Positions 1-64,000 of a DNA stretch of 64,000 bases are shown piece after piece. Positions within the stretch are counted from its first letter, which is position 1; each line of letters opens with the position of its first letter. The DNA comes from an uncultured Methanosarcinales archaeon. GTDB taxonomy: Archaea > Nanobdellota > Nanobdellia > Woesearchaeales > CAZKBD01. Below the pieces are notes generated by a model. The model saw only the letters and a program-made list of their open reading frames with translations, was not told where the DNA came from and made no database searches. The stretch is from assembly GCA_964550945.1 (NCBI GenBank), contig CAZKBD010000001.1, positions 289 to 64,288 of the forward strand, given 5' to 3'. The translations under genes and the position numbers were made by a program.

Positions 1-4
1 AGCT

Positions 5-2860
5 ATGCTTGTTGGAACTGGGTTTGAAAGGCAGACTTCTGGAGAGCTGGAGAAAGAACAAGAAACAGAGTTTTGCTTTCCAAGATCAGAAACCCAGCCA
101 AATCTTGTTGAGAGGATTTTGTCAGATAGTGCTCCTAGCGGCATTGGAAAAAAGGTTGTAGAGGAAACATATAGCAGGGCAGTTAGCAATACTCAGGGAT
201 ATTTTGTAATTCCTTTTATCTCTCGTGAGATTGTTGCAGATTCTAATGTACACCTGCCTTCTGGTTATGTTCAAGTAAGAATAGACCACCATTCAGAATT
301 AGCTGGTTATTCTCAAGGCATAACCTTTACAAGCTATGTCGCTCATTTGCCTTTAACTTCTTATTTGTCAGAACAGCCTTATAATTCTTATCATAGTGAA
401 GAACAAACTGCTGATGTATATGCTCCGCAACCAGAAGCAAGGCATTTTGGAATGGTTCTTGCAAGACCATCAGACATTTACACTGAACAACAAGGTTTAG
501 ATAATAATTATTCTTTAATGCATTATGATACATTTACGCAAGAGGGATTTGAAACCAGCAGTATATTCATGCCCAAAGCAAGCGATTATTATTTGCCTGC
601 CATCTTTAAACAAGAAAGGGATTTCCATAGACATTTAATGATTTCGGATTCGAGTAACAGAGGTATACCTCCCGTATACACCATTGATTACACTGCACCA
701 ATTCTTGAACCTCAAGCGAGTGATAATAATTATTCATCTCTTACGAACATGATTAAAGAAAGGGTAATGCCTCTGCAACAAGAAGCTCGAACCCAGCCAA
801 AGATTCATGAGATTGTAGATCTCACAATAAACTCGCTTGTTCTTTTTTCTACAAACCAGGACACAATACCCATGCCAGCTTATGCTCTACACCCTAGCCC
901 AGTCATTAATGAACATTTTCCAGGTAACCCAGCACTTGGCAATGAATATTTACCTCCCACTAATGCTATTGAGCCTAGATTAACACCTCAAGTAATGCTG
1001 GAAACGTATCTGGATCCGGCTTTTGATGAACAAATCCAGATTAGCAATACAGACAGAATAAACCCTATGCCTCTTGCAAACAGATCCGACCAATTAGTCA
1101 CGCTACCAAGCGAATTTCAACCACAAACACAGCTTCCTGGGTTAGATTCAAATCAGATTCCAATAGGATTGTTATTAATGGATCCTTCGGATAATATCGT
1201 GCCTTTCAAATACTCTACAGATAATACTCCAATAACTTTTGAACCTAGTTTAGTTGTTGTACTTCATCCAGATACCTCACAGATTGTTGATAAATATTCA
1301 CAACCCGAGATTCATACACGACAACAGACTCCTGAATTTACAAATCATAGAATAGAACCGTTGATTATTGTTTCTGATTCTGTATCGGTTCCTTTAATAT
1401 GTGCACCAGAGCATGCCTCCCCAATATTTGTTGAATCAGAAACCAGCAATGTTAATAATTACGTGGATTTTGCAAAGGCTATTGAGCAGTCAGATATGCT
1501 GGCAGCTATAGAGCATGAACCTTTAGGTTTTATGAGCGCTACAAATGTTAATCTCTTGGATAGAGGTATCCAATTGCGCTCTCCCGATTATGCTAATATG
1601 ATTGGACAGCATTATAGCAGCCCCACTACTCGTAATATTGACTATGTGTTTGTTGCTGTATCACCTACAGTCCAAGGTAACCCAATTGAATTAGAAACGC
1701 TGATTTCAAATGAATCAATGATGGGCTCATATGGAAAAATAACACCCCTGGCAAAAGACCGCTCTGAAACTAAGAGTCATTTTTCTCCACAGATTGATTC
1801 CTCCTTAGAGAGCATTAGTCAAATGCTACACCAAACAGAATCACAGAGTGGATCATACACTGATTCTAAAACCGATAATGTTGGTAGCGAGCCTAAATCA
1901 CAAAGTAATGATAACAGCTTAGAGGGAGCCAGAGACATACAAGCTATTATAAGTTCTGCATTGGTCCAAAAGAGTAATCACACTGTACAAGAAACAGAAG
2001 AATCTCCGTATGAAAGTGTTGGCTATGAACTAGCTAATCAAAAATTAGCCTTAGATGACAGGTTCTTTAAGAAAGCACCAGACCCCATCAAGCGATGTGA
2101 GAGGCCTTCTGAATGTTTTGAGGAGATCATCCAATGGATGGACGGTAAATTTGATGCAAAAGACCCGGAAATGATTCAAAAGTATCGCTCAATATCTGAA
2201 TGCTACGCAGACCAGATAGACCATATTAAAAAAGCAAGAGAATATATCAGACAAAGAAAAGATGGCTATACTTGTGGTGGAACGCGTTATAGCAGATTTC
2301 ATCATAATGACCCTGGCTTTAAACTACAGTATTATATTCGCAATGGAGAAGTTCAAAGAGGATTTAAGCTTGCTGAACGTATAGAAGTTTCAGAAGAAAC
2401 GTTAAGAAGAGGGACTACACATAAAGTTAGGGCATTCAATACAAAAACTGGAGAAATCGTTGAATATGGATTAGATAGAGATACAGTTTATGCGCAGCTT
2501 GATATTTTGACTAGGGGCACAATAATCTGGAAGGATTTTAGTTATATTGATACAGAGACAGGCCAAGAACGATCAGGGATGTTCATTGATGAAAAAACCG
2601 GAGAAGAAAAAGCTTGTCTGTATTTAGAAACAATAGCTGAATATCATGCCGAAGCTAAGAAATTTCTTGGAGATAAGGATGAACATGGTATGAAACTTAA
2701 CGGGATAATAATATTGATAAACGGAGTTGAGCCTGGAAAAGGCACAACATCATTACATAACTATAAATTGAGATCAGGAGATATCATTGAAATTGTATAT
2801 AAAAACGATGCTGCAAGATACGATTCTTCCAATAGGGTTGTTTTCAAGATCGCAGCTTAA
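5..2860 (+). CDS. Large Pro/Ser/Gln-rich protein, N-terminus cut by the window edge; C-terminal globular region of unknown function
   Basis: Uninterrupted 951-codon ORF running from the window start. The composition is low-complexity and extracellular-like. I recognise no catalytic motif. Confidence 0.55.
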   Translation: MLVGTGFERQTSGELEKEQETEFCFPRSETQPNLVERILSDSAPSGIGKKVVEETYSRAVSNTQGYFVIPFISREIVADSNVHLPSGYVQVRIDHHSELAGYSQGITFTSYVAHLPLTSYLSEQPYNSYHSEEQTADVYAPQPEARHFGMVLARPSDIYTEQQGLDNNYSLMHYDTFTQEGFETSSIFMPKASDYYLPAIFKQERDFHRHLMISDSSNRGIPPVYTIDYTAPILEPQASDNNYSSLTNMIKERVMPLQQEARTQPKIHEIVDLTINSLVLFSTNQDTIPMPAYALHPSPVINEHFPGNPALGNEYLPPTNAIEPRLTPQVMLETYLDPAFDEQIQISNTDRINPMPLANRSDQLVTLPSEFQPQTQLPGLDSNQIPIGLLLMDPSDNIVPFKYSTDNTPITFEPSLVVVLHPDTSQIVDKYSQPEIHTRQQTPEFTNHRIEPLIIVSDSVSVPLICAPEHASPIFVESETSNVNNYVDFAKAIEQSDMLAAIEHEPLGFMSATNVNLLDRGIQLRSPDYANMIGQHYSSPTTRNIDYVFVAVSPTVQGNPIELETLISNESMMGSYGKITPLAKDRSETKSHFSPQIDSSLESISQMLHQTESQSGSYTDSKTDNVGSEPKSQSNDNSLEGARDIQAIISSALVQKSNHTVQETEESPYESVGYELANQKLALDDRFFKKAPDPIKRCERPSECFEEIIQWMDGKFDAKDPEMIQKYRSISECYADQIDHIKKAREYIRQRKDGYTCGGTRYSRFHHNDPGFKLQYYIRNGEVQRGFKLAERIEVSEETLRRGTTHKVRAFNTKTGEIVEYGLDRDTVYAQLDILTRGTIIWKDFSYIDTETGQERSGMFIDEKTGEEKACLYLETIAEYHAEAKKFLGDKDEHGMKLNGIIILINGVEPGKGTTSLHNYKLRSGDIIEIVYKNDAARYDSSNRVVFKIAA

Positions 2861-2944
2861 AAAATGCAAAAACAAAAATTAAAACTAAAAAAGAAAAAAA
2901 AGGAAATTGTTATTGTAGAGCAGAAATCCAAATCAGCCCAGAGG

Positions 2945-3562
2945 ATGGCACTGCACGCTTTGCAGAAGCAGATGAGCGCCTTAAGGCTTAAGGAATATCT
3001 AGTATTAGCTAGCTTTATGTTCGGCGCTGCTGTGTTAAGGTCTTTAATGCAGGGCTTTCCAAGTGTAGAGCCTTTGACATTCTTTGCAATCCTTGCTGGC
3101 TGGCTTTTCGGAAAGAAAAAAGGATTTCTTGTTGGAGCAGGCTCTTTGTACATATCAAATTTTTTAGTATTTGGCGGCCAAGGGCCATGGACAGTATTCC
3201 AAGCTTTAGCTTTTGGGATAGCTGGTTTTTTAGGCGGCTTCCTGAATAAGAAATGGGGCGTTGTGAGAAAATTGATTGGAGGAGTTACAGTAGCAGTTTT
3301 GGCTACAGTTATTTTTGAATTTTTAATGAACATAAGCTGGGGAGCGATGTTTGGCAATCCTTTGTTCGCAATTGTCGCAGGGATACCATTCGGCATTATA
3401 CATGTGCTATCCAATCTTGTATTTGCCTTGTTTCTGCCTTTTGCAATGAGTTTCATCAATAAAAAAGGAAGATTTGATGAGATGGAAATTTGCAGGGAAT
3501 TGCTTAAAAAGTTCCCTAAAAAGATCAGGTCAAAGATCAAGATTGATGACAATGAACAATAA
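2945..3562 (+). CDS. Polytopic membrane protein, ECF-transporter S-component-like (substrate-capture subunit)
   Basis: Several Gly-rich TM helices (FGAAVLRSL..., AGWLFGKKKGFLVGAGSLYISNF..., IAGFLGGFLNKKW). The ORF as given starts at 2864 with a Lys-run encoded by A-rich DNA. An ATG at 2945 (MALHALQ) sits just before the first TM helix, so the start is uncertain. The antisense ORF 2857..3552 is low-complexity and rejected. Confidence 0.4.
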   Translation: MALHALQKQMSALRLKEYLVLASFMFGAAVLRSLMQGFPSVEPLTFFAILAGWLFGKKKGFLVGAGSLYISNFLVFGGQGPWTVFQALAFGIAGFLGGFLNKKWGVVRKLIGGVTVAVLATVIFEFLMNISWGAMFGNPLFAIVAGIPFGIIHVLSNLVFALFLPFAMSFINKKGRFDEMEICRELLKKFPKKIRSKIKIDDNEQ

Positions 3563-3899
3563 GATCATTTTTTTGATAATTGCTGCATTCATTATTAATG
3601 GCTGCAGTTACCAAGAGCAAAACACGAAAGGAGATACAACCTTAACTGTAAAATCAATAGGAAACACGACAACACAAGAATACAAAGTTAATGGTGTTAA
3701 TGCTTTAGATTTATTGAAGTTTAGCCATAATGTAAAATTAACATTTGGCAATTATCTGGAATGCATCGATGATGTCTGCGCAAATAAAGAGTATATCTGG
3801 ACGTTTTATGTTAATGGTGCTAAGTCTCCTTTAGGAGTGAAGCAGTATCAAGTAAAAAGTGGTGATAGTATAGAGTTTAGATTCAACAAAGGAGGATAA
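3546..3899 (+). CDS. Small secreted (lipo)protein, DUF4430-like
   Basis: Signal peptide with a lipobox-like FIINGC. C-terminal W.FYVNG...G...Y.VKSGD.IEFRF pattern typical of DUF4430. Internal ATG at 3546 chosen because the upstream part of the ORF overlaps the preceding gene. Confidence 0.5.
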   Translation: MTMNNKIIFLIIAAFIINGCSYQEQNTKGDTTLTVKSIGNTTTQEYKVNGVNALDLLKFSHNVKLTFGNYLECIDDVCANKEYIWTFYVNGAKSPLGVKQYQVKSGDSIEFRFNKGG

Positions 3900-3902
3900 A
3901 AA

Positions 3903-5252
3903 ATGAAAAGCATAGTCTATATTTTGGTTTTTTTAGTAGTGGTTAGCATTGTATCTGCTGTTGATGTTGGCGTAGTAGTTGAGTTTGAGGATAGCTCATT
4001 AGCTACAAAGTGCGTAACTGTTGATGAAGGAACTGATGGCAGGGTCATCTTAGAAAAAACAGGCCTTGATCTTCTTTGGTCTCCAACTACAGCTTATGGG
4101 AGCTTAATCTGCAAAATCAATGGCGAGGGCACTGATATTTCAGGAGATTATTGCGAATATTCTGGCAAATTCTGGAACTTCAACATATTGATGGATGACA
4201 CTTGGGAGCACATGCCTGTTGGAAATGATGCTCCGGGTGGTTGCTGGAATAGGGATTTAAGCTCATGGAGCGGACATTACTGCGGCATAGATGGGGATGT
4301 TATCGGCTACAAATTTACAGACTCCGGAGCTCCTCCTTTGATTAAATTTGACGAAATCTGCCCTGAAACAAGGATTGCAATATCTGATCTAAAAGTTAAA
4401 GTAGACGGCAAAGAAAGAAACCTAAATGATGGCGGCACAATAAAAAATGCCAAGCCAGGATCTGAGATTGAGTTCAAGATTGAGTTAGAAAACCTGAACA
4501 AGAAAAATGGATTGGACATCAATGAGGTTAATGCTGAAATAACAATAGAGGATATTGATGATGACCTAACAGAAGAAACAGACAGCTTTGATTTAAATTC
4601 AGGAACTAAGAAGACAAAGACACTGAAATTTAACATACCTTTAGAAGTTGATGAAGATAGCTATGATGTCATTATCCAAGCAAGAGGCGAGCAGGAAGAC
4701 GGCACTGATTTTTCTTTGGAATGGCTTTTAGATTTAGAGGTAGATAAGGACAAGCACTCTGTGGTTATAGAGAAAGCTGGTTTAGATGAAGATATTTTGG
4801 AATGCGGCGAATCAACCAGCCTTAATCTAAGACTGATGAACCTTGGCTCTGATGATGAATCCACAATTTTAAGGATTGAAAACAAAGATTTAGGAATCTC
4901 TATCAAAGAGGATCTTGTGCTAAAAGAAGGCCCTTATAGCAGCTCTTATACTATCCCGACAACAGAAGGCCTAGAATCTGGCATTTATCCAATTGCCATA
5001 ACTGCTTTGTACAGCGAAGAGCTAGAAAAAGAAACCGCTAATCTTAATGTAGAGTGCACTAAAGAAGAAACACAGCAACAACCCATTGCCAAAGAGCAAA
5101 AAAAACAGGAACAAACAACTAAATTAACAGGGCAAGCAGTAAATGCGCCTGTTGTTAACAAAAAAGGCCTTGCAATAGCCCTTATAGCGATTGGAGAGCT
5201 GGCATTTGCAGCTATCCTTATTTTCGTACTCATTAAGGTACTAAAGCATTAA
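3903..5252 (+). CDS. Anchored surface protein (signal peptide, acidic beta-rich repeats, C-terminal TM anchor)
   Basis: GGAGG RBS 8 nt upstream. N-terminal hydrophobic signal and a C-terminal TM segment followed by basic residues (LIKVLKH). Paralogous to 5353..6435. Confidence 0.65.
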   Translation: MKSIVYILVFLVVVSIVSAVDVGVVVEFEDSSLATKCVTVDEGTDGRVILEKTGLDLLWSPTTAYGSLICKINGEGTDISGDYCEYSGKFWNFNILMDDTWEHMPVGNDAPGGCWNRDLSSWSGHYCGIDGDVIGYKFTDSGAPPLIKFDEICPETRIAISDLKVKVDGKERNLNDGGTIKNAKPGSEIEFKIELENLNKKNGLDINEVNAEITIEDIDDDLTEETDSFDLNSGTKKTKTLKFNIPLEVDEDSYDVIIQARGEQEDGTDFSLEWLLDLEVDKDKHSVVIEKAGLDEDILECGESTSLNLRLMNLGSDDESTILRIENKDLGISIKEDLVLKEGPYSSSYTIPTTEGLESGIYPIAITALYSEELEKETANLNVECTKEETQQQPIAKEQKKQEQTTKLTGQAVNAPVVNKKGLAIALIAIGELAFAAILIFVLIKVLKH

Positions 5253-5352
5253 ATTTTTTTTATTACTATTATAAAATAGCAAAAAGTTTATATATGAGTA
5301 CCTTATTATCCTGTGTAATATTCATATAAAACTACAATTTCGGGGTGGAAAA

Positions 5353-6435
5353 ATGAAGAAAATCGGTTTATTGTTGATGGTAGTATGTTTGATTGCTGGC
5401 TTAAGCACTATTGCTTTTGCTGCTAATGACACGCAAAAACTAGATATAAAAAGCCTAAAAGTTTATGTTGATGGCAAATCCACAACAGTTGATGATGGAG
5501 ATACCATATCAAAAGAGGCTAGCCCTGGTTCTAAGGTTGAATTTAAAGTTGAGCTGGAAAACCAGTACACAAACGAGCAGGATCTTAATATCGAAGATAT
5601 CACTGTAACAACCACTATAGTGGAGATTGATGATGGCGAGGATATTGATAGTGATGCAGACATCACCGATATAAAGCCAGAGAAAGACAAAACAGTAACA
5701 TTAACATTTGATATTCCTTACCTGGTTGACCAGGACACTTATGATGTTGATATTGAAGTGGAAGGGGACGACGAAAACGGAACCGATCAAAGCTTCATTT
5801 GGACAGTTTATCTAGAAGTAAAAAAGGAAAAACACAATGTGATTTTCACGAAAGCAGGCTTGGAGAATGAAGGCCTAAAATGTGGGGATCTTGCTAATCT
5901 GGATGTGGCTCTTTTGAATGTTGGAGAAGAAGATGAAGATGTCAAGCTGGAGATTAAAAACAAGGACCTTGCTATTGACATAAAAGACTCATTTAGTTTG
6001 GATGGAGACACCATAGACGACGAAGCCAAATACAGCAAATCCTTCGAGATAACCATTCCAAAAAATGCAAAAAAAGGAGATTATCCTGTTCCTTTAAAGG
6101 CAACTTATAATGAAGGAAGCAATACAGAAACAAAAACAGTCACCTTAAGTTTAGGCGATTGTATTGTTGAGCCAATCATAATTTCAGGATGCACTAATGA
6201 GACAGCATTAAACTACAATCCAGATGCAACTAGAGAGGATGGCAGCTGTGAATACGAAGAAGAAATAGTAGGAGAAGATGCTACAGACGTCCCAGAAGCA
6301 GTTCCTGTTTCAGAAGGAACAGTAGCGCCATTCTCAATTGAAGGGATTGCAGTCATCAGCTTGATCATACTAGGAGCAGTGCTTGTGATAGTGCTGGTAA
6401 TCTTCTTGGTTGTAAGGGCTGCTAGAAGGCCATAA
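5353..6435 (+). CDS. Anchored surface protein, paralog of 3903..5252
   Basis: Signal peptide and C-terminal TM plus RAARRP tail. Shares the KV(Y)VDGK...PGSxxEFKxELEN...YDVxIxxxGxxEDGTDxS...KHxVxxxKAGL block with the upstream gene. Confidence 0.65.
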   Translation: MKKIGLLLMVVCLIAGLSTIAFAANDTQKLDIKSLKVYVDGKSTTVDDGDTISKEASPGSKVEFKVELENQYTNEQDLNIEDITVTTTIVEIDDGEDIDSDADITDIKPEKDKTVTLTFDIPYLVDQDTYDVDIEVEGDDENGTDQSFIWTVYLEVKKEKHNVIFTKAGLENEGLKCGDLANLDVALLNVGEEDEDVKLEIKNKDLAIDIKDSFSLDGDTIDDEAKYSKSFEITIPKNAKKGDYPVPLKATYNEGSNTETKTVTLSLGDCIVEPIIISGCTNETALNYNPDATREDGSCEYEEEIVGEDATDVPEAVPVSEGTVAPFSIEGIAVISLIILGAVLVIVLVIFLVVRAARRP

Positions 6436-6510
6436 GCCTTTTTCTTTTGTTTTTACTTTTAAGTAACAAAATTAGAAAGATTTAAAAACAGATTAATATT
6501 CCTCTATCCT

Positions 6511-7266
6511 ATGCCTGTCAAAAAGGAATTTTTAGAGAGAATAAAAAACAACCTCAATATCAACATATATGAGGTTAAGATATGGACTGCTCTGCTAAGC
6601 AGGGGCATTGCTACAGCTTCTCAATTGGCGGATATTTCCGGCGTTCCTCGCTCAAGATGCTATGATGTTCTTGAAACGTTAGAGAAAGAGGGATTTATTA
6701 TAACTAAGCTAGGCAAGCCGATAAAGTATATTGCAGTTGCGCCAGAGGAAGTGATCAGAAGGCAAAAAAAATCAATCAACAAGGAAGCTGAAACAAAGGC
6801 AAAATTTATTGATTCTATCAAAGAAACAGGCACTTTCAGAGAGCTACAGCTATTGCATAGGTCAGGAATAGAAAAGGTAAGCATAGAAGACTTAAGCACA
6901 GCAATAAAAGGAAAGAACGAATTAAAAAGGCATATCAAGGAAATGGTAAATGACGCCAAAAAGAGCATAACAATAGTGACTACAAAAGAAGATTTGCAGA
7001 AGTGGATGGGATTATTGAAAGGGGTTAAGCAAAATGGCGTAACAATAGAGATTGGTCTGCCATCAGATGCGCCTAAAATAAAAAACAATGGGTTCAAAAT
7101 AAGGAAAGTGGACATAAAAGCAAGGTTTATGAGCATTGACCGGCAAAAAGCCTTATTTATGATAAATGATTCAAATATCGATCCAAATAATGATACTGGC
7201 GTTTTAGTCAAAAGCGAATTCTTTACAAGCGCTCTGGATAATCTAATCAAGGCTAATATGCGGTAA
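6511..7266 (+). CDS. TrmB-family archaeal transcriptional regulator
   Basis: N-terminal wHTH (IYEVKIWTALLSRGIATASQLADISGVPRSRCYDVLETLEKEGFI) typical of TrmB, with a C-terminal effector domain. Confidence 0.7.
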   Translation: MPVKKEFLERIKNNLNINIYEVKIWTALLSRGIATASQLADISGVPRSRCYDVLETLEKEGFIITKLGKPIKYIAVAPEEVIRRQKKSINKEAETKAKFIDSIKETGTFRELQLLHRSGIEKVSIEDLSTAIKGKNELKRHIKEMVNDAKKSITIVTTKEDLQKWMGLLKGVKQNGVTIEIGLPSDAPKIKNNGFKIRKVDIKARFMSIDRQKALFMINDSNIDPNNDTGVLVKSEFFTSALDNLIKANMR

Positions 7267-7314
7267 ATTCAGCAATCTTTATATATTGTTTCTTATTCAA
7301 TTGTATAATCAAAT

Positions 7315-9279
7315 ATGAAAAAAAAGTTTTACATAACCACAGCTATCGCATATCCAAATTCAGCGCCTCATCTAGGGCATGCTTTGGAGATAATCCAGGC
7401 AGATGTAGCTGCACGATTTCATAGGCTGCTTGGCAAGGATGTTTTCTTCCAGACAGGAACAGACGAGCATGGAGTAAAAAACTGGAAGACTGCGCAAAAG
7501 CAGGGAAAAGATATTCTGGAATTTCTCGATGCCAATGTTGCTGCTTTCAAGGATTTATATAAAAGGTTAAGCGCATCTTATGATTTTTTCATAAGAACAA
7601 CCGACAAGAATATACACCAGCCAGGCGTAATAAAGCTCTGGAAAGAGTTGGCAAAAAATGGGGATATATACAAAAAAGATTACAAAGGCATGTATTGCTC
7701 TGGTTGTGAATCATTTAAAACAGAAAAAGACCTTGAGGATGGGAAATGCTCAAATCATCCGACTCTCGAAATAGAGCTTGTTCATGAAGAAAACTATTTC
7801 TTTAAGCTTTCAAAGTACAAGGATGAGATTACAAAAAAGATTGAATCAGATGAATACAAGATAGTCCCAAATGCGCGAAAAAATGAGATATTGTCTTTCT
7901 TAAAAAACGTCAAAGACATCAGTTTTTCAAGGCCAAAAGCATCATTGCCTTGGGGGATCCCTGTTCCAGGAGATGATAACCAGATAATGTATGTTTGGTG
8001 CGATGCCTTATCCAACTATATAACAGGAGCAGGGTATGGAAGAGATGAAAAAACCTTCAAAGAGATATGGCCGGCAGACGTCCACATCATTGGGAAAGAC
8101 ATACTAAGGTTTCATGCGGCTTTCTGGCCTGCAATGCTGATTTCTGCCAGGATTAAGCTGCCTAAGCTGTTGTTTGTTCACGGGTTTATCCTGTCAAAAG
8201 GGGCAAAGATGGGCAAATCAACAGGCAATGTAATTGGGCCTTTTGAGCAGATTGAAAGGTATGGTGTTGACCAATTCCGCTTCTATATAGCCGGATCAAT
8301 GCCAATTGATGGCGATGGAGAATATTCCGAAGAGCTGTTACTTGAAAAAGTAAACGCTGAATTGGTTGGAAACCTTTCAAATTTCTGCTATAGGGTTTTA
8401 TCTTTCACAAACAAGAATTTTAACTCTGAAATCAAAGAGATTGATAATAGTCTTGTGATTGAAAACATAACCAAAAAGTTCGATCAGATAAAAAAAGCTT
8501 ATGAAGAATTTGACTTTAAAAAGGCTATTGATGAGGTAATGGCTGTTTCAGCTATTGGCAACAAATATTTCCAGGATAATGAGCCATGGAAATTGATAAA
8601 GCAAGATAAAGAAAAAGCACACAAGATAGTTGGGCTTTGTGTCAATCTTGTAAAGGATCTCGGCATTTTAATGGGCCCTGTGATGCCTGGTTTTTCAGAT
8701 AATCTATTCAATCAGTTGAAATTAAAGAACCTTAAGTGGAAAGATCTGGATTTCAAGCTAAAGAATCATAAAATTGCAGATGCTAGGATATTGATAAACA
8801 AGATAACTGAAAAGATTAAGGAAGAGTTCCCTCTTGATTTAAGAATTGCAAAAATTTTATCAGTTGAGCAGCATCCAGGCGCTGATAGGTTATACATATT
8901 AAAAATAGACCTTGGAACAGAAAAAAGGCAGCTGGTTGCTGGTGTAAGGAAAAATTATACTGAAAAAGAGCTCCAGGGAAAGAATATAATTGTTGTATGC
9001 AATCTAAAGCCGGCTAAATTAAGGGGCATTATAAGCGAGGGTATGTTGCTGGCTGCTGATAACGGAAAAGAAATCGGCTTGTTGACTGTAGAAGGTTTGC
9101 CAGGCGACTCGCTTAATTTTGGCAGTATGGAGAACGCTAAAAAACGGATTGATATTGATAATTTTTCAAAAATTAAATTAGTAGCCAAAGAAGGCAAGGT
9201 TTATTATAAAGAATCAATATTAAAATCAAAAAAAGGCGATGTTTCAGTTGAAAGAGTCAATGAAGGAACAATTAGTTAG
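7315..9279 (+). CDS. metG: Methionyl-tRNA synthetase with C-terminal tRNA-binding (EMAP/Trbp111-like) domain
   Basis: HLGH (HIGH) motif and KMGKS (KMSKS) motif. The C-terminal stretch ILSVEQHPGADRLYILKIDLG is typical of an OB-fold tRNA-binding domain. Confidence 0.9.
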   Translation: MKKKFYITTAIAYPNSAPHLGHALEIIQADVAARFHRLLGKDVFFQTGTDEHGVKNWKTAQKQGKDILEFLDANVAAFKDLYKRLSASYDFFIRTTDKNIHQPGVIKLWKELAKNGDIYKKDYKGMYCSGCESFKTEKDLEDGKCSNHPTLEIELVHEENYFFKLSKYKDEITKKIESDEYKIVPNARKNEILSFLKNVKDISFSRPKASLPWGIPVPGDDNQIMYVWCDALSNYITGAGYGRDEKTFKEIWPADVHIIGKDILRFHAAFWPAMLISARIKLPKLLFVHGFILSKGAKMGKSTGNVIGPFEQIERYGVDQFRFYIAGSMPIDGDGEYSEELLLEKVNAELVGNLSNFCYRVLSFTNKNFNSEIKEIDNSLVIENITKKFDQIKKAYEEFDFKKAIDEVMAVSAIGNKYFQDNEPWKLIKQDKEKAHKIVGLCVNLVKDLGILMGPVMPGFSDNLFNQLKLKNLKWKDLDFKLKNHKIADARILINKITEKIKEEFPLDLRIAKILSVEQHPGADRLYILKIDLGTEKRQLVAGVRKNYTEKELQGKNIIVVCNLKPAKLRGIISEGMLLAADNGKEIGLLTVEGLPGDSLNFGSMENAKKRIDIDNFSKIKLVAKEGKVYYKESILKSKKGDVSVERVNEGTIS

Positions 9280-10027
9280 GATATTCAAGATAGATAAGAC
9301 GCTCTTGTTCGTTATAATTGCTGATATCTTGTTTTATTTGTGCTTAGCTGGCAGCTTATACTCATTAAACCTCATTATGATTGATAATTTCAAATCATTA
9401 GAAAGCACTTATTCTACACTTGAAAAGCTCAGCTCTATCTATAATGGAGATGCAATCTCATCTGCTGAGTCATTCACAGCTGAGCTGGAATCGACGCAAA
9501 ATATACTCCGTAAAGTGCTTATCAACTCAGCGATAATAAGCATTATCTTTTATTTTTTAATAATTACGTTGATATCCTTGATAAAAGGCTTTATTTGGTC
9601 TAGAATATCCAGCCAAAGATTCAGCTTCAGATATTTTTTGAAGAGTTGGCTGCTTAATTTATTATGGGTTAGTTTCTGGTGCATAATCCTTGCATCAACT
9701 ATAATCTTATTCAAGGCGAATATAAACTACTATATTGTTGCTTTGGAGCTGTTATTATTTATCTACAGCAGTTCTGTTATAAGAGCTTTATTCAACGAGA
9801 AGGAAAGCCTTTTTAGCCAGATTAAGAAAGGGATTAAATCTTGTTTTAAGTTTAGGAAATTGCCCCTGTTGTGTTTATTCATCAGCTTTATTATATTTGC
9901 TCTAATCTATTATCTGATGTTGTTTGTATCGCAGGGAATAACCTTTGTGGTTATAGTCCTTATCATGCTTGCACTATACTCTGCTTTGGCTAGAAGATAT
10001 ATCTTAGATAGCTTGCGCTTGGTTTAA
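9260..10027 (+). CDS. Polytopic membrane protein of unknown function
   Basis: Multiple hydrophobic helices. The start is ambiguous (ATG at 9239 or 9260, both overlapping the metG 3' end). Weak similarity in layout to 43388..44191. Confidence 0.45.
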   Translation: MKEQLVRIFKIDKTLLFVIIADILFYLCLAGSLYSLNLIMIDNFKSLESTYSTLEKLSSIYNGDAISSAESFTAELESTQNILRKVLINSAIISIIFYFLIITLISLIKGFIWSRISSQRFSFRYFLKSWLLNLLWVSFWCIILASTIILFKANINYYIVALELLLFIYSSSVIRALFNEKESLFSQIKKGIKSCFKFRKLPLLCLFISFIIFALIYYLMLFVSQGITFVVIVLIMLALYSALARRYILDSLRLV

Positions 10028-11212
10028 TGTCTGGCAAGAATCTCTTAGATAGCTATTAACTAATTTATCGCAAACTGAATAGTCTTTTTGGTCTAAAACA
10101 AAATTCATATAGCAGGAATCCCTTATCGATTCTTTGGCAATGCCTTCGCAAGCTGAACTGTCAATTTTTGCTTTTGCAATAGATGCATAACATCTGTCTT
10201 TTGACAATTCTTCTGCAATCTTGTCGCAGAAGATGGCATTTTTTGCCACTTCAGCAATGTTCCTGAAGCAGCTATCTCTGTACATTGCAATATCAACCAT
10301 ATCGCAATAATTTGCTGCTGATCTTACATCTGTTTCAGAGATTTTCTTGATTTTATCCAATGTCTCAGTCAAAGTAAGGCCTTCAAACATATCTGTTTGC
10401 TGCTCAATGCAGTCCTTAGAGCATTTTGCAGGAGTCTCTGATTCTTCGCAGATGTTATTGCCGCAGCACGGCATAATTTGTTTATGCTTGCATTCAGAAT
10501 TTTCATCACAATAGTCTTCTGTGCAAAGGTCATAATCATTGCAGCTTGGCGGGCATTTCTTTTCTGCCTCACATGGTTTGCATGCCCCTCCACAATCAAC
10601 GCCTTCTTCATTTTGGTTTTGTATCTTGTCAGTGCAGCTGGATTTTACTGATTCTTCATATATGCTGATTGTTAAAGCTGCTTTTGCTTCCTTGCCATCA
10701 TAAACAGAAACAGCATTTAGTACAGCATTGCCAGGGGCAGCATCGTCTGGAATCTTTATCTTTATTTGCTTGCTTGCTTTGGTCTCAACAGCAGCTGTTT
10801 CTTGATACGATGTTATTGTAGATGATGTATCAATAGTTACCAGGCTATAGCTGGTTGTTGCATCAACTCTTTTTCCGAAATTCGTTAGCTCTCTAATGAA
10901 AACAATCTCTTGGCCAGGCATTACGGTTGTCTGCACTGGCTCTAACTTAATGTCAAGAATAGCTTCCTGGCCAGGTTTAAGGTATATCACCAAAGAAGCA
11001 ACTACCAATGCAAGCCCTATCACAACAAATAACAATGTTAATACCGTTGTTTTTGAAAGATGATGCACTACATGTGTTGTTGAATAAGCCTTGCTAATCG
11101 AACTATTGATATCATTCTGGCTGTATCCAGAATTGATAAGATGGGCCCTTATGCTATCAATGTCATAGCCCTGCTCAAGGTACTGTTTTATGAATTCGAC
11201 TAGCTTTTGCAC
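10004..11212 (-). CDS. Single-pass membrane protein: small cytoplasmic N-domain, TM, extracellular beta-domain, Cys-rich module and (K/R)D(S/Y)C(F/Y/I) repeats
   Basis: Paralog of 19775..20893: MQKLVEFIKQYLEQGYDIDSIRAHLINSGY versus MPQKLTVYIKQQLDRGFDINSIREHLIQYGY. TM helix at residues ~57-78. GVDCGGACKPCE Cys cluster. Repeats YRDSCF / KDRCY / RDSCY / RDSCQ. The start codon is GTG at 11212. Confidence 0.65.
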   Translation of the reverse strand: MQKLVEFIKQYLEQGYDIDSIRAHLINSGYSQNDINSSISKAYSTTHVVHHLSKTTVLTLLFVVIGLALVVASLVIYLKPGQEAILDIKLEPVQTTVMPGQEIVFIRELTNFGKRVDATTSYSLVTIDTSSTITSYQETAAVETKASKQIKIKIPDDAAPGNAVLNAVSVYDGKEAKAALTISIYEESVKSSCTDKIQNQNEEGVDCGGACKPCEAEKKCPPSCNDYDLCTEDYCDENSECKHKQIMPCCGNNICEESETPAKCSKDCIEQQTDMFEGLTLTETLDKIKKISETDVRSAANYCDMVDIAMYRDSCFRNIAEVAKNAIFCDKIAEELSKDRCYASIAKAKIDSSACEGIAKESIRDSCYMNFVLDQKDYSVCDKLVNSYLRDSCQTLNQAQAI

Positions 11213-11340
11213 TTTAGTTCCCTAACTTCTTCTATTGTGAATTTTATTACCTTTCCTTTTTTTAGATTATAGATCCTTTTATCATCTACATCAAATATTA
11301 TTCCGATAGAATTTCCAATTCTTTTTACTATCTTTTCCAT
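11200..11340 (-). CDS. 46-aa micro-ORF, possible AbrB/MazE-like small regulator
   Basis: MEKIVKRIGNSIGIIFDVDDKRIYNLKKGKVIKFTIEEVRELKCKS. Overlaps the start of the downstream membrane-protein gene. Not in the ORF track because it is under 60 aa. Weak call. Confidence 0.25.
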   Translation of the reverse strand: MEKIVKRIGNSIGIIFDVDDKRIYNLKKGKVIKFTIEEVRELKCKS

Positions 11341-11447
11341 TATACAATGTAATACAATGTATAACCTGTTTAAATATTTTTCTATTTCTAATATGCTGAT
11401 AGAACTAAGCGATCAAGAAGATAGCTAACTAGGATTCTGCTACTGGA

Positions 11448-11924
11448 TTAAGATGTGCATGCCTGTTCTATGGCTGGTGTCCCAGTGCAACCTGTAGGTG
11501 TTGAGGAAGCTACTTCTCTTGTTTGTTTGCCGCCCACACACTCTCCCCACGCTGAATAAGTGTAAGTACATGTAGGGGTTGTTTGTTGCTGAGCTGGTGT
11601 ACAAGCCTGCTCTGTGGCAGGTATTCCGGTGCAACCTGTTGGAACAGCAGAAGCTACTGTGCGAATTTGTTTACTATTAGTGCATTCTCCCCACGCTGAA
11701 TAAGCATATGTGCATACAGCTGGTTGTGGAGCCTGCTGAGCTGTGGTCTGCTGGTAAGTTGGCGGTATGTTCGACACTTCAGTGGACTTCTTATCATCAT
11801 TTTTCTCCTCTTTGTTGCAGCATTCGCCGCAGCAATCACAACCACTACATCCAACCAAGAATACGGAAGCTAACAAAGAGGCAATAATCCCTGCAATAAT
11901 CAAAATCTTTGCTATTTTGTCCAT
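11448..11924 (-). CDS. Cys-cluster lipoprotein (lipobox LVGC, CSGCDCCGECC) with two tandem W..W..C repeats
   Basis: N-terminus MDKIAKILIIAGIIASLLASVFLVGCSGCDCCGECCNKEE. Two ~40-aa repeats CTYxYSAWGECxxxKQxRxVASxxPTGCTGxPAxEQACT. Confidence 0.6.
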   Translation of the reverse strand: MDKIAKILIIAGIIASLLASVFLVGCSGCDCCGECCNKEEKNDDKKSTEVSNIPPTYQQTTAQQAPQPAVCTYAYSAWGECTNSKQIRTVASAVPTGCTGIPATEQACTPAQQQTTPTCTYTYSAWGECVGGKQTREVASSTPTGCTGTPAIEQACTS

Positions 11925-11976
11925 CGTTAATGCTTCTTTTAGGGGTATATGAATTTTATCGCTAAACTAATGCATA

Positions 11977-12186
11977 TCATAAGGCATTAATTGGTTGAGA
12001 GCTTATTATTAAATGGTCTATAACTTCAGGCGCTTGAGTGTTACTTGAAGAGCTAGTATTGTTTTTGTCTTCCTTGTTGCAGCATTCTCCGCAGCAATCA
12101 CATCCGCTGCATCCAGTCAAGAAAACCATTATCAACAAAGAAGTGATAATTCCTGCAATAATCAAAATCTTTGCTATTTTACCCAT
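11977..12186 (-). CDS. Cys-cluster lipoprotein paralog (LTGC lipobox, CSGCDCCGECC)
   Basis: MGKIAKILIIAGIITSLLIMVFLTGCSGCDCCGECCNKEDKNN, then a Ser-rich tail. Near-identical N-terminus to 11448..11924. Confidence 0.55.
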   Translation of the reverse strand: MGKIAKILIIAGIITSLLIMVFLTGCSGCDCCGECCNKEDKNNTSSSSNTQAPEVIDHLIISSQPINAL

Positions 12187-12363
12187 ATAACCACCAGTTT
12201 AATTTGGAGTATATAAATCTTATTTCTATTATGGGAGTAGTGATAAATCAAATAGCTTGATTACCAACTTGAAGAAGTGCCACTATTGCTATCTTCCCAT
12301 CCATTATGCACTAAAAAGCCTTCTGCAAATGGGCCATCTATTTGGTCAAAAACCGACCATACA

Positions 12364-12606
12364 CTAAGCGCCAGCATCAGGAACAGCCTCCTCATTTATC
12401 CCCACTTTATAACAACTTCTCTCTGCGAGATTTGATGTACTAGATGCACTACTGTCTTTGTTGGTATCATCTTTATTAGGATTTTTGTCATCAGATTTTT
12501 CAGGATCGCAGCATTCGCCGCAGCAATCACAAGCAACTAAGAATATCAAAAGCAAAATTGATACTGTAAAACCCAATCTAATTAGGGCCCTTCCTAAATC
12601 TCCCAT
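12364..12606 (-). CDS. Cys-cluster lipoprotein paralog (LVAC lipobox, CDCCGECC)
   Basis: MGDLGRALIRLGFTVSILLLIFLVACDCCGECCDPEKSDDKN... Third member of the tandem family. Confidence 0.5.
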   Translation of the reverse strand: MGDLGRALIRLGFTVSILLLIFLVACDCCGECCDPEKSDDKNPNKDDTNKDSSASSTSNLAERSCYKVGINEEAVPDAGA

Positions 12607-12733
12607 ACCGACATTGATTCAACTGGAGATATATAAATCTTGTTATGCTCTAGAATATATCTCATAAAATATATCGCCTTAAAGATAGAAAAGCTTAATA
12701 AGAGGCTTATATGGATATTTTTGGGGGATTTGA

Positions 12734-14263
12734 ATGAAAGTACTATTTGTCAGACCACCAAGATATAAATGGCCTTTTCATTCGGAGAAAAGCAGCTTTT
12801 GGCAGCCATTAGGCTTTGCTTCAATGGCAGCTGTCTTAAGGGATGGAGTAGATGGACTTGACATAAAGATTATTGATTGCCCTGTACAACAATTTGGGTG
12901 GAAAACAACAGAAGAAATAATTTCAAGGGAAAATCCAGATATTCTTTGCGTAGGAGAAGAAACAGTCTCGGCTCATGAAGCAATCAAACTGGTGCATATC
13001 ACCAAATCTTTGTTTCCTTCTTGCATTGTTATTGCAGGAGGTAATCATTTTGCATATATGATCAAAGATAGTCTATTAAGTCAGCCTATCGACTTCATTG
13101 TAAGATTCGAAGGAGAACAAACTCTTTTGGAGCTCATAAGGGCTATCAAGAAAAACCCAAAACCTAACATTAAAAAACTAAAGAGAATAAAAGGAATAGC
13201 ATTTTTGCATGAAAATAAGATAATTGAAACTGAGTTAAGGCCTTTGCTCGATATGGAAAAGCTGCCATTGCCTGCTTATGACCTATTGCCTATGGAATTA
13301 TATGGTAAAGGAGCTAGGTCGCATCCAGACTTAGTTGCAGTCGAACATTCCCGCGGTTGCAGCTGTTCATGCAATTTTTGTATTTTGTGGAAGCAATTTG
13401 GCCAGGTTGACCTTAAAACCGGAGTTGTAAAACCATGCTACAGGACAAAGTCTCCAAAAAAAACCATTGATGAGGTTTTGTATCTGGCTAAAAAATACAA
13501 AAGAAAAACCTTCTGCTGGGTAGATCCAACATGGAATGTCAACTCCAAATGGAACTCAGAATTCTCAAAATTAATGATTGATTCTGGCCTTGATGTTGAC
13601 CATTCAGTATGGATGAGGGCAGACTGCCTTGTTAGGGACCATCAAAAAGGAATCTTTGCAAGCCAAATAAATGCAGGAATCAAACAAGTGATGATTGGCA
13701 TAGAAAGGACAGACAATGATGACCTTGCTTATTTTAACAAGAAGGGCTATTCATATGAAACAACAAAGAAAGCCTTCGAGATTGTAAAAGGCTATCCAGA
13801 GGTTTTGTCAGTTGCGAGTTATATATATGGTATACCTAATGAGACAAGGCAATCAATGAAGCGATTCTACGATTTATTGAGGGATATCCCTTTTGATATA
13901 GGGCTTGCGATCCCTTTGACCCCTAATCCAGGAACAAAATTCTTCGATGACCTTGAAAAGAGGAATCTTATCGAGATAAGGGAGTTTAAGTATTATAATT
14001 TCATTAATCCAGTCGCGAGAAGCAAATACCTTAGCAGAAATGCGTTAATGTTGAATATGGTTTGGAATGAAAACAGGGTAAGGGCAAGCAAAGAGCACCT
14101 GGTAAAATTCCAGTCAAGAGCAAAGAGAAGAAAAACAGCAACAATCAACCTAGCAAAAGGAAAGGCTCAAGTAATGTTCAGGTATGCCAAAGGAATATTG
14201 CAGGAAACCTTGCTTGGCAGATATTACAATTACAACATCAAGCCAGAGTGGTATGAGAAATGA
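12734..14263 (+). CDS. B12-binding-domain radical SAM enzyme
   Basis: N-terminal cobalamin-binding-like domain. Radical SAM Cys triad within EHSRGCSCSCNFCILW (C-x3-C-x2-C). GGGGG-type RBS upstream of the ATG. Confidence 0.8.
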   Translation: MKVLFVRPPRYKWPFHSEKSSFWQPLGFASMAAVLRDGVDGLDIKIIDCPVQQFGWKTTEEIISRENPDILCVGEETVSAHEAIKLVHITKSLFPSCIVIAGGNHFAYMIKDSLLSQPIDFIVRFEGEQTLLELIRAIKKNPKPNIKKLKRIKGIAFLHENKIIETELRPLLDMEKLPLPAYDLLPMELYGKGARSHPDLVAVEHSRGCSCSCNFCILWKQFGQVDLKTGVVKPCYRTKSPKKTIDEVLYLAKKYKRKTFCWVDPTWNVNSKWNSEFSKLMIDSGLDVDHSVWMRADCLVRDHQKGIFASQINAGIKQVMIGIERTDNDDLAYFNKKGYSYETTKKAFEIVKGYPEVLSVASYIYGIPNETRQSMKRFYDLLRDIPFDIGLAIPLTPNPGTKFFDDLEKRNLIEIREFKYYNFINPVARSKYLSRNALMLNMVWNENRVRASKEHLVKFQSRAKRRKTATINLAKGKAQVMFRYAKGILQETLLGRYYNYNIKPEWYEK

Positions 14264-14352
14264 CAAAAACAAAACACACTAGGGTTTTACCCACCAGAGA
14301 TATCTGAGAATAATCAATAAACCTCTTCGTGGGGCATTCTATCTTGCTCTTT

Positions 14353-15192
14353 TTATAATGTTTTAAAATCCTTTTTAGATTTATTGATTAAGTGATGGGA
14401 ATGTATCAAGGCGATAGAAGAAAATATTGATATCACCAACCCCGCCCACTGCCCAACACTCATCCCAAGATGCTTTGTAACTGGCACGCTCCTGCCCACA
14501 ACCAGGAAATCAATCCAGAAATTGGCAAAGCAATATAACAGCAAAAACCAGAGGATAACCTCTCCATCAAACCTTTTTCCGAATTTGCTTTTTTCTGTTT
14601 TCTCTTTCCCAAAAAACACCTTCAAGATTATAAAAATCAACAAAGCGCTTAAAGCCATATAACCTGAAGCAGGATGCCTGCAAATGCCATCAGGCCACAT
14701 GAAGCACCAAGGAAGGTCTGTTGGAGCGCCCTTAATATCGCCCCTTAATGTACAGCCAAACAAGCGATAGATAAAAAATGCCAAAGCAGCTGGAGCAGCT
14801 ATTATATCCGCAATCCTTGCGAACTCAATTTGCCAGACCTTCTTTTCTTTTTTGAACCTCACTAAAGCATAAACAACAAGCCCTATTGCCCCGCCAATAA
14901 TGCAGCCTATGCTGTATAACCCTCCTTTTGACAAATTAAAAATATCAATTATTGTCTTTAAGCCTTCCCAGTGAGCAATATAAAACCATATCCTTCCGCC
15001 TGCTAAAGCTGAAAAAAGCACTATAGAGAAGAAGACAAAATATTCCTTCACATCCATCTTCAGCTTTTGCTTTTCCAGGCCCTTGATAACCAAAAAGATA
15101 AAAATAGCAAAAGCCAAAGTCATTGCAACAGGCTCTGTCCCTAGTCTAAGCATCCCTATCTGATAATATTTTACTGGCGTGTAAATTATCAT
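14353..15192 (-). CDS. lgt: Prolipoprotein diacylglyceryl transferase
   Basis: Polytopic membrane protein with the Lgt signature region LAGGRIWFYIAHWEG (compare E. coli FLVGGRIGYVLFY) and matching overall size and topology. Confidence 0.75.
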   Translation of the reverse strand: MIIYTPVKYYQIGMLRLGTEPVAMTLAFAIFIFLVIKGLEKQKLKMDVKEYFVFFSIVLFSALAGGRIWFYIAHWEGLKTIIDIFNLSKGGLYSIGCIIGGAIGLVVYALVRFKKEKKVWQIEFARIADIIAAPAALAFFIYRLFGCTLRGDIKGAPTDLPWCFMWPDGICRHPASGYMALSALLIFIILKVFFGKEKTEKSKFGKRFDGEVILWFLLLYCFANFWIDFLVVGRSVPVTKHLGMSVGQWAGLVISIFSSIALIHSHHLINKSKKDFKTL

Positions 15193-15330
15193 ATTTTGTG
15201 TTTGAATGTCTTATCTTTATAAATGTTTTTTGATTTAGGCTCAGTAGAAATCCTAGCCGTATGTGCCACGTTTTCTGGAGAATGATTAGCATTTTCTAGA
15301 AGTTAGAAACCATTAGGTTTTCCAACTGCC

Positions 15331-15417
15331 TTGTTTGCGTAGCAAACAATGGCAAAGGCCAGACGTCTCAGCTTTGCAAAGCAAAGGTGAGGGGTTGGAA
15401 ATGTATGCATTTCCAAG
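15331..15417. promoter_or_regulatory. Cluster of four perfect palindromes in the leader of the 954-aa surface-protein gene
   Basis: ttgtttgc-gta-gcaaacaa (15331-15349), agacgtct (15361-15368), gctttgcaaagc (15371-15382), ttggaaatg-tatg-catttccaa (15396-15417). Confidence 0.4.
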
Positions 15418-15509
15418 CGAGCTTACCAAGTTCCTATACGAAGTATGGGGTTTTGGTAAGCAAAGTAGGGTATTTCGCAACATCCTCAGTTTTACCGAAA
15501 GATTTATTT

Positions 15510-18371
15510 ATGGCGGTTGCTAGAAACCAATTTGTGCTAAAAAAGAGGTGCAAGTTTATCAGCAAAAAATCTCAGATCACCATATTTATAATACTGGGGA
15601 TAATGCTAATTATCTCCATTGGCTTTGTGATAGTTATGAGGGGTCCTGAAGCAGAAATCCAGGAAAAAGAGATTATAAAGCCAACTCTTCCTAAAGTAGA
15701 AAAAGGCACATTCGAGATATACGTAAAGAATTGTATCCGTGATACAGCTATTCCTTTGATAATAGATTTTGCTAAGCATGGAGGCACTTTAGACTCATTA
15801 ACCCCGTTAAAGGATGCAAGAGTCTATTATAACGCTCCTTACAGATATCTATGCGCATACGATTTAGAGCATGGATGTGTCAATAAGATTATAACAAGAA
15901 ACGACATGGAGCAGGAGATTAATGAGCTGATAGAGCAGCCATTCCTTAAGTGCGTAAATCTTGACGCATTTACCGAGCAAAACTACAAGATCGAAACAGG
16001 CCTTTTAGCAATAAATACAACAATAAATGTGGATGATGTTGCTATTACACTAAACTATCCTATGAAAATATCCAGAGGAGAGCTTTTGTTTGAGTTAGAA
16101 ACATTCTCTGAGAAGATTGAAGTTCCTCTTGGCAGGCTTTATGATTTGGCTGTCCAGATTACAAATAGCGAAATAGTGAACAGGACATTTGACAAGGATG
16201 AATGGATGTACAAAAAAGGCGTAAATGTTATAATAGAAAAACATAAGCCCTATCCAGATATTATTTATAGATTAAATAAATACATAAAGGAGACAAATAC
16301 CAATCTGACATTCAATTTTGCAATACAAGGTTATGACACAGTTGCTTTAATTGGCTCAGAAGAGCCGATAAGCCTTTACAATTATTGCTATTTCCCAACA
16401 GAAAAAAATTGCTTTGCGAATTCTGACAAAAATAGATGCGAATCCAAAGGCGGAATCTCTGTAGAAACTCCCTTGGATTGCAGCAGTCCAACTGAATTTA
16501 CAGGCACAACCTTGTGTGATGGCCAACAATGCAACAACTGCAATGATAAGCGAAATGGTGAAACCTGGTGCTTGTATGACAGCATTTCTGGAGCAGGGCT
16601 TGATAGGGCTGGCTCAAGGCATTTCAAGCAAAGCTGCATAAACGGAAAAACATACACAGAAGAATGCAGGGATTTTAGGGAAGAATTATGCACAACAAAA
16701 GACAACAAAGCGGTTTGCAGGGAAAATAGGTGGCAGGATTGCGCCTTGCAAAATAATCTAATTGGCTGCCAGAATGAGGAATTAAGAGATTGCATCTGGT
16801 ATCCGCTGCTTTTTGACACCAAAAATTCTCTGGTTCCAAGATGCGGCCCTATTGTGCCTCCTGGATTTAGATTCTGGGCAGGAGAAGGGATGAATGTATG
16901 CGCCTTTGGCAATGATGTTGGTGAATGCCCAGACACAAAAACTTATTGCCCTGACAATTGGGATGACAGCGCTGCACAATACTGCTATTCAATAGGAGAC
17001 TGCGGAAATTATCTAAACTATCTAGGCCAGCTAACTGAAACCGGATTTTATAATTCTGATCTGATTGCTTATGATCTCCATGTACGTCCAATATTGTATT
17101 ATAAAAATCTCAAAGCAGATGACAGCAAGATTGATCTAGCTACAGGCAAGAATAATAGGGTAATTGCAAATTACGACAACCATCCTTACCCAGGCTCTTC
17201 CTACATAGCCCATGCAACTACTGATGAAATAACTGGATTTGTGAATGATTACATCGATAAAGTTTTAGATTGGGAAATTTGCGATATATTTGAATGTGAT
17301 TTTGGACTTATCCCTAAAAGGCCGCTATACAAACATTTTAAGAAATATGTTATTGGCATCAGCTTTTGCCTGCCTTGGGGCGCTCCTCCTGATGGTGATT
17401 GCGAGCAATGCAATGAAGATCCTGTTAAGCCATGCGGCGAATACAGATGTAGAAGCATCTCTAAAATATGCAATTATTATGAAGATATAAGTACAGGAAT
17501 AGGCAAGTGCGAAACACCAAGGCCAAGCTCGACAACATTAACTGTTGAGGTTGTAGAAGCGCCAGAAGGCTATAATTTCGTAAAGGATTATTTTGCCTGG
17601 AAATCCAAATTACTTGTCGGCAAAAAATTAATGCCTAAAGTTGGGCAGGATAGCGTAATGACATTAAAAGTTAATACAAACCAGGATGCAACATGCTGGA
17701 TAGCTCCTCTGCCTGAATATCTAGACACATTTATTGGAGGAGGGCAATACAGTAAAGAGCATAACCTCACAATGAATATACCTGGTGCAATTGAATTGTA
17801 TCTCAAAAAGATACAAAGCTTGATGAGTATAAGCAGCTTCTCTCAAGGCTATGCGCTTCCAGACAGCATGACTGCCAGTGATTATTTAAGATTTGAAGAT
17901 ATGCTCAAAGACACCTTCCCTGATCTTTCACCTGGAGAATTAAGGGCATTGCAAGCCTCATTAGAAAAAATAATAACAGATGCTGATTCAAGGAAATTTT
18001 ATATGTTCATCAAATGCATGGACAAATTCGGAAATATTAATAACAATAATTATATAACATTTGATATAAGCAGCGACGACAAGGCTCCAACAGTAAAGAT
18101 AGTTTCTCCTGGAAGGGATGAATCTGTTCCAGCAGGCACCATTGATTTCACTTATAAGCCAAAGGATAATATGGCATTAAAGTTATCATGCAGTTTATGG
18201 TACAACAGCACAACTGAAGAATGGCATAAGAGATCCGCTCTCCTAAGCTGGAACAATATAGAAGTCAAAATGCCTGTTGAGCTGGCTGCAGGCACATATA
18301 CCTGGAGCATTTCCTGCACAGACGGATTTAATGAAGCATTTGGAGAAAAAAGGACATTGATCGTTACTTGA
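15510..18371 (+). CDS. Large TM-anchored surface protein (954 aa): N-domain paralogous to 21371 and 35417 proteins, plus Cys-rich core and Ig-like C-terminus
   Basis: Start placed at MAVARNQFVLKKRCKFISKKSQITIFIILG, which matches the K-rich-then-QITVFIILG N-termini of the paralogs. The ORF track starts earlier at 15387. A Cys-dense segment spans residues ~360-560. Confidence 0.65.
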   Translation: MAVARNQFVLKKRCKFISKKSQITIFIILGIMLIISIGFVIVMRGPEAEIQEKEIIKPTLPKVEKGTFEIYVKNCIRDTAIPLIIDFAKHGGTLDSLTPLKDARVYYNAPYRYLCAYDLEHGCVNKIITRNDMEQEINELIEQPFLKCVNLDAFTEQNYKIETGLLAINTTINVDDVAITLNYPMKISRGELLFELETFSEKIEVPLGRLYDLAVQITNSEIVNRTFDKDEWMYKKGVNVIIEKHKPYPDIIYRLNKYIKETNTNLTFNFAIQGYDTVALIGSEEPISLYNYCYFPTEKNCFANSDKNRCESKGGISVETPLDCSSPTEFTGTTLCDGQQCNNCNDKRNGETWCLYDSISGAGLDRAGSRHFKQSCINGKTYTEECRDFREELCTTKDNKAVCRENRWQDCALQNNLIGCQNEELRDCIWYPLLFDTKNSLVPRCGPIVPPGFRFWAGEGMNVCAFGNDVGECPDTKTYCPDNWDDSAAQYCYSIGDCGNYLNYLGQLTETGFYNSDLIAYDLHVRPILYYKNLKADDSKIDLATGKNNRVIANYDNHPYPGSSYIAHATTDEITGFVNDYIDKVLDWEICDIFECDFGLIPKRPLYKHFKKYVIGISFCLPWGAPPDGDCEQCNEDPVKPCGEYRCRSISKICNYYEDISTGIGKCETPRPSSTTLTVEVVEAPEGYNFVKDYFAWKSKLLVGKKLMPKVGQDSVMTLKVNTNQDATCWIAPLPEYLDTFIGGGQYSKEHNLTMNIPGAIELYLKKIQSLMSISSFSQGYALPDSMTASDYLRFEDMLKDTFPDLSPGELRALQASLEKIITDADSRKFYMFIKCMDKFGNINNNNYITFDISSDDKAPTVKIVSPGRDESVPAGTIDFTYKPKDNMALKLSCSLWYNSTTEEWHKRSALLSWNNIEVKMPVELAAGTYTWSISCTDGFNEAFGEKRTLIVT

Positions 18372-19035
18372 TTGACTTCAGAAACAATTTTTCCAGGTCT
18401 GATTTTGGAATTTTTCTTTCAACAATCATCTTCCCATGGTCAATTATACCAATATCTGTGCAAACCTCTTTTATTACAGCCAGATCATGAGAGCTTATCA
18501 CTACTGTCTTGTTTTCAAGAGAGTTCATAAGGTCTTTTACTAGTTTGATGGCTTTGGGGTCTAATCCATTAGTAGGCTCATCCAGAATAATAAGCTCTGG
18601 ATCCCCTGTTAATGTTTTTGCTATTGACAGAAGCTTGGTCATGCCATGTGAAAGATTCTTCACCTTTGTATTTGACAACCCTACTTTAGATAATAAATCA
18701 GACGCTTCTTTCTTTGCATTCTCCACATTTTTCAGCTTTGCGAAAAAGGTTAGATTTTCTAATGCAGTCAATTCTGGATTCAAGCTCGAATTCTGCAAAA
18801 ATGCCCCTAATCTCTGCTGGATTTCATTAAAATTGTTTATGTCTACACCAAATAGTTTTATAGAGCCGGAATTAGGGTATCTTACCCTGCAGAACATAGA
18901 CAAAGTTGTTGTTTTGCCTGCTCCATTCCTTCCTATAAACCCGTATACAGAATTCTTTTTCACATTCATATCTAGCTTGTTCACCGCAATATTTTTCCCA
19001 TACTTTTTTGTCAGATCTTTTGTCTCAATTATCAT
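18364..19035 (-). CDS. ABC transporter ATP-binding protein
   Basis: Walker A GRNGAGKTT, signature LSHGM, Walker B LIILDEPTNGLD. Confidence 0.85.
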   Translation of the reverse strand: MIIETKDLTKKYGKNIAVNKLDMNVKKNSVYGFIGRNGAGKTTTLSMFCRVRYPNSGSIKLFGVDINNFNEIQQRLGAFLQNSSLNPELTALENLTFFAKLKNVENAKKEASDLLSKVGLSNTKVKNLSHGMTKLLSIAKTLTGDPELIILDEPTNGLDPKAIKLVKDLMNSLENKTVVISSHDLAVIKEVCTDIGIIDHGKMIVERKIPKSDLEKLFLKSIK

Positions 19036-19778
19036 AGTTCACGCCTTTTAAATGCCATTAAAGCTATTGCGATAAATATTGCTGCAGAGACTATGAGTAT
19101 TGCCAAAGGTGAAAACACCCTGCCAAAACTGTCAGTCAGCAGATAGAATCCATCAACATAATGTTTGTATGGAGACAGCCACCCGATTGTTGTGCTGATA
19201 AAAAACAAAGGCAGCGCATTTGCAATCAAGCCAAGGTAAAGGCTTCTTTGTGGATTTGATGTCAAGCTCGATGTCATCACAGAAAGCGCCACAAAATACA
19301 AAGAATAAATGCTAAGGAAAAGCCATAATAAGAATCCATCAAATAGCACATATTCTCCTGTTTTTTGGAATATGTAAAACACAGCAATAATATAGATCAA
19401 GAAGTTGATTGTTATATTAATCAAAAAGATGCCTAAAAACTTTCCAAGCACTATCGAGTTTCTTTTGGCTGCAACAACCAGATTTCTTATTGTCTCTTTG
19501 TGTATCTCTTTAGAGATGCAATCATAAGACAGCAATAAAGAGAATACTGGCAGTAGAAATATGGACATAAAATAAAACAGCACTAAAGTGTAAGGCACGC
19601 TTTTGCCATAGAAGCCAAATACCTGTATAAGGATCAGCCTGAAGTTCATTGCAAATGAAACACTTTGGCTGATGCCGAATACCAATAGTGCTACATAAAC
19701 AAATAATAAAAAAAGCACTTTTTTGTTTTTCAAAGACTGCTTGATTTCGTCTAGGGCTATTGTTAATGTTTGTCTCAT
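19032..19778 (-). CDS. ABC-2 family permease
   Basis: Six-helix membrane protein directly upstream of the ATPase. The ATG at 19778 overlaps the stop of the upstream gene (ATGA). The ORF track extends to a TTG at 19796. Confidence 0.6.
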   Translation of the reverse strand: MRQTLTIALDEIKQSLKNKKVLFLLFVYVALLVFGISQSVSFAMNFRLILIQVFGFYGKSVPYTLVLFYFMSIFLLPVFSLLLSYDCISKEIHKETIRNLVVAAKRNSIVLGKFLGIFLINITINFLIYIIAVFYIFQKTGEYVLFDGFLLWLFLSIYSLYFVALSVMTSSLTSNPQRSLYLGLIANALPLFFISTTIGWLSPYKHYVDGFYLLTDSFGRVFSPLAILIVSAAIFIAIALMAFKRREL

Positions 19779-20893
19779 TTGGATAATAAGGCGCAAGACT
19801 CCTTTAAATTCTTATTGGTTATAAGTTCGCAGTCTGAATAGTCATTTGTATTTATCGCAACATTCATTATGCACGAATCTTTTCTTACAATATCCGATAT
19901 CTGCATGCACAACCTGTTATTAGCTGAGCTAAGCGCTATCTCATTAAAGCAGTAATCTTTTCCAGCATTTTCTTCAATTTCAGCGCATAATTTTGCGGCT
20001 TTTTGCGGGTCTTTTTCAACTACAGCATTAACCTCCTTCATTCTCTCCTGAAGGTTCATAGATTCATTTTTCCCACAATCTATACATTCCTCTTGCTCGC
20101 AACCAATATCCTCACAGCATGGCTCGATTGCATCATGCTTGCATTCAAAATTCGTTGTCTCATTGCAATAATCAAAAGTGCAGCTGTTGTTGTCATCACA
20201 CTCTGGGCAGGGGTTTTCTTGTTTACATGCAGTGCATGGGCCTCCACAATCAATATCTTCTTCTCCATGGTTTTTTATGCCATCAAGACATGTTTCAGTA
20301 TTTTTGGTGATATCTGTTGTAAAGACAGAAAATTCAAATGATGCTGAGGCTGTTTTTTGCTGGTAATTGGCAGTAGTCTCTAATTTATAAGTTCCAGCCT
20401 TTGCTTCGCTAGGCATTCTTATTTCTGATAGCTTGGAAGCTCGTGTAATAACTCCAATTTCCTCTTCTAATGATGATACTACAGTCCCATTAGTATCTAT
20501 AATTTGGTGTACTAAGTGCACATCAAACTTTTGGTCGTGTCCAATATTAAAAAGATTTATCTTGAATTCAACAGGCTGTCCTGGCTCTACTGAAGTGGTT
20601 ACTGCATTAATTTCCAAGTCAAGAAGGTACTCCTTTTCTCCCTTAGGAGACATATAGATAAAGATAGATGCTATAACTATCGAGATTCCCATAAAGAAAA
20701 AGATCAATACCAAAGCAGAAGATTTTGAGAGGTGTATTGTGTGCCTTGCTTCCTTATGCCTGTATAGGTTTTCTATGGTATCATCCACTTGTTTAAATGA
20801 ATAGCCATATTGTATCAAATGTTCTCTTATAGAATTGATATCAAAGCCCCTGTCTAATTGCTGTTTGATGTATACTGTTAGCTTTTGGGGCAT
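19775..20893 (-). CDS. Single-pass Cys-rich membrane protein, paralog of 10004..11212; first gene of the ABC-2 operon
   Basis: Same architecture: cytoplasmic N-domain, TM, beta-domain, CGGPCTAC Cys module, KDYCF / KDSCI / KESCA repeats. Its stop overlaps the permease start. Confidence 0.65.
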   Translation of the reverse strand: MPQKLTVYIKQQLDRGFDINSIREHLIQYGYSFKQVDDTIENLYRHKEARHTIHLSKSSALVLIFFFMGISIVIASIFIYMSPKGEKEYLLDLEINAVTTSVEPGQPVEFKINLFNIGHDQKFDVHLVHQIIDTNGTVVSSLEEEIGVITRASKLSEIRMPSEAKAGTYKLETTANYQQKTASASFEFSVFTTDITKNTETCLDGIKNHGEEDIDCGGPCTACKQENPCPECDDNNSCTFDYCNETTNFECKHDAIEPCCEDIGCEQEECIDCGKNESMNLQERMKEVNAVVEKDPQKAAKLCAEIEENAGKDYCFNEIALSSANNRLCMQISDIVRKDSCIMNVAINTNDYSDCELITNKNLKESCALLSK

Positions 20894-21212
20894 ATAGTTT
20901 TTATTTTAATCTCAATTATTTAAAGGTTTTGTTTATTTGTATTACAAAAAATAGGCTATATTAAGTATAAATGAGGCATTAATCTAGCAAAATATTATTA
21001 TAATAGCTTAAAAAATACTTAAAAGATACTTAGTTTATACTAATTTTTGTATAAAAAATCTAATTTAATTTTTCTGAGAATTTTTTTAAAAGATTTTTAT
21101 ACCCAAATGATTCATCATTTATCCATTTTATAGCATAAATAATGGCTAAAATTCCATTTTACAGATTTTAACCAAAAGATTTAAATATGAGGAGTTAGAA
21201 AGGATGTAATGA

Positions 21213-21374
21213 ATGAGTGTCCAGATAAGGATAACCGTAAGCAAAGAAATTGATGAGCTTCTTTCTAAAGTAGCTAAAAAGCTTGGAAAAAAGAAGAGTA
21301 TGCTAGCCCGCGAACTGATGGAGCAAAAGATGTATGACCTGGAATTGATACAAAAAGGGCTAAAGGAAATATGA
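21213..21374 (+). CDS. Ribbon-helix-helix (CopG/Arc-like) small DNA-binding protein
   Basis: 53 aa: MSVQIRITVSKEIDELLSKVAKKLGKKKSMLARELMEQ... (beta-strand then two helices). The stop overlaps the ATG of the next gene (ATGA). Not in the ORF track because it is under 60 aa. Confidence 0.5.
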   Translation: MSVQIRITVSKEIDELLSKVAKKLGKKKSMLARELMEQKMYDLELIQKGLKEI

Positions 21375-23488
21375 AAAAAGGCAAAAAAGGCCAGATTACT
21401 GTATTTATAATATTGGGCCTTCTTTTGCTGGCTGCAGTTGTTGTTTATGTCAGCATAAATCAAACAGAAAAGGAGAAAGGATCAGCTGCTATTCCAAAAG
21501 TTGAAAAAGTTCCAATAGAATTCCAGCCAATCCAGAATTATGTCGAGAACTGCCTTAAGCTAACTGCTGAAGAAGGACTGAAGTTAGCGATGGACCACGG
21601 CGGCTATATAGATCCAATAACTTCCGGAATTAATTCAAATCCGACAGAGCCAACAAGCTCAAATGGTGTTTCGCTTCCTGGAGATTTCATAATTCCTTAT
21701 TGGTATTATCTAAAAAGCGATAATAGATGCATCAAAAATTGTGAATTCAGCTCAGAAAGGCCTCCATTAAGAAGAAATGAAGGCCCTAAATCAATAGAAG
21801 CCCAGCTTGATAGTTACATCAAAGTAAAAATCAAAGATTGTACAAGAAATTTTGAAGCATTTAAAGAAGACGCAAATGTTGTCGAGAATGGTGTAATAAG
21901 CATTACATCTAGTGTGTTGGATAGTGATGTATTATTTGTGATGGTATATCCATTGGCTGTCACAAAAGAAGGCGTTACAAAAGAGATGAATAATTTCTAT
22001 GTCAGGATTCCAGTCAGATTAAATGATATCTATGAGCTAGCCACAATAATGACTAATCTTGAGGAGAAATACAGGTTCTTAGAGAGAGATGCTGTCCAGC
22101 TTATTGTTGGATTTTCCGGGCTTGATGAAGACAAGCTGCCTCCAATGAGCGAATCCAGAGTCCAGTTTGGCAATGAAATCACATGGACAAAAAGCAAGGT
22201 TAAAAAAGATGTTGAATCAATGCTCTCGAGCTATATACAGCTTCTAAGGGCGCAAAATACCCTCAATTATCAGGAGTATAATTTTGGCGACCCTTACAAA
22301 GATGCATTATACAATCTGCATATGATAATCCCATTTGACCAGGATTATAATCATCTTGCTGCCAGTTTCAATTATCTCCCTGAAACTCCTATTTATTTTG
22401 ATTTGAATTGTGATGGCGAAACCTGCAAGCCTTTATCTGTTTCTCAAAACTTCATTGCCCTGTTCGGCCTCCAAAGATATGAGTTTGCCTATGATATAAG
22501 CTTCCCAGTGATGGTTGAGATATTTGACCCAGCTGCATTTGATGGTAAAGGTTATTATTTCAGGTATTATCTGGAAGCTAACATAGGGAATAATGAGGTT
22601 ATGCTGCATAATTTCACGCAATTAGAAAGCATAGATATGGCAGCTGGCTCTATGATGTGCGATGCTGACAAGAGAAATTCAGGAGAGATAGCCATAAATG
22701 TCAAAAACAAAAAAGGCCAGAATATTGATGGTGCTGATGTCGCATTTAGCTGCGCTGATGAAAGCTGCATTATAGGAGCAACTTCTAATGGCTTGCTTAA
22801 GGAAAAGCTGCCTGTTTGTATTGGAGGTTTTGTAACTGTCATGAAAGAAGGGTATGTTTCAACATCAAACCTATTAAGCACTGTGTTGGACAAGAAAGAC
22901 AGTGTTGACATTGTTTTAGATCCATTAATGGAAAAGCCATTCAAAGTCAAAAAGAAATTGATTGTTAGGGCAGGCGATAATTGGATATTCACCAATAACG
23001 AAGTTGATATTGGCAGGGATGAGCAAGCTATTGTAAGAATCACAAGAGTAGGCTCTTTAGGCGATGAAGAGCATAATTTTGCTGCTGAATATAATGGAAA
23101 TCAAAGCATCTATGGCGGAGAAGAAAGTTTCTTGACAATTGCGCCTGGAACCTATGATATTAGCATACAGGTCATCAACAATCAGAGATTTGTAATACCT
23201 CCAGAAAAAAGAGAAACCGGCAGCGGATTTTTTGGCATAGGCGATGAAGAATACACTATCCCTAAAGTTGAATTTAATGATTCATGGCCTTCTGGCGGAC
23301 TAAATCTAAGATATGAGTTCAAAGCAGAAGAACTTGACAAGAGCAAGAACATTGTATTTTTCGCTGCAGCTCCTGCATTAGACCTTATACCAGAAGAAGA
23401 CAGGCATGTTGAAGATTTAGAGCAGTTGTCCAAAACTGATGAATATTCAGCTGCATATGCAGAGCATTTAAAGCCAAGGCTGGAGTAA
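21371..23488 (+). CDS. TM-anchored surface protein (705 aa), module A gene 1
   Basis: MKKGKKGQITVFIILGLLLLAAVVV anchor. N-terminal ~250 aa paralogous to the 15510 and 35417 proteins. Confidence 0.65.
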   Translation: MKKGKKGQITVFIILGLLLLAAVVVYVSINQTEKEKGSAAIPKVEKVPIEFQPIQNYVENCLKLTAEEGLKLAMDHGGYIDPITSGINSNPTEPTSSNGVSLPGDFIIPYWYYLKSDNRCIKNCEFSSERPPLRRNEGPKSIEAQLDSYIKVKIKDCTRNFEAFKEDANVVENGVISITSSVLDSDVLFVMVYPLAVTKEGVTKEMNNFYVRIPVRLNDIYELATIMTNLEEKYRFLERDAVQLIVGFSGLDEDKLPPMSESRVQFGNEITWTKSKVKKDVESMLSSYIQLLRAQNTLNYQEYNFGDPYKDALYNLHMIIPFDQDYNHLAASFNYLPETPIYFDLNCDGETCKPLSVSQNFIALFGLQRYEFAYDISFPVMVEIFDPAAFDGKGYYFRYYLEANIGNNEVMLHNFTQLESIDMAAGSMMCDADKRNSGEIAINVKNKKGQNIDGADVAFSCADESCIIGATSNGLLKEKLPVCIGGFVTVMKEGYVSTSNLLSTVLDKKDSVDIVLDPLMEKPFKVKKKLIVRAGDNWIFTNNEVDIGRDEQAIVRITRVGSLGDEEHNFAAEYNGNQSIYGGEESFLTIAPGTYDISIQVINNQRFVIPPEKRETGSGFFGIGDEEYTIPKVEFNDSWPSGGLNLRYEFKAEELDKSKNIVFFAAAPALDLIPEEDRHVEDLEQLSKTDEYSAAYAEHLKPRLE

Positions 23489-23489
23489 G

Positions 23490-26400
23490 ATGAAAAAAAC
23501 ACTAACACTAGCAATGATTTACCTAGTGTTGATGCTTCCTGCCTATGTTTCTAATGTTTATGCGATTGACCGCAATATTAATAGCAGTTTCATTGGTAAT
23601 GATGATATCACAACAGGGAATTTTGGCAAAGTTACATCTATATCTGCTGAAAAAGTTGCTTCTAAAAATGGCCAGATTCTGCTTTTAAGCGCAGTCATTA
23701 ACAATCTAGAAGCTTATGGGCAAGATGGGATTAATGGCTACTTGAAAGCAGATGATCAGCTTACAGTAAAAGTTACAGCAGCTATTGACAGCGAGCCAAT
23801 AAATGAAGGGCAGCTTAAGATTGGGAATGTTAACTTCACAAGCTGTGTCGCTGCAATGGAAGGCTATGACTGCATCTTAGTTGCGCCTGCAACCGGCACA
23901 AGAAGGTTTTCAGGCTCTAATGAGTTTGCAGTTAATCTGTATAATAATCAAAGCAGGATAGTTGCAAGCATTAATGCCAATGTCAGGGTTGATGATAAAA
24001 GCCCTTCAATTAGCTCGTTTGCTGCGTCGCCAAAAATAGGAAATGCTAACAATATACTGCTTAATTACGCTCTGGAAGATTATGATTTTAGTGGCAGCAC
24101 AGCTTATTGCTCTGGCTTGAAGCGCATTGAATTCTATGAGAATGATCTGGCAGGAAATCTGTCTGGCACAACAGAGCTTGACAGCTCATGCACGATAACT
24201 GGCAGCTATAACTATAGCGCTGCAAGCGATGGAGATAAAAAAATATGTGCTATTGTATATGATGGTTTTGAGCAAGTTTCTTCAGTTGCCTGTGATAGTT
24301 TTAAAGTTGATAGTATTGCGCCTGAGATTTCTGATATTGTGATCTCTGACTTAAACAGCAGCATAATAACCCATATTAAAGACAGGACAGATGCCATTGT
24401 GAATGCCACCATTATTGGGGCTGACATAAACCAAAGTTCAGTTAAAGCTGATTTAAGGTCTCTCAACAATGAAAGCGCATATTCTGATAAAGCGCCTGGT
24501 TTATTCATAAACAGCAACAATAGTTTGACTGCCCTCTGGAGAGTTTGGATAAGAGCCAATGCTGATATAACCCCTCAGATAACAGTTAATGCAGTTGACC
24601 TTGCTGGAAATAATATAACCAAGACCTCAACTTTAAACACACTGTATTATGATAATGTTGCTCCTGTTGTTAGCTCGCTAACTACCGATATAGCCTATAA
24701 TGGAAGCTATTATGTTATATCTGGCCTGAATAATTTTTATGCTGATATTGTTGAAGATGGCGCTGGATTAGCTGAAGCGGTATTGGATATTCAAGATAAT
24801 TCTGTGATTGGCAACTGCAGTAATAACAAATGTTACTGGGAAAATATAAGCATAAGCGCTGGAACTGGCAGCATAACAGCAAAAGTCAGGGCTAAAGACA
24901 AGCTGGATAATAGCGCAGCTGAGTTTAGCGCAACACTTTTTGCAGATACGATAAGCCCTGTTCTTATTAGCGTGAATATATCATCAATTAGCGGCGCAAA
25001 TGATACAAGCCCTGGCTTCACAGCAACAGGAGACAAGATTTATGTTGTTGCCAGCTTTAGCGATGCAAACGGCATCTCAAATGCATATGCTGATTTCTCT
25101 AGCTTTGTTTCAGGAGCTGACCATGTTGCTGCAGACAGCTGCAAGGATGTGGGAAGAACAAAGCAATGCACATGGACAACCAGCTCAATTGACATTTCTG
25201 GCCATATCATCAGCGATATTATTTTCAGTCCAGTCGATAACATTGGTAATGTAGCTGGTATAACCCATCCTTTTGAATCCCTTGGCTATGATGAGGATCC
25301 TAATCCTAATTACTGGGCAAGCTCTGTTATTTGCACTCCAATGATGGTTGACAGGCAGGTTTCTGCATTGACTAACAGCAAGGTGTACTGCCATATCGCA
25401 TTAAGAAGCGCAGCTAAAGAGGTTAGAACTGTTGAGCTTGGCCTTTTAGGCTGCCAGGATATGCAGAATAATTCTCTTGCTTATGTTAGCGCTATTAATC
25501 TGTTAAACGCAGGCAATGGCAGTAGAAATCCATACTTGATGGTTGTTTTGAGATCAGATCCAATGCGGATTTCTAATCTGCAGTTTACCTGCTCGTTAGG
25601 CATTTTCTCAAGAACTAATGACTTATTGACAAAATTCCCTGAATTTGAGAATGTTACTGTAAATATTCAATTCTATAATATGCCTTTAGGTGAGATAAGC
25701 GACAATATTAAAGACAAGATAAAAGACGCAAAAGATTTCTCCTTCCTTTTAGGTGATTGGGTCGGAACAATGCAGAATATTCTCGGCTATGGCGAGAAGA
25801 TATGCAAATTGATTAATACTATTATGAAGATATATGGCGCAGTTGGTGCTGTTGCCTGGGCATTGAGTGGTAAGGAAGTTATTCCTATCTTAGGAGAAGC
25901 TGTAACTACGCCAAGGCAAGCAGTACAAACTGCCCAATCTGGTATGGGCGCTTTGAGCAAAGAAGGCTGGCAGAAATATGTTAATCAGTTCTGCAAATTC
26001 TTTTCATGCAGATTATTTTATGATGAGATGTGGGGAATAGGAAATACTCCAATTGGACAGTCATTAGGAAAATGGCAGCATACGGTTCTAAACACAGCAG
26101 ACTGGATTGCAGTTGGCGGATTCTTAAAAGGTGGTGGCGGAGGAAAGAGTAGTAGTGGAGAGAATAGTGCAACTAATCAACCCACAATAGAAAGTATACC
26201 CATTGGTGAGGAAAAGGTAGACATAAAAGTAATTGATCCAGAAAATATTGATATTCCGACAGCAGAAGTTGTTGCAACAATTACCGGTGCTGATGGTGCC
26301 ACACCTCCACCAGAAGAGGCAAGACTACCTCAACCAGAAGAGGCAAGACTAGATCCCTCTGCTGCACCTTCAGGAAGCAGCGGCGTAAGCCATGGTTTGC

Positions 26401-26999
26401 TTGAAAGCATTGGAATTGGTGGCGAGTATGGGGTCCATGCATGGGCAAATTCAAGAACCGGTTATGAAACTGTCATCAAAGATGGCGGTGTGTTAAACCC
26501 AAAAGACAGCATTGTAATTAGCACTCTAACATTATGCATCCCAGGCATTATCTATAATCTAAACAAACTAAGGCAGATACAATGCATGTATATTGATTGC
26601 ATGCAGAATTATGTTCAACAAGGGCTGCCATTAAAAGCATGCGAAGACCAGAAGCATTATGCAACATGCAAATATTGGTGGGGAGAAATATTCCAGCTAT
26701 TGCCGTTTACCGGGCTTTTGAATTTCTTTACAGGAATGATCAAGAATGTCTTGTCAAGCCCGCTAAATATAGTTGACGCTGTTATGGGTTTAGCTTGCAT
26801 GCCTTCTATAAAGGTGCCAAAAGGAGGGGTTTTTGCAAGCGGCTGTTTAGCGAATGATATTGCAGGATTGATATTTGACATCTGGTCTGATTTGGAAGGC
26901 ATGTTCACTAAGGATTATTGGAAATTCAAAGGCGGAGATTATTGCAGCAGGATTGATGATGTCAGCAGTAAAAAAGATTCAAAAGAGAAAGAAAAGTAA
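23490..26999 (+). CDS. Giant secreted protein (1169 aa), module A gene 2: Ig-like array, internal hydrophobic helices, Gly-rich linker, conserved Cys-containing core
   Basis: Signal peptide MKKTLTLAMIYLVLMLPAYVSNVYA. C-terminal block CIPGIIYNLNKLRQIQCMYIDC...ACEDQKHYATCKYWWGEIFQLL is homologous to CISGIYNRLQAIKNILGALQACLIQV...VCKELFSQWVCSLIWKVL in the 2017-aa protein. Confidence 0.65.
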   Translation: MKKTLTLAMIYLVLMLPAYVSNVYAIDRNINSSFIGNDDITTGNFGKVTSISAEKVASKNGQILLLSAVINNLEAYGQDGINGYLKADDQLTVKVTAAIDSEPINEGQLKIGNVNFTSCVAAMEGYDCILVAPATGTRRFSGSNEFAVNLYNNQSRIVASINANVRVDDKSPSISSFAASPKIGNANNILLNYALEDYDFSGSTAYCSGLKRIEFYENDLAGNLSGTTELDSSCTITGSYNYSAASDGDKKICAIVYDGFEQVSSVACDSFKVDSIAPEISDIVISDLNSSIITHIKDRTDAIVNATIIGADINQSSVKADLRSLNNESAYSDKAPGLFINSNNSLTALWRVWIRANADITPQITVNAVDLAGNNITKTSTLNTLYYDNVAPVVSSLTTDIAYNGSYYVISGLNNFYADIVEDGAGLAEAVLDIQDNSVIGNCSNNKCYWENISISAGTGSITAKVRAKDKLDNSAAEFSATLFADTISPVLISVNISSISGANDTSPGFTATGDKIYVVASFSDANGISNAYADFSSFVSGADHVAADSCKDVGRTKQCTWTTSSIDISGHIISDIIFSPVDNIGNVAGITHPFESLGYDEDPNPNYWASSVICTPMMVDRQVSALTNSKVYCHIALRSAAKEVRTVELGLLGCQDMQNNSLAYVSAINLLNAGNGSRNPYLMVVLRSDPMRISNLQFTCSLGIFSRTNDLLTKFPEFENVTVNIQFYNMPLGEISDNIKDKIKDAKDFSFLLGDWVGTMQNILGYGEKICKLINTIMKIYGAVGAVAWALSGKEVIPILGEAVTTPRQAVQTAQSGMGALSKEGWQKYVNQFCKFFSCRLFYDEMWGIGNTPIGQSLGKWQHTVLNTADWIAVGGFLKGGGGGKSSSGENSATNQPTIESIPIGEEKVDIKVIDPENIDIPTAEVVATITGADGATPPPEEARLPQPEEARLDPSAAPSGSSGVSHGLLESIGIGGEYGVHAWANSRTGYETVIKDGGVLNPKDSIVISTLTLCIPGIIYNLNKLRQIQCMYIDCMQNYVQQGLPLKACEDQKHYATCKYWWGEIFQLLPFTGLLNFFTGMIKNVLSSPLNIVDAVMGLACMPSIKVPKGGVFASGCLANDIAGLIFDIWSDLEGMFTKDYWKFKGGDYCSRIDDVSSKKDSKEKEK

Positions 27000-27146
27000 G
27001 ATGAATAAAAAGCATATTGTTTATAGTTAAAAAATAAGGGTCATAAACACCAAAAATTTAACAGTTAAAATGGAAGGCATATACGAAAAAGGGTTCAAGG
27101 AATTTTTGGAAGAGGGTATATCATCAGAAAAAAGAGAAAAACACAA

Positions 27147-27166
27147 TTGTCCAATATTATGGACAA
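27147..27166. promoter_or_regulatory. Inverted repeat TTGTCCA-N6-TGGACAA, 13 nt upstream of the HTH-MNT gene
   Basis: Perfect 7-bp arms, directly seen. Candidate autoregulatory operator. Confidence 0.35.
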
Positions 27167-27178
27167 TCATCCAAAAAA

Positions 27179-27709
27179 ATGGACAAGATAACTGAATTGT
27201 TTATGGAAGAGCCAGAGAAAGAGTTTCATGCTAGGGAGATCTCTAGGCTGGCTAAATTGTCACCTACCACCTCCTCTAAGTATCTTAACATTCTGCTTAG
27301 AAGAGGGATTGTCACATCCAGGAAGATGACCAATCTTGTGTTATTTAAGGCAGATACTGAAAATTTGAGCTATAAGGCTATGAAAAGGTCATACAATCTT
27401 CAAAGGCTGAATCAATCCGGTCTTATTAATCACCTTGTTGAAGAATATAATGAACCGGAGGCAATAGTGCTATTTGGCTCTTTTGATAAAGGCGAGGACT
27501 CAAAAAGGAGTGACATAGACCTTTTAGTTGTCACTCCACTAAAGAAAACAGTTGATGTTGCTTTGTTTGAAAAAAAACTAAAGAGGACTATCCAGATTTT
27601 TGTACATCCAAAAAAAGAGATTGAATCCATGAAGACTAAAAACAAAAGGTTGCTTAATAATTTAGTTAATGGGTCAGTGATTTATGGCTATTGGGAGGCA
27701 TTTAGATGA
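27179..27709 (+). CDS. wHTH-fused minimal nucleotidyltransferase (MNT)
   Basis: AIVLFGSFDKGEDSKRSDIDLLVV matches the GS-x9-13-DxD nucleotidyltransferase motif. N-terminal HTH. Confidence 0.75.
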   Translation: MDKITELFMEEPEKEFHAREISRLAKLSPTTSSKYLNILLRRGIVTSRKMTNLVLFKADTENLSYKAMKRSYNLQRLNQSGLINHLVEEYNEPEAIVLFGSFDKGEDSKRSDIDLLVVTPLKKTVDVALFEKKLKRTIQIFVHPKKEIESMKTKNKRLLNNLVNGSVIYGYWEAFR

Positions 27710-28113
27710 AATTTGATGATTTCATAACCAAAGGGATGGTAAGAAAGGCTTCAATTGATGAACAGCTAATCAAATCAATAACCGAAACCTCAGAATTAGA
27801 TCTGAGATTCTTAGATGGGCTTAAGATAGATAAGCTATCATCAAGGAAAATATTCACAAATTATTATGATGTCCTTAGAAGTATTTTAGAGGCGTGTGCA
27901 TTAAAAGCAGGATATAAGGTTTACAGCCACGAAGCTTTCACTTTTTTTCTTAAGGATGGTAGGGAAGAGGAACTAGCCAAGAAATTCGATAGGTTCAGGC
28001 ATATTAGAAATAAAATAAACTATTATGGGAAAGACATCTCCCCAGAAGAAGTAGCCCAATATAAAACTGACATAATCAAGCTGATCAATGAAATAAAATC
28101 TAAACTAAAATGA
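27706..28113 (+). CDS. HEPN-domain protein, partner of the MNT
   Basis: All-helical. DRFRHIRNKINYYG matches the HEPN R-x4-6-H-like region. ATGA overlap with the MNT gene. Confidence 0.6.
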   Translation: MKFDDFITKGMVRKASIDEQLIKSITETSELDLRFLDGLKIDKLSSRKIFTNYYDVLRSILEACALKAGYKVYSHEAFTFFLKDGREEELAKKFDRFRHIRNKINYYGKDISPEEVAQYKTDIIKLINEIKSKLK

Positions 28114-28247
28114 AGCAAGCTCAATCACTCAGCTCAGGAATCTTGTTCATGGTTATAGTCATGGCCATCTTCACCTTTGCAATGTTCGAGTCGGGGGATA
28201 AAATCACCGGGAATATGGTTAAAGTTAGCGGGATAGGTAACAAATGA
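28110..28247 (+). CDS. 45-aa TM micro-ORF, leader copy 1 (duplicate of the N-terminus of the 941-aa protein)
   Basis: MKQAQSLSSGILFMVIVMAIFTFAMFESGDKITGNMVKVSGIGNK. ATGA overlaps at both ends. Contains a 71-nt core identical to copy 2. Confidence 0.5.
   Translation: MKQAQSLSSGILFMVIVMAIFTFAMFESGDKITGNMVKVSGIGNK
28122..28192 (+). repeat. 71-nt leader core repeat, copy 1 (identical to 29212..29282; 3 mismatches to 31260..31330)
   Basis: caatcactcagctcaggaatcttgttcatggttatagtcatggccatcttcacctttgcaatgttcgagtc, read directly. Confidence 0.9.
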
Positions 28248-29203
28248 GAAAGCAACCAATAGAACTTGAGGGGTACAACCAAGTACTTAATGATATAAAA
28301 TTCTTGCTTGACAAAGCCAAAGCACAGGCCTATAAGGCTGTTGATAACATAAGGGTTCAAACATATTGGCAAGTAGGAGATAGGATTATAAGAGAAGAAC
28401 TTCAGCATAAGGAAAGAGCAGAGTATGGTAAAAAATTAATTGAAAATTTGGCTAAGGATTTGGGATTTGAAAAAAGATTGATTTTTGAAATAATCCAATT
28501 TTATAAGGTATACCCAATAGTGCACGCACTGAGTGCACAATTAAGCTGGACACATTATAACCTCTTAGTTCGAATAAATAATCGGGAAGAGAGGCAATTT
28601 TACGAGTCTCAAACAGTACAAAACGGATGGAGTACAAGGGAACTAGAAAGGCAAATAAAAAATCGCCTTTATTATGATGCTAAGAAGATAGGCAAATTAA
28701 TTTTGAATAAACCTTTGGATCTAGCAATAAAACCAGAAGACATCTTTAAAAATACTTATAACTTTGAATTCTTAGATCTAAAGTCAGAATACAAAGAAGA
28801 GGATTTTAAAAATGGATTATTGAATAAGTTAAAAAAATTCTTGCAGGAATTGGGCCCTGACTTTTTTGTTGGAAGGAGAGAAGTTCCAATACTTATTGCA
28901 GGCAATTATGATAAGGTTGATTTGGAATTATTTCATGCTGGGCTTATGTGTTATATCCTTGTTGAAGTCAAGGTAGAGCCATTTAAACATTCCCATGTCA
29001 GCCAGATGTACTCTTACTTAAACTGGTATAAGGAAAATAAATTGAAGAAAGGGCAGCGTTTACCCATTGGTTTAATAATATGCAAATCTAAGGATGAAGA
29101 GACTGTGCATTACGCACTTGGCGAATTGAGAAAAGAGATATTTGTATCTGAATATAAAGTTAAGTTGCCATCTGAAAAAGAAATAGTAAAAAGATTAAAA
29201 TGA
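28244..29203 (+). CDS. DUF1016/YhcG-like PD-(D/E)xK nuclease-family protein
   Basis: C-terminal VDLELFHAGLMCYILVEVKVEPFKHSHVSQMYSYL matches the YhcG-type D...E-x-K nuclease core with the conserved GQ(M/L)xFY tail. Confidence 0.75.
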   Translation: MRKQPIELEGYNQVLNDIKFLLDKAKAQAYKAVDNIRVQTYWQVGDRIIREELQHKERAEYGKKLIENLAKDLGFEKRLIFEIIQFYKVYPIVHALSAQLSWTHYNLLVRINNREERQFYESQTVQNGWSTRELERQIKNRLYYDAKKIGKLILNKPLDLAIKPEDIFKNTYNFEFLDLKSEYKEEDFKNGLLNKLKKFLQELGPDFFVGRREVPILIAGNYDKVDLELFHAGLMCYILVEVKVEPFKHSHVSQMYSYLNWYKENKLKKGQRLPIGLIICKSKDEETVHYALGELRKEIFVSEYKVKLPSEKEIVKRLK

Positions 29204-29337
29204 AACGCGCGCAATCACTCAGCTCAGGAATCTTGTTCATGGTTATAGTCATGGCCATCTTCACCTTTGCAATGTTCGAGTCTGGGAATAAGATTACTAG
29301 GAATATTGTAGGGATTAGTGGGATGGATAACAAATGA
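29200..29337 (+). CDS. 45-aa TM micro-ORF, leader copy 2
   Basis: MKRAQSLSSGILFMVIVMAIFTFAMFESGNKITRNIVGISGMDNK. ATGA overlaps with both neighbours. Confidence 0.5.
   Translation: MKRAQSLSSGILFMVIVMAIFTFAMFESGNKITRNIVGISGMDNK
29212..29282 (+). repeat. 71-nt leader core repeat, copy 2
   Basis: Identical to 28122..28192. Confidence 0.9.
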
Positions 29338-29858
29338 GAGAAGATAACTTGCCGAAGAATAAGGCCAATGGAGTACAAGCTAAAGAGGGATATAAAAAAA
29401 CAGAGAGCAACAAACTGGAATGGTGCTGCAACAAAAAAAATGGCATAACCTTAATTGAGCCTAATGACAATCTAAGTGATGAATATATGAAGGAGTCTGA
29501 CAAAACACTGGACTCATTAGACCTAATAAACGATAAATGGGGATTGATAATGGGATACTACGCGTGTTACAATGCATTGTATTCCCTAATGATGAAAATG
29601 GGCATAAAGTCTGAGATACACGATTGTTCGATTGAGCTGATGAAGATGATCCCCCAATTTTCTGATGATGACATTAACTTTATTAAGAATCTAAAAAAGG
29701 ATAGGATTGATGCGCAATACTACCTAAAAGATAAAGTCCTTGACGATAAAGGCAAAGTGAAAGAATTTGTGCTGAAATGCAAACAAATTAAGGGTGAACT
29801 GGACACTCCTTCAATAAGAGAAAAACTGCGCAGAATTATAAAAGGTGATAAAAATTAG
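29334..29858 (+). CDS. Helical HEPN-like partner protein
   Basis: All-alpha, precedes an MNT gene, has a KDRIDAQYY region. The canonical Rx4-6H His is absent, so this is a HEPN-like call only. Confidence 0.4.
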   Translation: MREDNLPKNKANGVQAKEGYKKTESNKLEWCCNKKNGITLIEPNDNLSDEYMKESDKTLDSLDLINDKWGLIMGYYACYNALYSLMMKMGIKSEIHDCSIELMKMIPQFSDDDINFIKNLKKDRIDAQYYLKDKVLDDKGKVKEFVLKCKQIKGELDTPSIREKLRRIIKGDKN

Positions 29859-29862
29859 ACAT

Positions 29863-30438
29863 ATGTCTAAAAAAATAGACATAGTATCCTTGTTCACCAA
29901 AGACTACTCTAAAAGGATGTCTGGGAGGGAAATTGCGAGGCTATTGAACACAAATCACCAGACAGCATTAAACAATCTAAATGAGCTTGTTAAAGAAGAC
30001 ATCATAAAATATGAATTAAAAGGAAGAAATAAAGAATACTCATTAAACTTGAATAGCCTAAAAACTAACTTAATGGCGGTTATGTCAGAGGTTAAACTAT
30101 CCTTAGATAGCTTACAAAATAAAGAGCTGAAGATTGTCATTGAAGAAATCGTGCCTAACACTGAAGCGATAATACTGTTTGGATCATTTGCTTCCTCAAG
30201 CCATGATAAGGACTCTGATATGGACTTGATTTTAGTCGGAAAATCTGATAAAGAAAGCATAAGCAAAATCATAAAGAGGCACAACAGGGAGATAAATGCA
30301 GAATATGCAAGTTTTGAGGATTTTGCAGGCTCTTTGAACAAGAAAAATGCTTTGGCAATAGAGATAGCCAAAAACCACCTCTTTTATGGAGACATATCCA
30401 GGATTACTGGCATCTTGTTAAAATGGCACTTAAGATGA
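29863..30438 (+). CDS. wHTH-fused minimal nucleotidyltransferase (MNT)
   Basis: AIILFGSFASSSHDKDSDMDLILV. ATG at 29863, 5 nt after the partner stop. The ORF track begins at an upstream GTG. Confidence 0.75.
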   Translation: MSKKIDIVSLFTKDYSKRMSGREIARLLNTNHQTALNNLNELVKEDIIKYELKGRNKEYSLNLNSLKTNLMAVMSEVKLSLDSLQNKELKIVIEEIVPNTEAIILFGSFASSSHDKDSDMDLILVGKSDKESISKIIKRHNREINAEYASFEDFAGSLNKKNALAIEIAKNHLFYGDISRITGILLKWHLR

Positions 30439-30578
30439 AAACAAAAAGATCACCATCGCTGAAAGGAGGACTGATGTTTATTTTGATAGCGATGGCTGTA
30501 TTTGGGTTTGTGATGTTCGAGTCTGGGAATAAAATCATTGGTAATAGGGTTAAGGTTAGCGAGATGAAATGGATATGA
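30435..30578 (+). CDS. 47-aa TM micro-ORF, leader copy 3 (diverged)
   Basis: MKTKRSPSLKGGLMFILIAMAVFGFVMFESGNKIIGNRVKVSEMKWI. ATGA overlaps with both neighbours. Confidence 0.45.
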   Translation: MKTKRSPSLKGGLMFILIAMAVFGFVMFESGNKIIGNRVKVSEMKWI

Positions 30579-31075
30579 AAAGGATACTGTTTGATACAAA
30601 CATATATGGGAGATTAATTGAAGAACCTGACGTTGTACTAAGAATTGCAAAACACATTCCATCTTATTTTGTTGTATATGGGATCACCATTATTCGAAAT
30701 GAATTGAGGTCATTATCCAAAGAGGCGAAATTGGACGGAAAGAGCAAAAGGATTCTTCTTTTAAATGTTTATGACAGCTTCATAAAGAAAGAAAACCATA
30801 ACCTTAAAATTACAGGTATTATAGAAATTATTGCGCATGACTATTTTGTGGAGTACAAAAAAGCAGGCGGCTCATTATCCTTAAAAGAGGTAATAAATGA
30901 TTTTCGAATAGTTGCGTGCGCTTCTGTACACAATCTAGACATAGTGGTGTCAGAAGACAATAAGAGCATGCTGTCTTCGCATTCATTAAAATCATATAAC
31001 CAAGTAAATAAGAGTAATCAACTGAAGAATCCAGAATTTGTATCATTCAATAAATTTAAGGAGGCCTATCTATGA
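30575..31075 (+). CDS. PIN-like domain protein
   Basis: MKRILFDTNIY... with spaced acidic residues (D7, RNEL, SEDN) in PIN order. Start taken at the second ATG to give an ATGA overlap with leader copy 3. Confidence 0.5.
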   Translation: MKRILFDTNIYGRLIEEPDVVLRIAKHIPSYFVVYGITIIRNELRSLSKEAKLDGKSKRILLLNVYDSFIKKENHNLKITGIIEIIAHDYFVEYKKAGGSLSLKEVINDFRIVACASVHNLDIVVSEDNKSMLSSHSLKSYNQVNKSNQLKNPEFVSFNKFKEAYL

Positions 31076-31241
31076 TTACAAGCCAATCTAATAAATCTCT
31101 GAATCCCAGCCCTGAATTTTGGATCTTTATTAGCTTCCTTAATCTTCTTTATAAGGCTTTTAAATTCAGCGGTGTCAGCAAAGGATTTTTGTTTCATAGT
31201 ATCAGTAATAATGAAACTGTATATATAAATTTTTCGTTAAA

Positions 31242-34067
31242 ATGAAACACAAAAGATCACAATCACTCAGCTCAGGAATCTTGTTCATAGCTGTAGTCAT
31301 GGCCATCTTCACCTTTGCAATGTTCGAGTCTGAGAATATTACTGGAATGTCTGTTTCTGGAGATGTTAATTCTAATAGATTTAACCTTTATTTCAGCAGC
31401 AGCGACCCAATTAGTAAAGCTGGAGAAACGTATGGCACAGATAATAAAGTTAATGGTTATTTATTGCAGCAGGGTAATGAAAAGTATTGGTTAACCAATT
31501 CTATTCCTGATATAGGGTTTGCAGTTTTACACTGGAATAAAGAAAAGGGTAAGTGGGGTACTGGAACATTAAATTATGACAGAGTGGGCCCATTTAATAG
31601 TCAAATAGATTCCTATAAGACCTTAGAGGATTATGATGCTAATTCTGGTTATACTAAAGAGCCAATTCAGACTAAAGACACGTATGATAGCAGTAAGTAC
31701 GACCCTAATACAAAAGGAACGGTTCTTCCAAATTGGATTAAGGATGAGTCCCCAACACCACCACCTACGCCCACGCCTGCACCTGCTGCCGCGCCACCAG
31801 CTGCTGCTCCTGCTGTTGTATCTTGGACTGCTGGCACAGATCCTAGTACAGATGGTAACTTAAATGGGTGGGAATATAACTATAATCCTACTACAAAAAC
31901 CCAAGAAGTTGAGTATGAAGGTCAAAAGATGAGTGATATTAACATTCCAGAAGGAGCAATTGCTCGACAGAGACAGTCTGACGGGAGTTACAAATATACC
32001 CAATACAAAAGTGGAAACTGGGTTGATAGTAGTTCTACTCTTCCAACTCCAACTGCTACTGTTAGCACTAAAAGAATTACTGTGGCTAATATTAAATCAG
32101 TTGAAGGACAACAAGCGAACTGTGTTGAAGCTGTTAAGTGTGCAGCGCAAAACGCAGGCATATCTATTAAGGGAACAAAAGGGAGCACTATGTTTCCAGA
32201 AGTTGGAACCCAAGTAGCAGCTAGCTCTCCTAGCAGTTTAGATCTATCAAAATTAGATAAGTCGCAAGTGTACTATGCTGGTTTTGGGCAACCTTATACA
32301 GAAAGTACTACAAATCCAGATGGAATTGATGTTAGGCATACAGGATTAATTTATTGGGATGGTTCAACAAACCAATGGATGTGGTCGTCAGGAAGTGAGA
32401 ATAGCAAAGGTGAAAAAACTCAAGTTAAATCTGTACCTCTAACAGAATATGCCAACGGGTGGGTTAAGGGTTATGATTCAGCCTTTCCTAAAATAGCTAT
32501 CGACCCAAATAAAGCAAAATTTTATGTCTATGACCAATCAAAAGCGGGTAAACCTACAACAACCCCAGTCCCACCTACTGAAGAGAAAAAAACCATTGAA
32601 GAGATTGCAAAAGAGTTTGGTGCAACTATTGTCAAGCCAAAAGAAGGAGCCGCTGCTATTGGCCCTGGAGCAAAAGAGGAAAAACCACCTGAATCATACG
32701 TTGTTATACCCTTGTTAGATGGTAGCACAATGGTTGTGGATGAGAATAAATTTGATGAATTATGGGCTAATTTCGAAAAAAACGGTATAGATTCACTTAA
32801 GGTAATAAAGAATGAAAAATTCGCCATTCTTACCAAACAACAAGCTGATGCTTATCAGCGAGGAGGAATAATAAGTGAAAAGAATGGGCAAACCGTAGTC
32901 ACAGAAACCATTTCATCTTCAGCCAAAAAAACGCAAACTACAACTGAAACAATTTATTATACTGACCATGCAACAAGTGAAAAGGTCAAAACAACCTACA
33001 ACAAAAAGTTTGACAAATATGCACCGGAAGAATTAACAGGCAAAGGTGGAACGCCAATCGACACAGAAGTCACAGAAATACAAACAACACAAACAACATT
33101 GGATGCCAATAATCGAGTAACTTCTACATCAGTTGAAACAAAAAGAATGAAAGACGGCAAAGAAGTTGATTACACAAAAACAGAGGAAAGATCCCATTAC
33201 GATGAAAAAGGAAAGAAGGTGATTGATTCTAAAGCAGCTACAAAGATGGAAGATGGAGTAAAAGTTAAAACAGTTTACAGCCTAAAGGACGGAAGCCCTG
33301 AAGATGTTTTATTTTGGGATGAAACAAAGAAGCAATTTATTCATGATGAAAATCTGCTCAAAGCAAAGCAGCAAAACTACAAAGCTGGAACTAAATTGAA
33401 GAATGTTATGGCTGCTCTGCAAACTCCCGGAGTTGGGAGGTTTGTTGGATTATTCATGGATGATGACGCTTTTGCTGAATGGAGAGAAGGAGTTGATAAA
33501 ATCTTCTGCGAAACAGTGCTCCTAGGCGGAGCTGACTGCTGGACTTCAAAGCTATGCTCATCCTATTCTGACATGGAAGGTAAAAGCTATCTTAATATCC
33601 AGTCCCCATACGGGATGCTAGAGCTTGCTGCCCATATTGAAGGCCAAAGAACTTCCATGATTTATGGCAATGAAACTGGAATCCAGATGGAATACATCTA
33701 CAAGATATCAGCGATGGCCAGAAACCCTGCAAACAGCAATAAGGAGATGAAATTCAATATAGTCCTGTCTGGAGACAGGACAATAGAGCTTTATGAAAAT
33801 GACATCACTTTAGAAGAAGGAAATTCATTCCAAAGAACAGGCTCTGCAATAATTGTCCAGTACAGCCAGCATCTTTACAATAAGATATGCATCAAATTCC
33901 AGGATTCTATTGATGCTGGTGGAGGAAGATATTTCGATGAGGTTTGCAATAAGATCACTGAATATACAGGCGGGCCTATGAGTTATGAAGAAGCTGTAAC
34001 ACAAACCACTCAAAGCGGCGGTGATGGCTCTGATAACGGGCTGAACCAGGCAGAAAGGCTTATTTAG
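31242..34067 (+). CDS. Large surface protein (941 aa) carrying the same N-terminal TM leader, a Pro/Thr/Ala linker and a C-terminal Cys-containing domain
   Basis: MKHKRSQSLSSGILFIAVVMAIFTFAMFESENITG... then PTPPPTPTPAPAAAPPAAAP linker. TATA-like ATATATAAAT upstream. Confidence 0.65.
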   Translation: MKHKRSQSLSSGILFIAVVMAIFTFAMFESENITGMSVSGDVNSNRFNLYFSSSDPISKAGETYGTDNKVNGYLLQQGNEKYWLTNSIPDIGFAVLHWNKEKGKWGTGTLNYDRVGPFNSQIDSYKTLEDYDANSGYTKEPIQTKDTYDSSKYDPNTKGTVLPNWIKDESPTPPPTPTPAPAAAPPAAAPAVVSWTAGTDPSTDGNLNGWEYNYNPTTKTQEVEYEGQKMSDINIPEGAIARQRQSDGSYKYTQYKSGNWVDSSSTLPTPTATVSTKRITVANIKSVEGQQANCVEAVKCAAQNAGISIKGTKGSTMFPEVGTQVAASSPSSLDLSKLDKSQVYYAGFGQPYTESTTNPDGIDVRHTGLIYWDGSTNQWMWSSGSENSKGEKTQVKSVPLTEYANGWVKGYDSAFPKIAIDPNKAKFYVYDQSKAGKPTTTPVPPTEEKKTIEEIAKEFGATIVKPKEGAAAIGPGAKEEKPPESYVVIPLLDGSTMVVDENKFDELWANFEKNGIDSLKVIKNEKFAILTKQQADAYQRGGIISEKNGQTVVTETISSSAKKTQTTTETIYYTDHATSEKVKTTYNKKFDKYAPEELTGKGGTPIDTEVTEIQTTQTTLDANNRVTSTSVETKRMKDGKEVDYTKTEERSHYDEKGKKVIDSKAATKMEDGVKVKTVYSLKDGSPEDVLFWDETKKQFIHDENLLKAKQQNYKAGTKLKNVMAALQTPGVGRFVGLFMDDDAFAEWREGVDKIFCETVLLGGADCWTSKLCSSYSDMEGKSYLNIQSPYGMLELAAHIEGQRTSMIYGNETGIQMEYIYKISAMARNPANSNKEMKFNIVLSGDRTIELYENDITLEEGNSFQRTGSAIIVQYSQHLYNKICIKFQDSIDAGGGRYFDEVCNKITEYTGGPMSYEEAVTQTTQSGGDGSDNGLNQAERLI
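31260..31330 (+). repeat. 71-nt leader core repeat, copy inside the 941-aa gene 5' end
   Basis: 68/71 identical to copies 1 and 2. Confidence 0.85.
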
Positions 34068-34135
34068 TTCTGATTCGAAAGATTTATATACTATTGAATA
34101 CATTTAGTATACAAATGAATTAAAAAAGTATACAG

Positions 34136-34828
34136 ATGATTGAGACATTAATCACATCCCAAACAAGAAGAAAATTGCTGAAGATCTTTTTGAACAATGT
34201 AGAGAAAAGATTCTACATTAGGGAGCTCACTAGAAAAACAAATGAGAATATAAACTCTATAAGAAAAGAATTGAGCAGCCTTGAAAAGATAGGCCTTTTG
34301 AAAACAGAAAGAGTGGCAAATCTCCAGTATTTCTTTGCTAACAAGGACTTTAAGATATTCAAGGAACTCAAGTCAATATTCATAAAGACAGACCCTGTAA
34401 ATGATCTTATTCTAAAGATAGAAAAAAAGGCCAAGGATAAATTTGGGAAGGAGCTTAGCTCGATTGTTTTGTTTGGCAGCCAGGCAAGATATGAGGCCAG
34501 GGAATATTCTGATGTTGATATATTAGTCATCTGCAAAACAGCCCAAAAGGACTGGAGGAAAAGAGATGACACAATTGTAGAGATTGAAAAAGCAGGCTTT
34601 GAGTTTGGCATTCCTGTGCATATCGAACTATTGACTGAAGAAGAATTTACCTTCTCAGTAAATGAAGGAGCGCCTTTATTATTCGGCTTAGCCGAGAACT
34701 TCAGGTTAGTTTATGACAATGGTTATTTTCAGGATGCAATCAGCCTATTCAGGAAAAATATGGCAAAGTGGGGAGCTAAAAAGATCAAAAATGTCTGGGA
34801 GGTGCCTGAGCTTGCAATCAAAGTATAG
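34136..34828 (+). CDS. wHTH-fused minimal nucleotidyltransferase (MNT)
   Basis: SIVLFGSQARYEAREYSDVDILVI. Confidence 0.75.
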   Translation: MIETLITSQTRRKLLKIFLNNVEKRFYIRELTRKTNENINSIRKELSSLEKIGLLKTERVANLQYFFANKDFKIFKELKSIFIKTDPVNDLILKIEKKAKDKFGKELSSIVLFGSQARYEAREYSDVDILVICKTAQKDWRKRDDTIVEIEKAGFEFGIPVHIELLTEEEFTFSVNEGAPLLFGLAENFRLVYDNGYFQDAISLFRKNMAKWGAKKIKNVWEVPELAIKV

Positions 34829-35246
34829 GGATATCTGCAATGCATTGATCATAGATGCAAGAGAGGATTTAAAGGCAGCTAAAGTTTTGATGGAAAAAGG
34901 AATTTTCAGCAAATCTGTCTTTCATTCACAGCAGGCCGTTGAGAAATTCTTAAAGTCAGTATTAGCCTTAAACAGCATAATAATCACTGATGAGCATAAA
35001 GTTTCTGATAAGTTCAGCTTGTTATTTTCAAGATTCAATAGCCTGGATAAGGTCGCTGAAGAAGCTAAATACTTGGAAAGGCACGGCCTGAAATCACGCT
35101 ATCCTTTGTTTGGCGACCCAATAAGGCCAATATGGATCCCAAGCGAAGAATACAAAAAAGAAGATTCGGAAAAGTCGCTTAAAAAAGCTAGATTTGTGGA
35201 AGAAAAAATAATTAACTTTTTAAAGGAAAAATACAATATTCAATAA
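34812..35246 (+). CDS. HEPN-domain partner protein
   Basis: Helical. DICNALIIDAREDLKAAKVLMEKGIFSKSVFHSQQAVEKFLK is typical of a HEPN N-terminal helix pair. The start is uncertain: the ORF track starts at 34713 inside the MNT gene, and a TTG at 34812 is proposed. Confidence 0.5.
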   Translation: MQSKYRDICNALIIDAREDLKAAKVLMEKGIFSKSVFHSQQAVEKFLKSVLALNSIIITDEHKVSDKFSLLFSRFNSLDKVAEEAKYLERHGLKSRYPLFGDPIRPIWIPSEEYKKEDSEKSLKKARFVEEKIINFLKEKYNIQ

Positions 35247-35416
35247 AAAAAGAGGCAGCGAAAAACCAAAAGGTTTTTCTGGTCTCTTTTTTGTCAAAAA
35301 CCACCCATCATAGATTGGTATCATGTTTGAAGCCACCATGATTTTATGGTGGTTTTTGAGCATGCTCAGAAATATATTTATAGTATATTTCTGACATATT
35401 AAAAAAAGAGGCAATA

Positions 35417-37318
35417 ATGTTTAACAAGAAAGCTCAACTGACTATTTTCATAATTATTGGCTTAATAATTTTAATTGCAATAGGCGCATATCTTTACTAC
35501 AATAGCCTGGCAATAGGGGAGCCTGAGATATCAACAGAAGAGACAGAGCCAGTAAGGAGTTTTGTTGAGCAATGCATTAAAGATGCTGCGCAGGAAGCTA
35601 TTGATACTGTTGGCTTTAACGGAGGCTATATCACGCTACCGGAAAATATCGAAAAAAACCCTAAAAGTTACTTAAAAATATCTCCACTAGTTGATGTAAA
35701 GCTCCCTTACTGGTGGTATGATGGGGTTATGTCTATCCCTACAGCAGATTTTATAAGAAGCCAGATATCGCAATATGTCAAAGACCAGTTAAAGATTTGC
35801 GTTGCTGATTTTGAAAGTTTCGAAGACGAATTCAGCGTAAGGGAATTAGGAGAGATAACAGCCTCAACACAATTTGACAAGAATGATGTGGCTGTTAAAG
35901 TAAAATATCCCTTATTAGTAAATAATAAGGTAGGCGACACAAGAGTGAAGCTAAAATCAGATTATAATGTTAAGGTGCCAGTAAGGCTGGAAACAGTATA
36001 CAACCTTGCAAAGATGATTATGGAAACAGAAGACTCAGAATGGTTTTTAGAGGAAAAAACTGTTGATCTGATGGCTTTAGATGGCTCTATCCCATTGACT
36101 GGTGTTGAGGTCACTTGCTCAAAAAAGATATGGGAAGTGCCAAAAGTAAGGAGTAAACTAAAAAGATTGTTAGAAGTAAACCTTCCTTATATAAGGATCA
36201 AAAACACAGGCTATGATGAAAATATTTATGTCCCAAACCCTTTTTCAAAAACAGAGGTGTTCAATGAAAGCTATTATTTCTACCATTATATCTGGGATGT
36301 TAAAGCATTGGAAGACAAAAACATTCACATCAGCTTTAGCTATGATCAAAACTGGCCAATGGAGTTCTATGCAAGGCCAAGCAATGGCCAGATAATGAAA
36401 TCAAATGCCCAGAAAGGCCAGGAGATGCTTTCATGGTTCTGCCTGCATATATGGCATTTTACCTATGACGTAAAATATCCTGCCATGGCAACCATCACAG
36501 ATGAGAAAACAGAAGAGCATGACAGCTATACTTTTAGTTTTCCTTTTAAGGTAAACATAGACCATAACAAGCCAGCAAGATACAATTCCGGCTCAAATAT
36601 CCTGGAAGGAACAGAGAAATTGACAGATGAGGAATTCTGCAGCGACACCAGCCATCAGATCACAATATTCACAGTAAGCAATAGCTCAAAAGCAATTGAG
36701 GATATTGCTGATGTTAACTTGACGTTTGTATGCGGAGCATTCCAATGCGATTTAGGCGCAAGCAAATGGATAAGCTTTGGAGCGGCAGCTGGCTTGCAAA
36801 AACCAATGCCCTATTGCGTTTTAGGGATTATAAAAGGAACAAAGAAAGGCTATGCAGATGCTCAGATGTTCATACAGGCAGAAGAGGACAAAAGTTATAC
36901 CCTCCATATGGCTCCTATAAAAGAGCTATATAATTACACTGTTGTAAAACATTCCTCATTAAGCCCTGCAGCAGCGCAAAATCTTGAAAGTGATGAAAGG
37001 GCATTAATCATGATAAAAACTCCGCTTGGCAACACATACGGCCTTTATCCAAACAATGAAAGCTCTCCAATTATATTATCAGCTGAAGAAGATAAGGCCT
37101 ATGATGTGGATATTTATTTAATAAGCGGCGAAGATATAATTGGAGGCTATAAGGCGCAATGGAGTGTAAACTCAAAAGAGCTTGACAAGGCAAAATCAGC
37201 AAGGTTCCATGTCATAGAGCAGGAGCCCAGGCAGACAGATGAGATGAAAAGATATGAATATATTGCTGAGATCGAAAAGCATTCAGAGCAAATACCATCA
37301 ACAGAGTTGATAAGATGA
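35417..37318 (+). CDS. TM-anchored surface protein (633 aa), module B gene 1
   Basis: MFNKKAQLTIFIIIGLIILIAIGAY anchor. AAGAGG RBS. Paralog of 21371..23488. Confidence 0.65.
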   Translation: MFNKKAQLTIFIIIGLIILIAIGAYLYYNSLAIGEPEISTEETEPVRSFVEQCIKDAAQEAIDTVGFNGGYITLPENIEKNPKSYLKISPLVDVKLPYWWYDGVMSIPTADFIRSQISQYVKDQLKICVADFESFEDEFSVRELGEITASTQFDKNDVAVKVKYPLLVNNKVGDTRVKLKSDYNVKVPVRLETVYNLAKMIMETEDSEWFLEEKTVDLMALDGSIPLTGVEVTCSKKIWEVPKVRSKLKRLLEVNLPYIRIKNTGYDENIYVPNPFSKTEVFNESYYFYHYIWDVKALEDKNIHISFSYDQNWPMEFYARPSNGQIMKSNAQKGQEMLSWFCLHIWHFTYDVKYPAMATITDEKTEEHDSYTFSFPFKVNIDHNKPARYNSGSNILEGTEKLTDEEFCSDTSHQITIFTVSNSSKAIEDIADVNLTFVCGAFQCDLGASKWISFGAAAGLQKPMPYCVLGIIKGTKKGYADAQMFIQAEEDKSYTLHMAPIKELYNYTVVKHSSLSPAAAQNLESDERALIMIKTPLGNTYGLYPNNESSPIILSAEEDKAYDVDIYLISGEDIIGGYKAQWSVNSKELDKAKSARFHVIEQEPRQTDEMKRYEYIAEIEKHSEQIPSTELIR

Positions 37319-40300
37319 GAGAAGCTTGGATTCAACTAACTGCATTATTGATAATAGAGCTAATGCTATTGCTTCCTATATCGTTTGTTGATGCCCTTAC
37401 AATAAATTCTGTCAGGGTGCGCGATTTTAACGATAAAAATGCTACAATTGAATGGACAACAGATGTAGAAAGCGACAGCAGAGTCAGCTATGGAAAAACA
37501 ACAGCTCTAGGTCTTTTAGAAACTAGCTATGAAAAGTTAAGAGCTCATGTTGTAAAGCTGGCCAATCTGGAAGGCAACACATTATATTATTTCAGCGCAA
37601 TATCAAGCGACGGCACTGATACAATCACCGAAGATAACAACGGCAATTTTTACAGTTTCACGACAAAAGCAGACATCACAAAGCCATTCATTAAAGTAAT
37701 CCTTCCAAGATATTACACCAGCTATGAGATTGACATTGATGGAGAGGTTGAGCCAGGATCCAAGGTCATGCTTTATGTGAATGACATGAGCGGGTCTGCA
37801 AGAACGATGGATAACATTGAAACAGCGGATGGGAAATTCTCTTTCAGCAAAGTAAGGCTGCAGGCAAATAACAAGATAAGGATATACGCAAAAGACTCAG
37901 CTGGAAATGAAAACCAGGTTGATTCTGATATTACTGTAGATATTAACGCGCCTATCCTCACATTAGACAAGCTGCCGAAATATGCATTCACGAGAAACGC
38001 CACATTAAAAGGAAGTGTTAGTGAGCAGTCTTTAGTCAATGTCTACATGACAAGAACCTCTGCAGATACAAATCCGCCAGCAAAAGTTAATGGCTTAAAA
38101 TTAACAGATATAGGCAGTAATTTAGTAGAGCTTGAATGGGATGCGAATAATGAGCAGGATTTTGAGCAGTACGTCATTTACAGGAATGATATTGGCCCAA
38201 TAGCCACTGCTCGGCCTTCAAGCTACACCAATCTTGTTGATGTAAAAGTAAAAACCAATACAGAATACATTTATCAGATTAGTGCAATAGACAGGTCAGG
38301 AAATGAAGGAGAGAAATCCGATCCATTGGTTGTCAAAACTTTAGAAGGGGGAAATCCTGACACAATTATGCCCCGAGCAATCAATCTTAGCGAGAGGGTT
38401 GAAACTGGCTTGGTTGAAAAATTAAATGTTACTGGCGCATTCTTAATCAATTTAAGGTTTGATAAGGGAGATGGCATCTATCATATAAAAGTAGAATCCA
38501 AAGACAGTTCAGGAAATGCCGCTTTCCTTGAAGACAGCATTACTTTAGATACAAAACCTCCTAAAATCAAGATATCATCTCCAAGAACCCATACAAGAAT
38601 CTATGAGAATTTTGCAGATGATGTGACAATAGAAGGAGAGACAGAGCCAAATGCAAAAGTTGATTTGTGGGTGCAGAGGACTCCTTTAGGCTATCTAAAC
38701 AAGAGTGTTGAGGTTAGCGGCTTATTAAATGATATTGAAGAGTTAGACGAGTCAAGATTAAGGGCTGACTGCAGATTTGCAGTATCAAGCGGAAATTATT
38801 GCGATACAGGAGCAGATTTCTCAACAACTGCTGATGAGAATGGCTATTTCAGGGTTGAGCATGTTGACCTGACATCTATTTTCGGAGGAGCTATAGATAT
38901 TACAATGGTGCCTCCTGGAGACCGCTATGTAAACGATTACATGAACCGCCATTATAACCAATTCGGCCAGATTGCTGTTCCTGTTGAAAGTGACGTATTT
39001 ATTATGGTTACTGAAGAAAGCGGCCAAAGAGCTGCTGAAATTGCTAATTATGGCATTGTAACTTGCTGGTCTGGCAATATGACTTATGATATTGTTCCGA
39101 TAAATGACTACCAAAGCCCCACTTTCTTAAGCACAGAAAGGATTGCAGAAGGAACTGAAACAATTTATTTCTTGCTGAATTTCAGTTATAGGGGTTATGG
39201 AACAAATGCCATAGTAAACAGCGTTTCCTTCAGCAAGGCTTGTGATGATTATATAAGGAATGCTGACCAAAAATATAATGTTAGCTGCCAGATAATGCCT
39301 TCTGGCTGCATTGCAAAATCAAATCAAGAAAGAACAACATGGTATGTTGCCTGCCATCTAGGCGCATACAAGGATTTCAATAGGTTCCTTAAAGACGACT
39401 GGAAAGAATTTATGAAATCAATAAACAATGAGATGGTGTTCCCATTCCAGATAAGGTTGACTTATACGCATGAGATTGAAGGCAAAAAGGTTTCTGAAGT
39501 GCAGACAATGTGCGAGCCTGTTACTTATGTTGTCGATAACTCAAAAATAAATTTTAAGGAAGTGCTTCCTGACTGGCTTTTATACGATGCTGTAAATTGG
39601 ATAAATGATACAATCACAACCTTAGATAAGGTGATGGAGAAGATTTATCTTGTATTAGAGTATGTTGCAATCGGCTGTGTTGCTTCTTTTGTGATCAAAT
39701 TTGTATTGACTGTTTACAGAAGATTCCAGTGCTACTGGGATGGTTTCCAGGATTCTGTCAAAAAACTTGTTGACACTAAAGGAGATAGGCAAGCGTCAGA
39801 GCAGGCTTGCCCATTTGGTGAAAAGAAAGTAGGCATTGGCTGGGAACAGCAGCAAAACACATTAACAAATGCAGAGCTAAAATTAGATTGCGACAAATGC
39901 GCTGCTGCATGGGAGATTGAAGCTAAATTATACACAACTTACAGGTGGCTTTGCGACAGAGTATTCTGCCACAGCGCTCCTGCAAAATGGACTCAAGATA
40001 CCGAAGATCTTCAGCTGGAACAGAAAGCACTTGAAGAGACAAAGCAATGCGGCGATGTTGAAGATAAATCACTATTCGGGCAGACTTTAATCGAAGCTAA
40101 GTGTAGTGGCTTTAAAGAAGATTATTTGCAGCAAGATGTCATCAACGATGAAGGAGCAGCAAATAAATGTTATAGAGCTTCAGTCAAACAAGGCAGTATA
40201 GAAGAGCGCCTTGTTTTTGTAAAAACAAAGGAGCAAACAGGAAGTTCAGATAAGTATTACAAGTTCACAGTTGTTTCTGCTCAATCACAAACTATTGGAA

Positions 40301-43300
40301 GAAGTGGTAATATATGGGCAAGAGAGATAGGGGATAGATATTACACAGCAAGAGCAGAAACTTGCGAAGAACTATGCAAACAAAAAGGAGATGTTGCTTA
40401 TAGCTGCGGAAATTCTCAGGCATGCATTGATTTAGGAAGCAATGTTGATGCTGAGAGAAGCAAAGAGAGAGAAACAGCATTTAAAGCACTTGGTACTGTA
40501 AAATCTGTTCCAAAACAGGTTCCAACTAAGGAATTCGAATTTAATGCTAATATGAACTATGGCACAGCGCGCTATGGATATACCTCTGACTGTGTCTTTG
40601 GCAATGAAGGAGCTGATGCAGTAAAAACTGATCCTCAACAAACAGGAACAACATTAAGCGAAACAAAAGAATGCTGTTGCATTGGCAAAGGAACTGCAAG
40701 CCAGACAGGAAAGTATTACCTCTTCAAAGAATCAAGCAGCAGCAAAGCTTGCGCAGAAGGTAAAAGAATAGATTCTGAATTATGCGAGGTCTTCGATGAA
40801 GTTGAACCCGGAACTACTGATTATCCTGCATTTGACTACCGTTATTATCATATAAAATACAAGACAAAAGATGAGAGTAATCAATACAACCCTTATAGGT
40901 ATGTCTCTGGCAGGGATTTGCCAGCTTGTTTTGGATTCAATAGTTTCTTTACATCAGGAAAAAAATTAATGAACAATCCTGCAAAAGACCATTGGGCAGC
41001 ATTCCAATGCTTATGCATAAGCGGCATTTACAATAGGTTGCAGGCAATAAAAAATATCCTTGGCGCTTTGCAGGCCTGCCTTATACAGGTAAGGACAACT
41101 GGAACTGCTGATGCAGGCGTTTGCAAAGAATTATTTTCTCAATGGGTTTGTTCTCTAATCTGGAAAGTGCTTGTTACATTTAAGGATGGCTGCATGCCTT
41201 GGGACAGCTGGGGCAAGGATGACAATGCTCAGATTAGTGATGTGCAAGCATTCATGCAAGGCGGCACCCAAGCTTTAGTTGGCGGTGTTGGCGAGTCATT
41301 AAATGAAATAACTGAGGAATATGGAGGGACAGTTGCCACAAATTTATTAGGTGAAAGTGAAGAAGCTGTTGCAAGAAAAGTATGCTTGGCTGCATTCGGC
41401 TATGATTGGGAGCTTAGCATGGAAGATGTCATTGATGTCGCTTACCAAACGCCTTTTGCAACCTTGGTGCAGCCTGTCTTGCCATTTAGAGAATATCTGA
41501 CATTTGATCCATTCAACGGCTATTCAAGCTATGAATACAGGACTTCATGGCTGATTAATCCTGGCTGTGATTTTGATGATTATGACATCTATTTAAGCTG
41601 CGTCTCAAATAACGAGCTTTATGGAGACGATAAAAGGAAAGGATATAGTGGCGTTGACTGCACTAAGCAAGGTGATCCAGAAGGCAGCAATTGCGATTGC
41701 CTTGGCCTAGATAGAGAACAAGTAAGGAAGTTCTATGATGGAAAAAGATTAAAGCAGAATGTTTTGGAAAACAAGGATTATCACGAAGTTATCCAGGCTC
41801 CATACAGATTTGATCATCTCAAGTTTGTATTAAGGACTAGCAGGAATATTAAAGGTGATATTGCTAAAAATTGCTTCCCAGACGGCCATGATGATGGAAT
41901 ATTCTATTTCCCAATCAAAGACAGGACAGCGCAAGATATTGCTGCCTGCTATGTTGATGCATCTGGCGGAACATTCAAATGCGTCTCAGGAGACGTCTTC
42001 TTTGGCCAGAAAGGCAACTCATACATACAAGGTGTTAAGCTTGTTAATGAAAAAAATGATGTCCAAGCAAATGAAAACCAAGAAACGCAATTCACAAGAG
42101 GCCAACCTTTAGATATAAAGCCAACAGTCTGGAGATCATCAGGCAAAGACCAATGCATGAGGATTGTTTTAGAGTCAGCTTTTGAATCTCGCGTTGATAA
42201 AGTGTTAGCTATTGATGTGGACGGCTTGCATGAATATGGGCCTATCCAGCTAGTTCCTAATCTCGAAATCGCGCGTTCAAGGTTAGGCGTGCCTCAAGGA
42301 GTTACTGCATCCATAGTAACCTCTGAAAATGTAAAGGAAGTCCGTTGGTCAGTCAAGTTTGAAGATGGGGGCAATGATGGAGATTTTATTATAAGCACTA
42401 CATCCCCAGACATGCTTGGAATAGATAATAAACATCAACAATTGACTAAGTGGTTCGAAGAACAAAATAAAGAACAAAATCCAAATGTCTACATACAAGA
42501 TGGGGCTATTTTCATGAAACAAAACGACGAACAAGGTAAACTGGTTACCATCAAGATTACCGGAGTGCAACTTCCAAAATCAACTGAAAAATCAACTGAA
42601 GGAATTGTAAGCAAAGTAGGCGCAATCAGCGATAATATTGTGGTAGCAGCTCCTGGAGATTTCTCTGAATTAAAAACGCTGACAGTAGAATTGTTCCATA
42701 TGAGAGACCTTAGCGAGCAGCAGTATTACAGCAGCTTTGAGGACTGCAACCTGAATGATCCTGTTACCTACCAGAATGATATCCAAAAGAAAGTTTACAA
42801 GATAAGGGTTGTTCCAAAACCTTCTGACACAACTACTGAAGGCAAGATTACTTCTCCTGCGCAAAGGCAGGCTGCAACTGCAGCTCAAGACAAGGAGTTA
42901 GTTACCACACCCACAGTTATCAGGCAACAGCTAATAAACTATTTCAACGAAAAGGTTACTAAAAATCCAACATTGCAAGCGCAAGCTGGGAAATTTTTTG
43001 ATTTAGGAGGAATATATGGAGTTGACCCTGCTTTTGCTGCTGCTGTCGCAATGCTTGAAAGTGCCTATGGTGCAAGTGATATTGCTCTTAACAAATACAA
43101 TTACTTTGGGATAACCGCCGGCGGAGAAGGCGGGGGCTATAAATCATATGGTTCAGCAGAAGAGGGGATAGACGCGTTTTATCGCCTAATAAAAAACGAT
43201 TATATCAACTGTGGACAAGATACAATAAATGAGATTGCAACAGGTACAGGTTATATCAAAAGTGACAACTGTAAATCAGATAACCATGCTTATGTAGGCG

Positions 43301-43368
43301 ATTCAGGAAGAACCAGTTGGCTTACTAACATACCTGCAATCAGAACACAAATTCAAAACCAAAAGTGA
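37315..43368 (+). CDS. Giant secreted protein (2017 aa), module B gene 2: Fn3/Ig-like domains, internal hydrophobic helix, conserved Cys core, C-terminal glucosaminidase (FlgJ-like lysozyme family) domain
   Basis: Signal peptide. Fn3-like blocks (IEWTTDVESDSRVSYGKT..., LVELEWDANNEQDFEQYVIYRN...SAIDRSGNEG). C-terminus AAAVAMLESAYGASDIALNKYNYFGITAGGEGGGYKSYGSAEEGIDAFYRLI matches the glucosaminidase motif (ALESGWG...NNLFGIK). ATGA overlap with the preceding gene. Confidence 0.7.
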   Translation: MREAWIQLTALLIIELMLLLPISFVDALTINSVRVRDFNDKNATIEWTTDVESDSRVSYGKTTALGLLETSYEKLRAHVVKLANLEGNTLYYFSAISSDGTDTITEDNNGNFYSFTTKADITKPFIKVILPRYYTSYEIDIDGEVEPGSKVMLYVNDMSGSARTMDNIETADGKFSFSKVRLQANNKIRIYAKDSAGNENQVDSDITVDINAPILTLDKLPKYAFTRNATLKGSVSEQSLVNVYMTRTSADTNPPAKVNGLKLTDIGSNLVELEWDANNEQDFEQYVIYRNDIGPIATARPSSYTNLVDVKVKTNTEYIYQISAIDRSGNEGEKSDPLVVKTLEGGNPDTIMPRAINLSERVETGLVEKLNVTGAFLINLRFDKGDGIYHIKVESKDSSGNAAFLEDSITLDTKPPKIKISSPRTHTRIYENFADDVTIEGETEPNAKVDLWVQRTPLGYLNKSVEVSGLLNDIEELDESRLRADCRFAVSSGNYCDTGADFSTTADENGYFRVEHVDLTSIFGGAIDITMVPPGDRYVNDYMNRHYNQFGQIAVPVESDVFIMVTEESGQRAAEIANYGIVTCWSGNMTYDIVPINDYQSPTFLSTERIAEGTETIYFLLNFSYRGYGTNAIVNSVSFSKACDDYIRNADQKYNVSCQIMPSGCIAKSNQERTTWYVACHLGAYKDFNRFLKDDWKEFMKSINNEMVFPFQIRLTYTHEIEGKKVSEVQTMCEPVTYVVDNSKINFKEVLPDWLLYDAVNWINDTITTLDKVMEKIYLVLEYVAIGCVASFVIKFVLTVYRRFQCYWDGFQDSVKKLVDTKGDRQASEQACPFGEKKVGIGWEQQQNTLTNAELKLDCDKCAAAWEIEAKLYTTYRWLCDRVFCHSAPAKWTQDTEDLQLEQKALEETKQCGDVEDKSLFGQTLIEAKCSGFKEDYLQQDVINDEGAANKCYRASVKQGSIEERLVFVKTKEQTGSSDKYYKFTVVSAQSQTIGRSGNIWAREIGDRYYTARAETCEELCKQKGDVAYSCGNSQACIDLGSNVDAERSKERETAFKALGTVKSVPKQVPTKEFEFNANMNYGTARYGYTSDCVFGNEGADAVKTDPQQTGTTLSETKECCCIGKGTASQTGKYYLFKESSSSKACAEGKRIDSELCEVFDEVEPGTTDYPAFDYRYYHIKYKTKDESNQYNPYRYVSGRDLPACFGFNSFFTSGKKLMNNPAKDHWAAFQCLCISGIYNRLQAIKNILGALQACLIQVRTTGTADAGVCKELFSQWVCSLIWKVLVTFKDGCMPWDSWGKDDNAQISDVQAFMQGGTQALVGGVGESLNEITEEYGGTVATNLLGESEEAVARKVCLAAFGYDWELSMEDVIDVAYQTPFATLVQPVLPFREYLTFDPFNGYSSYEYRTSWLINPGCDFDDYDIYLSCVSNNELYGDDKRKGYSGVDCTKQGDPEGSNCDCLGLDREQVRKFYDGKRLKQNVLENKDYHEVIQAPYRFDHLKFVLRTSRNIKGDIAKNCFPDGHDDGIFYFPIKDRTAQDIAACYVDASGGTFKCVSGDVFFGQKGNSYIQGVKLVNEKNDVQANENQETQFTRGQPLDIKPTVWRSSGKDQCMRIVLESAFESRVDKVLAIDVDGLHEYGPIQLVPNLEIARSRLGVPQGVTASIVTSENVKEVRWSVKFEDGGNDGDFIISTTSPDMLGIDNKHQQLTKWFEEQNKEQNPNVYIQDGAIFMKQNDEQGKLVTIKITGVQLPKSTEKSTEGIVSKVGAISDNIVVAAPGDFSELKTLTVELFHMRDLSEQQYYSSFEDCNLNDPVTYQNDIQKKVYKIRVVPKPSDTTTEGKITSPAQRQAATAAQDKELVTTPTVIRQQLINYFNEKVTKNPTLQAQAGKFFDLGGIYGVDPAFAAAVAMLESAYGASDIALNKYNYFGITAGGEGGGYKSYGSAEEGIDAFYRLIKNDYINCGQDTINEIATGTGYIKSDNCKSDNHAYVGDSGRTSWLTNIPAIRTQIQNQK

Positions 43369-43387
43369 GTATCTTAGTTAAAATACA

Positions 43388-44191
43388 ATGAAAAACCCAA
43401 TAACCTCATCAATAAAAGAAACATTCACGTTGATCAACAAGCACAGGAATCTCTTTGCTTTGCTGTTTATCCTGCAGTTTGTGTTTATTGTTTTAATGTT
43501 CTATGTCAATATTTATTATCAGATGAAGATAATGGATAGTGCTACAATAATTATTGACACATTAGACAAGCAGCAATTAACAGATGAGGATGTTGCTAAG
43601 AATTTCCTGCAGCAGGGAGACTTAATCCAGGATTCTTTTGAACTTTATAATGCTTCTCAAGAGGTTATAAAGAATGTGGGTGTTTTAGTGGCCATTAGCA
43701 TGATTATATACATTCTATTAGGGGGCCTTCTATGGGCTTTGACTGATCAGCTAATCAACAAAAAGAAGCTAAATCAGTTTTTCATTTACATTGGAAGATT
43801 TGCTGCAATAACTATTGTGTACAGCCTTATTGTATTCATCATTTTAATGCAGGCAGGCAGCGGATTAAAAGAAGAGCTGTCATTTAATTACTTCTGGCTT
43901 GTTTTGATTGTTATACCTTTTTATTTTATCTTCATCTCTTATGCTTTAGCCAGCAAGCTAAAATTAAAAGACTTGGCAAAACAAACCTTCTTGATTGGAA
44001 TTAAAAAAGCTCATTATATATTGTTAGTATACTTCATAAATATAGTAATTTTGTGCTTGTTAGGATTGATTATGTACCTTCTACTGGAAAGGACTATCCT
44101 GCTATTGACGATAGCAATGATATTATTTATTTTGTGTTATACCTGGACAAGGTTGTTTTTGGCCGTGGTTGTTGAAAGCATAAGAAATTGA
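43388..44191 (+). CDS. Polytopic membrane protein of unknown function
   Basis: At least six predicted TM helices. Follows the giant gene by 20 nt. Confidence 0.5.
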   Translation: MKNPITSSIKETFTLINKHRNLFALLFILQFVFIVLMFYVNIYYQMKIMDSATIIIDTLDKQQLTDEDVAKNFLQQGDLIQDSFELYNASQEVIKNVGVLVAISMIIYILLGGLLWALTDQLINKKKLNQFFIYIGRFAAITIVYSLIVFIILMQAGSGLKEELSFNYFWLVLIVIPFYFIFISYALASKLKLKDLAKQTFLIGIKKAHYILLVYFINIVILCLLGLIMYLLLERTILLLTIAMILFILCYTWTRLFLAVVVESIRN

Positions 44192-44365
44192 TTAAACTTT
44201 CAGTACGTTCAATCCTTCTATTCTGCTAAAATGGTTTATATTTTCGGTTATTAGAAATCTCTGATTTCTAAAAGGCTGGTGGTATATTTCTGACATATAA
44301 ATTATGTAACAACTAGTATAGGCAGCGAAAAGTATATAAGTTAAGGGGCATTATTTGTTTATACA

Positions 44366-44560
44366 ATGACAGAAGTCACCCTTGAAAAAATTAATGAGAA
44401 CATCCTGGTATTAAAGAAAGAACTAGATTATATTAAAGAAATATTAGAAGAGTCTGAGTTCGAGTTAACAGATGAAGTAAAAGAACAAATAGATGAATCT
44501 AGGAATAGGCCTGTCTCTGAATTCAAAACTCAAAAAGAAATAGAAAAGAATTTCTTATGA
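44366..44560 (+). CDS. Small helical protein, putative antitoxin of the RelE/ParE-like toxin
   Basis: 64 aa, acidic. Stop overlaps the toxin start (ATGA). Confidence 0.4.
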   Translation: MTEVTLEKINENILVLKKELDYIKEILEESEFELTDEVKEQIDESRNRPVSEFKTQKEIEKNFL

Positions 44561-44814
44561 AATACGAGGTTCTTTACGACCCTAAATCAGAAAAGCAACT
44601 AGATAAATTACCTAGGAATACTGCTGTAAGGATAATTAAAAAGATGAGAGAAGTGGGAGACACAGGCAGAGGGATTGAGACATTAAAAGATGAGAACTAC
44701 AAATATAAGGTTAGGGTAGGAAATTATCGAGTTCTAATAGACATAACCAATAATCCAAGTAGGATATGGGTAAGATATGTGGATCACAGGAGCAGGATAT
44801 ATAAGCGGTTTTGA
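44557..44814 (+). CDS. RelE/ParE-family toxin
   Basis: YKYKVRVGNYRVLIDITNNPSRIWVRYVDHRSRIY matches the RelE/ParE core (YKLRVGDYRVIY...HRKD.Y). Confidence 0.65.
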   Translation: MKYEVLYDPKSEKQLDKLPRNTAVRIIKKMREVGDTGRGIETLKDENYKYKVRVGNYRVLIDITNNPSRIWVRYVDHRSRIYKRF

Positions 44815-44866
44815 GATACTTGAGTCTTAATTCGTAAAACTTACGCGCATCACAGAAATCCGACCA

Positions 44867-44896
44867 CTCTGGACTATCGTCCAGAGTTATCTTTTT
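44867..44896 (+). terminator. Hairpin ctctggac-tatcg-tccagag followed by a T-rich run
   Basis: Perfect 8-bp inverted repeat then ttatcttttt, downstream of the RelE gene. Confidence 0.4.
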
Positions 44897-44977
44897 CTTA
44901 GTATATCCTCGTCATTAATCGTTGTCAAGAAAACTTTATAAACACTTCTGCAATAACATAGGCATATTGGGGGAATC

Positions 44978-46867
44978 ATGGATAGCCAATTTTCAGTAGA
45001 TATAGAAACAAATTTCTTAGATATGATTAGTTCCCCATCTGAACTAAAATTATTGAACAGAAAGCAGATAAAGCTGCTAACTAAAGAAGTAAGAAGCAGG
45101 ATAATAAAAACAGTTTCAAAAAATGGCGGCCATTTGGCCTCAAATTTAGGGGTGGTAGAGCTGACAATAGCCTTAAACTATGTGTTCAGCCCTCCAAAAG
45201 ATAGGATCGTATTTGATGTTGGCCATCAAAGCTACACATATAAGCTTCTTACCGGCAGGAGCAAGAATTTTGGCAGTTTAAGGCAGCATAAAGGGATTTC
45301 AGGATTCCCGAAAAGGGAAGAAAGCATTTGCGATTCTTTCAACACAGGCCATGCCTCTACTTCAATCTCAGCTGCCCTTGGGATTGCTAAAGCAAGAGAC
45401 TTAAAAAATGAAAATTATAAGGTAATTGCGGTGGTTGGTGACGGAGCTTTAACAGGCGGAATGTCATTTGAAGCGCTAAACCATGCAGGAGCGTTAAAAA
45501 CAGATTTATTAGTGGTATTGAATGACAATGAGATGTCTATAAGCCCTAATGTCGGAGCCTTATCCAAATATCTCACGAGGATGGTTACTAGCCCAAAATA
45601 CCATGAAATAAGGCAAAAGACAGAGCTATTGCTGAAAAAACTGCCAAAATTCGGAGATATTGCTGCAAAAAAAGCCTTTGAATTAGAAGATTGGATCAGG
45701 GCAATGTCTGCCCAAGGGTTATTTTTCAAAGAAATGGGTTTCCATTATTTCGGGCCTATTGACGGCCATAATCTTGATGAGCTGGTATTAGCATTAAATA
45801 ACATAAAGTCAATAAAAGGCCCTGTTTTGCTCCATGTGATAACAAAAAAAGGCAAGGGCTATAGCCACGCAGAAAACAATAACGCAAAATTCCACGGCGT
45901 AAACCAGTTCAACATCTACAATGGAGAAGACACTAATTGCAGCACTAATATGACGTTTACATCTGCTTTTTCAAAAGCGCTGACAAAACTGGCTGAGCAA
46001 GACAAGAGTATAGTTGCAATAACAGCTGCAATGAAATTAGGAACTGGCCTTGAGGAATTTGCAAAAAACTATCCTAACAGGTTTTTTGATGTTGGCATTG
46101 CTGAGCAGCATGCTGTTACTTTTGCAGCCGGCTTGGCTAGCCAAGGCTTTAAGCCTGTATGTGCAATCTATTCAACATTTTTGCAGCGAAGTTATGACCA
46201 GATTTTACATGACGTTTGCCTGCAGAATCTGAATGTTACTTTTGCAATTGACAGGGCAGGATTAGTTGGAGAAGATGGGCCAACACACCATGGCTCTTTT
46301 GATTTAAGCTTTTTAAGGCACATACCTAATATGGTTATTGCTGCTCCAAAAGATGAAAATGAACTGCAGCATTTATTAAAAACCGCCATTGACTATAATG
46401 GCCCCGCGGCAATCAGGTATCCAAGAGGTTGCGGTATTGGTGCAAAAATGGACAAGACTCCTATGAGATTAAAAATTGGCAAATCAGAGGTTGTAAAGCA
46501 TGGCTCTGATGTTGCAATATTCGCAGTTGGCCACTTAGTTTATGAGGCAATTGAAGCTGCAAAGGAATTAAAGGAAAAAGGCATAAAAGCAATGGTTATA
46601 AACGCAAGATTCATTAAGCCATTAGATGAAAAATTGATTTTATACTTAACAAAAAAGATAAAAAATATAATCACCATAGAAGAAAACTCTTTGCAAGGTG
46701 GGTTTGGCTCTTCATTATTAGAGCTTTTGGAGAAAAATAAGATAAAGGCAAATATAAAAAGGATAGGGCTTCCTGATAAATTCATTGAGCATGGTCCTTT
46801 GGAAATTTTAAGGAAGAATTATGGCTTAACCAAAGAGAATATTGTAAAGGCGGTTGAGGATTTATGA
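44978..46867 (+). CDS. dxs: 1-deoxy-D-xylulose-5-phosphate synthase
   Basis: TPP-binding GDGALTGGMSFEALNHAG. Transketolase-like pyrimidine and C-terminal domains. Length 629 aa. Confidence 0.9.
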   Translation: MDSQFSVDIETNFLDMISSPSELKLLNRKQIKLLTKEVRSRIIKTVSKNGGHLASNLGVVELTIALNYVFSPPKDRIVFDVGHQSYTYKLLTGRSKNFGSLRQHKGISGFPKREESICDSFNTGHASTSISAALGIAKARDLKNENYKVIAVVGDGALTGGMSFEALNHAGALKTDLLVVLNDNEMSISPNVGALSKYLTRMVTSPKYHEIRQKTELLLKKLPKFGDIAAKKAFELEDWIRAMSAQGLFFKEMGFHYFGPIDGHNLDELVLALNNIKSIKGPVLLHVITKKGKGYSHAENNNAKFHGVNQFNIYNGEDTNCSTNMTFTSAFSKALTKLAEQDKSIVAITAAMKLGTGLEEFAKNYPNRFFDVGIAEQHAVTFAAGLASQGFKPVCAIYSTFLQRSYDQILHDVCLQNLNVTFAIDRAGLVGEDGPTHHGSFDLSFLRHIPNMVIAAPKDENELQHLLKTAIDYNGPAAIRYPRGCGIGAKMDKTPMRLKIGKSEVVKHGSDVAIFAVGHLVYEAIEAAKELKEKGIKAMVINARFIKPLDEKLILYLTKKIKNIITIEENSLQGGFGSSLLELLEKNKIKANIKRIGLPDKFIEHGPLEILRKNYGLTKENIVKAVEDL

Positions 46868-47907
46868 GAAATAAATCAACAAAGCGGATAAAAGTTGGAA
46901 ATGCGCTTATAGGAGGCAATGCAGATATTACTGTCCAGTCTATGACAAACACAGATACAAAGAACATCAACGCAACAATAGGCCAGATAAAAAGGCTGGA
47001 AGAAGCTGGTTGCGAGATCATCAGGTTAGCTGTTCCTGATATGGAATCAGTAAGTGCCTTAAAAGAGATTAAAGATAACATTAACATTCCATTGGTTGCT
47101 GACATTCATTTTGATTATAGGTTAGCAGTTGAAGCTGCAAAGTATGTAGACAAGATAAGGATTAATCCAGGCAATATTGGAAATAAGATTCCAGAGGTTG
47201 TTAAAGCTGCAAAAGAACATTCCATCCCGATAAGAGTTGGCATTAACTTAGGCTCTTTAGAAAAAGATATCGAGAAAGAATTCGGCCTTACAGCAAAAGC
47301 AATGGTTGAGTCTGCTTTAAGAAACATCAAAATTTTAGAAGATTTGGATTATTATGATATTGTGGTTTCGTTAAAGGCAAATGATGTTGTAAGGACAATA
47401 GAAGCAAATAAATTATTTTCAAAAATTAGCAACTATCCTCTGCATTTAGGTGTTACAGAATCAGGCTCCAGCTTTTCCGGCACAATAAGCTCAGCAGTAG
47501 GGATTGGAAGCTTGCTTGCAGAAGGCATTGGAGACACAATAAGGGTTTCCTTATCAGCTGATCCTGTTGACGAAGTTAAAGCTGGATGGCAGATATTGAA
47601 GGCACTAAAATTAAGAAAGAGGGGCATTGATATAACAAGCTGCCCAACATGCGCAAGAGCTCATTTTGATGTAATAAAAGTTACAAAAGAATTAGAGGAG
47701 AAAACATCTGGAATAAAAAAACCATTGCATATAGCAATTATGGGCTGTGAAGTCAATGGGCCAGGAGAAGCAAAGGAAGCAGATATTGGTGTTGTGGGGG
47801 GCAAAGGAGAGCATCTTATTTATAAAAAAGGAGCAATAATTAAAAAATTGAAAGAAGATGATATAATCGATTCTGTTATGGAAGAGATTGATAGGGTTAT
47901 TCTTTAG
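46864..47907 (+). CDS. ispG: 4-hydroxy-3-methylbut-2-enyl diphosphate synthase (GcpE)
   Basis: ITSCPTCAR...IAIMGCEVNGPGE Fe-S Cys ligands. ATGA overlap with dxs. Confidence 0.9.
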   Translation: MRNKSTKRIKVGNALIGGNADITVQSMTNTDTKNINATIGQIKRLEEAGCEIIRLAVPDMESVSALKEIKDNINIPLVADIHFDYRLAVEAAKYVDKIRINPGNIGNKIPEVVKAAKEHSIPIRVGINLGSLEKDIEKEFGLTAKAMVESALRNIKILEDLDYYDIVVSLKANDVVRTIEANKLFSKISNYPLHLGVTESGSSFSGTISSAVGIGSLLAEGIGDTIRVSLSADPVDEVKAGWQILKALKLRKRGIDITSCPTCARAHFDVIKVTKELEEKTSGIKKPLHIAIMGCEVNGPGEAKEADIGVVGGKGEHLIYKKGAIIKKLKEDDIIDSVMEEIDRVIL

Positions 47908-47927
47908 ATGTGAGTTGTCAAGAACCG

Positions 47928-48030
47928 CCGCCCTGAAGGGCAGGGTGTGTTCTTGAGCACACTCAGAAACCGCCCTCTTGCCATAAGCTGAAGCAAAGGG
48001 ATTGCGAGTGGCGGTTTCTGATGTTTCAAA
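47928..48030. other. GC-rich structured element (nested inverted repeats) between ispG and a convergent gene
   Basis: gccctgaagggc hairpin. gtgtgttc/gagcacac stem. 12-bp perfect IR tcagaaaccgcc...ggcggtttctga with ~35-nt spacer. GC content far above the local background. Confidence 0.35.
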
Positions 48031-48133
48031 ATGGAGCATTATTAATAATCTAACTCATCACTATTGCTTTTTTCTTTTTATTCAAAGGCTAGGTAACTAA
48101 TGGATCAAATAGTTATGTTAATTCTCTAACAGA

Positions 48134-48715
48134 TTATTTTTCGAATTTAGTCCACAGAATGATTATTAAAATGTATGCAATAAAAATCATTAACGGTTTG
48201 AGATAGCCAGTCAGCTCAAAATTACCTAAGGATAGTTTATCAGCAAACAAATAAGAACACAATAACGCAATAAATGTTATACCCATAATTTTATCAAAAC
48301 TTTTGTTATTATAACTCTTTAATTCAAAAATAGAATAGATGGATACCAACAGAGGGATAAGGCTTCTGTTTAATTGCAATAATGCTGTCGTAAAATCTTT
48401 CCATATTAACGATTGGATTAACGAAATGAATGAGCCCCACATATAGCTAGGATTTGTTGGCACATGCATAGGATTGAACAAAAAGATTAGAGAAGCTGTC
48501 AATGCAAGAACCCAAGCAATTTTTTTCGTTTTATTTGTATTGATAAACAGAAGGGCTATTGAAACCAAATATAAAAATAAGTATAGCAACAAAAATTTTG
48601 CATAGAGAAAAGTTTGAATGCTAAACAAACTTCCGATGACCATATTGAAATTTAGAATAATAACCAAAATTACAAAAATAATAAATGTTTTTTCTTTGAG
48701 ATTAAATCTTGCCAT
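48134..48715 (-). CDS. Polytopic membrane protein of unknown function
   Basis: Five or six hydrophobic helices. ATG start. Confidence 0.45.
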   Translation of the reverse strand: MARFNLKEKTFIIFVILVIILNFNMVIGSLFSIQTFLYAKFLLLYLFLYLVSIALLFINTNKTKKIAWVLALTASLIFLFNPMHVPTNPSYMWGSFISLIQSLIWKDFTTALLQLNRSLIPLLVSIYSIFELKSYNNKSFDKIMGITFIALLCSYLFADKLSLGNFELTGYLKPLMIFIAYILIIILWTKFEK

Positions 48716-48796
48716 TTATATTAAATATAAAATTGAGCATATATAAACATTTTGACCAAAAGGAGGCATACAACAACATATCAATCAATCCAGTAA

Positions 48797-49111
48797 CTAG
48801 CTTACCGTAATCACTTTTTTCTTTTTATTCAACGGCTCAATAACTAATGAGTCAAATAGCTCTACTAATTTTTTAACAAATGGGTTTTCAGTATTTAATT
48901 TGTAAAGCTTGGCATTTCCGATATCCCTGGTGTGGGTTATGATTCCTAAACCTATCAAATCAGCCCATAGCCTAAATAAGGTTGTCCTTCCAATGCCAGC
49001 TCCTTCTGCTATGTCAGAGATAGAATAGTCCAGCTCTCTGCCCTCAATCAGGAACTCTAATACTCTTATTTTTGGTGTGTCTCCAACTGCTTTAGTAAAT
49101 AGCGTTTCCAT
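48797..49111 (-). CDS. Small winged-HTH transcriptional regulator
   Basis: PKIRVLEFLIEGRELDYSISDIAEGAGIGRTTLFRLWADLIGLGII. Paralog of 59162..59533. Confidence 0.6.
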   Translation of the reverse strand: METLFTKAVGDTPKIRVLEFLIEGRELDYSISDIAEGAGIGRTTLFRLWADLIGLGIITHTRDIGNAKLYKLNTENPFVKKLVELFDSLVIEPLNKKKKVITVS

Positions 49112-49216
49112 ACAACTACGTTAAAACGAACCAATATTTAAATGTTTCTATTTTGGAACGTATCAGTTCCATATTTAGAGTTAACTTTTATAAATAAGCG
49201 CCTATTCCATCTGCCT

Positions 49217-49474
49217 ATGGATAAGATATTTATTATGAAAAGATTTTTAAGAAAATTGATTAATCTCGAGATTTGGGGTGGCAGGCATACTGAATTAACT
49301 AATCTAAAGAAATGTATACCAAAACACCTTAGAGGAGAAAAAGTTACTTCAGAAGCTATTAAAGAGCTTGTTGGTGATGGCTTAATCATAGTCAAACAAT
49401 CAACTGGAGAAATTCATGTTGCATTAAATTCACAAAAACAGCATGAGATTTATGAATTTGTAAAAGAAGAATGA
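49217..49474 (+). CDS. Small hypothetical protein, translationally coupled to dxr
   Basis: Internal [17 protein letters not shown].... The stop overlaps the dxr ATG. Function unknown. Confidence 0.35.
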
Positions 49475-50601
49475 AACAACTATCAATCTTAGGCTCAACT
49501 GGAAGCATCGGAACCCAAACACTGGATATTGTTAGAGAAAACCCTAATGATTTCAAGATAGTTGCTTTGACAACAAATAAAAATATCCAACTTTTGAAAA
49601 AGCAGATTGAGGAGTTCAAGCCAGAGCTTGTCTGCGTTTTTGACAAGGAGGCTGCAGATAACCTAAAAATAGAAATTCCGATCCACAAAGGGATGGACGG
49701 TTTGATAAAAGCTGCTACAATTGACAATGCAGACACTATTGTCAATTCTTTAGTCGGCTCAATTGGAGTGATGCCCACTTACAAAGCAATTAAGGCAGAA
49801 AAGGATATTGCTTTAGCAAATAAAGAAACATTGGTCACTGCAGGAAGCATAATAATGGATGAAGTTAAAAAAAATAATGTCAAGCTAATGCCCATTGACT
49901 CAGAGCACAGCGCAATCTTCCAGTGTTTAAACGGTGAAGACATCAAGACAGTTAACAAGATAATAATTACCTGCTCAGGAGGTGCTTTTAGAGACAAAGC
50001 AAACCTAGAAAACCTAAATGCAGCAGACGCACTAAAACACCCAACATGGAATATGGGAGCAAAAATCACAATTGATTCTGCAACTTTGATGAACAAAGGA
50101 TTTGAGGTTATTGAAGCCCATTTCCTCTATAGTATTCCTTATGAAAAGATTGAAGTTATCATCCATCCTCAATCAATAATCCACTCATTAGTTGAATTTA
50201 ATGATCATTCTGTCATGGCTCAGTTAGGATTGCCTGACATGAGGATTCCTATACAGTATGCCCTGGCTTATCCAAGAAGGATAAAGAACCAGCTGAAATC
50301 ACTAAACCTGAAAGAAATAAAATCCCTTGATTTTAAAGAGTATGACGAAAAAAGGTTCCCCTGCCTAAAATACGCTTATGAAGCAGGCAAGATTGGGGGA
50401 ACATTGCCGGCAGTTATGAATGCAGCTAATGAAGTTGCAGTTGCCTCATTCCTCAAAAACAAGATCAGCTTTGTAGATATTCCGATGACAGTTAGAAAAG
50501 CGATGGACGAGCATAAGGTAATCAAGAATCCTGAGCTGGATGAGATTTTGGAAGTTGATAAGGAAGTTAAGGAAAAATGGGAAATGTTTTTAATGTACTA
50601 G
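49471..50601 (+). CDS. dxr: 1-deoxy-D-xylulose-5-phosphate reductoisomerase
   Basis: N-terminal [23 protein letters not shown]-binding motif. Length 376 aa. Confidence 0.9.
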
Positions 50602-50939
50602 CAAGGTTATTAAGAAACCCTCGGAAAAGCGCTCAAAATCAAAGAGATCGCCCAAGAGTGGATGTACGTGAGCTGAATATAGAAGCGATTATTGACACCA
50701 ATTTACAAAGATGCCATATTGGAAAGCTGGTTAATTTGAGCTGTAGTGGTGCATTAGTGCATTATCCAATTGAATTGCATCCAGGAACTGAGTATCCATG
50801 GGCATTATCTGGCCGCAAATATAAAATAACTGGAACTGCAGTATACAGTTGTTTTAATACCAAAGGAGGTTATATGATAGGAGTTCAGTTTAAAGCGCCG
50901 ATCCAGGATGTAAACATAATCAAAGAATACGGCCTATAA
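50577..50939 (+). CDS. PilZ-like small protein
   Basis: [13 protein letters not shown] (RxxxR) ... NLSCSGALV ((D/N)xSxxG) spacing resembles a PilZ c-di-GMP-binding motif. Tentative. Confidence 0.35.
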
Positions 50940-50941
50940 GA

Positions 50942-52093
50942 ATGGCAATAGCAATAATAACCGCAGCAGGAACTGGAAAAAGAATGAATCACACAACCAA
51001 TAAGATACTTCTCTCGCTGGCTGATAAGCCCATAATATACTGGACAATAAAAGCATTTGATGATTGCAAATCAATTAATGACATTGTTGTAGTTGTCAAC
51101 AGAGGAGATAAGATAGAAATCACTAATATAATAAAAAAGTCAAATTTTAAGAAAGTGAGAACCATTGTGGAGGGGGGTGAGAGACGGCAGGAGTCTGTGC
51201 ATAATGGATTAAATGCAATAGACGCAAACGATGATGACATCATTTTGATCCATAATGGAGCAAATCCTTTTGTTTCAGAAAAATTGATTGAAGATGTTAT
51301 CAAGGCAGCAGATGAATTTGGCGCAGCAGGGCCTGCAAATCCAGCGCGAGATACAATAAAGGAAGTGGATAAAGATAATTTTGTAGTGAAAACATTGGAC
51401 AGGAGCAAACTAAGGAACATGCAGACGCCTCAGGCAATAAAATATAGTGTTGCCAAAAAAGCATTTCAGCAGGCAGTTAAAGATGGTTTTTATGGCACAG
51501 ATGACCTGGCTTTGGTTGAAAGGCTGGGAGAAAGGGTTAAGATTGTTAAAAACGAGGCTGAAAATATCAAGATAACCTATCCTCTTGATCTTAAATTTGC
51601 AAACCTTTTGAAAGATTCTATCAGAGTTGGCATTGGCCAGGACTCCCATAAGTTCGCAAATGAGGAAAAGCCATTGATGATGGGCGGGATTAAAATAGAA
51701 AATGAAAGGGGTTTAGAGGCAAACTCTGATGGAGATGTTATCCTTCATGCCATATTTAATGCTATTGCATCTTCAATTGGAGAGCGCTCAATAGGCCATT
51801 ATGCAGACGATATGTGCAAAAAAGGCATTAAAGACAGCAAGGAATACCTTAAATTTATTTTAAACATCTTAAAAGAAAAGGAATATATTATAAACAATAT
51901 CGGAATTGCGTTAGAATGCAAAACCCCCAGTATATCTAATATTGAAGATAAGATAAAAGGATCCTTGTCAAGATTGTTAAGCATAAATGACAACCAGATC
52001 GGGATTACTGCAACATCAGGAGAAGAGTTAACAGAATTCGGGAAAGGGAATGGCATTCAGTGTTTTGTTATAGTGGGCGTTAAGAGGAAATAA
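50942..52093 (+). CDS. ispDF: Bifunctional IspD/IspF (MEP cytidylyltransferase / MEcPP synthase)
   Basis: N-terminal IITAAGTGKRMN (IspD P-loop-like). C-terminal GIGQDSHKF (IspF metal site). 383 aa. Confidence 0.85.
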   Translation: MAIAIITAAGTGKRMNHTTNKILLSLADKPIIYWTIKAFDDCKSINDIVVVVNRGDKIEITNIIKKSNFKKVRTIVEGGERRQESVHNGLNAIDANDDDIILIHNGANPFVSEKLIEDVIKAADEFGAAGPANPARDTIKEVDKDNFVVKTLDRSKLRNMQTPQAIKYSVAKKAFQQAVKDGFYGTDDLALVERLGERVKIVKNEAENIKITYPLDLKFANLLKDSIRVGIGQDSHKFANEEKPLMMGGIKIENERGLEANSDGDVILHAIFNAIASSIGERSIGHYADDMCKKGIKDSKEYLKFILNILKEKEYIINNIGIALECKTPSISNIEDKIKGSLSRLLSINDNQIGITATSGEELTEFGKGNGIQCFVIVGVKRK

Positions 52094-52094
52094 A

Positions 52095-52946
52095 ATGCAA
52101 TTAAAAGCTTATGCAAAAATAAACCTGACATTGGATATTTTAGGAAAGAGAAAAGACGGCTTTCACGAGTTAGAATCCGTTATGCAGCAGGTGGATTTAG
52201 CAGATGATATCTCAATGAAAAGGCTGAATAACAATAAGATCAGCATTGATTGCGAAGGCATTCCTCAAAAAAAGAATCTTGTCTTTAAATCAGCATTCTT
52301 CCTAAAGCGTAATTTTAATGTCAACGCAGGAGTTGAAATAAAAATAAAGAAAAACATTCCGATTGCAGCAGGGCTTGGCGGCGGCTCTACAGATGCTGCT
52401 GCTGTCATAAAAGGATTAAATAGGTTATGGAACCTTAATCTAACTATAGATGAATTGATTGAGTTCGCTGCAAAAACTGGCTCTGATGTCCCATTTTCAA
52501 TTGTTGGAGGAGCTGCTCTTGCAAAAGGCAGGGGCGAGATAATTAAAAAACTGGACAATTTTCCCGCCCTTGACTTAGTGATTATAAACCCTGGTTTTGG
52601 GATAAAGACCATAGACGCTTACAAAGGCCTGGATTCCTCAAATTTTGGCAAGCATAGAAAAACCGCTGTCTTGCTAAAAAAACTGACAAAGGGAAATATA
52701 ACAAAAAACCTTAATAATGATTTTGAAGAGACTATTTTCAAAAAATATCCTAAGATTAAATCTATAAAAGACGACCTTATGAAAAATGGGGCTATGAATG
52801 CCCTGATGTCAGGCTCTGGCTCTAGCGTTTTTGGCATATTCAAAACTAAAACCCAAGCCAAAACTGCTGAAAACAGCCTAAAAGATAAGTATAAATTTGT
52901 ATATGCAACAAAAACAATCACCAATGAAAGTAACAATAGCAAATAA
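52095..52946 (+). CDS. ispE: 4-diphosphocytidyl-2-C-methyl-D-erythritol kinase
   Basis: GHMP kinase motif PIAAGLGGGSTDAAA. Confidence 0.85.
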   Translation: MQLKAYAKINLTLDILGKRKDGFHELESVMQQVDLADDISMKRLNNNKISIDCEGIPQKKNLVFKSAFFLKRNFNVNAGVEIKIKKNIPIAAGLGGGSTDAAAVIKGLNRLWNLNLTIDELIEFAAKTGSDVPFSIVGGAALAKGRGEIIKKLDNFPALDLVIINPGFGIKTIDAYKGLDSSNFGKHRKTAVLLKKLTKGNITKNLNNDFEETIFKKYPKIKSIKDDLMKNGAMNALMSGSGSSVFGIFKTKTQAKTAENSLKDKYKFVYATKTITNESNNSK

Positions 52947-53736
52947 TTCAGGATTTTGTTTTGGAGTTAAGAGGGCATTAGACATAGCCCTAAAACAAAA
53001 AGATTCTTTTAGTTTAGGTCCCTTAATTCACAACCCTCAAACAATTAAAGAACTGGAAAAAAAAGGCATAAAATCAATTGAGTCAATTGATGATATAAAC
53101 AACGGCACTTTGCTTATCAGGACCCATGGCGTTCCAGGAGCATTAATCAAAAAAGCAAAGGAAAAAGGCCTTAATGTAATTGATCTGACATGCCCTTTTG
53201 TAAAAAAAGCCCAGAATCTTGCAAAAGAGTTCTATGCTAAAGGATGTAAGGTCATCATAATAGGGGAAGCTAACCATCCAGAGATTATCGGAATAAGAGG
53301 GAATATAAAAGATGCTGAGGTATTGGAAAGTTTAGAAGATGCAAACAACATTGGTTTTTATGATAAAATTGGTGTAGTTATCCAGACAACACAATCAAAA
53401 GGTAGAGTAGACAAGATTATCAAAAAATTAAGAAGCCATTGCAAGAGATTAAAGATTGCTGAAACAATATGCAATACCACAGCTGAAAGGCAGGATCTGG
53501 CAACAGGCCTTGCAAGAAAAGTCGATCTTATGCTCGTGATTGGTGGAAAAGAATCTGCAAATACAAAAAGGTTGTATGAGTTGTGTAAAAATATAGTAGA
53601 GACCAAGCATGTTGAAATGATATCTGATTTAAAAAAGAGTTGGTTCAAAAATAAGAAGCATATAGGCATTACAGCAGGCGCTTCAACACCAAGATGGCTC
53701 ATAAAAGACATCGCAGAAAAGATAAAGAATGGATAA
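52924..53736 (+). CDS. ispH: 4-hydroxy-3-methylbut-2-enyl diphosphate reductase (LytB)
   Basis: MKVTIANNSGFCFGVKRALD with the first conserved Cys. Start moved to the internal ATG because the ORF track start overlaps ispE by 50 nt. Confidence 0.85.
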   Translation: MKVTIANNSGFCFGVKRALDIALKQKDSFSLGPLIHNPQTIKELEKKGIKSIESIDDINNGTLLIRTHGVPGALIKKAKEKGLNVIDLTCPFVKKAQNLAKEFYAKGCKVIIIGEANHPEIIGIRGNIKDAEVLESLEDANNIGFYDKIGVVIQTTQSKGRVDKIIKKLRSHCKRLKIAETICNTTAERQDLATGLARKVDLMLVIGGKESANTKRLYELCKNIVETKHVEMISDLKKSWFKNKKHIGITAGASTPRWLIKDIAEKIKNG

Positions 53737-54790
53737 TCCATTAGATCATTACAAAAAGATTGTTGATAGTGAATTAGATAATTTTTTTGGTATGGCAGCT
53801 AAAGAGGCTAAGGATGGCTTCTTAAAGACCAATCAAGGTTATATAAGAGAATACATTAAAGATGGGAAGAGGCTTAGGCCTATTTTGTTGATCATGGCAT
53901 ATAAGGCATTCTGTGACAATGATAAGATAATTCCTGCATCTCTATCTGTAGAGCTTCTTCATAACTCAACATTGATTCATGATGACATAATGGATGAGGA
54001 TGATTTCAGGAGAGCCAAGCCAACAGTTTATAAGAGATTAAAAGACAGTTATCTTGCTGATCATAAAGAAGATTCATATGATGGGCCTTTGTTTAATAAA
54101 TCAAGCTCTAAGTTTGCAGTTTCTAATGCCATATTATGCGGAAATATCCTGATCCCATTGGGTGCAGATATGATATCCAATTCTGATTTTCCAGATGAAC
54201 TGAAAAACAATGCGCTAAAAATCTATAATAATGCCTATCGTCTGGTCAATTATGGCCAGTTCCTTGACATACTCTTAGAAAAAAGAAAGGACGTTAAAGA
54301 AAAAGAATATTTAGATATGATTGAAAAGAAGACAGCATGCTTGTTTTCTGCATCTGTTGCTATTGGAGCTGTATTAGCCGATGCTAAGCCTGAAAAGATA
54401 AAACAGCTGGAAGAGTACGCAAAAGAATTGGCAATCGCATTCCAGCTTGTTGACGATATAATGGATATCTCAGAAGACATGGCAAAAGGCCATGAGCTTG
54501 GTTCTGACATAAAAAGAGGCAAAAAGACGCTTCTTGTTATAAAAGCGCTGGAGAATGGGACAGGCAAAGAGAGAAAAGAGCTTCTAAGCATATTAGGAAC
54601 AAGCGCTTCAAAAGAAGAAATAATCAGGGCAATAGGCATAATCAAAAAAAATTCATTGGCTTATGTTAGATCAGAGGCTGATAAACGAGTTATAAAAGCC
54701 AAAGAAATATTAAATAAGATGGGTATAAACAAGGAAAGCAGGGATTTTTTTAATGAGTTTGCGGATTATATGGCCTTAAGGAAGAGATAA
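53729..54790 (+). CDS. Polyprenyl (geranylgeranyl) diphosphate synthase
   Basis: FARM LIHDDIMDEDDFRR and SARM VDDIMDI aspartate-rich motifs. Confidence 0.85.
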   Translation: MDNPLDHYKKIVDSELDNFFGMAAKEAKDGFLKTNQGYIREYIKDGKRLRPILLIMAYKAFCDNDKIIPASLSVELLHNSTLIHDDIMDEDDFRRAKPTVYKRLKDSYLADHKEDSYDGPLFNKSSSKFAVSNAILCGNILIPLGADMISNSDFPDELKNNALKIYNNAYRLVNYGQFLDILLEKRKDVKEKEYLDMIEKKTACLFSASVAIGAVLADAKPEKIKQLEEYAKELAIAFQLVDDIMDISEDMAKGHELGSDIKRGKKTLLVIKALENGTGKERKELLSILGTSASKEEIIRAIGIIKKNSLAYVRSEADKRVIKAKEILNKMGINKESRDFFNEFADYMALRKR

Positions 54791-54806
54791 TCAGAACAAT
54801 AAACAA

Positions 54807-55850
54807 TCAAAAAGAGCCTATATCAATTATCTTCTTTGAAACCCTTTTTTTTCGTAATAGTATCAAACAGAGCTCATGCAGCACTGTAGTGAGGTATCTG
54901 TTTATTCTTAGTTTCTTTAGTATTTTGCCATGCGTTGATTTTATTTTTAGGATTCTATTTATCTTTGGAAAATTATAATCCTTATTTAGATCCTTATTTA
55001 GATTCTTGTTTAATATTCCCTCAGCAACATCCTCTGCAGACGTAATAGCTTGGTATATGCCTTCTCCTGTGAGTTCTGAAGCAAATCCAGCTGCGTCTCC
55101 TACTAAAAACTTATTGCCAAATTTGAAGCCTTGGTAATCAGTATTTACCAAAGCAGCTTCAAATTTTGCTTTTTTATAGCCTATCCCTTTTGACTCTAAA
55201 AATTCTTCAAGATGCTTTTTGACAATCCTTGCATTATTAGCTTGGCTTCCTGTCCCTATAGATGTATAGCCTTTATGGGGGAATATCCACAAATACCAAG
55301 AACCAAAACTTTTATAATCAAGGAATACCTCCACCTTATCAAAACTCTCTTTTACTTTGTAGTGCATTGCCAGGCCCATACCTTTTGTTTTTAACCCTAG
55401 GCTGTTTCTAACAAAGGAATTGCTTCCGTCTGCCCCTATCAGATATTTGAAATTGATTCGTTTGTTGTTGCAGATCAAGTAATCATCCTTTATCTCTTTT
55501 ACTCTTGAATTGAACTGGATTTTAGCTCCTGATTTTTTTACTTCAGCAAGTTGAAGTCTTGCCAGAATTTTCCTGCTTATCATCCAGATAAACGGATGCT
55601 CTTGCCTTATAGTTATGCTCTGAAATCTTGAATGGACAGTTACTGAATTATACCCCTTTTGGATAGCCTTCTCTGGGATAGATTGCCTAGACTTGACAGT
55701 TACGCCTTCTGCACAAACTTTATCTCCCACAGAAGGATTTTTCTCCAGAACCAGAACTCTCTTGAGGTTATTAGCAAGCACTTTAGCAGCAGTTAGACCA
55801 GCAGGGCCTGCCCCTACTATAACCACATCATATTCCATTTCTATAGGCAT
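54807..55850 (-). CDS. Geranylgeranyl reductase-family FAD-dependent oxidoreductase
   Basis: N-terminal VVIVGAGPAGLTAA Rossmann FAD motif. ~350 aa, typical of the archaeal lipid-saturating reductase family. Confidence 0.7.
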   Translation of the reverse strand: MPIEMEYDVVIVGAGPAGLTAAKVLANNLKRVLVLEKNPSVGDKVCAEGVTVKSRQSIPEKAIQKGYNSVTVHSRFQSITIRQEHPFIWMISRKILARLQLAEVKKSGAKIQFNSRVKEIKDDYLICNNKRINFKYLIGADGSNSFVRNSLGLKTKGMGLAMHYKVKESFDKVEVFLDYKSFGSWYLWIFPHKGYTSIGTGSQANNARIVKKHLEEFLESKGIGYKKAKFEAALVNTDYQGFKFGNKFLVGDAAGFASELTGEGIYQAITSAEDVAEGILNKNLNKDLNKDYNFPKINRILKIKSTHGKILKKLRINRYLTTVLHELCLILLRKKRVSKKIIDIGSF

Positions 55851-56251
55851 AGTTTATTTAGTTTTTCCCAGTCCACTTCAGTCTCAACACAGCCGTCTTT
55901 TGATAACAGCAAGCCTTGAGTGATTAAATGAGATTTTAATTTTGATTTTGCAATATTCATCTCGTTTTTGCAGCTTATTCCCACAACTGCTTTGGGTTTG
56001 TGTGTATCTATCAGTTTCTTTACTAAGCTGAAGCCAGGGACGATAAAGACCCTATAGCCAAGATTCTCTGCCTTTTTTTTAAAATCACTTATGTTGCATC
56101 TTCCGCAATTAATGCAGATCCACCCCTCATCAGAATTAGCTGCTTTGCAATCCCTATTCCTCAGGCAGTGCGGCAAAAAGATAGCTCTCTCTTTGTAAGG
56201 CACAGATTTGAACTTTTTTTCATTCGATTTGTTTAGGTTATCCAAATCCAT
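55841..56251 (-). CDS. DUF116-family Cys-rich protein
   Basis: LPHCLRNRDC...CINCGRC pattern. ATG at 56251; the ORF track starts at an upstream TTG. Confidence 0.5.
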   Translation of the reverse strand: MDLDNLNKSNEKKFKSVPYKERAIFLPHCLRNRDCKAANSDEGWICINCGRCNISDFKKKAENLGYRVFIVPGFSLVKKLIDTHKPKAVVGISCKNEMNIAKSKLKSHLITQGLLLSKDGCVETEVDWEKLNKLCL

Positions 56252-56252
56252 C

Positions 56253-56708
56253 TTATCCGACAAAGATATTTACCTTCTCTGGGTCATATTTCCATTCTGA
56301 GCTTAATCTTCCTGATCTCTTGTAGTATTTTATCAATCTTTTTATCTTAGATTCAGTTAGTGTAAGGCCTCTTTTGGCGGTGTTATCCTTCTTGTTTCTT
56401 TCGATATGCTTTTTGACATTGACTGCCTTCTTGATTAAAGCAATAAGGTCTTCTGGGACATCTCCAAGGATGTTTTTCTTCTTTAGTATCGCAGTTATTC
56501 TCTTGCTGGTTATCTTTCTTTCGTCGGGTATGCCATAAGTATCCCTTAAAGTAGTTCCTATCTGCGAAGATGTCTGCCCTTCTTTAGCCAATTTGACTAT
56601 CAATAATTCCACTTCTTTTGATTTATACCTCACCCATGTTGGCAAAGTTGTTTTTAAAGGTTTTTTTGATCCGGATTTTCCTTTTCTTCCTGAGTGCATT
56701 CTAGCCAT
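56253..56708 (-). CDS. rps15: 30S ribosomal protein S15P/S13e (archaeal/eukaryotic type)
   Basis: MARMHSGRKGKSGSKKP...GIPD...RGLTLTESKIKRLIKYYKRSGRL...WKYDP aligns along its length with archaeal S15P. ATG at 56708, three codons downstream of the GTG in the ORF track. Confidence 0.85.
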   Translation of the reverse strand: MARMHSGRKGKSGSKKPLKTTLPTWVRYKSKEVELLIVKLAKEGQTSSQIGTTLRDTYGIPDERKITSKRITAILKKKNILGDVPEDLIALIKKAVNVKKHIERNKKDNTAKRGLTLTESKIKRLIKYYKRSGRLSSEWKYDPEKVNIFVG

Positions 56709-56956
56709 TAATTCCACCCTGTTTAGTTTTTTAGTTGAATAGGGAAATATAAGAATACGCTTATATCTCCAGTATAAACCAGCAGCGCCGTTAAATTCAC
56801 GCAGTGAATTTATGGCATTTCACAACCGATTTATCTCTTGATGCTCGTTAGAAATAGAAGCTGATTTATAAAGGTTACGAAAATCTCTTGGGTTGTTAAA
56901 CTTATATCAAATTGCAAAAATAATGGAACTTTTTTGATGCAATTTGCTATTATATG

Positions 56957-57595
56957 TTAGCTCCTTCTACCAAATATAGCTGTTCCCAACCTTATAAGGT
57001 TAGCTCCTTCCTCAATAGCTATCTTGTAGCTGTCAGACATCCCCATAGAGAGGATAGCTATAGAGGGATATTTCTTATGAATCTTGTCAAACAATCTTTT
57101 CATTTCTTTAAAATAAGGCCTTATCTTTTCAATATCTTCAAAAAAAGGGGCCATGGTCATTAGGCCGGTTATTTTAACATTTTTTAATTTCGAGATTTCT
57201 TCAATTAATATTTCAAGATTTTCTGGAAGAACTCCTGTTTTTTTTGTTTCTTTGCCAATGTTGACTTCTATATAGGTGGGAATCTGTTTTTTAGTTCTTT
57301 TATCTATTTCTTTTGCTATATCCAAAGAATCAACAGTCTCAATTACATCAAATATCTCAAGAGCTTTCTTTATTTTGTTTTTTTGCAGATGGCCTATGCA
57401 GTGCTTTTCAATATCTCCTTTTATATAGGGGTATTTCTTTTCAGCTTCCTGCACATAATTTTCTCCAATAATAGATATTCCTGAATCTACTGCTTCTTGT
57501 ATTTCAGCTGTTGTTCTTGTTTTTGTTGCTGCTAAAATCTTTACATTAGCAGGTATTTCTTTTTTGATTTTGTTGATAGTTTGAGTTAGAGCCAT
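56957..57595 (-). CDS. YggS-family PLP homeostasis protein
   Basis: ILAATKTRTTAEI...IGENYVQEA with the conserved PLP-binding Lys. 212 aa. Confidence 0.8.
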   Translation of the reverse strand: MALTQTINKIKKEIPANVKILAATKTRTTAEIQEAVDSGISIIGENYVQEAEKKYPYIKGDIEKHCIGHLQKNKIKKALEIFDVIETVDSLDIAKEIDKRTKKQIPTYIEVNIGKETKKTGVLPENLEILIEEISKLKNVKITGLMTMAPFFEDIEKIRPYFKEMKRLFDKIHKKYPSIAILSMGMSDSYKIAIEEGANLIRLGTAIFGRRS

Positions 57596-58950
57596 TATAC
57601 CTTGGGCAGATCTTTCAGTGCCTCTAAGATTTTATCTTTTGGATAGTCAAAGTCTTTTAGCTTTCCAGCAAAATATGCTTCATAAGCAGCCATATCAAAG
57701 TGGCCATGGCCAGAGCAGTTAAACGCAATTGTCTTTTTTTCTCCGGTTTTTTTGCACTTCAGCGCTTCATCAATTGTGGCTTTAACAGCATGGGATGTTT
57801 CTGGAGCTATAATAATCCCCTCTGTTCTTGCAAAGGTTACTGCTGCTTCAAAACAACCAAGCTGAGGTAATGCAACTGCATCAATATAATTTTGATTGAC
57901 TAAAGCGCTGATTATAGGAGACATTCCATGATACCTAAGGCCACCAGCATGTATCCCGGGGGGCATAAACCCATGGCCAAGAGTATACATCTTTGCAATA
58001 GGAGCCATTTTTGCTGTGTCACCATAATCATAGGCAAAAGGGCCTTTTGTTAGTGTTGGGCAAGATGCTGGTTCAACAGCAATAAACTTAGTTTTGGTTT
58101 TTCCTTTTATTTTATCTTTTACAAAAGGTAGTATAAAACCGCCAAAATTAGAACCACCACCAACACAACCAATCATAATGTCTGGCTCCACTTCTGCTAT
58201 TTTTAATTGCTCTTTTGTTTCTAATCCAACAATCGTTTGGTGCAATAACACATGATTGAGAACAGAGCCTAATGAATATTTTGTGTTTTCATGCTTTACA
58301 GCATCTTCAACAGCTTCGCTGATAGCCATTCCTAAGCTGCCTGGGCAGTCTGGGTCTTTTTTAAGCATGGCTTTTCCTGATTCTGTGTCTTTGCTTGGAG
58401 AAGCAACACATTCTGCTCCCCATGTTTCCATCATTAGCTTTCTATATGGCTTTTGATCAAAGCTGCACCTTACCATATACACTTTGCATTTTAAATCAAA
58501 CAGATTACATGCAAATGCAAGTGATGAGCCCCACTGTCCTGCTCCAGTCTCAGTGCTTAATCTTTCTACACCTTCTTTCATATTATAGTATGCTTGAGCA
58601 ACTGAGGTATTTGGCTTATGAGATCCTGGAGGGGATACACCTTCCCATTTATAGAAAATCTTTGCTGGCGTCTTAAGAAATCTTTCAAGCCTATGAGCGC
58701 GATATAAAGGAGAAGGCCTCCACATCCTATAAATATCAATAAGTTCTTCTGGAATCTGTATATAATTTTCTTGAGAAACTTCTTGTTTGATAAGCCCCAT
58801 TGGAAATATTGGAGCTAAATCCTGCGGGCCTAATGGTTTTTTTGTAGCTGGATGCAATGGCGGATCTAACGGCTTTGGCAGATCTGGCAAGATATTATAC
58901 CATCTTCTTGGTATTTCATTTTCATCTAGAGTTATTTTTGTTTGTTGCAT
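57595..58950 (-). CDS. trpB: Tryptophan synthase beta-subunit-like PLP enzyme (TrpB2 type)
   Basis: [11 protein letters not shown] Gly-rich loop. PLP-fold order. 451-aa long form. Confidence 0.8.
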
Positions 58951-59161
58951 GATTATACCCCCTGATAAGTTTTTACTTTAAAAAATTGAAATTGTTTTAT
59001 AAATCTTTATAAAAAATGGATAGTAGAAAATATATTTTAAAATATAACTATTAAAAGATATTTCATCTGGTTTTATTTGTATATGGTTATAATCATTGTA
59101 ACATTAATAAAACTGGGATAATTGAAAGATTTATATAAATGAACATTTTCCTATCTAAACA

Positions 59162-59533
59162 ATGAAAGAAAGATCAGTTTTTTTGGAAAGAGAAGGATTT
59201 ACACCTAAAAACAAAGTCCTTGATTTTTTGATTAGTGCCCAGGATTTTGATTATTCAATAAAAGATATTGCTAAATTTTCCAATATTAGCTACCCTTACA
59301 TGAAGCAGTTAAAAAAAGAGCTAGTAAAAGGCAAATGGATTATATTGACAAGAAAGGTTGGCAAAGCGCAGATGTATAAGATTACTCTAAGCAATAAAAA
59401 AGTAGAGAAGTTTATTGATTTTTTCTGGACAGTTGTAAATGAAGAAGTTGACAAGCATCTTGGCATTGAGGAAACTCGTGACTATTCGGCTGCTGGAACT
59501 ATCTCAATGCCTATTTCTGCCAGGCATGGATAA
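59162..59533 (+). CDS. Small winged-HTH transcriptional regulator (paralog of 48797..49111)
   Basis: PKNKVLDFLISAQDFDYSIKDIAKFSNISYPYMKQLKKELVKGKWII. Confidence 0.55.
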   Translation: MKERSVFLEREGFTPKNKVLDFLISAQDFDYSIKDIAKFSNISYPYMKQLKKELVKGKWIILTRKVGKAQMYKITLSNKKVEKFIDFFWTVVNEEVDKHLGIEETRDYSAAGTISMPISARHG

Positions 59534-59646
59534 GGTGTTATTGAAGGGATTATAATGGATTGTTTTTATGAGCTATTAAGTGAATGTCACTTAGGCTATG
59601 CTTCAAATAAGAAAAGATTATATTACATATCAAATTCTTGATACAT

Positions 59647-60000
59647 ATGTACAGATATTATTTTACTTTTGATGGGATAGATTGTAATAAACTAGAGAAA
59701 TTAATAGATTATGTAGAAACCAAATTCAAGATTAAATATTTAGAAACTAGAAATTTCAAACCTTTGCTTTCTATTACTACTTGGGTTACTCTTAACAAGG
59801 GATTTAAACAAATAGTTTTCAATGGTACAATTAAGAATAACTTTTTTTGTAGAGATTGTAATTTTCCGATTGATGTTACTTGGGAAAAAACACATCATAA
59901 AAAAACAATAATCCATTGTGTTAATTGCAATTTGGAAGTAATTGAAAAAAGTGGTAAAAAATATAGGCCTATTAAAGATAAAATTATCTATTCAAAATAA
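59647..60000 (+). CDS. Small Zn-finger-like protein
   Basis: CRDCN...HCVNCN paired-Cys motifs. ATG at 59647; the ORF track starts at a TTG at 59638. Confidence 0.35.
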   Translation: MYRYYFTFDGIDCNKLEKLIDYVETKFKIKYLETRNFKPLLSITTWVTLNKGFKQIVFNGTIKNNFFCRDCNFPIDVTWEKTHHKKTIIHCVNCNLEVIEKSGKKYRPIKDKIIYSK

Positions 60001-60270
60001 CTAGCAATTATGATTAGTTATATGCTTAGGACAAAAATGTTTACCACATTTTTTGCATTTATGAGCACAATCTTCACATAGATTATTATGTGTTACAATA
60101 GCTAAATCTTTATTCGCAAAGTTAAAAGCAAGGTGGGTTCCACATTGTCCATTCCATAAAGAGATATGTTGACACGATGCCTTCATTTTTCCTTGCTTTC
60201 CACAGTGAGTACATACTTTAGTTTGTTCCTTTAATTCTTCGTACTTTCTTTTTTCTTCCCAATACCCCAT
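60001..60270 (-). CDS. Cys/His-rich zinc-ribbon protein
   Basis: CTHCGKQGK...CQH...CEDCAHKCKKCGKHFCPKH. Confidence 0.4.
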   Translation of the reverse strand: MGYWEEKRKYEELKEQTKVCTHCGKQGKMKASCQHISLWNGQCGTHLAFNFANKDLAIVTHNNLCEDCAHKCKKCGKHFCPKHITNHNC

Positions 60271-60325
60271 AATGATTTATTATCGAGAATAAGTATTTAA
60301 ACTTTGCTCAAAAAAATAAAAAAAA

Positions 60326-61999
60326 TTAATTGGCTGTGCTTGTTGCTAAACACATATCATCATATGGATCATTCTTGACATATTTATCAATGTAACAATC
60401 ATTAGGCTGCATTTTCTTGCCTTTTCCGCCAACAGCTTCATTACCTTTCCAATCAGCGCTCACACATAATTTTCTGTTTGGGTTTTTCTGACTAGTAAGT
60501 GGATTAAACTTGTCACAGAACTGAGCAGCAGAACAACCGTTAGTATCCACTTCTACTCCTAACGGTGTGTTGGGACATAAATCAATAGTATCTGGTATAC
60601 CATCATTATCGTCATCGGAATCACGCTCTGGATCGTATATAGAGCTTATCGCTTCACATGAATAAATCTCAGTTATTTCTCCAGCTACGCAAGTATCATT
60701 ACCATCATCTGGATAATCTATCCAGTTTTCTCCTTCACATTGGTCAGTTGGACAATCTCTGAATGGTATTGTTATTTGTGTGCAAGAGCAGCCATTTATG
60801 TTAACAGCTTCATCCAATGGTGTGCTAGGGCACAAGTCCCTACTATCTGGAACTCCATCACCATCAAGGTCATATCCTAATTTAACTAGCCAAATATCAT
60901 ATCCCCCGGCTCCAAACGATTCAGTATATCCAGTTACAATATACCCTCCTTCAGTTGTTTGCTGTATTGAGGTAGCGTAGTCATAGTTTACACCACCAAC
61001 GGTCTTATTCCATTCTTCATTTCCACTTGAATCCGTATTTATAACCCACATATCATAAGCTCCTTCTCCAGACGAACCAGTGGGACCAGCCACAATATAA
61101 CCCCCGTCATTAGTTTGTTGGACTGAATAAGCATTGTCGTCACCAATATCACCATAAGTTTTATTCCATTGCTCATTACCACCTGAATCTGTTTTTATAA
61201 TCCAGAAGTCATAACTGGTTAGAAAAGAATGTGACCACCCAGCAACAATAAATCCGCCATCACTCGTTTGCTGAACTGAATGTGCCGTTTGTTCACTGCC
61301 AGTGCCAAATACATTATTCCATTGCTCATTACCACCTGAATCTGTTTTTACTAACCAAAAATCTGTATTAAACCCCCAAGAAAATGTTTTTGTATACCCT
61401 GCTATTATGTACCCACCATCAGAGGTTTGGTCTAAAGAATGAGCCTCTTCCCATTCTACACCACCATAGGTTTTATTCCATTGCTCATTCCCAGTTGAAT
61501 CTGTTTTAATAAGCCAGAAATCACCAGAACCAAATCCTACTCTTTTATATCCTGCTCCGATATATCCACCATCAGAAGTTTGTTGAATCTCGTTAACAAT
61601 GTACTCAGATTGTTCAGGAAGCCCCCCATATGATTTATCCCATTCTATATTACCACTAGAGTCTGTTTTTATCAATCTAAAGTAAGCTATCCAATCACGT
61701 TTATAGTATCCAGCCACAATATAACCACAGTCATTAGTTTGTTGGACTGAGTAACCATGCATAGCACCAAAATTTTTATCCCATTCTATATTACCACTAG
61801 AGTCTGTTTTGATTAACCAGAAATTTTCAGCATTTTTAGTTCCAACTACAATATATCCTCCATCTGAAGTTTGTTGTACTTCCCGTCCATAATCATTTAA
61901 CCCTTCACCAAATGTATTAGCCCATTCTACCATTGGAACAGCCGAAACTAAACTCATACCCAAAACTAACCCAACCAATACTAGAATTATCTTTTTCAT
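60326..61999 (-). CDS. Secreted beta-propeller-repeat protein with C-terminal thrombospondin type-3-like Ca-binding repeats
   Basis: Signal peptide MKKIILVLVGLVLGMSLVSA (ATG at 61999 preceded by a GGTGGAGG RBS). About eight repeats of QQTSDGGYI(V/I)AG...FWLIKTDSSGN(E/I)(E/Q)W(N/D)K. Two DxDxDGxxDxxDxCPNTP motifs. Confidence 0.65.
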   Translation of the reverse strand: MKKIILVLVGLVLGMSLVSAVPMVEWANTFGEGLNDYGREVQQTSDGGYIVVGTKNAENFWLIKTDSSGNIEWDKNFGAMHGYSVQQTNDCGYIVAGYYKRDWIAYFRLIKTDSSGNIEWDKSYGGLPEQSEYIVNEIQQTSDGGYIGAGYKRVGFGSGDFWLIKTDSTGNEQWNKTYGGVEWEEAHSLDQTSDGGYIIAGYTKTFSWGFNTDFWLVKTDSGGNEQWNNVFGTGSEQTAHSVQQTSDGGFIVAGWSHSFLTSYDFWIIKTDSGGNEQWNKTYGDIGDDNAYSVQQTNDGGYIVAGPTGSSGEGAYDMWVINTDSSGNEEWNKTVGGVNYDYATSIQQTTEGGYIVTGYTESFGAGGYDIWLVKLGYDLDGDGVPDSRDLCPSTPLDEAVNINGCSCTQITIPFRDCPTDQCEGENWIDYPDDGNDTCVAGEITEIYSCEAISSIYDPERDSDDDNDGIPDTIDLCPNTPLGVEVDTNGCSAAQFCDKFNPLTSQKNPNRKLCVSADWKGNEAVGGKGKKMQPNDCYIDKYVKNDPYDDMCLATSTAN

Positions 62000-62071
62000 C
62001 TTAACCTCCACCCAATAATTGACTAATTATAGACGTAACTATTTAAAACTTTCTCAAAAACTGCCTTAAGA

Positions 62072-62200
62072 ATGCTGGTTGATTCTCAATTTCTTATTAA
62101 CCGCCTTCTCCAAAATCGCTTGCCTTTTTTCATGGATTCCAAAGCCAATCTCATCACAAGTATAGTTGGCCAAAATATTACTCAGTCCAAACATTTATTT
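62072..62200 (-). pseudogene. Truncated 3' fragment of a second LAGLIDADG endonuclease gene copy
   Basis: Encodes ...CDEIGFGIHEKRQAILEKAVNKKLRINQHS*, which matches the C-terminus YDEIGFGIHEKRQVILEKAINKKLRVNQYC of 62822..63823. About 88% nt identity over ~70 nt (62083-62150 versus 62838-62905). Confidence 0.6.
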
Positions 62201-62419
62201 GAATTTATTAAAGAAATCTTCTCTAGACATGTTTATTTCTTCCAAAATGACCTTCAACAAACCTCTGCTTATATCTTTTCCTGTATGAAAAGGAACTACC
62301 GTAGTTCTTCCATCTGGGTGCCTATAGAACATATGACTTCCTTTCTGGCGGATTAGTAGAAAACCTTCTTTCTCTAATAATTTGCACAACTCCTTTGCGG
62401 AGAGAAGCGGCAATTTCAA
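62195..62419 (-). CDS. hicA: HicA-family mRNA interferase toxin
   Basis: SAKELCKLLEKEGFLLIRQKGSHMFYRHPDG. TTG start. Confidence 0.7.
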   Translation of the reverse strand: MKLPLLSAKELCKLLEKEGFLLIRQKGSHMFYRHPDGRTTVVPFHTGKDISRGLLKVILEEINMSREDFFNKFK

Positions 62420-62421
62420 GT

Positions 62422-62640
62422 TTACATCACTTCAACTTCTTGTATCCCAACAAACTTGTTAATATCTCTTGAATCATCATCATTTTTGACTTCAAGGCAA
62501 AGTTCAATCGCCTCTCTAATATTTTTCATTAATTCATCTAATGTATCGCCCTGACTGACACAACCTCTTAATTCTGGAACTTTACCTACAAAAACACCAT
62601 CTTCATCTTGTTCAATTAATACATGATATATCCTTTTCAT
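62422..62640 (-). CDS. hicB: HicB-family antitoxin
   Basis: MKRIYHVLIEQDEDGVFVGKVPELRGCVSQGDTLDEL. Sits 2 nt upstream of hicA. Confidence 0.65.
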   Translation of the reverse strand: MKRIYHVLIEQDEDGVFVGKVPELRGCVSQGDTLDELMKNIREAIELCLEVKNDDDSRDINKFVGIQEVEVM

Positions 62641-62821
62641 ACTTGGGTGTATATCTAGTCTTGTTTATATATATTACGGTTGGTCGGCCCTCCGTCATAC
62701 TTCTCCCCCACTTCGTAGTGGTCGGTTCGGCTAAAAGCGTGCATATGTTAATCATTCTTTTTATTTTCTAACCTTTTCTTCTCTTTCTGCAAATCTAAAT
62801 AATTTTCATCAGAAACTACTT

Positions 62822-63823
62822 TTAGCAATATTGATTTACCCTCAATTTCTTATTAATCGCCTTTTCCAGAATCACTTGTCTTTTTTCATGAATTCCAAAG
62901 CCAATCTCATCATAATATTTCATTAATTGCTTTGCACTAATGTATATGCTCCACATATCATGCCTTTCATTTCTTAAAGAAGGTTTGCATTCAAATCCTA
63001 AAAGAGTAAATAACTGATGCAAATATTTAATTTCCTTTTCGTTCCTCATTTCTATTCGCACATACCTGCTTTTGTTGAAGTAGGCTGTGCCTTCTCCAAT
63101 CATCATACCTCTGGTGTAAGCTGCTGCTAGTTTCTTGTCTTTCTTGCACAATTCTTTGATTTTATCTTCTATTGCTAAAATCAAATCAATGATAACTGCA
63201 CTGTCAACACAAAGTCTATATTTTACGACCTGATTATACGAGTCTTCTTTAAATCTTATTTGATCATTATTTATTAATCTTCCAACATTTTCAAAATTAA
63301 TATCATTTCCGCTGGGATTGATTACATTCACATAAGATTCAATCTTAGGAAGATAAGTGCTGATCCATCTGATCATATGATTAATTACAGTGATTTCAGA
63401 ATTAGTAAATCTGAATTTTCTGGGTCTTGTATCACCGCTAAAACCAGTATCTCCTTCTGCAAGATAAAGTGCATATCCTTCAACAAAAAATTCATCAATC
63501 TCTAATAATTTAGGGATTTGAATACAATCTTTGTGAGAACCCCAATGATAAAACCCAATAATATGGGTGTATAACTCTTCTTTTGAAATACCTAAGTGGC
63601 CTGTTATCATCAGTAGCCTACAAAACGGATGATAAGCGTTCCTTTTGAATTCCCACCTAAGAGTCCCTATATTTGTTTTTAAAGCTCCACTGAATATGTT
63701 TAATGTGCCATATTTTTTAATAATCGTTTCATTAATCTTGTTAAAAAATTCATCTGTAATTTTAACATGCACTCTCTTAAAATCTTTCAAATAATCATAA
63801 GTTACAATTTGATTCATCTTCAT
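62822..63823 (-). mobile_element. Free-standing double-motif LAGLIDADG homing endonuclease
   Basis: Two LAGLIDADG-type motifs, YALYLAEGDTGFSGD and TRGMMIGEGTAYF, about 110 aa apart in a 333-aa protein. Confidence 0.7.
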
Positions 63824-64000
63824 CGCCTCATTTTAATCTTTTTTTTTATTTCCTCAAAAAAGAGATTATTGAGGCACAAAAAAGAAAGCGTTGAGCGAAA
63901 CTGCATAATAGATTTTTGTGTCAACGACCGAAAATTTTAATTTAACAATTTTGCGTGCTCTCTTTATCAAGAACCACCAGTCAATAGACATGGTGGTATG

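Follow-up and report, generated by a model that had tools for sequence, protein, structure and literature searches.

Gene content and conservation of the locus

The 64,000-nucleotide stretch of DNA examined here (the window) belongs to a DPANN archaeon of the Woesearchaeota. An earlier sequence-only reading had singled out a small regulatory gene and two large genes for surface proteins; these were found to make up about the first third to half of a single conserved Woesearchaeal locus of 8 to 9 genes, in the order RHH-g1A-g2A-g3-(g4')-g1B-g2B-g4, with the divergently transcribed up372 preceding it. Using a synteny survey, this order was identified in 59 species-representative genomes of Woesearchaeota/Nanoarchaeota. 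In the testable loci of other genomes, g1 lies immediately 5' of g2A in 41 of 45, mostly with a 4-nt overlap, and the pairing of gene 1 with gene 2, which the earlier reading had made dependent on co-occurrence elsewhere, therefore survives. The survey placed g3 downstream of g2A in 38 of 42 loci, with g1B (25 of 32) and g2B (24 of 32) further downstream. In unbroken loci, g2A and g3 are separated by 0 to 50 nt, and in locus L006 the two are fused. In other genomes the same gene order occurs in chromosomal contexts (purine biosynthesis, ribosomal protein S6e), the contigs reaching up to 969 kb.

The first gene of the locus (positions 21213 to 21374, + strand) encodes a 53-aa protein presumed to be a CopG-like ribbon-helix-helix (RHH) transcriptional regulator of the locus. 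Its stop codon overlaps the ATG of g1A (ATGA), in agreement with the coupling to copy A noted earlier. The protein is 72 to 91% identical to proteins at the same position in 15 other genomes, and the gene precedes g1A in 14 of 38 loci. The RHH assignment is presumptive, as the profile matches on which it rests are sub-threshold (DUF6290, E = 0.03; CopG, E = 0.34); a strand-helix-G-x-x-S-helix pattern can be read by eye from the sequence (QIRITVS-EIDELLSKVAKKLG-KKKS-MLARELMEQ). On the other side, up372 (19775 to 20893, - strand) is a conserved neighbor encoding a membrane protein with a cytoplasmic N-terminal domain, one transmembrane (TM) helix (aa 52 to 84), an Ig-like domain and a Cys-rich ectodomain, with weak matches to Ig, MG2 and Dicty_CTDC. 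It has a paralogue at 10004 to 11212 (E = 9e-73), and homologues adjoin RHH/g1A on the opposite strand in L005, L008, L010, L011, L013, L016, L022, L026, L028 and L044.

Two further genes complete the locus. The 941-aa product of g3 (31242 to 34067, + strand) starts with an N-terminal anchor or signal; its low-complexity body is variable, its C-terminal domain (aa ~690 to 930, FCETVLLGGADCW...) is conserved, and it gave no Pfam match. A 267-aa polytopic membrane protein with 5 to 6 TM segments is encoded by g4 (43388 to 44191, + strand), homologues of which come after g2B, g3 or both in most loci; it has a paralogue at 9239 to 10027, and no residue is invariant across 42 g4 sequences.

In this window the locus is split by candidate-defence cassettes (NTase/HEPN, DUF1016). 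Non-core genes with Pfam and PADLOC matches (PDC-M05A/B, PDC-S02) occupy 27179 to 31075 (+ strand) and comprise an NTase and its partner (27179 to 28113), a DUF1016/YhcG nuclease (28244 to 29203), a gene without assignment followed by an NTase (29334 to 30438), and another gene without assignment (30569 to 31075). An NTase/HEPN pair (34136 to 35246, + strand; Pfam NTP_transf_2 and HEPN) sits where canonical loci carry a g4-type gene. ParE genes are also interleaved with the locus. As the cassettes are missing from unbroken loci (L005, L008, L021, etc.), they are regarded as secondary insertions. It is very improbable that the locus as a whole is mobile, viral or defence-related cargo instead of a core cellular structure. 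The interleaved NTase/HEPN, DUF1016 (PADLOC PDC-M05, PDC-S02) and ParE genes could be read in that way, as could the resemblance of the GH73 domain of g2B (described below) to phage endolysins; however, the core genes have no PHROG, PADLOC or BFVD structural matches, the same gene order occurs in chromosomal contexts, and the cassettes are secondary insertions.

The gene-1 family and its N-terminal anchor

The 705-aa product of g1A (21371 to 23488, + strand) begins MKKGKKGQITVFIILG... and consists of an N-terminal hydrophobic anchor (KKGQITVFIILG..., aa 5 to 32), a novel alpha/beta ectodomain (~49 to 430) and three beta-sandwich domains (439 to 650). Its AlphaFold model (pLDDT 91.6) contains the anchor helix and the beta-sandwiches, with a helix at aa 6 to 37 joined through a flexible linker (aa 38 to 48, pLDDT 64) to a separate helix at 49 to 75. 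The paralogous g1B (35417 to 37318, + strand; 633 aa) aligns with g1A over 539 aa (E = 5e-37), and its orthologues, 34 to 43% identical, lie immediately 5' of g2B in L002 to L005 and L007. The orphan gene-1 paralogue reported at 15510 was recovered as g1C (15510 to 18371, + strand; inside the ORF at 15387 to 18371), which matches g1A with E = 1e-17 and has a Cys-rich C-terminal extension. Additional g1 copies are present near the locus in L005, L008, L016, L022, L026 and L028.

The three paralogues share one N-terminal motif: a basic N terminus, [GAS]-Gln and a hydrophobic helix are present in g1A (KKGQITVFIILG), g1B (KKAQLTIFIIIG) and g1C (KKSQITIFIILG), and Q8, F12 and G16 are each at least 90% conserved in 120 sequences. 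With its charged N terminus, G/A/S-Gln and hydrophobic helix, and with the Gln and its neighbors conserved, g1 resembles archaeal class III signal-peptide proteins (type IV pilins, EppA substrates, the Sulfolobus bindosome). An improbable reading of this likeness is that the g1 proteins are themselves of this prepilin-type class, undergo cleavage ahead of the conserved Gln and form a pilus- or bindosome-like fibre or pseudopilus that displays g2. The N termini (K-[GAS]-Q-x-T-x-F-I-I-x-G) do fit the archaeal prepilin cleavage pattern, the near invariance of the three residues is more than a simple signal anchor would usually show, and there is a weak match to Tad (TadE/G-like; E = 0.031). However, at 15 bits this match is below the cutoff of 22.3, and that to Class_IIIsignal (PF04021; E = 3.2), with a cutoff of 23.7, reaches only 8.3 bits. 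Neither the ORFs of the window nor the conserved gene sets of 66 related loci include pilus biogenesis genes such as an assembly ATPase, a PilC/ArlJ platform or an A24 prepilin peptidase. In the AlphaFold model, the linker at aa 38 to 48 appears to separate the helix from the globular domain, whereas a pilin would have a continuous alpha-1 packed on its sheet. The g1 proteins also differ from class III signal-peptide proteins in their length (630 to 990 aa), 630 to 700 aa already being very large for a pilin.

The gene-2 proteins and their shared core

One base past the TAA of g1A begins g2A (23490 to 26999, + strand), giving the two ORFs of copy A the coordinates and tight coupling originally described. 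The 1169-aa protein has a cleavable-looking signal peptide, putative Ig-like repeats (~160 to 590) and a conserved C-terminal half; its core family numbers 1404 representatives at E ≤ 1e-3. For the C-terminal half, AlphaFold (pLDDT 76.6) predicts a beta-sandwich, followed by a helical hairpin of ~60 residues whose tip is hydrophobic and by a Cys-rich helical bundle. The beta-sandwich domain (aa 599 to 729, positions 25284 to 25676, + strand; pLDDT ~96) contains the conserved motifs NPNYW...C.P..IDR and YNMPLGE. The hairpin follows (helices aa 733 to 795 and 799 to 838, positions 25686 to 26003, + strand), corresponding to helices 144 to 206 and 210 to 249 of the model (63 and 40 residues, pLDDT 79 to 90), with its hydrophobic tip at ~781 to 805. 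Family-averaged hydropathy peaks at ~787 in g2A, and the hydrophobic tip is a conserved feature of g2A and g2B family members alike. The model and the hydropathy thus back the internal amphipathic or hydrophobic helix region proposed from the sequence, with the correction that the only TM segment of g2A is in the signal peptide. A P/E/G/S-rich linker (aa 882 to 979, positions 26133 to 26426, + strand) is disordered (pLDDT <50) and lineage specific, just one other family member covering its columns. The Cys-rich helical bundle (aa 1008 to 1168, positions 26511 to 26993, + strand) includes the Cys core CIPGIIYNLNKLRQIQCMYIDC...C...C (aa 1016 to 1060, bases 26535 to 26669); cysteines are invariant across 71 to 116 sequences, and the g2A core counts 12 invariant cysteines.

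In its predicted structure, g2A resembles ClyA/Hbl/YaxAB-type proteins, as it would present a long antiparallel helical hairpin, with the tip as its most hydrophobic segment, on an exported protein. No fold similarity to solved ClyA/Hbl/Yax-type alpha pore-forming toxins was found.

The second gene-2 protein, g2B (37315 to 43368, + strand; 2017 aa), is joined to g1B by an ATGA overlap. It carries a signal peptide, putative FN3/Big_13 repeats, a hydrophobic helix recognized by hydropathy (aa 776 to 802, positions 39640 to 39720, + strand), a Cys-rich region with a Cys core (aa 1211 to 1283, positions 40945 to 41163, + strand) and a GH73 domain (aa 1897 to 1964, positions 43003 to 43206, + strand; Pfam Glucosaminidase, PF01832). 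Homologues of g2B were identified in DPANN MAGs (n = 25); both fn3 and Big_13 were recorded for g2B homologues, and in the g2B of the window Big_13 scores 25.1 bits (E = 2.5e-5), under the 27-bit cutoff. As in GH73 enzymes (LytB, FlgJ and phage endolysins; endo-beta-N-acetylglucosaminidases), the C terminus of g2B passes the Pfam cutoff, its last ~170 aa scoring 45.0 bits against 30.2 (41.3 bits with the full protein), and it retains the catalytic LES motif, AMLESAYGAS aligning with ALESNWGRS of LytB and the phage hydrolase 8yxk. Unlike in those enzymes, the domain is here appended to the C terminus of an archaeal surface protein of 2017 aa, and among the homologues examined it is unique to this genome. 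GH73 was not found in the 25 g2B homologues or in the closest relative (2147 aa); being confined to the g2B of this genome, it cannot define the ancestral function.

Using BLASTP, no match between the Cys cores of g2A and g2B was found. The cores aligned in hhalign with P = 0.003 when 6 sequences were used and P = 2.7e-4 (Prob 42%) with 110, and both matches landed on the exact core segment that the sequence-only reading had quoted. Searched against a database of 4559 ORFs, the g2A-core HMM hit g2B proteins in 13 of its 16 non-g2A matches, and all six non-g2B matches of the g2B-core HMM were g2A proteins; reversed-sequence decoys gave 0 such cross-family matches. The Ig-like repeat regions of the two proteins align as well (Prob 93%, E = 2.5e-7). 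These profile comparisons, by which the proposed shared core was to stand or fall, lie above background, and judged by sequence the Cys cores of g2A and g2B are remote homologues. The description as a duplicated two-gene module does not hold in that form: there is a second pair at 35417 to 43368, and g1A and g1B are paralogous, but the duplication is ancient. The two pairs are anciently diverged halves of one locus of 8 to 9 genes that includes g3 and g4, with no recent duplication.

A proposed envelope assembly and its possible roles

The products of the locus would form a multi-protein assembly on the outer side of the cytoplasmic membrane. Its core gene families were previously undescribed and have no known relatives: matches that would account for the cores were found neither in Pfam, PHROG, PADLOC or PDB sequences nor among known folds; together with the export signals and anchors, this upholds the earlier description of envelope proteins of new families.

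We tentatively favor an anchor-plus-spike envelope complex that, as its most likely role, would make contact with the envelope of a partner cell and breach it locally. Each g1 would be held in the membrane by its conserved N-terminal helix, and its ectodomain would hold the co-translated g2; we infer a physical g1-g2 interaction from the coupling of their genes. Having no anchor of its own, g2 would project an Ig-like stalk bearing the beta-sandwich, the ~9-nm helical hairpin with its hydrophobic tip and the disulfide-rich bundle. The base would be completed by g3, a fusion partner of g2A in some genomes, and by the polytopic g4, with transcription controlled by the CopG-like RHH protein. The hydrophobic hairpin tip would be suited to membrane entry, though it is just as possible that the hairpin dips into the membrane of its own cell as a re-entrant anchor. 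The g2B of this genome terminates in a GH73 muramidase that looks intact and would be able to act only on a bacterial wall. This fusion, found in this genome alone, is the one direct pointer to the partner-cell attachment suggested by the sequence-only reading, which is otherwise conjectural. The locus is present almost throughout the clade, as would be expected of a housekeeping envelope structure no less than of a host-contact device.

The main rival, which has a real but smaller chance of being correct, is a structural envelope, in which g2A (and g2B) would form the canopy and g1 the membrane stalk of a two-component S-layer-like wall, with no specific partner-contact role. As with SlaA/SlaB of Sulfolobales, a membrane-anchored protein (g1) and a large anchorless outer protein (g2A) are encoded together (41 of 45 loci), and such pairs of an anchor and a large Ig-rich protein in one operon occur clade-wide. 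The putative nanoarchaeal S-layer protein of Nanobdella, MJ1_0160, has 1000 aa, 5 Ig-like folds and no C-terminal TM segment (bioRxiv 10.1101/2023.10.27.564410). Compared by description only, MJ1_0160 and NEQ300 of N. equitans share with g2A (~1000 to 1100 aa) a similar size, a signal peptide, approximately five Ig-like folds, the lack of a C-terminal TM segment and restriction to DPANN, but their description mentions neither a g1-like anchor next to them nor a Cys-rich helical core. N-glycosylation sequons are mildly enriched in g2A (19 versus 12.8 in shuffles), whereas g3 and g2B are depleted in them. Against a wall, one or two proteins normally suffice for an S-layer, while the Woesearchaeal locus has two paralogous pairs and, in addition, g3, g4 and a regulator. 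The g1 anchor is N-terminal, whereas that of SlaB is C-terminal and follows a coiled coil that g1 lacks; the helical hairpin and Cys-rich helical bundle of g2 are both missing from SlaA. No sequence or specific fold homology of g1 or g2 to SlaA/SlaB was found, the SlaB match being a generic beta-sandwich match. The strongly conserved Cys motifs, the long hairpin and the muramidase fusion are not features of an S-layer.

A stronger form of the anchor-plus-spike reading, which we consider possible but doubtful, is a new archaeal cell-to-cell contact machine whose two anchor/spike pairs would push a hydrophobic helical hairpin into the membrane of the partner, aided by lineage-specific wall-degrading tips such as GH73. 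If true, this would be the long-sought molecular basis by which Woesearchaeota, and perhaps other DPANN archaea, attach to and tap their bacterial or archaeal hosts. To our knowledge, no Woesearchaeon is in culture. For this organism, the GH73 fusion is a genome-encoded hint of a peptidoglycan-walled partner. Even if it builds the wall of the clade, the locus would give the Woesearchaeal envelope its first molecular model and add several new protein families. With its 8 to 9 clade-wide, unannotated genes for envelope proteins, among them novel domains that are confidently modelled, it offers a testable candidate set for partner attachment and metabolite acquisition in DPANN archaea.

Gene content and paralogy

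An ORF scan reproduced the earlier gene calls, namely an RHH gene, a g1A/g2A pair, a second pair of the same kind and an orphan g1, all on the forward strand. The RHH ORF (21213-21374, 53 aa), encoding a putative CopG-like ribbon-helix-helix protein, shares an ATGA overlap with g1A (21371-23488, 705 aa), and the ATG of g2A (23490-26999, 1169 aa) lies one base past the g1A TAA stop. In the second g1/g2 pair, g1B (35417-37318, 633 aa) overlaps g2B (37315-43368, 2017 aa), also through ATGA, while a third g1-like gene, g1C, starts at 15510. The same strand carries g3 (31242-34067, 941 aa) and g4 (43388-44191), the latter encoding a polytopic membrane protein. By hydropathy, each g1 product has one strong N-terminal hydrophobic helix, g2A has a signal-peptide-like N terminus with no further transmembrane segment, and g2B has a signal peptide and a single internal hydrophobic helix (aa 776-802). 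As an archaeal-type ribosomal protein S15 is encoded in the window (NCBIfam equivalog) and the nearest relatives of every studied gene come from Woesearchaeota/Nanoarchaeota MAGs, the DNA is archaeal. Scans of the window for tRNAs and Rfam families found none.

The g1A protein aligned with g1B over 539 aa at 26% identity (E = 5e-37) and with g1C at E = 1e-17; at the level of sequence, the paralogy of gene 1 is real. BLASTP returned nothing significant when g2A was compared pairwise with g2B and with g3; as it was blind to any g2A/g2B relationship, profiles were built for gene 2. A word-indexed search with the C-terminal half of g2A recovered only 6 relatives, and an exhaustive HMM search recovered 1404 cluster representatives (E <= 1e-3), nearly all of 1000-1100 aa with the Cys-containing core at the C terminus. 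For the g2B core, 25 relatives were found in the indexed search. Using hhalign, the two cores matched at P = 0.003 with 6 sequences and at P = 2.7e-4 (Prob 42%) with 110 sequences, both matches covering the 64-70 columns quoted in the sequence-only reading (g2A 995-1064, g2B 1211-1283). Reciprocal core-HMM searches were performed, with filters off, on the 4559 ORFs of 66 related loci. Thirteen of the 16 non-g2A ORFs matched by the g2A-core HMM (E <= 0.2) were g2B proteins, which make up just 6.4% of the residues in this set, and all six non-g2B matches of the g2B-core HMM were g2A proteins; reversed-sequence decoys gave one match per core HMM, none of them in the other g2 family. All aligned g2B segments have the motif ...DPTSDIIRSVQAVCLPAVSGYL..W..IL..VK.C....TG.GS.G.CK... 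in common, its g2A counterpart being NPKDSIV.S..T.CIPGIIYNL.K.RQI.C.Y..C....G.P...C. A second collinear match, weaker than that of the core, was found between the long helices of g2A and g2B, and a match (Prob 93%) was likewise obtained between their N-terminal Ig-like repeat regions. The shared Cys core proposed by eye is invisible to BLASTP and aligns above background in both hhalign and the reciprocal, decoy-controlled searches, identifying the two cores, on profile evidence, as remote homologues. An origin of g2B as a g2A-g3 fusion was unsupported (hhalign of the g3 C-terminal domain against the g2B post-core region, P = 0.03; no enrichment in the HMM tails).

Locus order and insertions

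One genome of each GTDB species was scanned by pattern, with the 6-sequence alignment as seed; the 59 loci identified, all in Woesearchaeota/Nanoarchaeota, were annotated using local HMMs. Gene order was repeatedly identical on contigs with homologues: up372, a divergent membrane protein gene on the opposite strand, then RHH - g1A - g2A - g3 - g4' - g1B - g2B - g4, where g4' is a g4-type gene. A g1 gene lies immediately 5' of g2A in 41 of 45 testable loci (modal overlap, 4 nt), so the expected co-occurrence of genes 1 and 2 extends to other genomes. Downstream of g2A, g3 is present in 38/42 loci, with g1B (25/32) and g2B (24/32) further 3' and again sharing a modal 4-nt overlap. Because this single-locus order is conserved across genomes, the two "copies" are anciently diverged halves; rather than a duplicated two-gene module, as had been suggested, g1A/g2A and g1B/g2B form part of one conserved locus. 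The RHH gene precedes g1A in only 14 of 38 loci, yet its product, where present, is 72-91% identical to that of the window (15 related loci, alignment A6), beside g1A proteins that are only 35-47% identical across genomes.

Several variants of the locus were observed. In L006, g2A and g3 are fused as a single protein with a g3-type C-terminal domain. A minority of genomes have an inverted order, g2A then g1 (L006, 5848-12175; L047, 791-6005; L065, 1-4028), and some genomes carry an extra shortened g1-g2A pair 5' of the main locus, with a g2A-like protein of 320-375 aa followed by a protein with a weak g3-C-domain match (L016, 3-2066; L022, 1-1964; L028, 332-3496). This Woesearchaeota-specific locus is also present in many TPA-assembled MAGs whose title reads "uncultured Methanosarcinales archaeon" (L009, L017, L018, L021, L025, L026, and others); these organism labels are probably wrong.

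The cassettes that break the locus in the window are secondary insertions. Between g2A and g3, an NTase gene with its partner and a DUF1016 nuclease gene match PADLOC candidate defence systems PDC-M05 and PDC-S02, and a second pair (unknown/NTase) and a further unknown gene share this gap; an NTase/HEPN pair of the PDC-M05 type lies between g3 and g1B. Such candidate defence or toxin-antitoxin cassettes (NTase/HEPN, DUF1016) occupy intergenic gaps at 27179-31075 and 34136-35246 of the window and at 2201-3350 and 9033-10004 of L003, and elsewhere the g2A-g3 gap can be as long as 3.2 kb. Another genome has a DUF1016 gene (73% identity to that of the window) at a different junction of the locus, g1B/g2B, so the locus may be a recurrent landing site for cassettes. 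Two bases past the g2A stop, at the g3 start site of unbroken loci, is a 9-codon ORF (MNKKHIVYS, 27001-27030); it resembles g3 N termini (MxxKHK...) and may be what remains of a g3 start that the insertions displaced. For the core genes themselves, a mobile-element or defence origin was rejected, as PHROG, PADLOC and BFVD gave no matches.

Genomic neighbourhood

The 40 kb around the locus form a surface-protein island that contains several more pairs of paralogues, secreted or anchored and lacking a Pfam family, its members lying at 3903-5252 and 5353-6435, 10004-11212 and 19775-20893 (up372), 9239-10027 and 43388-44191 (g4), and 11448-11924. Cys-rich proteins with Dicty_CTDC-like repeats are among them. 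Directly 3' of g4, an antitoxin-like small ORF and a ParE-family toxin (PF05016; 44366-44814) mark the boundary with an operon encoding a complete bacterial-type MEP isoprenoid pathway (44978-54790: dxs, ispG, dxr, fused ispDF, ispE and ispH). A GGPP synthase gene follows, and all of these are NCBIfam equivalogs in an archaeal genome; the usual archaeal isoprenoid route is the mevalonate pathway. Also unexpected in an archaeon is a homologue of prolipoprotein diacylglyceryl transferase (Lgt), a bacterial enzyme of lipoprotein maturation, at 14353-15192 on the reverse strand (PF01790, E = 6e-28).

Predicted folds and function

Scanned against Pfam, NCBIfam-style, PHROG and PADLOC profiles, the core proteins matched no family except Ig/FN3 repeats and GH73, and PDB sequence-profile searches with g1 and the g2A and g2B cores gave FN3/Ig-type matches only. 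The model of the g2A C-terminal half (71 sequences; mean pLDDT, 76.6) comprises a well-defined beta-sandwich, a hairpin of 63- and 40-residue helices, a lineage-specific disordered linker, and invariant cysteines on a helical bundle. A polytopic peptidase or sortase-like assignment was rejected for g4, which has no Pfam match; as no residue is invariant in 42 sequences, this polytopic protein is not an obvious enzyme. The GH73 domain is confined to the g2B C terminus of the window, where it scores above the Pfam cutoff and keeps the LES catalytic motif. It was found in 0 of 25 g2B homologues and is also missing in the closest relative (2147 aa); the C-terminal tails of the other homologues, considered as a possible polymorphic effector set, had no Pfam domains and just a weak TPR match.

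The locus encodes a clade-wide set of tightly coupled proteins, exported or membrane-bound, whose families are undescribed. In the proposed assembly, g1 would anchor and hold g2, g3 and g4 would complete a membrane-proximal base, and the RHH protein would regulate transcription. A role for this whole in contact with a partner cell is favoured by the hydrophobic-tipped hairpin, the disulfide-rich core and the muramidase fusion, and is put forward tentatively, at somewhat below even chances; to our knowledge, archaea would gain nothing from a muramidase acting on their own wall. The main rival, a structural S-layer-like envelope, is considered less likely; it fits the anchor-plus-canopy logic and the universality of the locus, and g2A resembles in size and domain count, compared by description, the proposed nanoarchaeal S-layer protein MJ1_0160 (bioRxiv 10.1101/2023.10.27.564410). 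The conserved N-terminal K-G-Q-x-T-x-F of the g1 proteins recalls type IV pilus-like proteins, a reading that failed the profile, neighbourhood and fold tests alike.

Neither the locus nor any of its families was found described in the searchable literature, and database relatives are all named "hypothetical protein" or "fibronectin type III domain-containing protein". The locus is of a known kind, the archaeal anchor-plus-giant-protein surface assemblies, with core domains that are new. If partner contact does proceed by membrane insertion, the system would be categorically new.

Follow-up and report, generated by a model that had tools for sequence, protein, structure and literature searches.

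Leader repeats copied from a surface-protein gene separate unrelated gene cassettes in a groundwater woesearchaeon and probably mark a site of cassette exchange

Gene content of the locus

The window analyzed here comprises 64 kb out of the larger genome of a groundwater Woesearchaeon (Woesearchaeota, DPANN archaeon). Within it, plus-strand genes follow one another in the order given by a preliminary description of this DNA, and short leader repeats bound cassettes with unrelated cargo, as was also described there. The chain begins to the left of the first leader with a wHTH-MNT nucleotidyltransferase gene (27179..27709, +), with matches to Pfam Polbeta (1.1e-10) and NTP_transf_2 (5e-9), weak HTH matches and a match to PADLOC PDC-M05A (6e-21). 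Its 135-aa partner (27706..28113, +) has an ATGA overlap at each end, its stop codon TGA falling within the ATGA of leader L1; this HEPN-like protein matches PADLOC PDC-M05B (1.5e-6) and has no Pfam HEPN match.

L1 (28110..28247, +), a 45-aa micro-ORF (MKQAQSLSSGILFMVIVMAIFTFAMFESGDKITGNMVKVSGIGNK) gene-called in public assemblies (P0002), precedes cassette 1, which consists of a DUF1016_N and YhcG_C PD-(D/E)xK nuclease gene (28244..29203, +) matched by Pfam at 4e-40 and 5e-36 and by PADLOC PDC-S02 at 4e-91, in agreement with its earlier label. L2 (29200..29337, +; 45 aa) leads into cassette 2, with a gene for a 174-aa protein (29334..29858, +) and a second wHTH-MNT gene (29863..30438, +; Pfam NTP_transf_2 4e-8, PADLOC PDC-M05A 1.5e-15), which has an alternative GTG start at 29845 and a stop within the ATGA of L3. 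The MNT label is borne out for both nucleotidyltransferases by their NTP_transf_2/Polbeta matches, N-terminal wHTH and PDC-M05A hits. L3 (30435..30578, +; longest ORF from 30423) is a diverged, gene-called copy of 47 aa (P0003) and is followed by cassette 3, a gene for a 166-aa protein (30575..31075, +; longest ORF from 30569). The labels "HEPN-like" for the 174-aa protein and "PIN-like" for the 166-aa protein are based on motifs: the former has a sub-threshold Pfam HEPN match (E 0.09) and no support in PADLOC, NCBIfam or PDB, and the latter has no match in Pfam, NCBIfam, PADLOC, PHROGs or PDB sequences, with an unusable single-sequence AlphaFold model (pLDDT 48). Cassettes measure 0.8 to 1.2 kb, and their cargo consists of complete separate ORFs with a cargo-frame stop codon just 5' of each ATG.

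The last cargo is separated from the surface-protein gene by a spacer (31066..31245) that holds a 57-aa ORF on the plus strand (31072-31245) with ATGA at both ends, a 43-aa ORF on the minus strand (31066-31197) with no family match and a TATA-like element, TATATATAAA (31220-31229). The 941-aa surface protein (31242..34067, +) carries the fourth leader copy, L4, as residues 1-45 and a conserved family C-terminal domain at residues ~727-935. A connection missed by the preliminary description is that a large family of DPANN surface proteins, otherwise defined by this ~200-aa C-terminal domain, has the leader as its conserved N-terminal module. The module has a basic end, one transmembrane helix and an ITGNxVKVSG motif, and every micro-ORF stops three codons past the family's (S/T)G(M/I) motif. 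Downstream lies a wHTH-MNT and HEPN gene pair without a leader (34136..35246, +; genes at 34136-34828 and 34713-35246; Pfam NTP_transf_2 8e-9, HEPN 6e-21). Its counterparts at the same position in relative L120 share 57% and 70% amino acid identity, and the pair is an older insertion common to L120.

Leader repeats and gene junctions

The micro-ORFs L1, L2 and L3 duplicate ~45 codons from the start of the 941-aa gene. A 71-nt core is identical in L1 (28122-28192) and L2 (29212-29282) and matches that of L4 (31260-31330) at 68 of 71 positions; the four copies lie where they had been reported, and the reported 68 to 71 matches among L1, L2 and L4 were reproduced. Chance matches to either half of the core occurred in 0 of 100 shuffles. 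L3 (30453-30523) retains 68% identity over 100 nt, its homology to the other leaders being clear in both DNA and protein. Alignment of the copies defines the repeat unit as the entire micro-ORF plus ~23 nt upstream (163 nt), over which L1 and L2 are 83% identical. Divergence within this unit is mosaic: pS between L1 and L2 rises from 0.07 in the core to 0.58 in the tail, with differences in the 5' codons as well. The low core pS against the high tail pS suggests that the core has been homogenized or recently exchanged, whereas the cargo-linked flanks are old. All four leader copies in the 64 kb lie at the array locus, and no further repeats occurred in 126 fetched loci, with none in roughly 1.4 Mb of related loci, so that over the window and these loci the leader is locus-specific rather than a genome-wide element. 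A word-indexed search of the 45-aa peptides among 5.8 billion proteins returned only this population's micro-ORFs as stand-alone homologs.

Of the eight junctions from the first MNT gene to the PIN-like gene, seven are ATGA overlaps when the L3 start is taken at 30435 and the PIN-like start at 30575, compared to 3/29 among the window's other same-strand junctions (Fisher p 8.5e-5). The count falls to 5/8 (p 0.006) when the longest-ORF starts are used instead. Translational coupling at ATGA overlaps is established in archaea (PMC6728339). As the stops of cargo and leaders are nested in the next ATGA, the micro-ORFs are probably translated and would pass ribosomes on by termination-reinitiation. 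The chain, presumably co-transcribed, may form a single operon in which each cargo gene stops in the next leader's ATGA and each leader in that of the next cargo gene; the leader peptide would then be a by-product of micro-ORF translation and not its purpose.

Variation within the population and among relatives

The array is identical (at least 99.95%) in independent assemblies from four further samples (L001, L002, L080, L081), which rules out an assembly artefact, and gene callers predict the micro-ORFs in every assembly. In part of the population (L001, L002), a 1-nt deletion near 29025 frameshifts the DUF1016 nuclease gene. From two samples, with two assemblers, a second haplotype was recovered (L004 and, for its archaeal part, L003). 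Its match to the window is 99.1-99.5% as far as 31269, beyond which it differs inside L4, where a fifth 45-aa micro-ORF (L5), an ATGA and an AlbA_2 gene stand in place of the 941-aa body. Gene order at the locus is therefore not fixed. This is the one alternative haplotype recovered, with contigs ending 34-246 nt into the AlbA_2 cargo; another leader copy, predicted on the far side of this cassette, was not seen. The AlbA_2 gene recurs at 99.4% identity over 161 nt in a different context (L118), indicating that cargo moves between contexts in the community. Breakpoints also occur outside leaders, at a divergent allele of the MNT gene 29863..30438 in L082 and at the 5' end of AlbA_2 in L118, and the leader is therefore not the sole crossover point. 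Neither circular junctions nor deletion junctions were seen.

Four syntenic loci from relatives (L059, L069, L120, L121) have the same flanking genes and one leader only, without the array, and in L126 the upstream gene abuts the family gene, again with no array. In L059, L069, L120, L121 and L123, the positional ortholog of the 941-aa gene is the middle gene. The array and its leader element were absent in every other genome and metagenome searched. Not mentioned in the preliminary description, the site is a hot spot for TA and defense genes in two other lineages too: the same spot is occupied in L119 by an MNT gene and its partner, and in L123-125 by an MNT gene and a DUF1016 gene only 32% identical to that of the window.

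Proposed origin of the array

The unusual layout probably marks a site where DNA recombination adds and removes cassettes. We put at roughly one in two the probability that it is a hot-spot cassette array, assembled and rearranged through homologous recombination between leaders and expressed by translational coupling. A small defense/TA island would have accreted directly 5' of a hypervariable surface-protein gene, with each cassette boundary formed by a copy of the gene's first ~135 nt, coding for the family's putative N-terminal signal/anchor module. Homologous recombination between the leader direct repeats, with partners in the same genome or in DNA of co-occurring strains, could add, delete or swap cassettes, each event leaving one intact leader on the surface-protein gene and leader-only micro-ORFs ahead of each cargo. 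The earlier interpretation survives as leader-bounded, locus-specific cassettes, and not as a strict integron or a polymorphic toxin. Homologous recombination would account for shuffling once two leaders are present but not for the first duplication. The exact ATGA start and end of unrelated cargo are likewise unexplained by it.

An alternative hypothesis, which we consider unlikely, is that repeats and micro-ORFs are functionless relics of an ancient truncation of a family gene, the resulting stub having been duplicated in tandem and the intervening DNA replaced or decayed. Stubs with a common end point and related tails fit such a single origin, and constraint on the tails is weak or absent (pN/pS 0.34-0.83); decay of the DUF1016 cargo in part of the population and the restriction of all array evidence to one groundwater Woesearchaeota population agree with it as well. 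Passive decay is harder to reconcile with a live polymorphism exactly within a leader and with a core homogenized relative to the tails. Furthermore, the four stubs have stayed open at 45-47 codons with ATGA at both ends despite a tail pS of 0.3-0.6, and the genes between leaders are mutually unrelated, intact ORFs rather than decayed paralog bodies.

It is improbable that the leader is instead an att site served by a recombinase from another genomic locus or from a mobile element, with integrase-less cassettes accreting in tandem in the manner of CIMEs/ICEs or integrons and the leader of the 941-aa gene restoring the target. Repeated site-specific integration classically leaves a gene end reiterated as direct repeats in tandem. 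The 71-nt identity block is sharply bounded, with divergent DNA directly on both sides, and the 11-nt stretch ATGTTCGAGTC is unchanged in 5/5 leaders, including synonymous sites of the diverged L3, which could point to a defined site as opposed to mere homology. The abundance of TA cassettes in archaeal integrons and CALINs (PMC9668308) is also in keeping with this idea. However, the core varies between copies (3 differences between L4 and L1/L2, 8 between L5 and L4, many in L3), and the element is missing from all other genomes and metagenomes searched. The leaders have neither inverted repeats nor a hairpin (z-scores -1.2 to +1.1), and the scanned ORFs of at least 110 aa in the 64-kb window contained no integrase, transposase or recombinase domain; on these two grounds the integron-like reading suggested by the preliminary description was rejected in its strict sense. 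Homologous rather than site-specific recombination would appear to be the mechanism.

We regard it as quite improbable that the micro-ORFs are kept for their product, as small membrane proteins that represent stand-alone N-terminal modules and act with the defense genes or the surface protein. Each ends just past the family motif and comprises the whole module, each is gene-called in every assembly, and the hydrophobic core of L3 compared to the other copies has a pN/pS of about 0.37-0.41. This core constraint could nevertheless have been passed down from full-length genes, constraint on the tails is poor, neither the protein search nor the fetched loci contained a stand-alone homolog beyond the population, and homologs of the cargo genes elsewhere lack accompanying leader ORFs.

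A polymorphic-toxin or orphan-module locus, in which the leader would export alternative toxin domains like Rhs/CDI orphan tips, is very improbable and was rejected as an identity since leader and cargo are not fused: although nuclease-type domains occur among the cargo and repeats of a conserved segment precede alternative modules as in orphan modules (PMC3967940, PMC3482391), the cargo genes are separate and complete, the cargo-frame stop immediately 5' of the ATG (GG TAA CAA ATG between L1 and DUF1016) makes fusion impossible unless a shift occurs within the last two codons, the MNT genes belong to the antitoxin type and are not immunity genes, the repeat is a gene's 5' start and not a 3' core, and the 941-aa gene ends in a conserved, non-toxin family domain.

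Comparison with known systems

Type VII HEPN-MNT TA modules and the PADLOC candidate system PDC-M05 resemble this region in its three wHTH-MNT genes, which have small helical partners next to them. The likeness is limited to the cargo and does not extend to the array, and among the three partners two have no significant HEPN profile match. MNT and partner pairs are typical of the mobile TA cargo found in archaeal genomes. In Rhs/CDI loci, conserved fragments of surface or secreted genes are likewise repeated beside alternative modules, and homologous recombination between the fragments alters the expressed module (PMC3967940, PMC3482391). The array is their mirror image, repeating a 5' end rather than a 3' core, with unfused cytoplasmic TA/defense genes as cargo instead of a toxin tip and immunity gene. 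In CIME/ICE accretion, integrase-less elements stack in tandem at an att site that overlaps the end of a gene, as SXT does in the 5' end of prfC. Here too, direct repeats of a gene end lie between inserts, and the gene-adjacent copy keeps the gene intact, its 5' end being replaced. In contrast, the array has no detected integrase, its cassettes span only 0.8-1.2 kb, its repeats are non-identical, and its displaced copies are open, equal-length ORFs coupled to cargo.

Archaeal integrons and CALINs, including those of Nanoarchaeota, carry many TA cassettes and share with the array co-oriented, short one- or two-gene cassettes that are TA/defense-rich and variable in content, a repeated separator of ~60-140 nt and a position downstream of a common upstream region (PMC9668308). 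The array differs in that there is no IntI and in that its repeat is not attC, lacking R''/L''-L'/R' inverted repeats or a single-strand hairpin, but a putatively translated sequence homologous to the N-terminus of a neighboring gene. Neisseria MMEs and recombination hot-spot islets (PMC3787668), like the array, have constant flanks around whole-gene cassettes that differ between strains or lineages, often of TA or restriction type and without mobility genes, and their exchange is ascribed to homologous recombination in the flanks. Unlike in MMEs, the homology in the array is an internal coding repeat of ~71-135 nt, the start of a gene, and its cassettes meet at exact ATGA overlaps. Because this repeat is reiterated between cassettes, they stack in tandem rather than replacing one another.

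Organization of the array

The array forms one chain on the + strand, with gene order and strand as in the preliminary description (ORF listing, raw sequence). The chain opens with a wHTH-MNT gene (27179-27709) and its 135-aa partner (27706-28113), followed by micro-ORF L1 (45 aa, 28110-28247), a DUF1016/YhcG nuclease gene (28244-29203), micro-ORF L2 (45 aa, 29200-29337), the gene for a 174-aa protein (29334-29858), a second wHTH-MNT gene (29863-30438, alternatively from a GTG at 29845), micro-ORF L3 (47 aa, 30435-30578, the longest ORF running from 30423) and the gene for a 166-168-aa protein labeled PIN-like (30575/30569-31075). After a 166-nt spacer comes the 941-aa surface-protein gene (31242-34067), which begins with leader copy L4 (~45 codons). 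The 71-nt core was reproduced by both the repeat finder and the pattern searches; it is identical at 28122-28192 and 29212-29282 and has a 68/71 match at 31260-31330. With the pattern search, the rest of the 64-kb window had no further copy, and 100 shuffles gave none. Repeat boundaries enclose a unit of ~163 nt, comprising the micro-ORF and ~23 nt upstream (83% between L1 and L2); L3 is a diverged yet clear homologue of the other leaders. Cassette spacings are 1090, 1241, and 807 nt (repeat finder). The array was recovered at ≥99.95% identity in independent assemblies of four other samples (contigs L001, L002, L080, and L081) and is therefore not a mis-assembly.

Given starts at 30435 for L3 and 30575 for the PIN-like gene, all cargo-to-leader and leader-to-cargo junctions are 4-nt ATGA overlaps. 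Both starts are in-frame ATG codons, and that at 30435 is also used by public gene calls (protein P0003). ATGA overlaps account for seven of eight array junctions, compared to 3 of the 29 other same-strand junctions of the window (p = 8.5e-5), or for five of eight (p = 0.006) when longest-ORF starts are taken. The leader start motif TTAA(A/G)ATGAA contains the stop codons of the preceding cargo; leader ORFs close with TGA, and each cargo has an ATG start of its own, closely preceded by a stop in the same frame.

An 11-bp-stem palindrome (ACAATTGTCCAATATTATGGACAATCAT) at 27143-27170, just 5' of where the first wHTH-MNT gene starts, could plausibly be an operator by which the chain is autoregulated. 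At the other end, a - strand 43-aa ORF (ATG 31197) has a TATA-like TATATATAAA (31220-31229) at 23-32 nt from its start, a spacing that fits a leaderless archaeal transcript; the same element is just 12 nt away from where the 941-aa gene starts on the + strand. A + strand 57-aa ORF in 31066-31245 may be the shadow of a real - strand gene; no family match was found for the 43-aa ORF. The promoter/terminator scan used bacterial models and is uninformative for an archaeon, and Rfam gave no match anywhere in the window.

Cargo genes

Both array MNTs have significant NTP_transf_2/Polbeta matches and an N-terminal winged helix, and also match the PADLOC candidate defence protein PDC-M05A. Type VII toxin-antitoxin modules pair an MNT with a HEPN protein that bears an Rx4-6H motif. 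The MNT fold with its GS...DxD motif is present, with Pfam NTP_transf_2/Polbeta above threshold for the genes at 27179, 29845, and 34136; NCBIfam MntA_antitoxin matches fall below that model's cut-off. The 135-aa partner (27706) matches PDC-M05B only (PADLOC), and the two-gene cargo units are MNT + partner pairs (Pfam, PADLOC). The nuclease call in the preliminary description held: the gene encodes a full DUF1016_N + YhcG_C protein (PADLOC PDC-S02 at 4e-91). The "HEPN-like" (174 aa) and "PIN-like" assignments found no support in profile libraries, PDB sequences, or a single-sequence structure model, the AlphaFold model of the PIN-like protein being unusable, and are still motif-level guesses. 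The 174-aa protein (29334) reaches Pfam HEPN at E = 0.09, and the only HEPN partner with a significant Pfam match lies downstream of the array (34713, 6e-21). This downstream MNT-HEPN pair (34136-35246) occurs in the same place in L120, a relative's locus, at 57% and 70% amino acid identity and is therefore an older shared insertion.

The leader as a module of a surface-protein family

A word-indexed search with the 941-aa protein returned only the protein itself, and an exhaustive HMMER search was needed to reveal its family. That search gave 387 representatives at E ≤ 1e-3, 200-3000 aa long, all via a C-terminal domain of ~200 aa (residues ~727-935 of the 941-aa protein). By these matches, the protein belongs to a large, unannotated and unnamed DPANN surface-protein family. 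A leader-type N-terminal module is alignable in more than 50 members and comprises, in order, a basic end, (S/P)SL..G, ~20 hydrophobic residues, E/Q, and (K)ITG(N)xVK(V)(S/T)GM. The micro-ORFs correspond exactly to this module and end three codons past the SG(M/I) motif. Compared with how the 941-aa protein itself continues (…ENITGMSVSGDVN), their tails (…KITGNMVKVSGIGNK) are nearer to the family consensus. The leader is therefore a module of the family and more than a duplicate of how the present gene begins.

The recurring (S/T)GM motif may serve as a signal for processing or sorting. Across the family (31242-34067 here, public proteins P0066-P0214), the ~200-aa C-terminal domain is conserved and contains Cys, the middle parts are hypervariable, and the N-terminal modules are of two related types, …ITGNxVKV(S/T)GM and …NNITANVxKE…LNEGWY. 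The analysis thereby defines a large DPANN family that was unannotated and has both a conserved N-terminal module and a conserved C-terminal domain.

In a word-indexed collection of 5.8 billion proteins, the leader profile found only the four micro-ORFs of this population. The degenerate core pattern (ATGGCNNTNTTYNNNTTYGNNATGTTYGARTC) had no match in metagenome_contigs, genome_contigs, or viral_contigs, collections evidently without the source samples. Over the sequence covered, the repeat does not behave as a common genome-wide element: all four copies in the 64-kb window lie here, and the leader profile found none in ~1.4 Mb of fetched related loci.

An insertion hot spot in related genomes

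Related loci were fetched with the two paralogous neighbours of the array region (705 aa at 21371 and 633 aa at 35417; 26% identity), whose best matches were all in Woesearchaeota/Nanoarchaeota metagenome-assembled genomes. The source samples of the array are groundwater metagenomes, and the locus is carried by runs SRR2177950, SRR2177951, and SRR2177954, by JGI 3300009031, 3300009285, and 3300009296, and by ERZ5996431. The conserved order is a pilin-like ~700-aa gene, a giant ~1000-1200-aa gene, a variable family gene, a second ~630-aa gene, and a giant gene. Across these genomes, the comparison called for by the preliminary description gave the same flanking genes with different or no cassettes, and the 4-kb array only in the window. 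In L059 and L069, the 941-aa gene has its positional orthologue in the middle gene (C-terminal 25-27% identity), which directly adjoins the giant gene, with no array; the junction is empty as well in the closer relatives L120 and L121, which have a leader-type N-terminus, and in L126 the upstream gene directly adjoins the family gene without an array. The closest relatives found (L123-125; flanking genes at 43-48% amino acid identity) carry an MNT and a different DUF1016 (32% identity) at exactly the array's spot, with HicBA + PIN_3 toxin-antitoxin (TA) pairs downstream, and L119 has an MNT + partner immediately 5' of its family gene. TA and defence genes have thus landed at this site repeatedly. 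Every relative has a single leader module only.

Two signals in L123 were considered and rejected. A 40-aa ORF before its family gene, with a 14-nt exact match, was tried as a degenerate leader (family profile E > 10), and 86% nucleotide identity to the window at the 3' end of the giant gene was tried as a recent recombination tract; pS there is 0.455, which therefore indicates conservation, not recent transfer.

The two copies flanking the variable family gene (21371-26999 and 35417-43368) represent a duplicated two-gene module kept across Woesearchaeota (L009, L017, L018, L023, L027, L059, and others), in which a ~650-700-aa protein with a KK(G/A)Q(I/L)T(V/I)FII class-III-signal-like start precedes a giant surface protein. 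The giant protein of the second copy (37315-43368; 2017 aa) has Ig-like domains and a terminal glucosaminidase (peptidoglycan hydrolase) domain, which suggests that this DPANN archaeon attacks, or attaches to, the cell wall of bacteria.

Population variation and leader divergence

An alternative haplotype is carried by two contigs, L004 (JGI 3300009031) and the archaeal part of L003 (ENA ERZ5996431). Both match the window at 99.1-99.5% up to 31269, with a few scattered differences, followed by 10 differences inside leader 4; beyond it come a fifth 45-aa micro-ORF (L5, MKHKRSQSLKSGILFIIIVMAIFTFAMFESGYKITANMIEGIAKK), an ATGA, and an AlbA_2-domain gene replacing the 941-aa body. The predicted variation in cassette content between strains therefore exists, as an extra leader plus AlbA_2. 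A search with the AlbA_2 fragment returned no full-length identical protein, and the far side of this cassette is unseen. The same AlbA_2 sequence occurs in contig L118 (99.4% over 161 nt), there behind an MNT and a DUF1016 remnant and with a different 5' end. In another contig, L082, the MNT allele differs from a point ~40 nt into the gene onward. The DUF1016 cargo gene is polymorphic for inactivation: intact in the window, it is frameshifted by a 1-nt deletion in an A-run (window ~29025) in two independent assemblies, L001 (~5245) and L002 (~2970). From the haplotype, the L082 allele, and the frameshift, the population is therefore a mosaic, with one breakpoint exactly in a leader; the case draws on a single population, a single alternative haplotype, and contigs that are truncated.

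L001 and L002 both stop at window position 31984 in the 941-aa gene and L080 continues through it; these ends may mark strain heterogeneity in the gene body. The left flank of L003 was rejected as a second genomic location of the cassettes (51% GC versus 34%; bacterial bL27). Positions 1-4126 of this low-coverage contig encode bL27, PAS/HisKA, and a response regulator and are joined to 34%-GC archaeal DNA, so that L003 is most likely an assembly chimera of bacterial and archaeal DNA.

Between L1 and L2, pS is 0.07 in the core and 0.58 in the tails, and the first four to five codons differ too. This pattern shows that the flanks, which would travel with the cargo, are old and that the core has been homogenized or recently exchanged. 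Comparison of L3 with the other leaders gives pN/pS of ~0.37-0.41 in the hydrophobic core, which indicates constraint, possibly inherited from full-length genes; in the leader tails, pN/pS of 0.34-0.83 indicates weak constraint over very few sites.

Other features of the contig and fetched loci

Pfam confirmed Dxs (44978-46867) and IspG/GcpE (46864-47907), which are followed up to 55850 by Dxr-, IspD-, IspE-, and IspH-like ORFs, a polyprenyl synthase, and a geranylgeranyl reductase-like gene, these further ORFs being judged solely by their N-terminal sequences. The region 44978-55850 looks like a bacterial-type MEP isoprenoid pathway cluster on an archaeal (Woesearchaeota) contig. Three small paralogous ORFs (11448-11924, 11977-12186, and 12364-12606) share a lipoprotein-like start and a CSGCDCCGECC motif, and direct repeats of 60-125 nt lie around 61086-62915. 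In fetched contig L085, a reiterated intergenic consensus, CCAAAACCTTTAAATA(…), stands ahead of several genes (1533-1590, 2327-2385, 3360-3383, 4420-4438, and 6474-6533) and is probably a strongly conserved BRE/TATA promoter.

Proposed mechanism

The best-supported reading takes the locus as a hot-spot islet whose leader copies provide portable homology. By recombining with each other, within one genome or with DNA of co-resident strains, the direct leader repeats could excise, re-insert, delete, or exchange the intervening cargo, and each event would regenerate one leader fused to the surface-protein gene and leave leader-only ORFs upstream. In a Campbell-type crossover within the shared core, the 5' variable codons would stay with the end of the preceding cargo, including its stop in the ATGA, and the tail would stay with the start of the following cargo; such a crossover predicts the observed split of 5' codons, core, and tail. 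Homologous recombination leaves unexplained the first duplication and the ATGA precision with unrelated cargo. A less likely alternative is a site-specific enzyme that acts on the 11-mer ATGTTCGAGTC, which is unchanged in 5/5 leader copies, including at synonymous positions of the otherwise diverged L3; among the ORFs scanned across the 64-kb window, the search for a nearby recombinase detected no Pfam domain of an integrase or recombinase.

Termination-reinitiation is established at ATGA overlaps in archaea (PMC6728339), and the uniformity of the ATGA chain suggests that expression by this route has been selected for; the micro-ORFs would then be translated relay ORFs. The leader could be dual-purpose, both a coding-embedded recombination site that captures promoter-less defence cassettes and stacks them 5' of the surface-protein gene and a translated launch-pad ORF for termination-reinitiation. 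We consider this combination improbable; if true, it would represent a functional integron analogue in DPANN archaea without attC hairpins or an IntI-type integrase.

DPANN archaea have tiny genomes and rely on host contact via large variable surface proteins; to our knowledge, their gain and loss of defence genes is poorly known. Read as a hot-spot islet, the locus presents defence/TA genes stacked at one spot and bounded by reiterated starts of the adjoining surface gene. If capture by recombination at a coding repeat were confirmed, it would provide a simple, integrase-free route to cassette arrays and, if true, also an example of micro-ORFs kept mainly for passing ribosomes along an operon.

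Comparison with known systems

The array locus shares with minimal mobile elements or hot-spot islets its conserved flanks, with different or no cassettes in relatives. No mobility genes were found in the cassettes, and breakpoints lie in homologous sequence (L004/L003, L082, L118). Plasmid and phage records had no similarity to the array.

Like integrons and CALINs, the array has co-oriented short cassettes, a repeated separator, and content that varies between strains, and archaeal CALINs rich in TA cassettes exist (PMC9668308). In the strict sense, however, the "integron-like" label of the preliminary description fails, and identity as an integron or CALIN is ruled out by the absence of hairpin potential, inverted repeats, and an integrase in the window. 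Attempts to fold L1, L2, and L3 DNA as attC-type structures on both strands gave z-scores of -1.19 to +1.10 versus shuffles, no inverted repeats were found within or flanking the leaders, and GTTRRRY is unconserved among leader copies. IntI, missing from the 64-kb window, is absent from CALINs by definition. A Hainich groundwater contig (L105, 740-4204) has four detected copies, and possibly a fifth at ~4052-4204, of an intergenic repeat of ~100 nt with a hairpin at its end (GAACATAAC-nnnn-GTTATGTTC). The small cassettes between the repeats encode a membrane protein, a 128-aa ORF, possibly a toxin-antitoxin pair, and a wHTH-MNT + partner, and the arrangement has the look of an integron/CALIN-like array whose MNT module is of the kind found here.

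The "polymorphic-toxin-like" alternative fares no better. In Rhs/CDI systems the toxin tip is fused in frame, whereas the array cargo consists of separate ORFs, each with a stop in the cargo frame just before its ATG, which also rules out leader-cargo fusion through a frameshift. The repeat is a 5' end, the C-terminus of the 941-aa protein is the conserved family domain (HMMER), and what comes immediately after each cargo is the next leader and not an immunity gene. A MITE-like element with ATGA target duplication was considered, but there are no terminal inverted repeats, and no dispersed copies in the 64-kb window or the ~1.4 Mb of related loci.

Our literature searches returned no account of an array whose cassettes are set apart by translated copies of the N-terminal module of a neighbouring gene. 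The logic of the array resembles that of minimal mobile elements, integron arrays, att-site accretion, and, in mirrored form, Rhs orphan modules.

Follow-up and report, generated by a model that had tools for sequence, protein, structure and literature searches.

A first-pass annotation of a 64,000-nucleotide stretch of DNA (the window, meaning the whole stretch that was analysed) read the end of a 2017-aa protein, at 42990-43368, as a glucosaminidase domain in an archaeal-looking genome. Is the domain genuine, and what would a peptidoglycan hydrolase be doing there? The source is a tiny groundwater Woesearchaeota (DPANN) archaeon. The open reading frame is present as described, with the peptide quoted at first pass, GGIYGVDPAFAAAVAMLESAYGASDIALNKYNYFGITAGGEGGGYKSYGSAEEGIDAFYRLIKNDY, located in its C-terminus, and the start of the gene (37315) overlaps the stop of the preceding gene by 4 nt. 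Its parts and conserved neighbours are listed in Table 1.

Table 1. The giant gene, its parts and its conserved cluster neighbours, in window coordinates
Feature	Position	Strand	Basis or remarks	Loci
p705, pilin-like paralogue of up633, MKKGKKG/QITVFIILG	21371..23488	+	First gene of conserved cluster
p1169, secreted, sequon-rich, Cys-containing cluster member	23490..26999	+		27
up941, secreted/anchored	31242..34067	+	C-terminal ∼200 aa conserved in cluster	38
up633, large type IV pilin-like, N-terminus K-A-Q-L-T-I-F-I-I-I-G	35417..37318	+	Conserved upstream partner	64
2017-aa giant protein gene (scaffold, linker and GH73 module)	37315..43368	+
N-terminal hydrophobic signal/anchor segment, aa 1-28, ...LLLPISFVDA/LT	37315..37398	+	Kyte-Doolittle scan, consensus; cleavage inferred
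N-terminal part with FN3/Ig-like domains, aa 29-765	37399..39609	+	Weak Big_13/Big_6/Pur_ac_phosph_N matches; sequon census
Internal hydrophobic helix, aa 779-797, LVLEYVAIGCVASFVIKFV, invariant Cys788, then YRRF	39649..39705	+	Boundary of sequon-rich and sequon-free halves
Cys-rich conserved scaffold core and beta-rich pre-tail region, aa 800-1838	39712..42828	+	∼20 invariant Cys, zero sequons, without known fold
Low-complexity linker, aa 1839-1867, TTTEGKITSPAQRQAATAAQDKELVTTPT	42829..42915	+	Module swap junction
GH73/PF01832 N-acetylglucosaminidase module, aa 1868-2017	42916..43365	+	Pfam, profile, structure model
Glu1915 codon GAA (MLES), predicted catalytic general acid	43057..43059	+	Subfamily alignment, LytB alignment
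Tyr1993 codon (HAY)	43291..43293	+	Subfamily-invariant; aligned with EYA Tyr of LytB
Trp2002 codon	43318-43320	+	Subfamily-invariant
down267, polytopic membrane protein (∼6 TM)	43388..44191	+	Conserved downstream partner	49

The C-terminal 150 residues do form a true GH73 N-acetylglucosaminidase domain. With PF01832 (Glucosaminidase) the whole protein reaches 41.3 bits and its last 142 aa 45.4 bits, both above the gathering cut-off of 30.2 bits, and all nine close relatives scanned match the family as well; phmmer, run exhaustively against 1.84 billion cluster representatives, retrieved 556 relatives at E ≤ 1e-3. A profile built from 18 closely related domains gives full-domain matches to solved GH73 enzymes at E-values from 1e-25 to 1e-5 (8yxk, 1.3e-25; LytB 4q2w, 2.8e-24; further matches to Atl 6fxo, AtlE 4pi7, Auto 3fi7 and FlgJ 3vwo/2zyc). 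The AlphaFold2 model of the domain has a mean pLDDT of 95.1 and a pTM of 0.91, and its top ∼19 Foldseek matches in the PDB are all GH73 glucosaminidases, with best TM scores of 0.65–0.74 (query-normalised); identity to the solved enzymes is ∼16–24%. Model and homology place the start of the domain ∼25 residues further upstream than first annotated, at aa 1868.

Active-site residues are conserved. Glu1915, the Glu of the LES motif already proposed as catalytic, is invariant across the subfamily alignment, as are Tyr1993 and Trp2002; its aligned counterpart in the LES motif of LytB is the Glu that was exchanged for Gln in structure 7pj4 (E585Q). Neither outcome that the first-pass annotation had named as refuting it, an insignificant profile search or a variable catalytic Glu, was seen. 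The hairpin Glu1938, kept in 11 of 18 close relatives, is an uncertain candidate for the second catalytic carboxylate. The module is probably an active endo-beta-N-acetylglucosaminidase. It shares fold and Glu/Tyr/Trp with Streptococcus pneumoniae LytB, Staphylococcus aureus Atl/AtlE/SagB, the Clostridioides difficile phage endolysin Ecd09610, Listeria Auto and FlgJ. Unlike those enzymes, it belongs to an archaeon without murein, forms the terminal module of an 1838-aa non-bacterial scaffold, and is accompanied by no LysM, SH3, choline-binding or flagellar rod-binding domain; a domain scan of the protein found no known cell-wall-binding domain of any kind.

The genome itself is archaeal, of the MEP-carrying Woesearchaeota kind, as its first reading had implied: the contig carries S13e/S15P with the archaeo-eukaryotic N-domain, TrmB and DUF116. 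Bacterial-type MEP pathway genes and an Lgt homologue are also in the window, and these, together with the MAG origin of the contig, might suggest a chimeric assembly or a bacterial contaminant. We regard such an artefact as almost inconceivable, given the archaeal markers on the same contig, its uniform GC content and the MEP pathway being a documented trait of one Woesearchaeota clade. Moreover, five independent contigs are 99.9–100% identical over the scaffold end, linker, GH73 module and down267; because they reproduce the junction, the scaffold–GH73 fusion is real.

The first ∼1838 aa form a scaffold that is specific to Woesearchaeota and spread across them, with 79 loci in species-representative genomes. 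All 79 lie in archaeal MAGs, most of them labelled Woesearchaeota, Nanoarchaeota or Nanoarchaeia. The remaining scaffold MAGs are titled ‘uncultured Methanosarcinales’, apparently a placeholder title. Some 20 cysteines are invariant in the family, and the Kyte-Doolittle scan found a hydrophobic N-terminal segment in the window protein and equivalents in all ten homologues examined. All nine N-x-S/T sequons of the window protein fall within its FN3/Ig-like part, presumably a glycosylated stalk. Among 67 proteins the C-terminal part holds 63 sequons against 560 expected, a 9-fold depletion, whereas cytoplasmic enzymes taken as a control are neutral (30 against 31.8). From the N-terminal signal, the invariant cysteines and the sequon depletion we infer that the scaffold is secreted and surface-displayed, with its C-terminal part extracytoplasmic. 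The internal hydrophobic helix, which a low-confidence model shows as a portion of a longer helix of ∼53 residues, could with the following RR (aa 779-802) be a stop-transfer anchor, in which case the C-terminal 1200 aa, enzyme included, would be cytoplasmic; the sequon depletion and invariant cysteines disfavour this.

The scaffold C-terminus is a swap site for unrelated murein hydrolases. Homology ends at about aa 1838 in dozens of loci, beyond which nine of 64 complete tails (∼14%) carry a recognisable murein hydrolase: VanY in four, SLT in two (one tail has both), and otherwise Amidase_2, DUF2272 (NlpC/P60-like), GH73 or a lambda-lysozyme-like domain; at locus L076, the lysozyme-like module is encoded by the next gene. 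Related giant proteins thus do carry alternative C-terminal enzymes, a point that the first-pass annotation had raised. Most frequent among the tails is a Cys-rich knot (27 loci), and with so few hydrolases the core function of the scaffold need not be wall lysis. In one relative the C-terminus is a Hint-like fragment; domains of this type are associated with self-cleavage. No wall-binding domain was found in the scaffold tails scanned.

VanY is a D-Ala-D-Ala peptidase and Amidase_2 a MurNAc-L-Ala amidase, and both substrates occur in murein and are absent from pseudomurein. Because the sister tails cut murein-specific bonds, the target is probably bacterial peptidoglycan; of the roles first suggested, attack on or attachment to bacteria is accordingly favoured over remodelling of pseudomurein. 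A self-directed enzyme, remodelling a murein-like or pseudomurein wall of the archaeon itself, might be expected from the classical role of bacterial GH73 enzymes as autolysins (LytB, Atl, AtlE, FlgJ) and from this clade having acquired other bacterial pathways (MEP, Lgt homologue). We find it very improbable: no mur or pseudomurein genes lie within the window, a housekeeping autolysin would be conserved rather than vary in type between genomes and be confined to a minority of orthologues, and archaeal peptidoglycan hydrolases (PGHs) are nearly absent from pseudomurein-making lineages (Strock et al., PMC12352652).

The sister tails bear also on whether the module is simply a peptidoglycan grip with little or no turnover, tethering the archaeon to bacterial surfaces. 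The lack of a separate cell-wall-binding domain and the second carboxylate, not clearly conserved, would suit such a role, and Castelle et al. suggest attachment for large transglycosylase proteins (PMC8204110). Yet an invariant general-acid Glu, Tyr1993 and Trp2002 would be unexpected in a degenerate binding module, and sister enzymes attacking different bonds fit degradation better than binding, so adhesion alone seems improbable. In its conserved N-terminal region, sharp junction and interchangeable C-terminal enzymatic modules the family resembles polymorphic toxins and contact-dependent effectors, and one tail falls in the group of DUF2272 domains related to the T6SS amidase Tse1 (DUF2272 is a member of the NlpC/P60-CHAP-amidase group; PMC10318531). 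Unlike polymorphic toxins, the scaffold family has no tail-specific immunity gene, as expected if the producer lacks murein; no known secretion-system marker is present with the scaffold.

The giant gene also belongs to a conserved cluster whose order is common to 60+ Woesearchaeota species-representative loci, and the downstream gene is kept irrespective of tail type. In the window the cluster adjoins the housekeeping MEP operon and is interrupted by NTase/HEPN cassettes and a YhcG-type nuclease. These insertions could point to a provirus or mobile element, in which the giant protein would belong to a virion or a transfer apparatus and carry a lysin for penetration; PHROG endolysin families match the GH73 domain, and several of its closest relatives are large and lack a signal peptide. 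The best matches in a set of 50,697 phage records are tail lysins and tape-measure proteins with a lysin domain, for example in Bacillus phages Zuko, Belinda and HonestAbe; there too a muralytic domain sits inside a large structural protein and serves to penetrate the wall locally, although the match covers only 66 aa at 36% identity. However, the scaffold is missing from 2.9 million IMG/VR contigs, no cluster partner has a PHROG match, and no capsid, terminase or integrase was seen. Given this, the recurrent cluster order and the adjoining MEP operon, we consider a viral or mobile-element origin highly doubtful.

What the cluster and the phage analogy do suggest is local action. Our favoured reading, in which we have moderate confidence, is that the GH73-tailed scaffold and its partners form a surface device for cell–cell contact, with which the wall of a bacterium, be it partner or prey, is locally breached or gripped; it draws on the other murein hydrolases at the swap site and on a cluster with pilin-like and membrane proteins, and by analogy with the phage lysins for local breaching. 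The giant protein would be exported through its N-terminal signal, its FN3/Ig-like part would be glycosylated, and its Cys-rich, sequon-free C-terminal part would bear the enzyme outside the archaeal cell, where, tethered to the scaffold end by the ∼29-residue flexible linker, it would cleave GlcNAc-beta-1,4-MurNAc bonds of bacterial peptidoglycan. The enzymology would be identical if the protein, or a C-terminal fragment released from it, acted remotely and without a contact device to break down the peptidoglycan of bacteria, whether dead or alive, the freed amino sugars and peptides feeding a metabolically poor archaeon. The metabolism of Woesearchaeota has been described as limited, and a possible part in recycling cell material has been ascribed to them (PMC9723730), proteolytic release at the flexible linker is possible, and the Hint-like end of one relative would fit. 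We nonetheless think such scavenging unlikely: a diffusible enzyme poorly explains the conserved 1838-aa scaffold, its co-conserved partners and the absence of wall-binding domains, and the nearest analogues among phage proteins are tail lysins fixed to the virion, not free endolysins.

The first-pass verdict that such a protein is unusual on any reading was overstated, since large DPANN murein-hydrolase proteins and archaeal PGHs, one with PF01832, are already published (PMC8204110, PMC9723730, PMC12352652); what is new here is the context, namely the scaffold family, the conserved cluster and the C-terminal swap site. Large extracellular murein lytic-transglycosylase proteins of Woese- and Pacearchaeota (fam00969 of Castelle et al. 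2021, PMC8204110, and the AR20 protein cited there) and the GH23 proteins of Vigneron et al. 2022 (PMC9723730) come from the same lineage, are likewise very large and secreted with a murein glycan-cleaving domain, and have been given the same proposed role of binding or degrading bacterial walls. By enzyme type they differ, being SLT/GH23 lytic transglycosylases where ours is a hydrolytic GH73, and SLT occurs in only 2 of 64 tails of our family. Strock et al. 2025 (PMC12352652) describe modular archaeal PGHs, especially diverse in Nanoarchaeota, including the Halogranum salarium PF01832 protein ‘Danwoldo’. Danwoldo is also a secreted archaeal enzyme with bacterial murein as presumed target, but this glucosaminidase is described as using the Tat route and as having two PG_binding_1 domains; the window protein is a scaffold fusion and, as it has no recognised wall-binding domain, falls outside that survey's definition. 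The ‘Archaeovorins’, giant proteins known from predatory Omnitrophota (preprint 10.1101/2023.11.21.568195), are a conceptual mirror image rather than homologues: they too sit on the surface of ultrasmall cells, contain wall-degrading domains and have been proposed to target another organism's wall, but are bacterial, exceed 10,000 aa, have different domains and have archaea as proposed prey. That relatives have different wall-cutting enzymes in the equivalent position fits earlier suggestions that Woesearchaeota attach to or attack bacteria. We know of no bacterial host for any Woesearchaeote; a GH73-tailed scaffold of this kind may be part of how such cells engage the wall of bacteria that are their partners or prey.

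By family profile, predicted fold, and conserved residues, the C-terminal module of the 2017-aa protein belongs to GH73. The first-pass annotation had placed a glucosaminidase domain there, and the peptide that it quoted is indeed found at the C-terminus of this uninterrupted reading frame; the location stands, while the start has moved ~25 residues upstream, to aa 1868. The Pfam model PF01832 (Glucosaminidase; SMART LYZ2) matches the whole protein with 41.3 bits, the tail (the part beyond aa ~1838) with 43.6 bits, and the isolated C-terminus with 45.4 bits, against a curated gathering cut-off of 30.2 bits. A word-indexed homologue search with the module gave a single weak match, and phmmer, run exhaustively against 1.84 billion cluster representatives, retrieved 556 relatives at E<=1e-3, the closest with 46% identity (1.5e-30). 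Among PDB sequences, phmmer matches the module to the phage cell-wall hydrolase 8yxk and to pneumococcal LytB (4q2w and 7pj3), and a profile of 18 close domains matches solved GH73 enzymes over the full domain length: 8yxk (1.3e-25), LytB (2.8e-24), Atl (2.7e-18), and AtlE (4e-18), followed by Acp, SagB, Auto, and FlgJ. The AlphaFold2 model of the module (pLDDT 95.1, pTM 0.91) has the alpha-helical lysozyme-like fold of solved GH73 catalytic domains, and its top ~19 Foldseek matches in the PDB are all GH73 glucosaminidases (best E 2.7e-7; query-normalised TM 0.65-0.74 for the best matches).

The Glu that had been proposed as catalytic proves to be conserved. Six residues are invariant in an alignment of the 18 close domains: Glu1915, Gly1919, Asn1929, Tyr1963, Tyr1993, and Trp2002. 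Glu1915, the predicted general acid, lies at a helix end in an (L/H)E(S/T) motif; the MLES of the window protein aligns with the LES of LytB, whose Glu is the residue altered in entry 7pj4, where the motif reads LQS and which is the E585Q catalytic mutant of LytB according to the entry title in the Foldseek output. The conserved aromatics of the C-terminal groove in GH73 are the Tyr of a YA(T)D-like motif and a Trp after it; here, Tyr1993 and Trp2002 align with EYA...YW of LytB, and mutagenesis studies of GH73 enzymes have assigned a functional role to the groove Tyr and Trp. Some GH73 clusters have a second catalytic carboxylate on a beta-hairpin; the candidate here, Glu1938, is in the predicted hairpin (AGGEGGG) but is conserved in only 11 of the 18 close relatives.

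The fusion of this module to the scaffold (the first ~1838 aa) is real and archaeal. The surrounding segment is 99.9-100% identical in five independently assembled groundwater-metagenome contigs, one of which takes in the end of scaffold homology, the linker, the GH73 module, and the gene downstream; GC content is uniform along the window. The sequence P0021 was set aside as independent support, being a fragment that covers aa 1-274 only, with the junction outside it. That the genome is archaeal, as it had first appeared, is borne out by S13e/S15P with its archaeo-eukaryotic N-domain (PF08069), TrmB, and DUF116 in the window, and by the scaffold alignment against GTDB species representatives, in which all 79 scaffold loci (L001-L079) are in archaeal MAGs, mostly titled Woesearchaeota, Nanoarchaeota, or Nanoarchaeia. 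Many scaffold MAGs (L003, L005, L007, L009, and others) bear the title "uncultured Methanosarcinales archaeon", apparently a placeholder or mislabel of bulk-binned assemblies. Scans of the 64-kb window for tRNA genes and Rfam families found none.

Features of the giant protein and of the window that carries it
Feature	Position (nt, strand)	Position (aa)	Remark
Giant protein	37315-43368 (+)	1-2017	scaffold, linker, and GH73 module
Hydrophobic signal segment		1-28	also in ten homologues examined
FN3/Ig-like region		~29-765	weak matches
Internal hydrophobic helix		779-797	invariant Cys, then YRRF
Conserved core		~800-1650	about 20 invariant cysteines
Beta-rich region		to ~1838	homology to dozens of relatives ends here
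Low-complexity linker	42829-42915	1839-1867	
GH73 module	from 42916	1868-2017	
PF01832 match		1899-1964	whole-protein search
Segment in five contigs	42289-44595		
Cys-rich paralogue	10004-11212 (-)		22 Cys
Lgt homologue	14353-15192 (-)		PF01790
Pilin-like protein	15387-18371		994 aa
ABC-2 transporter pair	18364-19796 (-)		
Cys-rich paralogue	19775-20893 (-)		20 Cys
p705	21371-23488 (+)		705 aa, pilin-like
p1169	23490-26999 (+)		
Nucleotidyltransferase genes (three)	within 27179-31075 and 34136-35246		third at 34136-34828
Small neighbour of nucleotidyltransferase gene	27706-28113		no assignment
YhcG/DUF1016 PDDEXK nuclease	28244-29203		
Small neighbour of nucleotidyltransferase gene	29334-29858		no assignment
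up941	31242-34067 (+)		
up633	35417-37318 (+)		633 aa, pilin-like
down267	43388-44191 (+)		polytopic membrane protein
Dxs	44978-46867		
IspG	46864-47907		
Dxr	49471-50601		
Small ORF	50577-50939 (+)		weak PilZ match
IspDF	50942-52093		
IspE	52095-52946		
IspH	52897-53736		
Polyprenyl synthase	53729-54790		
GGR-like FAD reductase	54807-55850 (-)		

Relatives of the scaffold are confined to DPANN MAGs. A first homologue search gave eleven full-length relatives, none annotated with PF01832, and BLAST mapping of these revealed a common core with divergent tails. For a fuller survey, the 79 genome loci yielded 63 complete tails, which we scanned with Pfam; seed searches also covered every ORF of the loci. 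Related giant proteins do carry alternative C-terminal enzymes, a prospect raised by the first-pass annotation: an enzyme is recognisable in 9 of 64 complete tails, and all nine are of cell-wall-hydrolase classes. GH73 occurs in the window only, SLT in just two of the 64 tails (L007, and L063 in combination with VanY), VanY alone in L028, L049, and L052, Amidase_2 in L016, DUF2272 in L068, and a lambda-lysozyme-like domain in L074. By domain class, the activities represented include glycan cleavage, MurNAc-L-Ala amidase, and stem-peptide peptidases. Pfam missed the lambda-lysozyme-like domain of L074 (protein P0007), which was retrieved by phmmer against the PDB as a match to phage lambda lysozyme (1am7 and 3d3d, 8e-9), AWAEG aligning with lambda AWSEG; at L076 such a module is not fused but encoded in the next gene. 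The two C-terminal hydrolases of L063 (locus positions 2697-9962) stand in tandem, SLT (2.4e-13) before VanY/M15 (7.8e-9), combining glycan-cutting with peptide-cutting. According to a survey of papain-like enzymes (PMC10318531), DUF2272 falls, like the T6SS peptidoglycan amidase Tse1, in the NlpC/P60-CHAP-amidase group.

The other tails have no known domain, and in their commonest type (27 of 64) the C-terminus is a Cys-rich knot. The knot, seen in L002, L003, L008, and 24 other loci, reads C..YG.C......C..G.I.....C....(Y/F)(K/Q)CC(K/R) and has no Pfam or PDB match. The L046 protein (9974-16852 of its locus, tail 14771-16852) has at its end a Hint/Vint-like fragment (E 9e-6, under the Pfam cut-off) that breaks off at ~75 residues, perhaps a self-cleaving module cut short or a longer tail with a frameshift. 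Searches of the PDB by phmmer with the tails of L048, L053, and L035 and with the DUF2272 tail of L068 gave no match. Elsewhere, the nearest relatives of the GH73 module are often joined in large proteins to another hydrolase (Amidase_2, Amidase_3, or M15_4). Two of these relatives, P0046 (2838 aa; named MepM/NlpD-like by JGI) and P0060 (2619 aa), additionally contain the best-conserved stretch of the scaffold core (query aa 1233-1384), and therefore point to a wider superfamily of core-plus-murein-hydrolase proteins.

The best-supported reading of the sequences and models is that the window protein would be exported and then either displayed at the surface of the archaeon or released from it, and that its GH73 module would hydrolyse GlcNAc-beta-1,4-MurNAc bonds in the peptidoglycan of bacteria. 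At least six unrelated hydrolase types that cut different bonds sit at one junction, a convergence that is difficult to account for with a substrate other than bacterial walls. Pseudomurein lacks MurNAc and D-amino acids, and its remodelling, which the first-pass annotation had offered beside attack on or attachment to bacteria, is unlikely because a MurNAc-L-Ala amidase and D-Ala-D-Ala peptidases are found among the sister tails. Moreover, a housekeeping autolysin would not sit in only ~14% of orthologues, in differing forms, and peptidoglycan hydrolases (PGHs) are nearly absent from the archaeal lineages that make pseudomurein (Strock et al. 2025, PMC12352652).

The N-x-S/T sequons of the scaffold family are sharply partitioned at the internal hydrophobic helix. 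All nine sequons of the window protein precede the helix, and the 1217 aa after it contain none, as compared to 7.3 expected (P~0.0006). Across 67 family members, the N-terminal part has 841 sequons (604 expected) and the C-terminal part, hydrolase tails included, only 63 (560 expected), a ~9-fold depletion; the cytoplasmic enzymes of the window, which serve as baseline, have 30 (31.8 expected). From this pattern, glycosylation of the scaffold's C-terminal half seems to be strongly selected against. A type I topology would make the internal helix a stop-transfer anchor and leave the C-terminal part in the cytoplasm; because the depletion is joined by invariant cysteines, we infer instead that the C-terminal part is probably extracellular, yet selected to stay unglycosylated. 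The AlphaFold2 model of the scaffold core (aa 766-1700, 24 sequences) is of low confidence (pLDDT 60, pTM 0.42), and Foldseek with it against the PDB found nothing significant, the best matches being generic beta-sandwiches (E 4e-3, TM <= 0.1).

The scaffold gene belongs to a cluster of six genes with the conserved order p705, p1169, up941, up633, scaffold, down267, encoding a pair of large pilin-like proteins, two other secreted proteins, the scaffold itself, and a polytopic membrane protein; up633 is present at 64 loci and down267 at 49. The N-termini of up633 and its paralogue p705 follow K(K)RG-Q-(I/A/V)-(T/S/A)-(I/V)-F, which we take to resemble the class III (type IV pilin-like) signal peptide of archaeal prepilins. 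In the window, these two and the 994-aa pilin-like protein start K-[GAS]-Q-[LI]-T-[IV]-F-I-I-[LI]-G, and K(K)RG-Q is the form found in homologues at 60+ loci. The 64-kb window showed no gene for a pilus ATPase or a prepilin peptidase, and Pfam and PHROGs searches with p705, p1169, up941, up633, down267, and p994 gave no family matches. The up941 protein also appears to be depleted in sequons (2, with 8.9 expected). The cluster is compact and contiguous in L035, and is interrupted in the window by nucleotidyltransferase/HEPN cassettes and a YhcG-type nuclease gene. A HEPN gene, confirmed by Pfam, forms a pair with the third of the three nucleotidyltransferase genes; close homologues of this pair (53% and 72% identity) lie upstream of the scaffold gene in L006.

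How the hydrolase would be deployed can be read in two ways. It could be a bulk lytic or scavenging enzyme that acts on peptidoglycan without any contact device. LysM, SH3, PG_binding, or similar wall-binding domains occur neither in the window protein nor in any of 65 tails, and the best phage matches of the GH73 module are virion-attached tail lysins and tape-measure proteins, not free endolysins. We favour action at cell-cell contact because of these two observations, the large conserved scaffold, and its pilin-like and membrane partners. It is conceivable, though on balance doubtful, that the six genes together encode a new archaeal surface organelle for contact-dependent breaching of bacterial walls, with a glycosylated N-terminal stalk, a disulfide-rich and unglycosylated C-terminal half that would penetrate, and an interchangeable hydrolase matched to the peptidoglycan chemistry of the host. 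A viral origin is unlikely, as the scaffold alignment found no relative in IMG/VR and the cluster partners have no PHROG matches; the scaffold thus differs from phage virion-associated lysins and tape-measure proteins in having no viral genomic context.

In addition to phage lysins, three published groups of proteins can be compared to the scaffold family. Castelle et al. 2021 (PMC8204110) reported Woese- and Pacearchaeota proteins that reach 3,000 aa and contain a murein lytic transglycosylase domain, noted earlier in three DPANN genomes, and suggested that they bind or degrade bacterial walls; Vigneron et al. 2022 (PMC9723730) reported large GH23 transglycosylases in Woesearchaeota and proposed a predatory, "vampiristic" lifestyle. 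Like fam00969, the large transglycosylase family of Castelle et al., the window protein is very large, has an N-terminal signal segment, and has relatives in DPANN MAGs only, whereas its domain content (GH73, with no SLT match) sets it apart from the description of that family. Strock et al. (PMC12352652) found modular PGHs in ~5% of archaeal genomes, notably Nanoarchaeota, and reported that PGHs of Halogranum salarium kill a bacterium; this organism has a PF01832 protein among its PGHs. The window protein shares a PGH catalytic domain (PF01832) with these modular enzymes, but not the recognised wall-binding domain that their survey definition requires. Finally, as in polymorphic toxins, a conserved N-terminal region is joined to interchangeable C-terminal enzymes at a fixed junction (aa ~1838); unlike in those toxins, no immunity gene varies with the tail, down267 being kept at its 49 loci whatever the tail type. 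The interpretation in the first-pass annotation was thus essentially right, but the exceptional status that it gave the finding was not: large DPANN murein-degrading proteins and archaeal PGHs are already published. As far as the literature searched shows, there is no description of a GH73 module on this scaffold, of one junction on a lineage-wide scaffold with at least six unrelated murein-hydrolase types, or of the pilin-like cluster context and the two-part sequon signature.

Other genes of the window also merit mention. Directly downstream of the scaffold cluster lies an MEP isoprenoid operon of bacterial type, complete with Dxs, IspG, Dxr, IspDF, IspE, and IspH, which adjoins the GGR-like FAD reductase gene; Castelle et al. 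2021 (PMC8204110) described co-located MEP genes in 52 Woesearchaeota genomes that form a monophyletic clade. The PilZ match of a small ORF within the operon (E 2e-4, 22.0 bits) is just below the 22.5-bit cut-off; a domain that binds c-di-GMP would be a strange find in an isoprenoid operon of an archaeon. This archaeal genome also encodes a homologue of the bacterial prolipoprotein diacylglyceryl transferase Lgt (E 6e-28). Two Cys-rich paralogues, one adjoining the ABC-2 transporter pair, have similar N-termini (..IKQ(Y/Q)L(E/D)(Q/R)G(Y/F)DI(D/N)SIR(A/E)HLI..) and weak Dicty_CTDC repeat matches.

The GH73 assignment is confident, and the large murein degraders of Woesearchaeota in PMC8204110 and PMC9723730 were SLT/GH23 lytic transglycosylases. 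Since the module is small (150 aa), confidently predicted, and easy to express, the central claim is directly testable, and the pilin-like partners, the membrane partner, and the sharply two-part glycosylation signature give the locus a testable context. New antibacterial enzymes might also be found among the tail modules. For most DPANN archaea no host is known, and some Woesearchaeota may have bacteria, not archaea, as hosts; if the cluster does encode a wall-breaching organelle with a hydrolase matched to host peptidoglycan, tail type could predict the bacterial hosts of Woesearchaeota.
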